From Dorea ammoniilytica (GTDB taxonomy: Bacteria > Bacillota > Clostridia > Lachnospirales > Lachnospiraceae): a stretch of 32,000 bases of DNA. The position numbers and the translations under genes were made by a program. Where the stretch lies: NCBI RefSeq assembly GCF_025567415.1, contig NZ_JAOQJV010000004.1, forward strand, positions 41,903 through 73,902. Direction: 5' to 3'. The first letter of the stretch is position 1. The number at the start of each line of letters is the position of its first letter. This document shows, piece after piece, positions 1 through 32,000 of this stretch. The notes below the pieces were generated by a model. It saw only the letters and a program-made list of their open reading frames with translations. It did no database searches and had not been told where the DNA came from.

Positions 1-724
1 CCAAATATTTCATCAGAGACTTTAATCCAGCATTACTTAAATCCGTAAACAAGTTAACCTTTTGAATACCACAGCATACTGCTTTCGCAAGATTATCATC
101 ACCTGTTCCAGAACCTCCATGAAGAACCAGCGGAATCTGTATTTTTTCACTCAGTTCTGACAATAAATCAAATTCCAAATGCGGTTTCCCTTTATATACT
201 CCATGCGAAGTTCCTACTGCAACTGCCAGACAATCTATTCCAGTTTCTTTTACAAAAGAAACTGCTTCTTCTGGATTGGTCAGCCCCGCATTTCTTGTTT
301 CTTCATATTCAAATCCCTGACCCACATGTCCCAATTCTGCTTCAACTGACACACCAACTGCATGTGCAATTTTTACAATCTCCGCAACTTCTCGTACATT
401 CTCTTCGTAGGGAACCATAGAACGGTCTATCATCACTGAGCTAAACCCAAAACGAATCGCACTTACAATTTCTTCATACGGACCACCATGATCCAAATTC
501 AATGCTGCATACACATTTGGATATTTTCTTTCATAAAACCTTGCAATCTCAGCCGTTTCTTCTAAAAAAGGCATTCCTGCACAATCAAGGATAATCGGTG
601 CATGCATCTCTTCTGCTGCCTCAAAACATGCTTTCACGGTAATACTGCTAAACACATTTGGTGCTGCCACGCCATATTTTCTTTTTTTTGCATCATTTAA
701 TATTTCTGCCATTGATAATATCAT
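1..724 (-). CDS. class II ketose-bisphosphate aldolase (FBA / tagatose-bisphosphate aldolase family); 3' end cut by the window edge
   Basis: Not in the ORF track because there is no stop in the window. Manual minus-strand translation from the ATG at 722-724 gives MILSMAEILNDAKKRKYGVAAPNVF..APIILDCAG..NLDHGG..VEAELGHVG..LVLHGGSG, the class II aldolase blocks. GGAGG lies 6 nt upstream. Confidence 0.8.
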   Translation of the reverse strand, partial: MILSMAEILNDAKKRKYGVAAPNVFSSITVKACFEAAEEMHAPIILDCAGMPFLEETAEIARFYERKYPNVYAALNLDHGGPYEEIVSAIRFGFSSVMIDRSMVPYEENVREVAEIVKIAHAVGVSVEAELGHVGQGFEYEETRNAGLTNPEEAVSFVKETGIDCLAVAVGTSHGVYKGKPHLEFDLLSELSEKIQIPLVLHGGSGTGDDNLAKAVCCGIQKVNLFTDLSNAGLKSLMKYL

Positions 725-764
725 TGTCTTCCTCCTTACCCTACGCACATTTTATTTCAATCTG

Positions 765-1607
765 CTAAAACAGCCCAATAAATGCACCTAAAATACATAT
801 CAACACGATCCCCAGTGAAATCAGTCCATATTTCTGGCTCTTATTTTTCAAAATATAATAAATGCCGAAAACTACTAACAAAGGAAGAATTCCAGGAGCT
901 ATGCTATCCAAAATGTCCTGCAGAATAATCTCAGTTCCTGCAATTTTAAACTTAAGGGCAGTTGTAAGTGTTACATATGAAGCACTTAATGCTCCCATCA
1001 TGAACAGTCCCAGAATACTTGTTGCAGAAATCAGTTCCTTGACCCATCCTGCCTGCAAAATACTTTTTACAGATTCCTTTCCAATCTTGTATCCTAACGC
1101 CCACAGATTTTTTCCTATAAAAAACGTAATCAGCATAAATGCAAATGGAATAATTGCTCCAAGTACATTTCCGGTAATTCCAAATGTCACTGCAATTCCA
1201 TATATGATAGTTTTCAATGTGCCCCAGTCAATTGTATCTCCGATTCCTGATAATGGACCCATTAATCCGGTCTTAATACCTGTAATTGCTCCATCTGTAA
1301 TTTCACCCTCGTTAGCACGCTCTTCTTCCATAGACAATGTAATTCCATGAATCGGTGTACTCCATGTACCCTGAGAATTAAAAAAGTTCAAATGTCTGAG
1401 CAGTGCTCCGCTCAATTCCCCTTTGTCGGTATACAGCTTCTTCAAACAAGGAATCATACTATAACAAAACGCTACTCCCTGCTGTCTTTCGTAACAATTG
1501 GACACCTCAGCATCAAAATACCATCTGTAAAATGATTTATTGATATCTTTCTTTGTCAACAATACCTGCTCTTTACTATTCATCTTTTTTTCAACTGTAT
1601 TCTCCAT
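765..1607 (-). CDS. PTS mannose/fructose/sorbose-family EIID component
   Basis: ORF 765..1673. The likely start is the internal ATG at 1607 (MENTVEKK..), preceded by AAGGAGGGG. This start also avoids overlap with the IIC stop at 1622. The protein is multi-TM with a typical IID N-terminus (FYRWYF..SNCYERQQ). Confidence 0.85.
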   Translation of the reverse strand: MENTVEKKMNSKEQVLLTKKDINKSFYRWYFDAEVSNCYERQQGVAFCYSMIPCLKKLYTDKGELSGALLRHLNFFNSQGTWSTPIHGITLSMEEERANEGEITDGAITGIKTGLMGPLSGIGDTIDWGTLKTIIYGIAVTFGITGNVLGAIIPFAFMLITFFIGKNLWALGYKIGKESVKSILQAGWVKELISATSILGLFMMGALSASYVTLTTALKFKIAGTEIILQDILDSIAPGILPLLVVFGIYYILKNKSQKYGLISLGIVLICILGAFIGLF

Positions 1608-1621
1608 TTGAATCCCCTCCT

Positions 1622-2365
1622 TTACTTGGCCATCTGTTCTCTGCGCAGGAACGTGATCAATAATGCTATACATGTTCCAAAGATTGCAGCTGCCATTGTG
1701 CTAATTCCCAAATACTGAACCGCAAAAAATCCAATAATAAAAAATGGAAGATAAATATTTTTGCCAATAATAAAAATCGTAATTGCAAATCCTAATGCAG
1801 GGAGTGTTGATCCAGTAACTGACAATCCGTGTGTAAGCCATTCCGGAATCACATCCAATAACTTCTCTACAACATCTGCTCCCAGATAAATAGCCGCAAA
1901 TACAATCGGGAATCTCAATAAAAATCCCAGTGCAAGAGGATACGCAACCGCACAGCGTTCGATTCCTTTTACATTTCCCTGTTCTGCATAAGCATCTGCC
2001 TTATGCGCAAACACTGCCTGTAACGTTCTTCTAATCTGATCCTGAAATACGCCCAGCAGACCAAATGGAACGGCTAGTGTCACTGCTGCTGCAGGATCCA
2101 TTCCGGTTAATAACGCAATTGGAATTGAAATACATCCTGCCAGACATTCATCTGCTGGAATATTTGCTCCAGCTGCTACCATTCCAAGATATACCATTTC
2201 TACATTTGCTCCTATTTTCATCGCTGTACCGACATCTCCTGCAATAATTCCAAAAGGAAGTGCCATCACAATCGGTTGACAGATAACCGCATGAAATGTA
2301 TATCCCATTTTACTTTGTCCGATCCACCACCAAATTCCTGCTGCTAATGCTAATGCAAATACCAT
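1622..2365 (-). CDS. PTS mannose-family EIIC component
   Basis: 247-aa polytopic membrane protein, IIC(Man)-like. AGGAGG RBS. It sits between the IIB and IID genes. Confidence 0.85.
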   Translation of the reverse strand: MVFALALAAGIWWWIGQSKMGYTFHAVICQPIVMALPFGIIAGDVGTAMKIGANVEMVYLGMVAAGANIPADECLAGCISIPIALLTGMDPAAAVTLAVPFGLLGVFQDQIRRTLQAVFAHKADAYAEQGNVKGIERCAVAYPLALGFLLRFPIVFAAIYLGADVVEKLLDVIPEWLTHGLSVTGSTLPALGFAITIFIIGKNIYLPFFIIGFFAVQYLGISTMAAAIFGTCIALLITFLRREQMAK

Positions 2366-2377
2366 AATCTTATCCTC

Positions 2378-2869
2378 CTATCCCTCAAACGTTCTTTTAA
2401 TCTTATCGAAATCCATTCTTGGTTCTTCCGGTATGATATGAATATAAATTTCAGTTCCTTTTTGATGCATTTCCTCTAACAGATCCATATCCGCCTGATT
2501 CAATGAAACCGCACGCAATATCGTCACTCGCCCTGGTTCGTTTGGTATGCCCCCAATCTGCAAGCTAGAAATCGGAACGCCCTTCTGTGCTGTCCGCATA
2601 CATGATTCAACATCTTTAAACAACAACATCACCGTTCCCGTTCCAAATTCATCTTTTTCCCATTCCTCTGCTGCCTTATCAACTGATATAATCTCAACAG
2701 ACACATTTTTTGGTGCGGCAGCCGCATAGATCATGACCATAAAATCATCTTTTGATAATTCGTCATCAATGATAATAATCCGATTCGCTTTCGCAATCTT
2801 CACCCATTTTGTGATAACCTGCCCATGAATCAAACGACTATCCAGGCGTACTAATGAAATTTTTGCCAT
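2378..2869 (-). CDS. PTS mannose-family EIIB component (copy 2, adjacent to IIC/IID)
   Basis: N-terminal LVRLDSRLIHGQV motif (phospho-His of IIB-Man). 163 aa, with an RBS. Confidence 0.85.
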   Translation of the reverse strand: MAKISLVRLDSRLIHGQVITKWVKIAKANRIIIIDDELSKDDFMVMIYAAAAPKNVSVEIISVDKAAEEWEKDEFGTGTVMLLFKDVESCMRTAQKGVPISSLQIGGIPNEPGRVTILRAVSLNQADMDLLEEMHQKGTEIYIHIIPEEPRMDFDKIKRTFEG

Positions 2870-2881
2870 ACTAATCCTCTC

Positions 2882-3265
2882 CTATCTTTTTAAATTTAAT
2901 ATTTTTTCTTTTACTGATATTTCTATCTTGTCAACAAGTTCTCCACCGTAATACGTATTTCTCAGATTATCCGCACATATCAGCATTTCCATATTCAAAC
3001 CACATACTGCATAGACCGTTCCATACTTCTTTGCATAGACACCGGCTATATTCGACGGTGTTCCCCCTGCAAGATCAGTCAATAGCAAAACATTTTCTGC
3101 ATTTTCTATCGCTGCATCTATGCGCTGCATATAATTAGAAATGGAATCCTCTGGCATCAGGCTCAGTGTTTCACAGCATTCTATTTTTCCTACAACCATC
3201 TGAGCAGACTGTAATAATTCTTCTCCCCAGCCTCCATGTGTTAACAGTATTATTTTTGTTTTCAT
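2882..3265 (-). CDS. PTS mannose-family EIIA component (copy 2)
   Basis: MKTKIILLTHGGWGEEL.. has the THG phospho-His motif of IIA-Man. 127 aa. Confidence 0.8.
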   Translation of the reverse strand: MKTKIILLTHGGWGEELLQSAQMVVGKIECCETLSLMPEDSISNYMQRIDAAIENAENVLLLTDLAGGTPSNIAGVYAKKYGTVYAVCGLNMEMLICADNLRNTYYGGELVDKIEISVKEKILNLKR

Positions 3266-3284
3266 ACAATTTTCCTCTTTGCTG

Positions 3285-3749
3285 TTATATAAGATCTCTG
3301 ATATACACTACTTCATTATCTGGAACCATCTGTATATAAAGAACTGTCCCATCCTCCGTCAAACTTTTTATAATTTCTTCTTCATGCCCAGACACATATA
3401 TATTTTCATATAATTCCTTTTTGCCAGGAGCAAATGGAAGCCTGCAGATATTTACTGTTTTTATTTCAGTTCCCTTCTCATATATTCTCCACAATGTATC
3501 CAATGTTCTTAACAGTACAAGTACATTTGCATCCGCTATCATAACAGCTTCAGCACCTTCATCTGTACTATAAAAAAACACTTCTACAGACTCAGGAACC
3601 GTCATTGTTAGTACACCTTGTAAAATAGGATCCGTTGCCACCTGATCATCAATGATATATAATTTACTGCATGACGCATGTTCGAGCCATTTAAAAAGAA
3701 TCTGTCCATGAACCAAACGTTCATCAACCCGAAAAAATATTTCATTCAT
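3285..3749 (-). CDS. PTS mannose-family EIIB component (copy 1, promoter-proximal)
   Basis: FRVDERLVHGQI motif. The ATG at 3749 is preceded by GAGGTG with 8-nt spacing. The ORF-track start at 3752 is a TTG. Confidence 0.8.
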   Translation of the reverse strand: MNEIFFRVDERLVHGQILFKWLEHASCSKLYIIDDQVATDPILQGVLTMTVPESVEVFFYSTDEGAEAVMIADANVLVLLRTLDTLWRIYEKGTEIKTVNICRLPFAPGKKELYENIYVSGHEEEIIKSLTEDGTVLYIQMVPDNEVVYIRDLI

Positions 3750-3767
3750 CAATTAATCACCTCTTCA

Positions 3768-4163
3768 TCAGCTGATCAGTTCTTTCATATTTACGATTCC
3801 ATTTTTTCCTCCTTCCATTGCTACTTCCGGAAGACTGTTTAGTGAAATTTCTGTCCTATTCTCCAATACATTAATCAACATTGGTAGATTCAGTCCTGTC
3901 ACGCATTGAATATTTTCTTCCCTCAAGCAGGATGCAGTCACATTGCAAGGACTTCCGCCGAGCAGATCGACAAGAACGATCACACCGTCACCATCATCTA
4001 ATTCTTTAGATTTCTCTCTTACCTTGCGCAATAGTTCCTGCACATCATCGCCATGATTTAATGTCAGTGCTTCCAGCTTATCGTGATGACCGAAAATCAA
4101 CTCCATACTTTTAATAATGGACTCGCTGAAATTTCCGTGAGTCACAACCAACACACCAATCAT
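3768..4163 (-). CDS. PTS mannose-family EIIA component (copy 1, promoter-proximal)
   Basis: MIGVLVVTHGNFSES.. IIA-Man motif. GAGGTG RBS. This is the first gene after the sigma-54 promoter. Confidence 0.8.
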   Translation of the reverse strand: MIGVLVVTHGNFSESIIKSMELIFGHHDKLEALTLNHGDDVQELLRKVREKSKELDDGDGVIVLVDLLGGSPCNVTASCLREENIQCVTGLNLPMLINVLENRTEISLNSLPEVAMEGGKNGIVNMKELIS

Positions 4164-4205
4164 TACCCATCACCTCATTTCTTTTTTCTTTTATTTATTT
4201 ATAGA

Positions 4206-4220
4206 GCAAATTGCGTGCCA
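4206..4220 (-). promoter_or_regulatory. sigma-54 (-24/-12) promoter of the PTS operon
   Basis: The minus strand reads TGGCAC-GCAAT-TTGC, an exact GG-N10-GC consensus. It ends 43 nt upstream of the first IIA start codon (ATG at 4163). A LevR-type activator and rpoN are encoded nearby. Confidence 0.85.
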
Positions 4221-4259
4221 GCTTTGTGTGTTGTTTTTCTGCATAAAGTGTGTTTAGAC

Positions 4260-4307
4260 AAAAAAGTATCGATCTATAACGCATTACCTGCGTCATAAAC
4301 CGATACT
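4260..4307 (-). terminator. rho-independent terminator downstream of the LevR-like gene
   Basis: The minus strand reads AGTATCGGTTTATGACGCA-ggtaa-TGCGTTATAGATCGATACT followed by TTTTT. I paired a 19-bp stem by hand (16 Watson-Crick plus 3 G.U pairs). Confidence 0.8.
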
Positions 4308-4313
4308 TTCATC

Positions 4314-7079
4314 TTATATATTTTCCATCATTTCTATCAAATACACAATTTCTGAATCCGGAATATCAATATGCAACATATGTTCAATATCTCCCAAACT
4401 CTGCTTGATTCTATTAAACAGTGTCTCATACTTCTTTTTTATCTCTTCCGTCTGTTTATGCTGTATAATTTCTCCCTGCATAATACGTTCCAGCATACAT
4501 GCCGTATGAATTACATAACGAAATTTAATATCCTTTCTGTTTTTCCCCTGAGTCGTCAGTTCCTCAAACGATTTCAGTAGCAATGGAATAATCTTTGCCG
4601 GATTAAGAAAAGCCAGTATCCCCGAAAGCGTCTCAGCTAATATTTCTGTCTTTACATCGCTCTCCTGTTCATTCGAAATATTCAAATCCGATGCATTCGA
4701 TAATATATGTTCCAGCCGACGCATTCCCTCCCCCGCAATCAATTCATCGACAGAAATATATGGTACACCGTCCAATTTCAAATCTACTGTTCCAACTACA
4801 GCATCAATCCTTTTCCGCTGCAGTCCCTCTTTCCCATTCTGCACGTCTACGGCCTGCCTGAAATCCATGCACTGTATATGCACCATATCTTTCAATGCTC
4901 CTGGGAGCATTTCCATGATAATATCTTTGATTTTTACAGCTGTTCCCTGTCCGGTAAAACATGTCGTTATAATCCTGTGCTGGATACACCCCATATTCTT
5001 CTCATCTTGATTCTTTATCAGGAACTGAAATGTCTGTTTCAAATCTGCATAGATTTCATCCAAGGACATATCTTGCATCAATGACTTTCTTAATGCTTCC
5101 AGCACAATCGCGGTCGAAGCAAGTGTTATGGTTCTCACTTTAATTCCGGTTTTCTGTTCAATCAATTCTCCCATCATGGTCAGTGAACCCATATCAGTTA
5201 GCAGCAGGACTCCCTTGCCCTCATCGATTTCCTTCACCATTGCCACAGCTTTTTCAAACATAATTTCAGTAGACATATCCAACGGCATATCAAGTGCTTT
5301 ACAATGATCCGTATTCATCAGCTGATTAACAACTTCTGACATACTGCTCGCAGTTGAATTACCATGAGCCATAACCATTATGCCTGTATACTGTTTTATC
5401 TGTTCATTCGAAACACATAAAAACATTGTCAGGTATACCAATTCTCGTTCTGGTATCTGAACATCGAGTTCCTCTTCCAGTAGCCTTTTAATTGTCTTTG
5501 CTACTCGAAATTCTTTCGGATGATTTAATGCAATGTCACTGCCAACCTCTTCCCTTATCGGAATTCCGTTTTCAATCCGTTCGAGCATGGCATTTACGTG
5601 CATTGTCATTCCAATCTTAGCCTGTTCAGATAATTTTCTTTCCAACCGCACTTCTGCAAATTGAATCACTTCTTCAACTGCATAATACACATTGGCATTT
5701 ATAATTTTCAACAGATTCTTTCTGCCATCCTCCTGATCTGTCACATGATATTTTTCCATCAGCTGTTCCATATATCGGTCCAGATCTTCCTGTAATATCC
5801 CTGTAATCTGCCCCTTTGTTCTTCCCTGCTGTTTAAAAGTCTGATATTTCTCCGAAATAATATCATATAGCGACTGTTTTTGATTGCCGATTGTTTCTTC
5901 ACCTTCAAAAAAATGATAATCATCCGAATATCTCAAAAAATCAATCAGATCATTCTTTTGATTTTGATGTTCTAAACGGCCTTTTTGGATATACTCAGGC
6001 AGTACCGGCAATTCCACCGTAACATACTGCAGTTTATCTACCTTATACTGTAAAAAGGCTCTTGCACAGACCAGCTGAATATCTGCTTTCAGCTGTCCGA
6101 TATTGCCTGGACAATAATATAACAGAAGTGCTATGAGTGCCTCTTTATAAACTCTGATCGGCACTCCCACCTTTTTTTGTTCATTTACAAAGAACATCTC
6201 TATCAGCTGCAGACGTTCCACTATAGGGCGTTCATTCAATGCTGGCAAATGGATTACAACAGGCATACGCCGCAAAAATGTCTTTAAAAGAACTGTATTA
6301 ATATTTTCTGTCGTAGCACCGATAATCAGTACATCTGCCTCTCTGAATTTATCTGTTTCACCCAGACGCCGATAGATTCCTTTGTCCATCAATAAAAATA
6401 GCATCTCCTGACCTTCCGGAGGCAGGCGGTGAATTTCATCCAACAGCAAAATTCCTCCATCCGCCTGCTCAACAAGTCCAATTTTATCCTTTTCTGCACC
6501 AGTATAGGCTCCTTTTTTACATCCAAACAACTGTGACAGGATCAGCTGAGGATTTTGTGCATATTCTGCACAATTAAAAACAATCAGTTTTTCCTTTTCA
6601 CGAATTATCCCCGATTGTGCCGCATACTCATACATCTTTTCTGCAAATGTTGTTTTTCCCGTCCCAGTCGGTCCAGCCAAAAGTGTATGTAAGCCTCTTG
6701 GTGGATACAAAATTGCTGATTTTCCCTGTTCGATTTGAGATTTCAGCGATCCGTTCCCGCCTATCAGATTGCTAAATGCGGTTTTACCGTCTTTTTCCTC
6801 TGCTTTTTTTACTAACTCTTCACAGACTGATGCTTCCATAAACAGTACCGGTCTACTTTCTGATTTTACTACAAGACCTTCCCGCACCAATTCATTCAAA
6901 TCTCTGCTCACGTTACTTCGTTCTAATCCTAACGCCTCTGCAATCGTACCAGAATCTATTCCGGTTTTCGTTTCCTGTTCATCTACCATTTGTCGAACAC
7001 ATTGCAATATTTTTTCTTTTCTATTCAAGTCTTTAACCCTCTCTTCTAGTAAATCAATGCACCAACCAGGCGTTTCCAT
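4314..7079 (-). CDS. sigma-54-dependent transcriptional activator, LevR type (HTH - AAA+ - PRD - EIIA(Man)-like - PRD)
   Basis: Walker A GPTGTGKTT and a GAYTGA loop (GAFTGA-type sigma-54 contact motif). PRD-like segments are present. An internal IIA-Man-like block MVMAHGNSTASS and a C-terminal PRD follow. The ATG at 7079 lacks an SD, so the TTG at 7028 (GAGAGGG 8 nt upstream, giving LNRKEKIL..) is an alternative start. Confidence 0.85.
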   Translation of the reverse strand: METPGWCIDLLEERVKDLNRKEKILQCVRQMVDEQETKTGIDSGTIAEALGLERSNVSRDLNELVREGLVVKSESRPVLFMEASVCEELVKKAEEKDGKTAFSNLIGGNGSLKSQIEQGKSAILYPPRGLHTLLAGPTGTGKTTFAEKMYEYAAQSGIIREKEKLIVFNCAEYAQNPQLILSQLFGCKKGAYTGAEKDKIGLVEQADGGILLLDEIHRLPPEGQEMLFLLMDKGIYRRLGETDKFREADVLIIGATTENINTVLLKTFLRRMPVVIHLPALNERPIVERLQLIEMFFVNEQKKVGVPIRVYKEALIALLLYYCPGNIGQLKADIQLVCARAFLQYKVDKLQYVTVELPVLPEYIQKGRLEHQNQKNDLIDFLRYSDDYHFFEGEETIGNQKQSLYDIISEKYQTFKQQGRTKGQITGILQEDLDRYMEQLMEKYHVTDQEDGRKNLLKIINANVYYAVEEVIQFAEVRLERKLSEQAKIGMTMHVNAMLERIENGIPIREEVGSDIALNHPKEFRVAKTIKRLLEEELDVQIPERELVYLTMFLCVSNEQIKQYTGIMVMAHGNSTASSMSEVVNQLMNTDHCKALDMPLDMSTEIMFEKAVAMVKEIDEGKGVLLLTDMGSLTMMGELIEQKTGIKVRTITLASTAIVLEALRKSLMQDMSLDEIYADLKQTFQFLIKNQDEKNMGCIQHRIITTCFTGQGTAVKIKDIIMEMLPGALKDMVHIQCMDFRQAVDVQNGKEGLQRKRIDAVVGTVDLKLDGVPYISVDELIAGEGMRRLEHILSNASDLNISNEQESDVKTEILAETLSGILAFLNPAKIIPLLLKSFEELTTQGKNRKDIKFRYVIHTACMLERIMQGEIIQHKQTEEIKKKYETLFNRIKQSLGDIEHMLHIDIPDSEIVYLIEMMENI

Positions 7080-7094
7080 CTATCGTTTAAAAGA

Positions 7095-7123
7095 ATTCTA
7101 TCATTTTCTCTACTAGGAGTCCA
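7095..7123 (-). promoter_or_regulatory. candidate sigma-70 promoter for the LevR-like gene
   Basis: The minus strand reads TGGACT-17 nt-TAGAAT with an extended -10 TG (TGaTAGAAT). It lies in the 94-nt gap between the ADH gene and the activator. Confidence 0.4.
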
Positions 7124-7173
7124 GAATACAGAGCTATCTTATTCCGATATCATTCCATCTGCCAGCATTTGTT

Positions 7174-8187
7174 CTAGTTAAATGTAATAATTCCTTTTAT
7201 GTATTCTTTTGGATTTGTTGTAAGCAGTTGGAAGCCTTCATTAATCTCTGTGACTGGAATTCTGTGTGTAATCAGTTTATCTGTTGGGAAAATATCTTTT
7301 ACATACGCATCCACTGCCTTTTTTAGCACATCCATATAGTTTTCACAGTACCAAGGATGAACTACATGAATAATCGGAGAACGATACATCATATTATAAG
7401 CCATTTCCTCTGTAAATATTTCATTTTTCGTATACATAGACGGTGCAAGGATCTTTCCTCTTCCTGCAATTCTAATAATCTGCAATGCTGATGCCAGGCC
7501 TTTTAAGCTTCCTGTTATTTCAATAACTACATCAAATCCTTTTCCCTTTGTAATGTTCATCATGCTTGACTGTAAATCTTCCTGCAAAGGGCATATAGTT
7601 TCAGAAGCTCCGTATTTTTCTGCCAGTTTCAGACGATCTGAATCAAAATCAATTGCTGTTAGACTTCCCAATCTATCATTTTTCAATCCAGCTATTGCCA
7701 ATAGTCCCATAAATCCACATCCAATCACAGCTACATGATCACCAAAACGTGGATTCGCTGCCTGAACAATATTTGCAACACACATCATTGGTTCTCCAAG
7801 ACAGGCATCAATAGGTTTCTCCGTATCTGGAATTTTAACAAGACGTTTATTTTCATTCAGCATCATATGACTTGTAAAGCATTCAGAAGATACTCCTGTC
7901 ACATAATCTCCCGTCTTAAATTTCGTAACACTTCTCCCTATTTCCTGTACTACAGCTACAGGCTCATGTCCCAGTCCCATTGGATATTGGATATTTTTCA
8001 CCATGGCTTCAAAACCCAGTGGACTTTTGCCCATTGCACTTGTTCCCAGATATGCAGGAACATCTGAATGACATAAACCTACACTAATCATTTTCAATAA
8101 TACTTCATCTTCTTTTAGTTCCGGCATCTGCTCTTCATATAATTCAAAATGACCAGCCCTCGTCAGTTTTGCTTTTATCCGTTTCAT
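7174..8187 (-). CDS. Zn-dependent medium-chain dehydrogenase/reductase (polyol or polyol-phosphate dehydrogenase-like)
   Basis: GLCHSD and GHEP zinc-ligand motifs and a GCGFMG Rossmann motif. There is a 4-nt overlap with the upstream transketolase C gene. Confidence 0.75.
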   Translation of the reverse strand: MKRIKAKLTRAGHFELYEEQMPELKEDEVLLKMISVGLCHSDVPAYLGTSAMGKSPLGFEAMVKNIQYPMGLGHEPVAVVQEIGRSVTKFKTGDYVTGVSSECFTSHMMLNENKRLVKIPDTEKPIDACLGEPMMCVANIVQAANPRFGDHVAVIGCGFMGLLAIAGLKNDRLGSLTAIDFDSDRLKLAEKYGASETICPLQEDLQSSMMNITKGKGFDVVIEITGSLKGLASALQIIRIAGRGKILAPSMYTKNEIFTEEMAYNMMYRSPIIHVVHPWYCENYMDVLKKAVDAYVKDIFPTDKLITHRIPVTEINEGFQLLTTNPKEYIKGIITFN

Positions 8188-9152
8188 TTTTTGCTTTTCC
8201 TTTCTATTGCTTTCTCTGCTTTTTTCACAATATCTTCTGCGGTCAGATGGAATCTCTTCTTTAAATACTCCATATCTCCAACCTCTCCAAATTCATCTTC
8301 TATGCCAATCCGTTCTACCGGTACCGGCAGGTTTTCTGCAAGCACCTCGCATACCGCACTTCCAAGACCGTTATACATAGAATGGTTTTCTGCTGTAACA
8401 ACTGCACCTGTTTCTTCTGCACATTTCAGGACAAGTTCCTTATCTAATGGCTTAATAGTAAACATATCTACCACTCTGGCAGAAATACCTTTTTCTGCTA
8501 AAACATCTGCTGCCTTCAAGGACTCTGCCGTCATAATTCCACTCGCTATAATTGTCACATCTGTACCTTCTCTGAGTTCTTTCCCTTTTCCAATCTCAAA
8601 CTCTTCCTGACTGTCATACAACCTGACAACCGCTTTTCTGGCACATCTTATATAATACATTCCTTTTAAATCCACCAACTGATGAAGCAGTTTTTCTAAC
8701 ATCACTTCATCCGTTGGCTCTATAATTGTCAGTTCTGGAAAAGCCCGCAATGCGGCTACATCTTCAAATGGCATATGTGTTCCTCCGTTGTAAGCCGCCA
8801 TAATTCCCGGATCTGAGCCAACTAATTTTACGTTCGCATGAGAATAGCATCCAGAAATAAAAATCTGATCATTTGCTCTTCTAGATATAAACGGTGCAAA
8901 CGAATGTACAAACGGGATTTTCCCTGCTGCAGACATACCACATGCTACGCCAACCATATTTGCTTCCTGAATTCCGCAATTAACAAGTTGTCCCGGATAT
9001 TGATCGATTTCATCCATTTTACTACCCATAATACAACCACCGAGATCTGCTTCTAATTCAACTACATTCTTATTTTCCCGCATTATTTTTGTAATCGTAT
9101 CTGAATATACTCCGGCCATTTTTCTTTCAGATACTGTATATGTTTTTTTCAT
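8184..9152 (-). CDS. transketolase, C-terminal (pyrimidine-binding) subunit of a split enzyme
   Basis: 322 aa with typical split-TK C-subunit sequence (..GIQEANMVGVACGMSAAGKIPF..). It is adjacent to the N-terminal subunit gene. Confidence 0.85.
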   Translation of the reverse strand: MKKTYTVSERKMAGVYSDTITKIMRENKNVVELEADLGGCIMGSKMDEIDQYPGQLVNCGIQEANMVGVACGMSAAGKIPFVHSFAPFISRRANDQIFISGCYSHANVKLVGSDPGIMAAYNGGTHMPFEDVAALRAFPELTIIEPTDEVMLEKLLHQLVDLKGMYYIRCARKAVVRLYDSQEEFEIGKGKELREGTDVTIIASGIMTAESLKAADVLAEKGISARVVDMFTIKPLDKELVLKCAEETGAVVTAENHSMYNGLGSAVCEVLAENLPVPVERIGIEDEFGEVGDMEYLKKRFHLTAEDIVKKAEKAIERKSKK

Positions 9153-9166
9153 TTTCTATAATCCTC

Positions 9167-9991
9167 CTATCGTTTCAATTTATTGACTGCATCTTCCGCC
9201 TGCTCTGCTGACACGTTAATATGATGATTTTTTAATATATTTTCCGCAAAGGAACATCCTTTTCCCTTTATTGTGTTCATCACAATCACATGAGGTCTTT
9301 CATCATTATTTCTCGCAGTTGTAATTGCAGTATTTAATTCATTAATGTTATGTCCATCTACTTCCTGAACATCCCAATGAAAACTACGGAATTTTTCAGC
9401 AAAGCTATCCATGTTGCATATTTTAGACGTCATATTGTCCAACTGCTGCTTGTTGTCATCAACAAACAGAATCAGATTACCAAGTTTTTGCTGTGCAGCA
9501 AACATAACAGCTTCCCAGTTCTGCCCTTCCTGGCTTTCTCCATCACCAATAATACAGAAAATTGTATTTTCTTTTTGTTCAATCTTCTTAGCGAACGCGA
9601 TTCCGGCAGCCACCGATAGTCCCTGTCCCAGTGAACCGGTTGTCACATCAATTCCCGGTGTCTTTGAATGATCGCAGTGGCTCGGCAATCTTGTTCCCGG
9701 CTGATTTAGGGTATCCAGCCAATCCATTGGGAAAAAGCCTTTCAACGCCAACGCTGCATACACTGCCGGGCCCGCATGACCTTTCGAGCAGATCAACCAA
9801 TCCCGTTCTTCCCATTCTGGATTATCTGCATCATATTTCATCTGTTCTCCGTACAACACACTAAGAAGATCACATATACTCATCGCGCCTCCCATATGTC
9901 CGAAACCTCTTGTTTTCATCTGACGGATTGTCTGAATCCGTATATCCGTGGCAAATTTTTCTAATTCTTCTACTCTTTTCTCTGTTAACAT
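9167..9991 (-). CDS. transketolase, N-terminal (TPP-binding) subunit of a split enzyme
   Basis: HMGGAMS and GDGESQEG TPP motifs. The ATG at 9991 is 8 nt after GGAG. The ORF-track start at 10000 is a GTG that overlaps the RBS. Confidence 0.85.
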   Translation of the reverse strand: MLTEKRVEELEKFATDIRIQTIRQMKTRGFGHMGGAMSICDLLSVLYGEQMKYDADNPEWEERDWLICSKGHAGPAVYAALALKGFFPMDWLDTLNQPGTRLPSHCDHSKTPGIDVTTGSLGQGLSVAAGIAFAKKIEQKENTIFCIIGDGESQEGQNWEAVMFAAQQKLGNLILFVDDNKQQLDNMTSKICNMDSFAEKFRSFHWDVQEVDGHNINELNTAITTARNNDERPHVIVMNTIKGKGCSFAENILKNHHINVSAEQAEDAVNKLKR

Positions 9992-10032
9992 TTTCCACAC
10001 TCCTTTGTTTTATTTTTTATTATTTTAATAAA

Positions 10033-10047
10033 GCAAAAAACATGCCA
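10033..10047 (-). promoter_or_regulatory. sigma-54 (-24/-12) promoter of the transketolase/ADH operon
   Basis: The minus strand reads TGGCAT-GTTTT-TTGC. It ends 42 nt upstream of the transketolase N start codon. Confidence 0.8.
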
Positions 10048-10084
10048 TTTTAGTGTGTTCTTTTCAAAATTTAACACACAAATT

Positions 10085-10099
10085 TGGCACGTTTTTTGC
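10085..10099 (+). promoter_or_regulatory. sigma-54 (-24/-12) promoter immediately upstream of rpoN
   Basis: The plus strand reads TGGCAC-GTTTT-TTGC, an exact consensus. It lies 13 nt before the AGGAGG RBS of rpoN and mirrors the minus-strand promoter 38 bp away. Confidence 0.7.
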
Positions 10100-10129
10100 T
10101 ATTATAAATTATAGGAGGTGATATTCATT

Positions 10130-11434
10130 ATGGAACAAGGTTTTATTTTTTCCCAAAAGCAACAACTGATATTCAGTCAAAAACAGATTCAATCTTTAAA
10201 ACTGCTTGCCATGGACAACTATGAATTAAGTACTTTTTTGCAGGAAGAATATAATGAAAACCCTTTATTGGATGTAAAAAACTCAGATTCTGCAGTTAGT
10301 CGCCCCTTTTCAAAGGCATCAGTAACATCGGATGAGACATTCCAGCCAGAGATACGCGCTCTTGATAATAATTACCTCGTTGATTTTATCATGAACCAGA
10401 TCCATTATTCCGAGTTCAGCACATTAGAATTAAAAATCATGAAGTTGATGATCCTTTTAATGGATGACAAGGGATTCTTTCCATATACGCCAGAGGATCT
10501 GATGGAGTTGTATCACATTCCTGCTGAATCCTCTGCAAAATGTCTTGGCATTTTACAAACTTTGGAACCTTCTGGAATATTCCAGCCGGATATTGCCCAT
10601 TACCTCCTGTATCAGCTTCACATCAACGGCATTGAAAATCAATCTTATACCCGCTTGATTTTAAATCATCTCGATGATATTGCATCTGGAAATCTGAGAA
10701 CTATTGCAGATGACCTCGCCATCTCTGTTCCTGAAGTCCGGCAGATGATCCGGCTGGTTAAACTTTTACCGCCTCCCCCGCTAACAGGCATTGGAGACTC
10801 CACAAACGAATATATCATTCCTGATATAATTGTTGAAAAATCTGAAAACAACTGGAATATCTCTCTGAATGATAACTGGATAGAAAATTATAGTTTAAAT
10901 GATTACTATATCCACATGATGCAGATATCTACAGACGCGCTTTTAAAAGATTACTTTGAGAAAAAATACAAACGGGTACATTTTATTTTCCAACAGATTG
11001 AACAGCGACGGAACACAATTCTTGCGATTTCAAATTCCGTTGTACAACGTCAGGAAGCTTTTTTCAACGGAACTGCACCCTTACATCCCATGACAATGTC
11101 TGATGTTGCAGACGAATTAAATCTTTCTGTCTCAACCATTAGCCGCGGCATAAAAAATAAATACATCCAATATCCAAATGGTATCGTTCCTCTCAAATCA
11201 TTGTTCTCTACAGGATTATCACAGACAGGCAATGAAGAAATCAGTTGTTCACAGGTTACTCTTCTATTACATCAACTGATTCAACATGAAAATAAAGCGA
11301 AACCATTTAGCGATCAGGCTCTTACTAACGCCCTCATTCAAAAAGGTATACATATATCTAGAAGAACCGTAACTAAGTATCGGACATTAGCAAACATCCC
11401 TAATGCTTCCGAAAGAAAAGCAACACTGATTTAA
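10130..11434 (+). CDS. rpoN: RNA polymerase sigma-54 factor
   Basis: Q/L-rich region I (FSQKQQLIFSQKQIQSLKLL..NENPLLD), a C-terminal HTH (LSVSTISRGIKNKY) and the RpoN box SRRTVTKYR. The ATG at 10130 follows AGGAGG. The ORF-track start at 10118 is a GTG inside the RBS. Confidence 0.9.
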   Translation: MEQGFIFSQKQQLIFSQKQIQSLKLLAMDNYELSTFLQEEYNENPLLDVKNSDSAVSRPFSKASVTSDETFQPEIRALDNNYLVDFIMNQIHYSEFSTLELKIMKLMILLMDDKGFFPYTPEDLMELYHIPAESSAKCLGILQTLEPSGIFQPDIAHYLLYQLHINGIENQSYTRLILNHLDDIASGNLRTIADDLAISVPEVRQMIRLVKLLPPPPLTGIGDSTNEYIIPDIIVEKSENNWNISLNDNWIENYSLNDYYIHMMQISTDALLKDYFEKKYKRVHFIFQQIEQRRNTILAISNSVVQRQEAFFNGTAPLHPMTMSDVADELNLSVSTISRGIKNKYIQYPNGIVPLKSLFSTGLSQTGNEEISCSQVTLLLHQLIQHENKAKPFSDQALTNALIQKGIHISRRTVTKYRTLANIPNASERKATLI

Positions 11435-11448
11435 CAGTGTTGCTTTTC
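11415..11448. terminator. bidirectional rho-independent terminator between convergent rpoN and lysC
   Basis: Perfect 14-bp stem GAAAAGCAACACTG / CAGTGTTGCTTTTC with a 6-nt loop that contains the rpoN TAA. A/T runs lie on both sides. Confidence 0.8.
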
Positions 11449-11449
11449 T

Positions 11450-12661
11450 TTATTCCAGCTGTCCGGCAAATCCGTCGTGTACAGCATTCAATGCTTTCTC
11501 TACATCCTTTTTATCAACCAGTACTGTAATACGGATCTCGGATGTAGCAATCATATTGATGTTAATTCTCGCATTATAGAGAGTCTCGAACATCTTAGCA
11601 GCCACACCAGGATTACTCATCATACCGGCACCGACTACAGAAATCTTAGCCACATCTCTATTGCTTGTGATTTCTTTAATCGTCAGTGCTTCTTTGTGAT
11701 CCTCCAGAATATGGATTGCATCATCCAGATCATCCTCGGATACAGTAAATGAAATATCCTTAGTTCCATCTCGTCCCACTGACTGCAGGATGATATCTAC
11801 GTTAATATTATTTTTTGCAAGTGTATTGAAAATGCGAAATGCAGTTCCCGGCTGATCGTCTACTCCGATCACTGAGATTCTTGCGGTATTCGTATCGGCT
11901 GCAACGCCTGTGATTAACATTTTTTCCATTTTGACTTTCTCCTTGATCACTGTACCTTCTGAACGGTTCAGGCTGGATCTTACCACCAGCTCTACGCCGT
12001 ATTTTTTAGCCATTTCCACCGATCTGTTATGTAAGACTTTCGCTCCAAGAGAGGCTAACTCCAGCATCTCATCATAGGTCACTTCATCCAGTTTCATCGC
12101 ATTCTTTACGATTCTCGGATCAGCTGTGTAGACACCGTCGACATCCGTAAATATCTCACACCTGTCAGCATGTAACGCCGCTGCCAGTGCCACTGCTGTG
12201 GTATCTGATCCACCTCGGCCAAGTGTCGTCAGATCATCATATTTATTAACGCCCTGAAAACCGGTCACGATTACAATCTTTCGTGAATCCAGCTCGTGGG
12301 TAATACGATCTGTATCAATCCTCTTGAATCTTGCATTGCCATACCGTTCTGTAGAATGCATCTGCACCTGAAACGCATTCAGCGATACTGCAGGCACATC
12401 CAGGCTCTGCATAGCCATAGCCATCAGGGATACGGATACCTGTTCTCCTGTTGTCAGGAGCATATCCAACTCTCTTTTCTTTGGATTAGCATGAATGCTA
12501 TGTGCCATAGCGATCAGATCATCGGTCGTATCTCCCATTGCTGACAATACTACTACTACATCATGACCGGCTCTGTAATCTTCGATGCATCTCTCTGCCA
12601 CGCGAAATATTCTTGTTTTATTAGCCACAGAACTTCCGCCAAACTTTTTTACAATTAACAT
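11450..12661 (-). CDS. lysC: aspartate kinase
   Basis: MLIVKKFGGSSV.. N-terminus, kinase core and two C-terminal ACT-like regions. 403 aa. Confidence 0.9.
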   Translation of the reverse strand: MLIVKKFGGSSVANKTRIFRVAERCIEDYRAGHDVVVVLSAMGDTTDDLIAMAHSIHANPKKRELDMLLTTGEQVSVSLMAMAMQSLDVPAVSLNAFQVQMHSTERYGNARFKRIDTDRITHELDSRKIVIVTGFQGVNKYDDLTTLGRGGSDTTAVALAAALHADRCEIFTDVDGVYTADPRIVKNAMKLDEVTYDEMLELASLGAKVLHNRSVEMAKKYGVELVVRSSLNRSEGTVIKEKVKMEKMLITGVAADTNTARISVIGVDDQPGTAFRIFNTLAKNNINVDIILQSVGRDGTKDISFTVSEDDLDDAIHILEDHKEALTIKEITSNRDVAKISVVGAGMMSNPGVAAKMFETLYNARININMIATSEIRITVLVDKKDVEKALNAVHDGFAGQLE

Positions 12662-12670
12662 AGTTCCTCC

Positions 12671-13873
12671 TTAGCATTCCAGAAGATGATCAATCAATCG
12701 ATAACCATCCTTCCAAATGCATGTGCTCTTTGCTGCTTCTTTTTCATTATATGTATGAATTCCGTCTATTGCCTTTCTACTGTCGTAGATCATATACGGA
12801 ACCGGCTCAGATGTATGTGTTCTCACACAGATCGGCGTCGGATGATCCGGAAGTATCATTAGTCTGTAATCTTCTCCCGACCGGTCCATTGCTTCCGTAA
12901 TCCTTGCCACAACACGACCGTCCACATTCTCAATTGCTGTAATCTTATCCGTCACAGAACCCATGTGTCCCATCTCATCCGGTGCTTCTACATGTACATA
13001 AGCAAAATCATAACCATCCTCTAACAATGCGTGGATTGCCGCATCTGCTTTGCCCTCATAATTGGTATGCAGTCCACCATTGGCACCTTCTACGATAATG
13101 CGATCCATATCTGCACCGACTGCAATTCCTTTCAACAGATCCACCGCCGAGATCATCACACCCTTTTTGCCGGTCTTTTCTTCAAATGATGCAAGTGCCG
13201 GTCTGGTACCTGCACCCCAGAACCATGCAGAATTAGCCGGGTTCAGTCCCTGCTTCTTACGCTCTACATTGATCGGATGATCTTTCAATATCTCATAGCT
13301 CTTCTTCATCATGTCAAGGAGTACCAGATCCTTCGGCAGGTATTCTCCAACGGTCTTTGTCAGGATATCATGCGGCGCCGTAAGTTCTAACACTTTACCA
13401 TGTTTCCAGATCAGAAGATGACGGTAACTGGTACCTGCGTAGAATTCATAACCTTCTCTTTTCAGGCCTTCTTTTAATGCCTCTAACAAAACGGTAGAAT
13501 CTTCGGTACTGATCTCACTGGAACTATGATCGATGATCTTCTGATCTTCGTAAGCACCACCATCTTCCGTCAGTGTCACAAGATTACAGCGGAACGACAC
13601 ATCATCTGCTGCCATATCTACACCGATACTGAGTGCTTCTAACGGTGATCTTCCGGTATAATAAATCTTCGGATCATATCCCATTACTGACAGATTGGCG
13701 GTATCACTTCCCGGTGCCATTCCTTCCGGCACCATAGATGCCAGTCCGATCTCCGCTTTCTCTGCAAGGCGGTCAAAATTCGGTGTATCAGCAGCTTCCA
13801 GCGTTGTCTTACCGCCCAATTTCTCCAGCGGTCTTCCTGCCATTCCGTCACTTAACACGATGATATATTTCAT
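12671..13873 (-). CDS. ApgM-type cofactor-independent phosphoglycerate-mutase homologue; likely the 'proposed homoserine kinase' clade
   Basis: MKYIIVLSDGMAGRPL..TPNFDRLA..GSDTANLSVMGYDP.. metalloenzyme-superfamily signature. It is wedged 3 nt after hom and 9 nt before lysC. Confidence 0.7.
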   Translation of the reverse strand: MKYIIVLSDGMAGRPLEKLGGKTTLEAADTPNFDRLAEKAEIGLASMVPEGMAPGSDTANLSVMGYDPKIYYTGRSPLEALSIGVDMAADDVSFRCNLVTLTEDGGAYEDQKIIDHSSSEISTEDSTVLLEALKEGLKREGYEFYAGTSYRHLLIWKHGKVLELTAPHDILTKTVGEYLPKDLVLLDMMKKSYEILKDHPINVERKKQGLNPANSAWFWGAGTRPALASFEEKTGKKGVMISAVDLLKGIAVGADMDRIIVEGANGGLHTNYEGKADAAIHALLEDGYDFAYVHVEAPDEMGHMGSVTDKITAIENVDGRVVARITEAMDRSGEDYRLMILPDHPTPICVRTHTSEPVPYMIYDSRKAIDGIHTYNEKEAAKSTCIWKDGYRLIDHLLEC

Positions 13874-13876
13874 AAA

Positions 13877-15097
13877 CTAGTCCTCCACGCGAATCATGCT
13901 GATAATATCTTCTGTATAATCAGACACTTTTTTCTCATATAAGCCCTCTTTCATGGATTCTGTCACAAATCCGAACTCTCCGGCAATCTCCGGAACTTCA
14001 ACATACTGTAGCATTCCGAAAGATGCTTCCAGTTTCTGCTGAAGTTCTTCTTTCTTACCTTTGATACGTACAAAGAAACGATGCTCAACTTCTTCCTGTT
14101 TCTGGATTTGAAGTTTCTCCTCGCTCCATCCATAGCCAAGATTATAACCGATATTCTTAACTGCTTCGACCACATCACCAACTACAGCACTGGCCGTTGG
14201 AAGCTTGCCTGCGCCACTTCCGTAGAACATCGCATCGCCCAGCATATTGCCATGTACAAATACTGAATTAAAGACTCCGTTAACACTGAACAGTGGATGA
14301 TCCTGACTCAGAAGACACGGAGATACCATGGCACTAAGCGTCTCACCATGTCTCTTGCATGTTGCAAGAAGCTTCACCGTTCGTCCCATTACCTTTGCAT
14401 ACTGCATATCTTCTACTGTTACTTTCGTAATACCTTCACAGTAAAGGTCTTCAAAATCTACCTGCTTACCGGAAATAATAGACGCCAGGATTGCAATCTT
14501 ACGGCAAGCGTCATAGCCCTCCACATCTGCCTCCGGATTACGCTCTGCAAATCCATTGTCCTGTGCCTCTTTTAACACATCATCGTATCCGGCGCCTTCA
14601 TAAAACATCTTAGTCATCATATAGTTGGTTGTTCCATTCAGAATTCCCACGATCTCTTCGATCACGTCTCCAGTCAGAGATTCATACAAGCTTCTGAGGA
14701 TTGGAATGCCTCCACCCACACTTGCTTCATAGAAGAAATTCACATTCTGCTCTTTTGCAACACGAATCAACTCTGCGCCATGCTTTGCCACCAATGCCTT
14801 ATTCGATGTAGCAACATTCTTTCCTGCCAGAAGACTTCTCTTTACAAATGTATAAGCCGGTTCAATACCACCCATCACTTCTACAACGATCTGAACTTCT
14901 TCGTCATTTACGATCTCTTCAAAATCATGAGTGATTACCTCCTGCACCGGATCTCCCGGAAAATCTCTCAGATCCAGTACATATTTTACTTCCAGTTCTT
15001 CTCCTGCTCTCTGCGCGATCACTTCACGATTGGTACGGAGTACCTCATAGACTCCGGATCCTACTGTTCCATATCCAAGCACTGCTATCTTTGCCAT
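13877..15097 (-). CDS. hom: homoserine dehydrogenase
   Basis: MAKIAVLGYGTVGSGV Rossmann N-terminus, a catalytic region and a C-terminal ACT-like domain. Its RBS lies inside the prfB 3' end. Confidence 0.9.
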   Translation of the reverse strand: MAKIAVLGYGTVGSGVYEVLRTNREVIAQRAGEELEVKYVLDLRDFPGDPVQEVITHDFEEIVNDEEVQIVVEVMGGIEPAYTFVKRSLLAGKNVATSNKALVAKHGAELIRVAKEQNVNFFYEASVGGGIPILRSLYESLTGDVIEEIVGILNGTTNYMMTKMFYEGAGYDDVLKEAQDNGFAERNPEADVEGYDACRKIAILASIISGKQVDFEDLYCEGITKVTVEDMQYAKVMGRTVKLLATCKRHGETLSAMVSPCLLSQDHPLFSVNGVFNSVFVHGNMLGDAMFYGSGAGKLPTASAVVGDVVEAVKNIGYNLGYGWSEEKLQIQKQEEVEHRFFVRIKGKKEELQQKLEASFGMLQYVEVPEIAGEFGFVTESMKEGLYEKKVSDYTEDIISMIRVED

Positions 15098-15102
15098 ATC
15101 TT

Positions 15103-16213
15103 CTACCCTTTCCTCTGTTCCTGTAAAAAAGCATTAATAAATGGTTCCAATGCTCCGTCCAGCACTGCGCCGACGTTGCTGCTCTCCGCACCTGTCCGGT
15201 GATCCTTCACCAACGTATACGGCTGCATAACATATGAACGGATCTGATTGCCAAATCCGATCTCTTTGATCTCACCACGGATATCTGACACCTTATCCGC
15301 CTGCTCCTGCTCTTTCAGGAGCTTTAACTTCGCTTTCAGCATCTGCATTGCCTTATCACGGTTATGATGCTGTGAACGTTCATTCTGGCACTGTACCACA
15401 ATTCCTGTCGGCAGATGCGTGATACGGATTGCCGATGATGTCTTATTGACATGCTGACCACCCGCTCCACTGGCTCGATAGGTATCGATCTTCAGTTCAT
15501 CATCACTGAGTTCAATATCATCAATATTATCCTCAATATCCGGAATCACATCACAGGATGCAAATGATGTCTGTCTCTTTCCTGCAGAATTAAATGGCGA
15601 AATACGCACCAGGCGGTGTACGCCTTTTTCAGACTTAAAATATCCATAGGCATTCTCACCACTGACCTCAAACGTAACCGTCTTAATCCCCGCCACATCT
15701 CCTTCCAGAAAGTCCAGTACCTTCACACCGAATCCTTTGCGCTCCGCAAATCTGCTGTACATGCGGTACAGCATGCTCGCCCAGTCACAGGACTCCGTTC
15801 CGCCAGCTCCTGCATGAAGTGTTACAATTGCATTATACTTATCATATTCGCCCGACAGAAGCGTCTGGATGCGCAGGCTCTCATAACCCTCTTCAAATGC
15901 ATTCAGCTCTTCTTCTATCTCAGGAAGCACCGATTCGTCTTCTTCCTCATACGCCATCTCAATCAACAGTCCAATATCTTCATAGCTCTGTTCCAGATGT
16001 TCCACTGTCTCTACCTGATCTTTTAGATCTTTGAGATCCTTCATAATCTTCTGGCTTTCTTCCGGTTCATCCCAGAATCCCGGTTCTTCCATCTTACGTT
16101 CTAATTCTTCAATCCTCTGTTTCTTTCCAGGGATGTCAAAGTGAATCCCTCATTTCAGCAAGTGGGCTCTCGTAAGCACTGAGCCGTCCTTTATACTGGT
16201 CCAGTTCTACCAC
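15103..16213 (-). CDS. prfB: peptide chain release factor 2, requiring a programmed +1 frameshift
   Basis: The main ORF 15103..16092 carries the GGQ motif (SGAGGQHVNKT). A short upstream frame starts at GTG 16213 (RBS AAGAGGTG): VVELDQYKGRLSAYESPLAEMRDSL-TGA. Shifting +1 at CTT TGA C joins ..DIPGKKQRIEELERKMEEPGFWD. Confidence 0.9.
16135..16141 (-). other. prfB +1 frameshift site CTT-TGA-C with an upstream SD-like GAGGGA
   Basis: The minus strand reads ATGAGGGATTCA CTT TGA C. This is the canonical RF2 autoregulatory slippery/stop context. Confidence 0.85.
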
Positions 16214-16257
16214 ACTATCACCTCTTTCTATCTTAAATGCATGAGATACTGGGACAT

Positions 16258-18822
16258 TTATTTACGCCCGCAGCACTGTTTATACTTCTTACCGCTTCCA
16301 CATGGACATGGATCATTTGGATAGATCTTCTTATTTTCACGCTTCTTCGGTGCACGTACGGCACTTTCATCCTTATTCGTACCGGTCACCTTGGCTACTT
16401 CTTCGCGTTCTGCTTTCTGCTCGATCTTCACACGGTATAATGCACGGATCGTATCAGCAGAAATTGCTCTTGTCATCTCATCAAACATCTCATATCCGAT
16501 CATCTTGTACTCAACCTTCGGATCTCTCTGACCATATGCCTGCAATCCAATACCCTGACGCAGCTGATCCATGTCATCGATGTGATCCATCCATTTATTA
16601 TCGATAACCTTCAAAAGAACCACTCGCTCCAGTTCACGGATATGCTCCGGTTCCGGGAACTCTGCTTCTTTCTGCTCATACAGCTTCACCGCACGCTCTT
16701 TCAGCATATGCTTCAGCTTCTTAGCATTCATATCCTTAACTTCTTCCGGTGCAACCGGCTTCATCGGGATTACATTGCAGAGGCTTACATTAAAATTCAC
16801 CAGATCCCAGTCTTCCGGATCTGCATCCGCAGGAATATCACTGTCTACCAGATTCTCCACATATTCTGTGATCATATGGATGATAGAATCACGCATACTC
16901 TCGCCGTCCAGTACCTTCTTCCTCTCAGAGTAGATGATCTCTCTCTGCTCATTCATTACCTGATCATATTCCAACAGGTTCTTACGAATACCAAAGTTGT
17001 TATTCTCAATCTTCTCCTGTGCCTTCTCGATTGCACTGGATAACATCTTATGCTCAATCTGTTCGCCATCTTCTACACCAAGTGCATTAAACACGCTCAT
17101 CAGACGTTCAGAACCAAACAAACGCATCAGATCATCTTCCAGAGAAATGTAGAATCTGGATTCACCCGGATCTCCCTGTCGTCCGGCACGTCCACGGAGC
17201 TGATTGTCAATACGTCTGGACTCATGACGCTCTGTACCGATGATCTTAAGACCGCCGGCTTTTCTTGCCGCATCGTCCAGCTTAATATCCGTACCACGAC
17301 CGGCCATATTAGTAGCAATCGTTACTGCTCCATGCTGACCTGCCTGCGCTACAATCTCAGCTTCCATCTCATGAAACTTGGCATTCAATACATTATGCTG
17401 TACACCTCTTCGCTTCAGCATACCACTCAGAAGTTCCGATACCTCGATCGTGATCGTACCAACCAGCACCGGCTGTCCTTTGGCATGTGCTTCTTCTACT
17501 GCATCGCAGACTGCTCTGTATTTTTCTTTCTGCGTCTTATATACGGCATCATCCAGATCCTGACGGATGACCGGCTTATTGGTCGGGATTTCTACAACGT
17601 CCATTCCGTAGATCTCACGGAACTCCTTCTCCTCTGTCAGCGCGGTACCTGTCATACCACTCTTCTTCTCGTATTTATTAAACAGATTCTGGAATGTAAT
17701 GGTCGCCAGCGTCTTACTCTCACGTTTCACCTTTACATGTTCCTTCGCCTCAATCGCCTGATGCAGACCATCAGAATAACGGCGTCCCGGCATGATACGT
17801 CCGGTAAATTCATCTACGATCAGTACTTCATCATCCTTAACCACATAATCCTGGTCACGGAACATCAGGTTATGCGCACGGAGTGCCAGGATAATGTTAT
17901 GCTGGATTTCCAGGTTCTCCGGATCAGCCAGATTGTCCAGATGGAAGAACTTCTCTACCTTCTTCACACCATCTTCTGTCAGGTTGATGTTCTTTTCCTT
18001 CTCATCTACGATAAAGTCTCCGGTTTCCTCAATCTCTTCTCCCATGATGGCGTTGATCTTAGAGAACTCTCCGCTGGCTTCACCTTTTTCCATCTGTCTT
18101 GCAAGAATGTCACATGCTTCATAAAGCTTCGTTGACTTGCCGCTCTGTCCGGAAATGATCAGTGGTGTACGTGCTTCATCGATCAATACAGAGTCGACCT
18201 CATCGATAACAGCAAACTTCATACCGCGCTGTACCAGCTGTTCCTTGTAAATGACCATGTTATCTCTCAGATAATCAAATCCGAGTTCGTTATTTGTTAC
18301 GTAAGTAATGTCGCAGTTATAAGCAGCACGACGTTCTTCTTTGTCCATACTGTTCAGTACTACGCCGACTGTCAGTCCCAGAAATTCATGTACCTGTCCC
18401 ATCCACTCTGAGTCACGCTTTGCCAGATAGTCATTGACCGTAACGATATGTACACCTTCTCCTGTCAATGCATTCAGATATGCCGGAAGGGTAGATACCA
18501 GTGTCTTACCTTCACCAGTCTTCATCTCAGCGATACGTCCCTGATGAAGAACGACACCGCCGACTAACTGTACACGGAAATGACGCATGCCAAGTACTCT
18601 GACAGACGCCTCTCTCACCGTCGCGTACGCCTCTGGAAGCAGGTCATCCAAAGACTCTCCTTCTGCATAACGTTCTTTGTATTCACGGGTTTTGTCCCGA
18701 AGCTCTGCATCCGACAGCTTCTGCATCTCCGGCTCCAGTGCTTCTATGCGATCCACGATAGGATAAATTCGCTTTAATTCATTTTCACTATGTGTTCCAA
18801 ACAACTTTTGTAATAAGCCCAT
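16258..18822 (-). CDS. secA: preprotein translocase ATPase SecA
   Basis: 854 aa with DEAD-like motor motifs ([28 protein letters not shown]) and a C-terminal zinc-binding tail [14 protein letters not shown]. Confidence 0.95.
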
Positions 18823-18875
18823 ATTGGTAACTCCTCGTTTTCATTAATTCTATAAAATAACTATTTTATTGTACC

Positions 18876-18904
18876 ACTAACCCTCATCCAATTCAATCAT
18901 TTCA
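18876..18904 (-). promoter_or_regulatory. candidate sigma-70 promoter for secA
   Basis: The minus strand reads TTGAAT-17 nt-TACAAT with TGg immediately upstream of the -10. It lies about 55 nt upstream of the secA ATG. Confidence 0.5.
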
Positions 18905-18964
18905 ACTACTGAAAGTACAGGATCAACCGTACAGATTCAGGTCATCAGACTCCCGCTATCATTC

Positions 18965-19738
18965 TTAATGATAATTCTTAACAACATCGTAAGCAACCTT
19001 GCCGCCAAAAAGATCCAAAGCACTGCCAATGGTAAAGTCCAGTTTTCCTCCGGACTGCACTCGGAATCGTTCCAGATCTTCCATAGTTCCGATTCCTCCC
19101 GCATAAGTAATCGGCCGCCCCTCACAAGATGCCAGAATGCTCACCAGCTCCTCCGGTGCACCCGCTGATTTTCCTTCCACATCTACACCATGGATCAGAA
19201 ATTCATCACAATAAGTGCCAAGCTTTCCCATGAGTTCCGAAGTAAGCTTCTCATCCGTAAATGTCTGCCAACGGTCAGTCACAATATAATATGCACCATC
19301 TTCCCGCTTCCTGCAGCTGAGATCCAGAACCAGATGCTCCCTCCCTGTTACCTGCAGAAGTTGTTCCAGCCTGTCCCAACGGATTCTTCCTTCCCGGAAC
19401 ACATAAGATGTCACAATCACGTGGCTTGCTCCTGCATCCAGATATTCTTTTGCATTCTCCGCTGTCACACCGCCACCGATCTGCATCCCTCCTGGAAATG
19501 CCTGAAGTGCTGCCAGTGCCTGCTTACGGGTTGCCTCGTAGTATTCGGATCCTGCCGGATTCAGCAGGATAATGTGTCCACCTCTCAAATTGTCCTTTTT
19601 GTACATTTTTGCATAAAAGGTACTGTCCTGTTCCGAAATATAATTCTCTTCTGCCTGATCTCCGGCATCTTTCAGGCTTCCGCCCACAATCTGTTTCACC
19701 TTTCCATTATGTATATCGATACATGGTCTGAACCGCAT
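18965..19738 (-). CDS. hisA: ProFAR isomerase, eukaryotic (His6) type HisA
   Basis: MRFRPCIDIHNGKVKQIVGG..YAK.Y..LDLSCRK..FLIHGVDVEG..YAGG..DFTIGSALDLFGG parallels yeast His6 block by block. The ATG at 19738 follows GGGAGAAAGAG. The ORF-track start at 19789 falls inside a terminator. Confidence 0.75.
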   Translation of the reverse strand: MRFRPCIDIHNGKVKQIVGGSLKDAGDQAEENYISEQDSTFYAKMYKKDNLRGGHIILLNPAGSEYYEATRKQALAALQAFPGGMQIGGGVTAENAKEYLDAGASHVIVTSYVFREGRIRWDRLEQLLQVTGREHLVLDLSCRKREDGAYYIVTDRWQTFTDEKLTSELMGKLGTYCDEFLIHGVDVEGKSAGAPEELVSILASCEGRPITYAGGIGTMEDLERFRVQSGGKLDFTIGSALDLFGGKVAYDVVKNYH

Positions 19739-19772
19739 TCTCTTTCTCCCAATCTTATTCCTTATATAAAGA

Positions 19773-19799
19773 CAGACGGAGGAGCACATCCTCCGTCTG
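19773..19799 (-). terminator. rho-independent terminator after the repeat-lipoprotein gene
   Basis: 10-bp stem CAGACGGAGG / CCTCCGTCTG with a 7-nt loop. T-rich sequence (TCTTTATAT) follows on the minus strand. Confidence 0.6.
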
Positions 19800-19809
19800 C
19801 TTAACTCTC

Positions 19810-20118
19810 TTATCTGTTAGTTCTGTTATCACTGTTTTTGTTCTGCACATCGCCATCCAGATCATCCGCGCCGTCACGAACTGCATCACCAGCATCGTCG
19901 ACACCGTCCCGGATTGCATCACCAGCATCGTCGGCACCGTCCCGGATTGCATCACCAGCATCGTCGGCACCGTCCCGGATTGCATCACCGGCATCATCAA
20001 TTGTGCCGTCATTTACCGTGCCGTTATCTGCAGCATCGCCACTGTTTCCACAACCGGTAAGTCCACACATCAATCCTGCACACAGCAGGATTGCCAGCGT
20101 TTTCTTTAACTGTTTCAT
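19810..20118 (-). CDS. small secreted acidic lipoprotein with 11-aa tandem repeats
   Basis: Signal peptide plus lipobox MKQLKKTLAILLCAGLMCGLTG|C. The mature part is about 4.5 copies of DDAGDAIRDGA. Confidence 0.7.
   Translation of the reverse strand: MKQLKKTLAILLCAGLMCGLTGCGNSGDAADNGTVNDGTIDDAGDAIRDGADDAGDAIRDGADDAGDAIRDGVDDAGDAVRDGADDLDGDVQNKNSDNRTNR
19849..19998. repeat. 33-bp in-frame tandem repeat (about 4.5 units) inside the lipoprotein gene
   Basis: The units at 19882-19914, 19915-19947 and 19948-19980 are TGCATCACCAGCATCGTCG[A/G]CACCGTCCCGGAT. Two are identical and the third differs at 1 nt. The flanking units are diverged. Confidence 0.9.
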
Positions 20119-20243
20119 AGATTAAATCTCCCTTTCATGTATATTCTTTGATAATCAAGTAATACTTGGTACCAGTAATATCTGCATTATTTAAGAATAT
20201 ATACCATATCAGGCTCATTACATGAATGGAAGTATCTGGAAAA

Positions 20244-21002
20244 CTAGAACTGGATCACATCTGACATATCATAGAGTCCCGGCTCTTTTCCTGCCAGAAA
20301 TGCTGCTGCGGACACTGCTCCCTTTGCAAAAATAGCTTTGGAATATGCCGTATGCTTGAATTCGATCACTTCATCTTCACCGGCGTAGATCACTTCATGT
20401 TCGCCTACGATTGTACCGCCGCGTACTGCCGCAATACCAATTTCCTTATCAGAACGTTTCTTTCTCTCCTGACTTCTGTCGTAGGTATATGAATATACAT
20501 TATCCATCGCTTCATTGATAGAATCTGCCAGTGCCAGTGCTGTACCACTCGGTGCATCTACTTTCTGATTATGATGTTTCTCTACGATCTCAATGTCATA
20601 TCCTGCAGGAGCAAGCACCTTGGATGCATCCTTCAGAAGCTTCATCAACAGGTTCACTCCCAGAGACATATTAGCAGAACGAAGCACTGCAACTTTTTCC
20701 GAAGTCTTCTTAACCTTTGCAATCTGTTCTTCACTCAGTCCTGTAGTACACAGAACCACCGGAAGCCCTTTCTTCGCACATGCTTCCAGCAGGTCATCTA
20801 CTGCTGCCGCATTGGAAAAATCGATCACTACATCTACCGGCACATCACACGCTTCCACGCTTTCAAATACCGGATATGGATTCTCTCTTCCAAGGAATCT
20901 GTCCACACCTGCAGCCAGTTCCATTCCTTCTGTCTCATCCACCATGCGGCTGACTACCTGTCCCATCTTGCCGTTACATCCATGCATTAATACTTTTATC
21001 AT
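20244..21002 (-). CDS. dapB: 4-hydroxy-tetrahydrodipicolinate reductase
   Basis: MIKVLMHGCNGKMGQ.. NAD(P) motif and ..EIVEKHHNQKVDAPSGTA.. catalytic block. The ATG at 21002 follows GGAGGATTCTG. Confidence 0.9.
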   Translation of the reverse strand: MIKVLMHGCNGKMGQVVSRMVDETEGMELAAGVDRFLGRENPYPVFESVEACDVPVDVVIDFSNAAAVDDLLEACAKKGLPVVLCTTGLSEEQIAKVKKTSEKVAVLRSANMSLGVNLLMKLLKDASKVLAPAGYDIEIVEKHHNQKVDAPSGTALALADSINEAMDNVYSYTYDRSQERKKRSDKEIGIAAVRGGTIVGEHEVIYAGEDEVIEFKHTAYSKAIFAKGAVSAAAFLAGKEPGLYDMSDVIQF

Positions 21003-21025
21003 CAGAATCCTCCTATATGCTATGT

Positions 21026-21060
21026 AAGGACAGAGGGCGATCATCCCGCCGTCTGTCCTT
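21026..21060 (-). other. intercistronic stem-loop between dapA and dapB
   Basis: AAGGACAGA(G)GGCG..CGCC(G)TCTGTCCTT gives 9+4 bp with one mismatch. There is no U-tract on either strand, so it is not a canonical terminator. Confidence 0.5.
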
Positions 21061-21082
21061 GTTATATGACTTATTAACTCAC

Positions 21083-21973
21083 TTATACAAGCTGAATACC
21101 AAAATCCTTCATGGCTTTTGCCAGGCTCTTCTCATGCTCTGCTGAAATATCTGTCAGAGGCATACGAAGTCCTCCGCATTCCATTCCCATCAGGTTCACT
21201 GCCTTCTTAACCGGGATCGGATTCACCTCACAGAATAACTGCTCGATCAACGGAATCGCCTTAAGCTGCATATCACGTGCAGCCTTTACATCTCCCTCAA
21301 AGAACTTCGCACAGATATCGTGTGTATACTGTGGGGCTACATTAGAGAGTACCGAAATCACACCAATACCACCCAATGAAAGAAGCGGAACAATCTGATC
21401 ATCATTACCGGAATACAGATCTATCTTTCCGTCTGTCAGGTTCATGATCTTAGCCACCTGGCTGATATTACCGGATGCTTCCTTGATTGCTACGATATTA
21501 TCCGTCTCTTTTACCAGTGTTGCTACCGTCTCAGGAGCAATATTCATGCCTGTACGGCTGGCTACGCTGTACATAATGATCGGAGCATTTGCTTCCTTTG
21601 CAACTGCCTTGTAGTGTGCGATCAATCCATCCTGTGTCGCTTTGTTATAATATGGTGTTACCAAAAGAAGTCCGTCTACACCATACTCTACTGCTTCTTT
21701 CGACATATCAATCGTTGTATAAGTAGCGTTGGAACCGGTACCTGCAATTACCGGAAGTCTCTTCCTGGTACGTTCTACCGCAAAACGGATGCACTCCATA
21801 TGTTCTTCTTCCGATAAAGTAGAAGATTCTCCTGTTGTTCCACATATAATAATACTGTCTGTACCATGTTCGCAATGGTAATCAATCAGCTCATCTAATT
21901 TGTCATAATTAACGCTTCCATCTTCATGAAAAGGTGTGACCAGTGCCACTCCTGCGCCTGTAAATATTGCCAT
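21083..21973 (-). CDS. dapA: 4-hydroxy-tetrahydrodipicolinate synthase
   Basis: ..GVALVTPF..ICGTTGES..TL.. and the overall DapA family pattern. 296 aa. Confidence 0.9.
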   Translation of the reverse strand: MAIFTGAGVALVTPFHEDGSVNYDKLDELIDYHCEHGTDSIIICGTTGESSTLSEEEHMECIRFAVERTRKRLPVIAGTGSNATYTTIDMSKEAVEYGVDGLLLVTPYYNKATQDGLIAHYKAVAKEANAPIIMYSVASRTGMNIAPETVATLVKETDNIVAIKEASGNISQVAKIMNLTDGKIDLYSGNDDQIVPLLSLGGIGVISVLSNVAPQYTHDICAKFFEGDVKAARDMQLKAIPLIEQLFCEVNPIPVKKAVNLMGMECGGLRMPLTDISAEHEKSLAKAMKDFGIQLV

Positions 21974-22012
21974 ATTATCCCTCCTGAACTGCTGAATATT
22001 TATATGTACAAA

Positions 22013-22041
22013 ATTTTAACATTATTCTTTTTTCGTGTCAA
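22013..22041 (-). promoter_or_regulatory. candidate sigma-70 promoter for dapA-dapB
   Basis: The minus strand reads TTGACA-17 nt-TAAAAT with TGt just upstream of the -10. It lies about 40 nt upstream of the dapA ATG. Confidence 0.6.
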
Positions 22042-22087
22042 TGGAGCGATTATGGCGTCTCTGTGACCGGAGCGAATTTAATCTTTA

Positions 22088-22729
22088 TCATTCCTCTGCA
22101 TCATCCATACATTCCAGCTTGCTGACAGATACTTCATAAGCCGTCCGTTTCTCTGTCTCAGTCTCCGACAGACGTTTCACATACTCTCTGCTTTGAATTC
22201 TTCCAAGCACCTGTACATGCTCTCCTACTTCAAAAGCGGAAGCGTACCTTGCATTGCGTCCCCAACAGATACACGGAATATAATCCGACTTACCATATGG
22301 TCTGTTAACTGCCAGTAACAGATCTGCGATCTCACGTCCTAACGGTGTTTTTCGATAAATCGGCTGTTTACAGATATAGCCATCAAGCAGCACTGAATTC
22401 GTCTTAGCACCGTCCGGTTCCTCACTGATAAATTCCACTTCCCGCACAAATACCGACAAGATCAGCCGGTTCTTCTGCTCTTCGTGACGATTATAGGAAC
22501 GGAACTGTCCATTTACCATAATGTATTCACCCGTATAGTCCTGCGTCACATCCAAAAGTCGCTCTGAGATCATAAGCGGAATCTGATCTTCCGAGTTACT
22601 GAGTCGTCTGACCAACACATCTACCATATAAAAGCCTTCTCCGAAAACTTCATGGCTGAATACAAATTTCCCTGCGATCTCTCCGATAATTGTCACCTGG
22701 TTGTTTTCAATAATCTTATCTGACATCAA
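22088..22729 (-). CDS. SSB-like protein with two tandem OB-fold-like halves
   Basis: Both halves start N-x-V-x-[IL]-x-G-x-I and end G..V.V.G.[FI][RQ]S.. (NNQVTIIGEI..VNGQFRSYN and TNSVLLDGYI..VLGRIQSREY). The start is either TTG 22729 or ATG 22726, both after GGGAG. Confidence 0.5.
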   Translation of the reverse strand: MMSDKIIENNQVTIIGEIAGKFVFSHEVFGEGFYMVDVLVRRLSNSEDQIPLMISERLLDVTQDYTGEYIMVNGQFRSYNRHEEQKNRLILSVFVREVEFISEEPDGAKTNSVLLDGYICKQPIYRKTPLGREIADLLLAVNRPYGKSDYIPCICWGRNARYASAFEVGEHVQVLGRIQSREYVKRLSETETEKRTAYEVSVSKLECMDDAEE

Positions 22730-22877
22730 TGTAATTCTCCCTTCCTCCGAAATGTATTTCAGGCTTCTTTGTCTCCCGGCATTACTCTGTCATCCACCGG
22801 GGTAATACCTAGTTTATGCATTCACATTTCTCTTTAGAACTGCTTTTCTTCCGGTTTTTCTTTTCTTTGATTAGTAG

Positions 22878-22905
22878 TTGTAATTTCAAAAAAATATGAT
22901 ACAAT
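22878..22905 (+). promoter_or_regulatory. candidate sigma-70 promoter for typA
   Basis: TTGTAA-16 nt-TACAAT with an extended -10 (TGaTACAAT). It lies about 55 nt upstream of the typA ATG. Confidence 0.6.
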
Positions 22906-22961
22906 ACTAAAGTTGAACACATTAAATAGGTAAAAGTATTGAATTGTAAAGGAAGATATTT

Positions 22962-24794
22962 ATGAGACAGAAAAGAGAAGACGTCCGCAATATCGCGATC
23001 ATTGCCCATGTCGATCATGGCAAGACGACACTTGTGGATGAATTGCTGAAGCAAAGTGGTGTATTCCGTGAGAATCAGGAAGTCGCGGAACGTGTCATGG
23101 ACTCCAACGACATCGAACGCGAGCGTGGTATTACCATCCTCTCCAAGAACACCGCCGTATATTATAAAGATACCAAAATCAATATCATCGACACACCGGG
23201 ACATGCCGACTTCGGCGGCGAGGTAGAGCGTGTTCTCAAGATGGTAAATGGTGTAGTTCTGGTAGTAGATGCATTTGAAGGTGCCATGCCACAGACCAAG
23301 TTCGTACTGCGCAAAGCTCTGGAACTGAAACTGCCGGTTATCGTGTGCATCAATAAGATCGATCGTCCGGAAGCAAGACCGGAGGAAGTCATCGATGAAG
23401 TACTGGAACTCTTTATCGATTTGGATGCTGACGAGGAGCAGCTTGAATGCCCATTCGTATACGCTTCCGCCAAAAATGGTTACGCGATCCTGGAGCTGGA
23501 TGACAGCCCGGACAACATGATTCCACTGTTCGAGACGATTCTGGACTATATTCCTGCACCAGAAGGTGATCCGGAAGCCGGCACACAGGTACTGATCAGC
23601 ACCATCGATTACAACGAATACGTAGGACGTATCGGAATCGGTAAAGTTGATAACGGAACCATCCGTGTAAACCAGGATATGGTCGTAGTCAATGAACACA
23701 ATCCGGATCGTCAGGAAAAAGTACGTATCAGTAAGCTGTATGAATTCGACGGACTGGACAAGATTGATGTTAAGGAGGCTACTATCGGTTCTATCGTAGC
23801 TGTATCCGGTATCTCAGACATTTCCATTGGTGATACCTTGTGCTCACCGGAGAATCCGCAGGCAATCCCATTCCAGAAAATCTCTGAGCCTACGATTGCA
23901 ATGCAGTTTATCGTAAACGACAGTCCACTCGCAGGTCAGGAAGGTAAATACGTAACTTCCCGTCACATTCGTGACCGTCTGATGCGCGAGCTGAATACTG
24001 ACGTCAGCCTCCGCGTAGAAGAAACAGACAATATGGATAGTTTTAAAGTATCCGGACGTGGTGAGCTTCACCTGTCTGTCCTGATCGAGAATATGCGCCG
24101 TGAAGGATATGAATTTGCAGTAAGTAAAGCTGAGGTTCTGTACAAAAAAGATGAAAAAGGCAAACTTCTGGAGCCAATGGAACTTGCATATATTGACGTA
24201 CCGGACGAATTTACCGGAACTGTCATCGAGAAATTAGGTCAGCGAAAAGGTGAACTTCGCAACATGGATGCCAGCAGCGGTGCTTATACTCGTCTGGAAT
24301 TTTCTATCCCAGCCCGTGGTCTGATCGGTTACCGTGGCGAATTCATGACTGATACCAAGGGAAATGGTATCATGAACACACTGTTCGATGGATATGCTCC
24401 ATACAAGGGCGACATCCAGTATCGTAAACAGGGCTCCCTGATCTCATTCGAGACCGGAGAATCTGTTACTTACGGTCTGTTCAATGCTCAGGAACGTGGT
24501 ACTCTCTTCATCGGTGCTGGTGAAAAAGTATACTCTGGTATGGTCATCGGGCAGAACGGCAAGACTGACGATATCGAAGTAAATGTATGCAAGACCAAGC
24601 ATCTGACCAACACCCGTTCATCTGGTGCTGATGACGCGCTTCGTCTGACCACACCAAAGGTACTGAGTCTGGAAGAAGCTCTGGACTTCATCGACACTGA
24701 CGAATTACTGGAGGTAACACCTAAGAGTCTTCGTATCCGCAAGAAGATCCTGGATCCAAGACTCCGTAAACGTGCTAACATGAAACAGAGCTAA
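22962..24794 (+). CDS. typA: translational GTPase TypA/BipA
   Basis: NIAIIAHVDHGKTTL, DTPGHADF and NKID G-motifs with EF-G-like domains. 610 aa. Confidence 0.95.
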   Translation: MRQKREDVRNIAIIAHVDHGKTTLVDELLKQSGVFRENQEVAERVMDSNDIERERGITILSKNTAVYYKDTKINIIDTPGHADFGGEVERVLKMVNGVVLVVDAFEGAMPQTKFVLRKALELKLPVIVCINKIDRPEARPEEVIDEVLELFIDLDADEEQLECPFVYASAKNGYAILELDDSPDNMIPLFETILDYIPAPEGDPEAGTQVLISTIDYNEYVGRIGIGKVDNGTIRVNQDMVVVNEHNPDRQEKVRISKLYEFDGLDKIDVKEATIGSIVAVSGISDISIGDTLCSPENPQAIPFQKISEPTIAMQFIVNDSPLAGQEGKYVTSRHIRDRLMRELNTDVSLRVEETDNMDSFKVSGRGELHLSVLIENMRREGYEFAVSKAEVLYKKDEKGKLLEPMELAYIDVPDEFTGTVIEKLGQRKGELRNMDASSGAYTRLEFSIPARGLIGYRGEFMTDTKGNGIMNTLFDGYAPYKGDIQYRKQGSLISFETGESVTYGLFNAQERGTLFIGAGEKVYSGMVIGQNGKTDDIEVNVCKTKHLTNTRSSGADDALRLTTPKVLSLEEALDFIDTDELLEVTPKSLRIRKKILDPRLRKRANMKQS

Positions 24795-24810
24795 TCTGTG
24801 GAGGATGCCT

Positions 24811-25236
24811 ATGAAAGAAAAATGTACTCTTATCATTTCCAGTCTTGCCTATGCACTGGAAATGATCATCACCATAGCCATGCTGATCGGCACCGGACTC
24901 CTCTGCTTCCGTCTGATCTGCTCCATCTTTCACCTGATGGATGCTGATCCGTTCGAAGCATATGAGCATCTCCTTTCTTACAGCATGAACCTGATAATCT
25001 GTGTAGAACTGATCCGCATGATGTATTATCACACTTCTGATATGGTATTCGAACTGCTGGTATTTGCACTGGCAAGGCAGGTCATTATCGACCACACCTC
25101 AGCGATTACCAGCCTGATCGGTGTATGCGCCATTGCCGTACTGTTCGCCACAAGAAAGTTCCTGTTTACCACTCATGTACTCTCCGCCGATACCGATGAC
25201 GAAGACGACAAAAAGAGTGAAGAAGAAAACAAATAA
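24811..25236 (+). CDS. PsiE-family small membrane protein with an acidic C-terminal tail
   Basis: Four predicted TM segments. ..LVFALARQVIIDHTSAITSL.. parallels the E. coli PsiE block ..ITAIVRLIIVDHKSPLDVL... The ATG at 24811 is 6 nt after GGAGG. Confidence 0.6.
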   Translation: MKEKCTLIISSLAYALEMIITIAMLIGTGLLCFRLICSIFHLMDADPFEAYEHLLSYSMNLIICVELIRMMYYHTSDMVFELLVFALARQVIIDHTSAITSLIGVCAIAVLFATRKFLFTTHVLSADTDDEDDKKSEEENK

Positions 25237-25245
25237 AAACTATAC

Positions 25246-25316
25246 AATGTCTGACAAACGTGCTATACTCAACATATCAGAAAGATTGTTGTTTGAAGTA
25301 TCAATTGTCAGACATT
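25246..25316 (+). other. long imperfect hairpin between the PsiE-like gene and hpf (terminator and/or hpf leader structure)
   Basis: Perfect 12-nt outer arms AATGTCTGACAA (25246-25257) and TTGTCAGACATT (25305-25316). Inner imperfect pairing joins CTATACTCAACA with TGTTGTTTGAAGTAT. TTATATTT follows. Confidence 0.45.
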
Positions 25317-25354
25317 TTATATTTCTGAAAATCACTGTTAAAGGAGTGGATTTT

Positions 25355-25891
25355 ATGAATTTTATCATCAGTGGAAAGAACATCGAAGTAACCCCAGGTC
25401 TGAAGGACAGCGTCACCAGTAAGCTTGGTAAGTTGGAGAGGTATTTTACACCTGACACAGAGATTATCGTAACCTTAAGCGTTGAAAGAGACCGTCAGAA
25501 GATTGAGGTAACCATTCCGGTCAAAGGTGATATCATCCGTTCTGAGCAGACAAGCACAGATATGTATGTATCCATTGACCTCGTAGAAGAAGTGATCGAA
25601 CGTCAACTTCGCAAATATAAAAACAAACTGATAGCAAGGCATCAGGAAGGCGGTACTTTCAAACAGGAATTCTTTGAAGAAGAACCTGCCATCGACAGCA
25701 ATGACGAAATTCAGATCGTGCGCACAAAGAAGTTTGGTATCAAGCCAATGTTCCCGGAAGATGCTTGTGTGCAGATGGAACTTCTTGGACACGATTTCTT
25801 CGTATTCTCTAACGCAGAGACAGAAGAAGTTAATGTCGTGTATAAGAGAAAGAACGGTACATTTGGTCTGATCGAGCCTGAATTTCAGTAA
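25355..25891 (+). CDS. hpf: ribosome hibernation promoting factor, long form
   Basis: MNFIISGKNIEVTPGLKDSV..KLERYF N-domain plus a C-terminal dimerisation domain (IVRTKKF..KPM..EDA..QMELLGHDFFVF). AAGGAG RBS. The ORF-track start at 25121 is spurious. Confidence 0.9.
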   Translation: MNFIISGKNIEVTPGLKDSVTSKLGKLERYFTPDTEIIVTLSVERDRQKIEVTIPVKGDIIRSEQTSTDMYVSIDLVEEVIERQLRKYKNKLIARHQEGGTFKQEFFEEEPAIDSNDEIQIVRTKKFGIKPMFPEDACVQMELLGHDFFVFSNAETEEVNVVYKRKNGTFGLIEPEFQ

Positions 25892-25930
25892 ACAATATGC
25901 ATAATAGTTCAGGAATAATCCCTGATATCA

Positions 25931-25961
25931 AAAATCCTGGAGGTCATTCCTCCAGGATTTT
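25931..25961. terminator. bidirectional terminator between convergent hpf and yigZ
   Basis: Perfect 13-bp stem AAAATCCTGGAGG / CCTCCAGGATTTT with the 5-nt loop TCATT. The yigZ stop codon lies in the loop. Confidence 0.8.
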
Positions 25962-26600
25962 TATCTGTCCATTTATCTCTGCATAAAAGCAAGCTCCTAT
26001 CTCTTCCATAGAAACTCTTGCCCCCGTCCCTTCTGTAATCTCTTCCTGTACTGCAGTAAGTTCCTCTACAGGAATCACGCAGGTCAATTGCACTTTATCT
26101 GTGTACACAGAATCCAGAATGGTAATCTTTCGCTCTCCTAATATATATTGAATCTTACCAAGGTCTCCGTACCCGGTATCTACGGAAAGCTTTATTCCCC
26201 GAATCCGGGATATAATCTGTGAATGGGCCAGTCCCTCTTTCGTTGCTCCGGAATATGCTCTTACCAGTCCTCCCGTACCAAGCAGTGTGCCTCCAAAATA
26301 TCTGGTCACCACCACTGCTACATTATGGATATCCTCTCCCATCAGCACATCTAACATTGGCTTTCCCGCTGTACCTCCCGGCTCCCCATCATCACTGAAT
26401 CTGGCAAGTTCATGTCGGTCACCGATCACATATGCAAAGCAGTGATGTCTGGCATCCCAGTATTTCTTTTTAATATCAGCAATAAATGCCTGTGCTTCAT
26501 CTTCACTTGACACCGGCATTACGTCTGCAATAAAACGAGACTTTTTTTCTACAATTTCACCTGTTCCGCCTCTATAGGCCAACTTGTATTCTTCTGGCAT
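25944..26600 (-). CDS. yigZ: YigZ / IMPACT-family protein (UPF0029)
   Basis: ..EKKSRFIA....S.EEA..FI..IKKKYWDARHHCFAY..G......SDDGEP.GTAG.P.L.. family signature. 218 aa. Confidence 0.8.
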   Translation of the reverse strand: MPEEYKLAYRGGTGEIVEKKSRFIADVMPVSSEDEAQAFIADIKKKYWDARHHCFAYVIGDRHELARFSDDGEPGGTAGKPMLDVLMGEDIHNVAVVVTRYFGGTLLGTGGLVRAYSGATKEGLAHSQIISRIRGIKLSVDTGYGDLGKIQYILGERKITILDSVYTDKVQLTCVIPVEELTAVQEEITEGTGARVSMEEIGACFYAEINGQIKILEE

Positions 26601-26687
26601 ATTTTCACCTTTCCTTCTTGTCCTGAATACTACTATAACGGATTTATTAAGATTTTCCTACATAAATATGAAGATTTTAATTTTTTC

Positions 26688-26716
26688 TTTATTTAAATTA
26701 TCAAGTTTGGTATAAT
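26688..26716 (+). promoter_or_regulatory. candidate sigma-70 promoter for the PBP1A gene
   Basis: TTTATT-17 nt-TATAAT with an extended -10 (TGgTATAAT). It lies 25 nt upstream of the ATG at 26742. The -35 is weak. Confidence 0.45.
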
Positions 26717-26741
26717 ACTGTGGATAAAGGAGGCTAAATTC

Positions 26742-29342
26742 ATGAATTATGGAAGACGAAAAGCTTCAAAAAGGCAAAAAGAAATCACCTCCAAAGGTAC
26801 CATGCAGGGAAAACGCATGGGAGTGCGATTATTCAAGGCCTTTTTGCTTTTGATACTTGTCGCCTGTGTAAGTGTGGGAGTAGGCGGCCTCATCTTTGTA
26901 AAAAAGATCATCAACGACTCGCCCGATATTTCTCCGGATGATGTACGTCCAAGTGGCTATACTACTTTTGTGTATGCAGATGACGGAACCACAGAGCTGG
27001 AACGTTTCGTTGCATCAGGATCCAACCGTATCTACAAATCGATTGATGAGATACCAACTGATCTGCAGCATGCATTTGTCGCAATTGAGGACGAACGTTT
27101 CTATGATCATAAGGGAATTGACCCACAGGGTATCCTGCGTGCCTTCGTTGTAGGTGTCGCACACGGTGGTAACTTCAGTGAGGGTGCCAGTACTCTTACC
27201 CAACAGCTGATCAAGAACAACGTATTCCCGAACTTCGTATCTGAAAATACATTTTCCGAAAAACTGGAACGTAAGATCCAGGAGCAGTACCTTGCCCTGA
27301 AGATTGAAAAGCAGATGTCCAAAGATGAGATCCTGGAGTGTTATATGAACACGATTAACCTTGGGCAGAACACACTGGGTGTTCAGGCTGCTTCCAAACG
27401 CTATTTTAATAAGGATGTATCCGAACTTACGCTTTCGGAATCGGCAGTAATCGCAGGTATTACTCAGAATCCATCCGGTTATGATCCAGTCACTCAGCCG
27501 GAAGCCAATGCAAAGAGACGAAAAAAGGTTCTGGGCAATATGCTTAAGCAGGGATATATTGATCAGGCTGCCTACGATGAAGCAATGGCAGATGATGTAT
27601 ATGCCAGAATCCAGACTGTTAACAGTGAGATTGGACAGGATTCTCCAAACAGCTACTTTGTAGATGCATTGTCTGAACAGGTAGTAAGTGATCTGATGGA
27701 TCGTCTCGGCTACTCTGAGACACAGGCATACAATGCACTGTACAGCGGTGGACTCAGCATTTACTCTACTCAGAATGTAGAGATGCAGAAAATCTGCGAT
27801 GAAGAAATGAACAATTCAGAAAACTATCCATGGCTGACAGAAGTTGGTATTGCCTACGCACTGACAGTAACCCGTGCAGATGGAACAGTTGAAAATTACG
27901 GCTCCAACGACCTGCGTAACTATGCGAAGAATGTCAAAGGTGACAAGCAGGGACTGCTCTATTCTTCTGAGGATGAAGCAAGAGCCTTTGTAGAGGAATG
28001 GAAATCCACCATTGCACAGGAAGGTGACACTTACGTAGAGAACCTTACTCTTACTCCACAGCCTCAGGCATCTGTCACACTGATGGATCAATCCAACGGA
28101 CAGATCAAAGCAATGGTCGGCGGACGTGGCACCAAAACATCCAGTCTGAGCCTGAACCGTGCATACAAGGGTTCCCCTAGACAGCCGGGATCATGTTTCA
28201 AGATTCTTTCCACTTACGCGCCTGCGCTGGATGCATGTGGTCAGACACTGGCAACCATCATCCGCGATGAACCATGGCATTATTCCAATGGGGCTTCTCT
28301 GAAGAATGCATCCGGAAGTTATCTTGGTGACATTACCATGAGAAAAGCCATTGAACAGTCACAGAATGTATGCGCTGTTAAGACAATTGACGAAGTAACA
28401 CCTGCACTGGGATATCAGTATGCTAAGAACTTCGGAATCACCACCCTGGAGGATTCTGACAAAGTAGAATCCATCGCACTTGGTGGTCTGACTAACGGTG
28501 TATATAACTATCAGCTCTGCGGAGCATTTGCAACGATTGCTAACGGCGGCGTATACAACACGCCAACTCTTTATACCAAGATCCTTGACCATGACGGTAA
28601 TGTTCTTCTGGAAGGTAATAAAGAGACTAAGACAGTAATTAAAGATTCCACTGCTGCACTGCTCACCAGTGCCATGGAAGACGTTGTTACCAGCGGTACC
28701 GGACGCAATGCGCAGCTTGACAACATGCCGGTAGCCGGTAAGACCGGTACCACTGACCACGATCAGGACCTCTGGTTCTGTGCTTTCACTCCATATTACA
28801 CCTGTGCAGTATGGGGCGGATATGACGAGAACAAGTCACTGACAGGTATCGATACCCAGTATCGTTTCCGAATCTGGAAAAGCATTATGAGCAGAGTTCA
28901 TGCAAATCTGGAAGAAAAAGATTTTACCATGCCTTCCAGTGTAGAAAAGAAATCTGTATGCTCGATCACCGGATGTCTGGCAAGACCATCCTGCCCTACA
29001 GTAACGGAATATTTTGCAAAAGGTTCTGTACCTGATGAGACCTGTCCGGGACACGGTGATTATTATGAAGAAAGTGACTCTACAGACGAAGAATCAACCA
29101 ATAGCAGTGAAAATGGTTCTGGAAGCACCGGTAACACTGATAACAGTGGCAACACTGGTGGTAACACCGGTGGCAATTCTGGCGGTAACACCGGCGGTAA
29201 TTCTGGTGGCAACACTGGCGGCAATTCCGGTGGTAATACTGGTGGCGGTGAAAACGGAGGTGGAGAGACACCAACTCCGGAGCAGCCCTCTGCAAGATTG
29301 CTCTTACCGAATCTGAGAGGTATCTACAAATTTAAAAGTTAA
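26742..29342 (+). CDS. class A penicillin-binding protein (glycosyltransferase + transpeptidase, PBP1A type) with a low-complexity C-terminal tail
   Basis: N-terminal TM segment. GT51 motifs (AIEDERFYDHKGID, GASTLTQQL) and transpeptidase motifs (SCFK, KTGTT). AAAGGAGG RBS. Confidence 0.9.
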   Translation: MNYGRRKASKRQKEITSKGTMQGKRMGVRLFKAFLLLILVACVSVGVGGLIFVKKIINDSPDISPDDVRPSGYTTFVYADDGTTELERFVASGSNRIYKSIDEIPTDLQHAFVAIEDERFYDHKGIDPQGILRAFVVGVAHGGNFSEGASTLTQQLIKNNVFPNFVSENTFSEKLERKIQEQYLALKIEKQMSKDEILECYMNTINLGQNTLGVQAASKRYFNKDVSELTLSESAVIAGITQNPSGYDPVTQPEANAKRRKKVLGNMLKQGYIDQAAYDEAMADDVYARIQTVNSEIGQDSPNSYFVDALSEQVVSDLMDRLGYSETQAYNALYSGGLSIYSTQNVEMQKICDEEMNNSENYPWLTEVGIAYALTVTRADGTVENYGSNDLRNYAKNVKGDKQGLLYSSEDEARAFVEEWKSTIAQEGDTYVENLTLTPQPQASVTLMDQSNGQIKAMVGGRGTKTSSLSLNRAYKGSPRQPGSCFKILSTYAPALDACGQTLATIIRDEPWHYSNGASLKNASGSYLGDITMRKAIEQSQNVCAVKTIDEVTPALGYQYAKNFGITTLEDSDKVESIALGGLTNGVYNYQLCGAFATIANGGVYNTPTLYTKILDHDGNVLLEGNKETKTVIKDSTAALLTSAMEDVVTSGTGRNAQLDNMPVAGKTGTTDHDQDLWFCAFTPYYTCAVWGGYDENKSLTGIDTQYRFRIWKSIMSRVHANLEEKDFTMPSSVEKKSVCSITGCLARPSCPTVTEYFAKGSVPDETCPGHGDYYEESDSTDEESTNSSENGSGSTGNTDNSGNTGGNTGGNSGGNTGGNSGGNTGGNSGGNTGGGENGGGETPTPEQPSARLLLPNLRGIYKFKS
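29140..29250 (+). repeat. 24-bp-period coding repeat (GNTGGNSG)n in the PBP1A tail
   Basis: GGTAACACCGGTGGCAATTCTGGC-like units are repeated about 4 times with synonymous differences between copies. Confidence 0.8.
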
Positions 29343-29345
29343 CTC

Positions 29346-29382
29346 AAAAGGAGTGAAGTTCAATTGGAACTTCACTCCTTTT
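29346..29382. terminator. bidirectional terminator between convergent PBP1A and glcK
   Basis: Perfect 16-bp stem AAAAGGAGTGAAGTTC / GAACTTCACTCCTTTT with the 5-nt loop AATTG. Confidence 0.85.
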
Positions 29383-29395
29383 ATGTATCGTGTAT

Positions 29396-30328
29396 TTAAT
29401 TCAAAATCAACCTTGCAGCTCCACAGATACCTGCATCATTGCCAAGTTCAGCTAATACAATCTTCGTATCTTTATTCGCAAAGAATGCTCTCTTCTGGAA
29501 TTCCTTTTCCACAAACGGAATCAATACCGGACCTGCTTTTGACACACCGCCACCGATTACAAACACTGCCGGATCCACCACTACAGCAAGACTCGCCAAT
29601 GCCGCTCCAAGATATCGTCCGAATTCATCCGCAATGCGAGTTGCAAGTGCATCTCCCGCTTTTACTGCATCAAACACATCTTTGGCACTTGGTTCTCCAT
29701 GAAGCACAGTCTCTTCATGTTCCCCACTCAAGGCCTTTCTTGCCAGCTTTGCAATTCCAGTTGCAGATGCGTACTGTTCCAGACATCCATGCAGTCCACA
29801 TCCACAGGCATCCTCTTCCTCACGGTTCACACAGATATGTCCGATCTCGCCGCCCGCGCCATGTTGCCCGACAATCATATGACCATTCACGATCACACCA
29901 CCGCCAACACCTGTGCCAAGGGTTACCATGACAACATTTTTTTCGCCTCTTCCGGCCCCCAGCCACATCTCGCCCATAGCAGCTACATTGGCGTCATTCC
30001 CGGCTTCTACCCGCATACCGTCAAGCAGTTCGCTGAGTTCTCTTGTAACTTCCTTATATCCCCAGCCGACATTCGCTGTCTGCTGTACAACACCTTCTGA
30101 ATCAACCGGTGCAGGGATTCCCATTCCTACTCCGGCCACATCTTTTCTCCGGATCTTCCTCTCCTCTAATTTCTCCAGAATCGATGCTGCCACATCCGGA
30201 AGAATCTGTTCCCCATGATTCTCCTTCCTGGTCGGAATTTCCCACTTGTCCAGCAGTTTGCCCTCTGTCTCGAAGAGACCAAGCTTCACACTGGTACCCC
30301 CGACATCCACACCCATGCAATATCTCAT
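29396..30328 (-). CDS. glcK: ROK-family glucokinase
   Basis: MGVDVGGTSVKLG ATP motif and the ROK Cys/His cluster (GHICVN..CGCGLHGCLE). 310 aa. It starts 4 nt downstream of hprK. Confidence 0.85.
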   Translation of the reverse strand: MRYCMGVDVGGTSVKLGLFETEGKLLDKWEIPTRKENHGEQILPDVAASILEKLEERKIRRKDVAGVGMGIPAPVDSEGVVQQTANVGWGYKEVTRELSELLDGMRVEAGNDANVAAMGEMWLGAGRGEKNVVMVTLGTGVGGGVIVNGHMIVGQHGAGGEIGHICVNREEEDACGCGLHGCLEQYASATGIAKLARKALSGEHEETVLHGEPSAKDVFDAVKAGDALATRIADEFGRYLGAALASLAVVVDPAVFVIGGGVSKAGPVLIPFVEKEFQKRAFFANKDTKIVLAELGNDAGICGAARLILN

Positions 30329-30332
30329 CCTT

Positions 30333-31262
30333 TTATTTTCCTTTCTTAGTCATACTTTCCTCTACACGCTTGTACAGCTCCTGAGCAGCATTATAACCCA
30401 TCTGCTTCTGTCTGTGGTTAATTGCAGCGGTCTCTACGATAATCGCCAGATTACGTCCCGGACGGATCGGAAGCTGATGACATACGACTTTATTGCCAAG
30501 GAACTCTGTGTACTCCTCTTCCAGTCCCAGGCGTTCGTATGCTTTTTCACGGTTCCAGTCTTCCAGACGGATTACGAGATCAATATTCTGTGTCTCGCGT
30601 ACACTTAAGACACCAAACAATGTCTTAACATCTACAATACCGATACCCCGCAGCTCAATGAAATGCCTTGTGATATCCGGTGCTGTACCCACCAGAGTAT
30701 CATCGCTGACTCTGCGGATTTCTACCACATCATCACTGACCAGACGATGGCCTCGCTTGATCAGCTCCAGAGCTGCCTCACTTTTACCAATACCACTTTC
30801 TCCTGTAATCAGCACACCGACACCATATACATCCACTAACACACCATGAATGGAAATACACGGTGCAAGCTGTACATTCAGCCAGCGTATTACTTCTGCC
30901 ATGAATGCGGAGGTTACCTTTTCTGTAATAAATACCGGAATATCAGCTTTTTCTGCTTTCTCCACCAGTATCTTATCCGGTCTCATATTTCTGCAGAAGA
31001 TCAGACACGGAATGCGACATGCAAGAAGCTGGTCATAGATCCGCTCCTTTTCTTCCGGATCCATCCGTTCCAGAAATGTATACTCTACATATCCGATGAT
31101 CTGGATACGCTGATTGTCAAAATGATCAAAATAACCGGTCAGCTGTAATGCCGGACGGTTCACTTCTGGTTCTTCCAGATAAATACCTGACAGATCCACA
31201 TCCGGTGTTAGATTCTTAAGATCCATCTTCTCCACAAGCTTAGACATTTCTATTCTGGGCAT
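30333..31262 (-). CDS. hprK: HPr kinase/phosphorylase
   Basis: Walker A GESGIGKSE and the HprK signature ..IRGIGIVDV... 309 aa. AGGAGG RBS. Confidence 0.95.
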   Translation of the reverse strand: MPRIEMSKLVEKMDLKNLTPDVDLSGIYLEEPEVNRPALQLTGYFDHFDNQRIQIIGYVEYTFLERMDPEEKERIYDQLLACRIPCLIFCRNMRPDKILVEKAEKADIPVFITEKVTSAFMAEVIRWLNVQLAPCISIHGVLVDVYGVGVLITGESGIGKSEAALELIKRGHRLVSDDVVEIRRVSDDTLVGTAPDITRHFIELRGIGIVDVKTLFGVLSVRETQNIDLVIRLEDWNREKAYERLGLEEEYTEFLGNKVVCHQLPIRPGRNLAIIVETAAINHRQKQMGYNAAQELYKRVEESMTKKGK

Positions 31263-31361
31263 AATTATTTCCTCCTGTATCTTTTGATGTTCGTTCCATA
31301 ATAGAATGGCACAAAAAGATTTGCGCTCGTTAATGTTTATTATATCATACTTCCCTCCGTC

Positions 31362-32000
31362 TTACACCTTGGGATGGAAAAAATTGTAGACAGATTCGGC
31401 CGCTGCTTCGTTCATAGACGGCAGTTCTTTCAGCGTCTCCACATCTGCATTACGGATGGCTTCCAGTCCCGGAAATCTCCGCATCAGATCCTTTCTTCTG
31501 GCAGGTCCGATGCCTGGTATATCATCCAGTACAGAATGCACCTGTCCCTGTCCTCTAAGCTTCCTGTGATACTCAATTGCAAAGCGATGTGCTTCATCCT
31601 GAATCCTTGTGATCAACTTAAACCCTTCCGAATTACGGTCGATCGGAATCTCCACATTATTATAATACAGTCCTCGCGTTCTGTGATTATCGTCCTTTAC
31701 CATACCGCATACCGGAATATGGATCCGTAATTTATCTAATACTTCCAATGCAATATTTACCTGACCGCGTCCGCCGTCCATCAGGATCAGATCTGGAAAT
31801 GCAGTAAAGCTGTTCTCCATGCTTCCTTCTTCACGTTCCCTTCTGCCATGTTCAAACCGGCGTGTCAGCACCTCTTCCATGCTGGCATAATCATCCGGTC
31901 CCTGCACGCTCTTAATCCGGAACTTACGATAGTCACTGCGCTTCGGCCGTCCTTTCTCATACACAACCATAGATCCTACCGATGCATAGCCGCTGATATT
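31362..32000 (-). CDS. uvrC: excinuclease ABC subunit C, C-terminal part (5' end outside the window)
   Basis: The frame stays open to the window edge (..[44 protein letters not shown]..). The endonuclease domain and a C-terminal (HhH)2 region are recognisable. Confidence 0.9.

Follow-up and report, generated by a model that had tools for sequence, protein, structure and literature searches.

Promoter-proximal AACACAC boxes as candidate activator sites in a sigma-54 module of Dorea ammoniilytica that includes a LevR-like gene and rpoN

LevR- and CelR-type systems and the layout of the locus

In the standard picture, enhancers for sigma-54-dependent transcription are located 100–150 bp away and act by DNA looping. 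How activator-bound upstream DNA engages the transcription complex has been called unknown in a recent review (PMC7057263). For the Clostridiales, published enhancer distances are 100–250 bp. The closest described systems are those of LevR- and CelR-type activators, for which the sites given in the published descriptions consulted lie 40–160 bp from the promoter (PMC6615313, PMC11976118). In Clostridium, the LevR sites tabulated by Nie et al. (2019; Table S3, PMC6615313) are direct repeats of TGTGTGTAAA / AGTGTGTCAAA with 11–23-nt spacers. In Enterococcus faecalis, the presumed site of the LevR-like CelR at celB1/celB2 is quoted as ACACACAMAAAARRAWARTGTGTAA (PMC11976118, 2025; citing Cao et al., 2019 for CelR of Listeria).

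The window analyzed here is a stretch of 32,000 nt from Dorea ammoniilytica, and all positions below refer to it. Domain searches bore out the gene calls of a preliminary description made from the sequence alone, namely a man-family PTS, a LevR-like activator, a split transketolase with a Zn-ADH, and rpoN. The genes of the locus and the terminator of the activator gene are as follows.

765 to 4163, minus strand: man-family PTS genes IIA, IIB, IIA, IIB, IIC, and IID, assigned by domain searches
4263 to 4309, minus strand: intrinsic terminator of the activator gene, a 47-nt hairpin with a stem of about 20 bp and a T-run
4314 to 7079, minus strand: LevR-like enhancer-binding protein of 921 aa (PF00158, PF00874 twice, and PF03610)
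7174 to 10000, minus strand: tktN-tktC-Zn-ADH operon (tktN, 9167–9991/10000; tktC, 8184–9152; Zn-ADH, 7174–8187)
10118 to 11434, plus strand: rpoN (sigma-54; TIGR02395, 343 bits), divergent from the tkt operon and called as 434 aa

The start codon of rpoN is likely the ATG at 10130. In orthologous contigs, the PTS operon goes on with genes for an FBP aldolase, an Fe-ADH, and a Zn-ADH. A gap of 94 nt separates the tkt-adh operon from the downstream activator gene; a terminator scan of this gap found none, and the activator gene is probably cotranscribed with the tkt operon. The gene content of the module would suggest catabolism of a polyol or a rare ketose. The LevR-like activator has, in order, an N-terminal winged HTH, a sigma-54 AAA+ domain, a PRD, an EIIA-Man domain, and a second PRD. 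Its winged HTH was recognized through weak MarR_2/TrmB matches at residues 41–80, and the AAA+ domain begins near residue 106, leaving a short linker from the N-terminal DNA-binding domain. The DagR model matches this protein below the cutoff. Elsewhere in the window (16092–16215, minus strand), the release factor 2 gene, prfB, shows the classical signal for programmed +1 frameshifting, namely CTT TGA C with a Shine-Dalgarno-like GAGGGA ahead of it, and its main ORF (15103–16092) matches the RF2 model only from profile position 31.

As far as the published descriptions of these systems go, the Clostridium LevR system resembles the window in its HTH-AAA+-PRD-EIIA-PRD activator and its sigma-54-driven man-family PTS operon, as well as in a TGTGTGT / ACACACA core; the Clostridium sites come in repeated and often direct copies (Nie et al., 2016; PMC6615313). 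However, the Clostridium sites described there lie about 65–160 bp upstream of the promoter, whereas in the window one box stands at a constant distance of 5 bp from TGGCA and a second at 27 bp. Moreover, the regulon in the window, unlike that of Clostridium LevR, includes a transketolase/dehydrogenase operon and rpoN. The described E. faecalis CelR system likewise has ACACACA/TGTGT half-sites near sigma-54 promoters (–40 to –88 from the sigma-54 site), but its site is a 25-bp pseudo-palindrome with fixed internal spacing, whereas the spacing of the inverted pair in the window is not conserved and each promoter has its own box; the PTS families also differ, being lactose/cellobiose in E. faecalis and mannose in the window (PMC11976118). 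For LevR of Bacillus subtilis, the comparison is one of architecture rather than motif, and the account available gives the same activator architecture together with a PTS-controlled sigma-54 sugar operon (PMC10864463). The upstream activating sequence (UAS) of the B. subtilis levanase operon is reported there as centred at –125 and is thus remote, unlike the window box (Martin-Verstraete et al., 1992, 1994, as cited in PMC10864463).

AACACAC boxes at three sigma-54 promoters and their conservation

Three sigma-54-type promoters and four AACACAC boxes lie between these genes. Box positions are given with the T of TGGCA set at –26.

4206 to 4220, minus strand: sigma-54 (–24/–12) promoter of the PTS operon, TGGCACGCAATTTGC, a TGGCA-N6-TTGC match
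4226 to 4232, minus strand: proximal AACACAC box of the PTS promoter, 5 nt upstream of TGGCA (about –38 to –32)
4248 to 4254, minus strand: distal AACACAC box of the PTS promoter, a direct repeat 22 bp upstream (about –60 to –54)
10033 to 10047, minus strand: sigma-54 promoter of the tkt operon, TGGCATGTTTTTTGC, a TGGCA-N6-TTGC match
10053 to 10059, minus strand: proximal AACACAC box of the tkt promoter
10073 to 10079, plus strand: proximal AACACAC box of the rpoN promoter; orthologues have GACACAA, AGCACAG, and TACACAG in the same register
10085 to 10099, plus strand: sigma-54-type promoter of rpoN, TGGCACGTTTTTTGC, a TGGCA-N6-TTGC match

All three promoter sites match TGGCA-N6-TTGC exactly, with GG and GC one helical turn apart. 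The distance from the –12 GC to the gene start is 43 nt for the EIIA gene (start at 4163, with a GAGGTG ribosome-binding site), 42 nt for tktN, and 31 nt for rpoN. The genome context fits sigma-54 promoters, as rpoN (TIGR02395, 343 bits) and an activator with a GAFTGA-type motif (PF00158; the motif passed a G[AS][FY][TS]GA filter) are both present.

A sequence check recovered the three box-promoter sites exactly as first described: AACACAC-AAAGC-TGGCACGCAATTTGC for the PTS operon (4232 to 4206, minus strand), AACACAC-TAAAA-TGGCATGTTTTTTGC for the tkt operon (10059 to 10033, minus strand), and AACACAC-AAATT-TGGCACGTTTTTTGC for rpoN (10073 to 10099, plus strand). With at most one mismatch allowed, AACACAC-N5-TGGCA has three matches in the window, compared with 0.18 ± 0.39 in shuffled sequences. 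The second heptamers are also where they had been placed, as a direct copy at 4248–4254 (22 bp away) at the PTS promoter and as an inverted pair at 10053/10073 (20 bp apart) at tkt/rpoN, and the pair is centred near –45, as claimed. The preliminary description counted only two other AACACAC copies, but there are six (at 4150, 7777, 9855, 24375, 27369, and 30838), all of them on the plus strand and within ORFs. In total, the window has 10 copies versus 3.6 ± 1.9 expected. This excess is due to the four promoter copies, which sit in the 859 nt (2.7%) of the window that lack a long ORF. The copy at 4150–4156 was considered as a further site and rejected, because this GTGTGTT lies just within the EIIA gene, codes for Gly-Val-Leu, and is not kept at the DNA level in orthologues.

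The boxes of the PTS promoter end 5 and 27 bp upstream of TGGCA, which is outside the UAS range of about 60–250 bp. The earlier remark that they are far closer than usual enhancer sites is thus upheld (proximal box at about –38 to –32 versus the usual –100 to –150). The distal box lies immediately next to the T-run that ends the activator gene, so there is no non-coding room for a classical remote enhancer. The 47-nt hairpin at 4263–4309 (centred near –91) was rejected as a true enhancer because it is this terminator with its T-run, and orthologues have unrelated hairpins, or none where the box touches the stop codon. Separately, AATACACAA occurs at 4340–4348 inside the 3' end of the activator gene. 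In promoter orientation it reads TTGTGTATT (4348–4340), about 120–128 nt upstream of the PTS promoter TGGCA. It is not conserved in the orthologues examined, and may represent either a third, remote box or a coincidental match.

For comparison among loci, activator homologues were grouped at 62–65%, 54–55%, and 47% or lower identity, and 21 promoters of orthologous loci (activator 46–100% identical) were aligned on TGGCA. ACACA is found at –11 to –7 relative to the T of TGGCA in 17 of these family promoters and is off register by 1–2 nt in 4 of the 21; the sequence around and upstream of the box varies freely. Orthologues of the PTS promoter are located at the same place in loci L065, L068, L069, L060, L027, L151, and L152, and the tkt promoter is kept in L065, L068, L069, L045, and L150. 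The sigma-54 site upstream of rpoN is kept in L065 (4945–4959), L068 (4873–4887), L069 (5032–5046), and L045 (near 5141). In four loci (L068, L152, L071, and L027), the proximal box reaches the activator stop codon or overlaps it.

The distal box is not conserved, being either absent or elsewhere in the orthologous loci. The gap between the back-to-back tkt and rpoN boxes is 13 nt in the window, 8–9 nt in L045 and L069, and 52 nt in L068, and the two promoters of L065 are even further apart than in this last case. With the distal box not conserved and the tkt/rpoN gap ranging from 8 to 52 nt, the suggestion that the heptamer pair or palindrome acts as a functional unit is not supported by these comparisons. 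Because the inter-box gap is not conserved, the GTGTGTT-N13-AACACAC palindrome is a by-product of two divergent promoters and not an operator, and each AACACAC box, judged from these alignments, belongs to its own promoter. A 39-nt imperfect palindrome at 10021–10111 was also considered as an operator or an inverted duplication and was discarded for its non-conserved half-to-half spacing.

Occurrence across genomes and the probable reader of the box

The composite pattern AACACAC-N5-TGGCAYG-N4-TTGC was scanned in one genome per species for 185,579 species. This gave 58 matches, about half of which represent one conserved Streptomyces coding stretch; the species of the window is not among the 58. 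Scattered proteobacterial matches were set aside, as we estimate that chance alone would place a 7-mer at a fixed offset at least that often among so many true sigma-54 promoters. All nine Firmicute matches are upstream of a man-PTS operon beside a LevR-like gene (914–940 aa), and they represent five lineages in Clostridia, Bacilli, and Negativicutes. Among Clostridiales activators, only 48 of 490 are of the LevR type. At four non-LevR sigma-54 promoters of C. difficile with mapped transcription start sites (hadA, ord, grdG, and cdsB), the box is absent.

From an independent and more distant set of 80 LevR-like loci (27–46% identity), 51 distinct sigma-54 promoters in non-coding DNA were obtained. 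Within 100 nt upstream of them, ACAC and GTGT together occur at 20.8 per kb, compared with 4.6 per kb in other non-coding DNA of the same loci (a 4.5-fold enrichment), and the count of 106 compares with 26.5 ± 5.2 in shuffles. ACAC starts at –9, the register of the window, in 6 of the 51 promoters and at any other position in three or fewer. An in-register box is present in 6–12 of the 51 (about 12–24%) and is therefore not a general requirement of the LevR-like family. Boxes also occur away from promoters. In L151, three ATACAC(AC)TA boxes, 20 bp apart, are located upstream of the terminator (about –85 to –125). In addition, two GTGTGT boxes about 40 bp apart (7940–7985 of this locus) immediately precede the start codon of the LevR-like gene, away from any sigma-54 promoter, and these may serve autoregulation of the activator gene. 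Distal boxes far from the –24 element are found in L073, L074, and L100, and box arrays with a spacing of 10–11 or 20 bp in other LevR-like loci.

Four loci of a distant LevR-like subfamily (L126, L132, L135, and L147; 27–31% identity) share a different conserved sequence close to the promoter, GCCACTAA, which precedes TGGCA at the same register or displaced by 1 nt; their promoters lie 26–54 nt past the activator stop codon. This pattern suggests that an architecture with a box docked beside the –24 element is general and that its sequences are subfamily-specific.

The flanks of the box vary with the recognition helix of the activator. Proteins with the helix RSNVSR[DE]LN are paired with the box [AG]ACACAC, those with RNNVS.ELN with GATACAC, those with R.NASLELN with GAAACAC, and those with KRNTVS.YLN with GCCAC. 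For RSNASRYL proteins there is no proximal box, and several of the loci have distal GTGTG[CT][GA]CAC palindromes. Shared ancestry of locus and protein could account for part of this relation.

The AACACAC heptamers are probably the sites at which the LevR-like protein encoded at 4314–7079 recognizes DNA through its N-terminal winged-helix domain. The box core is the ACACA/TGTGT core published for LevR/CelR-type activators. Together with the LevR-locus specificity, the enrichment, the helix-linked flanks, and the boxes away from promoters, this match argues for the activator winged helix, rather than sigma-54, as the reader of the box. The preliminary description had offered three readings, of which the compact activator site has gained from the published core, the specificity for LevR promoters, and the helix-linked flanks; a promoter extension contacted by the holoenzyme is disfavoured, with the constant 5-nt register as the only feature that suits it better, and an operator of another regulator has found no support. 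The departure from the known pattern would lie in the position of the box and not in its motif, making the boxes a positional variant.

From the sequence, conservation, register, and LevR-locus specificity of the boxes, we infer a mechanism that involves activator binding, docking without looping, and feedback loops. The PTS would signal the substrate by setting the phosphorylation of the PRD and EIIA domains, upon which the activator would oligomerize. One activator protomer would dock on the promoter-proximal box, and the AAA+ ring would be held directly beside the closed sigma-54 complex, such that remodelling would take place with little or no DNA looping. Positions –38 to –32 are at the upstream edge of the region occupied by the sigma-54 holoenzyme, and a protomer bound there would bring the ring beside sigma-54 region I at –12. 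The fixed register and the dispensability of a second box fit this docking picture. Additional boxes on one helical face, spaced by 22 or 20 bp in this genome, may add affinity, and they appear dispensable because there are orthologues without them. As the activator gene is probably on the tkt transcript and rpoN has its own promoter of this kind, induction would also increase the amounts of activator and sigma-54. The fixed 5-nt register is atypical, because enhancer sites normally tolerate variable distances, and contact by the holoenzyme would fit it too. A single 7-bp box would also be a weak anchor for a hexamer.

That fit leads to the alternative in which the –24 element is extended upstream by the box, which would be read by the sigma-54 or RNA polymerase of this lineage and not by the activator. 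We regard this as unlikely, and two features, the rigidity of the spacing and the linked inheritance of rpoN, keep it at that level: the N5 register is strictly fixed in 17 of the 21 promoters, one box per promoter suffices while its partner is not conserved, and rpoN has been inherited with the module in five lineages, such that the sigma factor and its promoters could have co-evolved. However, an extension of the –24 element does not account for the same boxes far from any such element (the array and the pair in L151, and the boxes in L073, L074, and L100), for flanks that vary with the recognition helix of the activator, or for a register that moves by 1–2 nt in four of the family promoters. 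It also conflicts with the absence of the box from the four mapped non-LevR promoters of C. difficile and from most promoters of the distant LevR-like loci. To our knowledge, the general sigma-54 consensus of Barrios et al. (1999) has no such element, which was also counted against this alternative.

We consider it very unlikely that the box is instead an operator through which some other regulator (for example, a repressor or a catabolite-control protein) gates the three promoters together. A repressor would be well placed at the upstream edge of the holoenzyme footprint, where the box lies. Against this, the module contains no conserved gene for a second regulator, and the box does not correspond to a cre box (TGWAANCGNTNWCA). 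The spacing of the inverted repeat also varies (8–52 nt), contrary to expectation for a dimeric operator, and the motif goes with LevR-like loci in Clostridia, Bacilli, and Negativicutes alike. Least probable is an inhibitory role, in which inactive (phosphorylated) activator at –38 to –32 hinders the holoenzyme and activation comes from other sites; the box adjoins the upstream boundary expected for the closed-complex footprint, and the L151 boxes that overlap the ribosome-binding region of the activator gene suggest a repressive use of the motif, but in L068, L152, L071, and L027 the proximal box is the only one in non-coding DNA, so no alternative activating site is visible.

A module with its own rpoN

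The module consists of rpoN divergent from tktN-tktC-adh-activator-PTS-fba-ADH-ADH, in this order. The whole module is present in five lineages, i.e., the window, L065/L066, L068, L069, and L045/L060, and the genes beyond rpoN are all different in the four lineages where they were read. In L067, the module is disrupted by an inserted transposase gene. The GC content of the module is 0.39, compared with 0.44–0.47 for the neighbouring housekeeping genes (window 1–12000 versus 12001–32000). The recurrence with different flanking genes and the low GC content indicate that rpoN travels with the module, and suggest that the module is a horizontally mobile cassette carrying its own sigma-54. A megablast search of window positions 3000–11500 against plasmids gave no match.

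The conserved sigma-54-type promoter and box upstream of rpoN would imply activator-dependent positive autoregulation of the sigma factor. This site overlaps a sigma-70-like pattern, TTGGCA-17-AATTAT, and holoenzyme bound there could alternatively repress an overlapping sigma-70-like housekeeping promoter. In Rhodobacter capsulatus, rpoN (nifR4) is expressed from a sigma-54/NifA-dependent promoter. In both cases, the gene for sigma-54 lies within the one regulon that it serves and is apparently activated along with it; the cases differ in phylum, activator type, and pathway, and the case for rpoN in the window consists of a conserved promoter-like site only.

More broadly, and tentatively, the module may be a self-contained, transferable sigma-54 regulon with its own rpoN, one LevR-type activator, and their targets. 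Its enhancers would be docked single boxes, rigid with respect to the –24 element and acting without looping, and this arrangement would recur in several LevR subfamilies with helix-linked variants of the box.

If true, a natural promoter with an activator box fixed 5 bp from the –24 element would offer a compact complex (about 60 bp of DNA) for structures of a full-length activator with its DNA-binding domain. It would also mean that LevR-type activators, in which the N-terminal DNA-binding domain directly precedes the AAA+ ring, can work docked. Regulon prediction would gain as well, since site searches limited to –60 to –250 would miss such boxes. Finally, the linkage of rpoN to one sugar-utilization module and their apparent co-regulation suggest that sigma-54 can spread in a portable cassette.

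Follow-up and report, generated by a model that had tools for sequence, protein, structure and literature searches.

The common view of sigma-54 is of a factor that is made constitutively and whose output is set by its activators alone. The locus described here, which lies in a stretch of 32,000 nucleotides from Dorea ammoniilytica (the window, to which all coordinates refer), raises the question of whether a sigma-54 gene may be wired into the very regulon that it serves. In the gap between a transketolase operon and rpoN, two sigma-54-type promoter elements are found back to back, one of them directed towards rpoN itself. From what the DNA of this locus and of its relatives contains, sigma-54 very probably controls its own production here. 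In the following, the evidence for this answer is set out together with the other explanations that the same elements admit.

The tkt/rpoN gap and the module around it

The gap, as read on the sequence, spans 138 nt from the tktN ATG at 9991 (minus strand) to the rpoN ATG at 10130 (plus strand). All genes on its left lie on the minus strand and encode the N-terminal (tktN, 9167..9991) and C-terminal (tktC, 8184..9152) subunits of a transketolase, a Zn-dependent dehydrogenase of the polyol or sugar-phosphate type (adh, 7174..8187), a LevR-type sigma-54 activator (levR, 4314..7079), a mannose-family PTS in the order EIIA-EIIB-EIIA-EIIB-EIIC-EIID (765-4163) and, 3' of the PTS genes, a class II aldolase, the gene of which (2-724) is truncated by the window edge. 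On the plus strand, rpoN (10130..11434), preceded by the Shine-Dalgarno sequence AGGAGG (10113..10118, sequence read), encodes a sigma-54 of 434 residues in which the three domains are all present, with SRRTVTKYR as a variant of the RpoN box, and which scores 343 bits on TIGR02395 (cutoff 277). The 921-residue levR product exhibits the LevR-type architecture, namely a winged helix-turn-helix (wHTH), an AAA+ domain with a GAFTGA-type loop (GAYTGA, at residue 190) and an intact Walker A motif, followed by PRD, EIIA(Man) and PRD domains (Sigma54_activat, PRD, EIIA-man and PRD in Pfam); among NCBIfam models it scores highest on DagR, with 574 bits where the cutoff is 1400, so that it is not an equivalog of that family. 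The sigma-54 gene and its cognate enhancer-binding protein are, thus, both intact at the locus, as judged from the RpoN box, the GAFTGA/GAYTGA loop and Walker A.

Two -24/-12 elements point outwards from the gap, TGGCATGTTTTTTGC on the minus strand (P_tkt, 10033..10047), which would serve tktN-tktC-adh, and TGGCACGTTTTTTGC on the plus strand (P_rpoN, 10085..10099). Both are exact matches, fit TGGCA(C/T)-N5-TTGCW and have their GG and GC 10 nt apart. They had been picked out by an earlier, sequence-only reading of this DNA, and re-reading of the letters reproduced their positions and orientations exactly, together with the 13 nt that separate the plus element from AGGAGG (10113-10118). A third element of this type, TGGCACGCAATTTGC (P_pts, 4206..4220, minus strand), precedes the PTS-aldolase operon, and between it and the levR stop codon the terminator scan places a terminator-like hairpin with a T-run (4263..4309, minus strand). 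The GC of the element precedes the start codon by 31 nt at rpoN (42-60 nt in the relatives described below) and by 42 and 43 nt, respectively, at tktN and at the PTS genes. When the 13-bp distance from GC to transcription start that is reported for Bacillus thuringiensis celA is applied, the rpoN start is predicted at about 10111-10113, alike for sigma-54 and for sigma-A, so that it either coincides with the Shine-Dalgarno sequence or precedes it by 1-2 nt; no more than 2 nt of leader would then remain ahead of this sequence in the window, which is unusually short.

That such a pair is very unlikely by chance, as had been claimed at the outset, holds for one formulation of the consensus and fails for the other. 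The bare GG-N10-GC pattern is uninformative, with 173 matches in the window against 135 expected. In contrast, 0.34 matches to TGGCA-N6-TTGC are expected in the 64 kb of strand searched, whereas the 32-kb window contains six, a count reached by none of 100 shuffles (0/100), and two of the six fall in a single 138-nt gap. Three of the six, P_tkt, P_rpoN and P_pts, are intergenic and directed at a gene, and the remaining three are intragenic and not conserved. The latter do establish that exact matches arise by chance in this window, which is what would be needed if the two elements were just consensus-like strings in AT-rich intergenic DNA; with 0.34 expected per 64 kb of strand, two in 138 nt and both conserved across lineages, this explanation is refuted and retains a negligible probability. 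Candidate internal sigma-54 promoters at 5530-5544 (in levR) and 7482-7496 (in adh) were rejected, being conserved in no relative.

The composition of the module is island-like, its GC content being 37-40% against 44-50% in the housekeeping flank. The change in GC coincides with a hairpin formed by AGAAAAGCAACACTG and CAGTGTTGCTTTTCT over the rpoN stop codon (11415..11449), where rpoN and the aspartate kinase gene converge and the low-GC module ends on its right side; this hairpin was read on the sequence and went unflagged by the terminator scan. SecA and aspartate kinase, beside the module, are exact matches to Dorea ammoniilytica proteins, and the RpoN of another Dorea (L011) is merely 34% identical to that of the window. 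Among relatives, the genes 3' of rpoN vary (response regulator/kinase, acylphosphatase, RecR or amidohydrolase), and a right-hand flank that differs between genomes next to a constant module order is the pattern expected if the module moves as a unit. With its low GC content and differing right flank, the module looks like a portable sigma-54 cassette.

Conservation in relatives and in other rpoN loci

Relatives were taken from a protein-database group at 47-52% identity, and contigs were fetched; all of the fetched contigs keep levR-adh-tktC-tktN divergent from rpoN, with an RpoN that is 46-51% identical to that of the window. By pairwise RpoN identity, the eight syntenic loci represent about five lineages (the window; L064, L068 and L074; L073; L069 and L072; L071), which share at most 65% RpoN identity with one another. 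The lineages are partly related, so that a count over eight loci overstates their independence. The plus and the minus element are both present in 8/8 loci, with consensus TGGCA(C/T)GAT(T/A)(T/A)TTGCT for the former and TGGCA(C/T)-N5-TTTGCT for the latter, and the information content, about 2 bits over TGGCA and TTTGCT, drops to 0.1-0.5 in the flanks. Depending on the locus, the two TGGCA boxes are separated by 31 to 85 nt of DNA that, save for its ACACA ends, is unrelated across lineages. The P_pts element is likewise conserved in 5/5 relatives with enough flank, and in the whole modules of the relatives strict TGGCA-N6-TTGC occurs at P_pts, P_tkt and P_rpoN alone, with one exception. Loss of the plus element in relatives with the same gene order had been named beforehand as an outcome that would count against its role; it is retained in all eight loci while the flanking DNA has diverged, and this comparison indicates that the plus-strand element is under selection.

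The same alignment bears on the symmetry of the gap. The sequence-only reading had described a 27-nt imperfect palindrome centred near 10066, which is real and in fact longer, with arms of 39 nt (10021-10059 and 10073-10111) that are 79% complementary, 13 nt apart and centred at 10066; it does not, however, constitute a functional unit in itself. Since the DNA between the promoters varies in length (31-85 nt) and is otherwise unconserved, the palindrome simply results from the back-to-back placement of two promoters that resemble each other, and the comparison speaks firmly against a selected dyad or hairpin. Concerted evolution of the arms was also rejected, near-identical arms being found in the window only, with the plus and minus elements of relatives each following the consensus of its own class.

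A related explanation is that the plus element has no promoter function and is only the mirror arm of a palindrome selected for another reason, for instance as a dyad for the activator of P_tkt or as what is left of a terminator hairpin. It can draw on the pairing of the arms over 39 nt and on the occurrence of an identical TGGCACGTTTTTTGC as the 3' arm and T-run of a covarying terminator hairpin in an Erysipelotrichaceae-type organism. Yet the arms lie up to 85 nt apart in relatives with unrelated DNA between them, while GG-N10-GC spacing and TTGCT are exact in both elements. Moreover, the flanking genes diverge, so that there is nothing to terminate; no terminator is found by the scan in 9800-10300, Rfam families give zero matches across the window, and both predicted starts are located downstream of the inverted repeat, which is, therefore, not transcribed. 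A terminator or structured RNA in the gap was accordingly discarded on these grounds and on the unconserved arm spacing, and the mirror-arm explanation as a whole is very improbable.

A sigma-54 promoter before rpoN is found in a second clade as well, in which RpoN is 42% identical to that of the window (43-45% by the search tool) and which corresponds to a species cluster of 2221 member sequences, very abundant in the gut. Here a PTS EIIA gene precedes rpoN by 22 nt, and the pair is divergent from a different operon (LevR-aldolase-isomerase-ADH-PTS), the catabolic promoter of which is GACACTAAgtTGGCATGCTTTTTGT. The EIIA-rpoN promoter reads TTGGCA(T/C)-N5-TTGCTTT with ACACTAA upstream, no TGnTATAAT overlaps its -12 box, and it is the sole recognisable promoter before EIIA-rpoN. 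Elsewhere the picture is different. No relevant plus-strand -24/-12 element was found within 600 nt, and then within 2.5 kb, upstream of the distant rpoN genes (34-40% identity) of 25 species-representative genomes and 38 metagenome contigs; two apparent hits among these (L004 and L007) proved to be intragenic, and the same collections also returned contigs of the same species (99%). About 50 other Lachnospiraceae rpoN loci lack the element, as does Anaerostipes, despite an RpoN 53% identical to that of the second clade, which argues that the element tracks module context and not phylogeny. Thus, rpoN comes with a sigma-54 promoter whenever a sugar locus of this kind surrounds it, and lacks one where it is not so placed.

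A composite rpoN promoter flanked by activator-type elements

According to the sequence-only reading, there is no convincing sigma-70 -35/-10 pair for rpoN in the gap. No such pair is present indeed, since only weak 9/12 matches were seen, including TTGGCA-17-AATTAT with its start inside the Shine-Dalgarno sequence, and a classical promoter was set aside in favour of a different sigma-70-type signal that does exist, namely the extended -10 element TGCTATTAT (TGnTATAAT-like; 10097..10105, plus strand). At the sequence level, this candidate site for the housekeeping sigma factor shares its TG with the -12 TTGC of P_rpoN: TTGC at 10096-10099 overlaps TGCTATTAT and carries the C at -12 on which occlusion by sigma-54 is known to depend (see below).

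A TATAAT-like hexamer directly after TTGC is confined to the rpoN promoter class. The hexamer agrees with TATAAT at 4-6 of six positions in 8/8 rpoN promoters, and at five or more in 6/8, against 1-4 of six in 13 tkt/PTS promoters; at least five matches would be expected by chance at about 3.7% of sites. The eight hexamers are TATAAT (four), TATTAT (two, including the window), TCTTAT (one) and TAATAT (one), with A at position 2 in 7/8 and T at position 6 in 8/8, while A is found in 0/8 tkt promoters; L071 and L072 reach TATAAT at four of six positions only. Part of this match must be discounted. TTGCTAT also follows the -12 box in ordinary Clostridioides difficile SigL promoters (PMC7438776) and in an Erysipelotrichaceae-type PTS promoter, TTGCTATATA (L077), so that the first half of the '-10' comes with the sigma-54 consensus and the second half of the hexamer alone discriminates. 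Other examples of the motif are TGnTAWWAT in the short gaps before dapA, a PBP gene and hprK in the window, and the extended -10 elements before rpoN of Anaerostipes (TGATATAAT, with no -24/-12 element) and of a Lacticaseibacillus paracasei plasmid (TGTTAAAAT). We infer that P_rpoN may be a composite promoter, in which sigma-A would provide basal transcription, sigma-54 occupancy would damp it and the activator would boost it.

The second feature that P_rpoN has in common with the catabolic promoters is an ACACAC element. AACACACAAA lies 5 nt upstream of the TGGCA of P_rpoN (10073..10082, plus strand) and again 5 nt upstream of that of P_pts (4223..4232, minus strand), and AACACACTAA (plus strand TTAGTGTGTT) takes the same position at P_tkt (10050..10059, minus strand); the elements at 10050-10059 and 10073-10082 together make up the inner inverted repeat. 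In the form rACACAC(A/T)AA, the element is present in 21/21 promoters (eight rpoN, eight tkt and five PTS) and ends 5 nt upstream of TGGCA, with a distance of 6 nt from ACACAC to TGGCA in two cases, both of them P_tkt of relatives. The repetition of this design at P_pts suggests that P_tkt, P_rpoN and P_pts form one regulon.

The ACACAC elements are probably binding sites of the LevR-type activator. This assignment is suggested by the near-identical wHTH recognition regions of the activators of the first clade, taken together with the arrangement on the L. paracasei plasmid, where the encoded activator is homologous over its full length (34% identity, E = 3e-148), its recognition helix is related, and five direct repeats with an AGTGT core lie before the PTS promoter, AGTGT being the reverse complement of ACACT. 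Their position is atypical, at about -32 to -38 and abutting the -24 box, whereas Clostridial upstream activator sequences (UAS) are typically found 100-250 bp upstream (PMC6615313). A PWM scan revealed no consistent further copies of ACACAC at canonical enhancer distances, and about 80-250 bp upstream of P_pts there were likewise no consistent copies, the conserved candidates abutting the -24 box exclusively. In view of this location and of the missing remote copies, the element could be other than an activator site. In the divergent pair, the ACACAC element of the partner promoter lies 26-80 nt upstream of TGGCA.

With these elements, the tkt/rpoN gap would be a compact bidirectional control region within a self-contained sigma-54 sugar module, in which outward-pointing holoenzyme sites, activator-type elements and a composite P_rpoN combine to give feedback with two states; we put the probability of this reading at about 0.5. 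Two outward sigma-54 holoenzyme sites would direct transcription from P_tkt into the catabolic genes and from P_rpoN into the sigma-54 gene, and the pair of activator sites at the centre of the gap would be common to both. Without substrate, sigma-A polymerase bound at the extended -10 would maintain basal rpoN expression and supply the sigma-54 needed to bootstrap the system, while a closed sigma-54 complex on the same DNA would compete with sigma-A, providing negative feedback. With substrate, for which ketoses or polyols imported by a mannose-family PTS are candidates, the PTS-controlled activator would remodel the closed complex, and sigma-54 would rise with the transporter and the enzymes, providing positive feedback. 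The sequence-only reading had presented positive feedback and autorepression of rpoN as alternatives; as the extended -10 overlaps the -12 box, both are probably true, and the choice between them is not an either/or. The activator probably joins the loop, given that the scan finds no terminator between adh and levR and that levR has of its own only a weak sigma-A-like consensus match, TGGACT-17-(TG)aTAGAAT (7095..7123, minus strand), in the adh-levR gap. Read-through of P_tkt transcription into levR is probable, and the weak match is a possible basal levR promoter.

Two simpler schemes each retain one half of this feedback. In the first, P_rpoN would be an ordinary activator-dependent promoter with an incidental hexamer, rpoN would be under positive autoregulation only, and basal sigma-54 would come from read-through, leaky initiation or a second rpoN. 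The second clade, in which a standard sigma-54 promoter drives EIIA-rpoN with no TGnTATAAT over its -12 box, fits this scheme, as do the frequency of TTGCTAT at normal SigL promoters, the ACACAC element common to P_rpoN and both catabolic promoters, and the working precedent of rhizobial prxS-rpoN2. What it leaves unexplained is the retention in rpoN promoters of the hexamer A (7/8) and T (8/8), the former found in 0/8 tkt promoters, and the agreement with TATAAT at five or more positions in 6/8 cases against the roughly 3.7% expected per site. Furthermore, a sigma factor that depends on itself must be bootstrapped in some way, which the extended -10 would allow. Positive autoregulation on its own is, on balance, rather unlikely.

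In the second scheme, the holoenzyme at 10085-10099 would never be activated and, by merely occluding the overlapping sigma-A promoter, would set the sigma-54 level. The overlap of a full-consensus site carrying C at -12 with an extended -10 is what such autorepression would look like, and both of its components have precedents, sigma-54 occlusion being documented in E. coli (PMC4551910) and negative rpoN autoregulation being cited for R. leguminosarum (PMC3538637). A promoter that is never activated does not, however, account for an activator-type ACACAC element at P_rpoN at the same distance as in the catabolic promoters and 31-85 nt from the element of the partner promoter, nor for the second clade, where the sigma-54 promoter is the sole recognisable one before EIIA-rpoN. 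Autorepression alone is therefore judged unlikely.

The composite reading can also be taken further, to a mobile and fully self-contained regulon with a private, inducible and self-amplifying sigma-54, resembling in this respect the ECF sigma factors. The activator would then act from single sites at about -35, dispensing with a remote looping enhancer, one core of 31-85 bp would fire both transcription units, and the -12 box would double as the TG of the extended -10, leading to homeostasis. As a whole, this bolder version is a real but doubtful possibility.

Relation to known systems

A sigma-54 promoter before rpoN is in itself a known phenomenon, in rhizobia and, in silico, in Clostridia. 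The closest functional parallel is rhizobial prxS-rpoN2 (Rhizobium etli, and the symbiosis island of Mesorhizobium loti), which is transcribed from a NifA/sigma-54-driven promoter (PMC3538637). In both cases, an acquired element (a putative one in Dorea) carries a sigma-54 gene together with the regulon that it serves, and a sigma-54 promoter dependent on an enhancer-binding protein drives the sigma-54 gene (as predicted for Dorea) with inducible positive feedback (conjectural for Dorea). The rhizobial system differs in belonging to Alphaproteobacteria, in having rpoN2 as the second gene behind prxS and a remote NifA UAS, in being bootstrapped via the chromosomal rpoN1 or a weak internal promoter, and in showing neither a back-to-back divergent promoter nor an overlapping housekeeping -10.

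The repressive half of the proposed feedback has its counterparts in E. coli, where sigma-54 represses overlapping sigma-70 promoters given C at -12 (PMC4551910), and in the negative autoregulation of R. leguminosarum rpoN mentioned above. A -24/-12 element with C at -12 superimposed on a sigma-70-type -10, such that the closed complex can repress, is the common feature; the Dorea site differs in being full-consensus with activator-type flanks, and is probably also productive.

In the same bacterial class, a 2025 in-silico survey found rpoN (COG1508) to be over-represented, in Bacilli, Clostridia and Erysipelotrichia, in the set of genes that have a sigma-54 promoter, interpreted this as autoregulation, and cites Geobacter and Dokdonia (PMC12316311). 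The phenomenon is the same, without the divergent pairing, the composite -10, the link to a mobile LevR/PTS module and the conservation of individual sites. The departure from constitutively expressed rpoN that the sequence-only reading had proposed is, thus, supported by the conserved P_rpoN, while being less new than it had seemed, as PMC3538637 and PMC12316311 precede it.

The L. paracasei plasmid p1CACC566 (NZ_CP048004.1) offers the nearest parallel in gene content, with the activator gene divergent from rpoN, which is followed by a mannose-family PTS, DgaE and KDGP aldolase. Like the Dorea module, it combines in a portable and self-contained form a sigma-54 gene, a LevR/DgaR-type activator (the 34% identical homologue) and a mannose-family PTS, and the AGTGT/ACACT core is common to the activator sites, which in Dorea are candidates. 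Its rpoN, in contrast, has no -24/-12 element and only the sigma-A-like TGTTAAAAT, the sigma-54 promoter being 3' of rpoN, and its five activator repeats are placed roughly 45-135 nt upstream of TGGCA and do not abut it. LevR of Bacillus subtilis, with its levanase operon, and the Clostridial LevR regulons (PMC6615313, PMC7438776) resemble the Dorea system in the AAA+/PRD/EIIA activator under PTS control, the mannose-family PTS as target and the promoter consensus TTGGCA(T/C)-N5-TTGCT; they differ in the UAS located 100-250 bp upstream, in a sigL gene that lies elsewhere and is not among the reported targets, and in that neither a transketolase/ADH operon nor a divergent promoter pair has been reported for them. 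The Clostridiales regulon reconstruction makes no mention of a sigL target, transketolase operons or divergent promoters (PMC6615313).

In the literature compared, the back-to-back layout, the composite -12/-10 promoter, the activator-type element next to the -24 box and the association, in several lineages, of rpoN with a mobile LevR/PTS module are not described. The comparisons lend support to the view that, in one lineage of gut Firmicutes, the sigma-54 gene is part of the circuit of the regulon that it controls and travels with it as a compact cassette. If confirmed, the module would provide a minimal and portable model for the bootstrapping and self-limitation of sigma-54 and for the action of two holoenzymes on one promoter, and would put to the test whether LevR-type activators can act from sites adjoining the -24 box. 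It may also be of use as a natural, orthogonal and sugar-inducible expression device for engineering gut Clostridia.

A minor observation concerns the assembly of metagenomes. In contig L063, the plus element appeared behind a different activator gene; the sequence after residue 53 of its rpoN is unrelated, and the contig was discarded as a chimeric assembly. The true context of this activator (L077 and L078) is an Erysipelotrichaceae-type PTS locus with which the 21-mer ATTTGGCACGTTTTTTGCTAT is common, and it appears that sigma-54 promoter k-mers common to several species can yield chimeric metagenome contigs.

Variation around the rpoN and tkt promoters

The rpoN leaders of relatives that share the order levR-adh-tkt, divergent from rpoN, carry an extra ACACAT/ATGTGT element about 22-31 nt past the -12 GC, which reads TATGACACAT in L068, L073 and L074, and ATGTGT in L069, L071 and L072; in the window, this element is lost together with most of the rpoN leader. 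In same-species contigs, the -24/-12 boxes are invariant (n = 3), and changes are found in their surroundings: the element adjoining the rpoN promoter (10085-10099, plus strand) is AGCACAC rather than AACACAC in one contig (L028:~4945, aligned to window 10074), and the A/T run at window ~10027 is one A shorter in all three. In the relative L072, the database gene call of tktN (L072:6068-7009) begins too far upstream and includes the tkt promoter, the real ATG lying about 50 nt past the -12 box.

Exact TGGCA-N6-TTGC matches are also present on the minus strand of the window within coding sequences, namely in levR (5530-5544), in adh (7482-7496) and in the bipA region (24259-24273); the levR and adh matches are conserved in none of the relatives.

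Hairpins and terminator-like structures

In two Erysipelotrichaceae-type PTS loci (L077 and L078), the PTS operon follows the Erysipelotrichaceae-type LevR gene, and the 3' arm and T-run of a terminator-like hairpin themselves form that operon's sigma-54 promoter (L077:1070-1112; L078:1118-1160). The two hairpins differ by compensatory changes (ACGTGCC/GGCACGT versus ACATGC/GCATGT), and the sequence may play a double role as terminator and sigma-54 promoter. In the window, the stretch that separates the levR stop codon from the PTS promoter holds a long hairpin of 20 pairs, followed by a T-run (4263-4309, minus strand); this hairpin would block read-through into the PTS operon. A perfect 15-bp hairpin spans the rpoN stop codon (11415-11449), where rpoN and the aspartate kinase gene converge; it was not flagged by the terminator scan because its T-runs are short.

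The metagenome contig L063 was rejected as a real locus. The whole contig is a three-part chimera, to which an Erysipelotrichaceae-type LevR gene contributes its 3' end and the Dorea rpoN its 5' end, the third part being unrelated sequence (compare L077:1060-1115; L078:1110-1170). On the left, the parts meet at the 21-mer ATTTGGCACGTTTTTTGCTAT, which two unrelated organisms share without any difference in their sigma-54 promoters.

Island-like character and rpoN in other sugar loci

The sugar/rpoN module looks like a horizontally acquired island: its GC content is 37-40% (window 1-11450) versus 44-50% in the neighbouring housekeeping genes (11500-20000), and the genes past rpoN vary from genome to genome among relatives. 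In an abundant gut species cluster (L075:7480-9305; L076:7480-9308), rpoN is co-oriented with, and 22 nt 3' of, a PTS EIIA gene, and a sigma-54 promoter belongs to this EIIA gene; at the promoter of the divergent catabolic operon, the -12 position has GT, not GC (TGGCATGCTTTTTGT; L075:4555-4580). A mobilizable 65-kb plasmid of L. paracasei (L080; NZ_CP048004.1, about 37020-45900) bears a self-contained cassette comprising the sigma-54 gene, which is without a -24/-12 element, an activator, a mannose-family PTS, DgaE and KDGP aldolase, with five AGTGT-core repeats upstream of the cassette's sigma-54 promoter.

Other features of the window

The plus-strand gene at 25121-25891 encodes a ribosome hibernation factor; its Pfam family name, 'Sigma 54 modulation protein', is historical, and no evidence connects the gene with the sigma-54 locus. 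The ORF at 19810-20118, which has no Pfam match, contains a short in-frame tandem repeat (19845-19971, minus strand), in which GGTG(C/T)CGACGATGC recurs every 33 nt, at 19892, 19925 and 19958.
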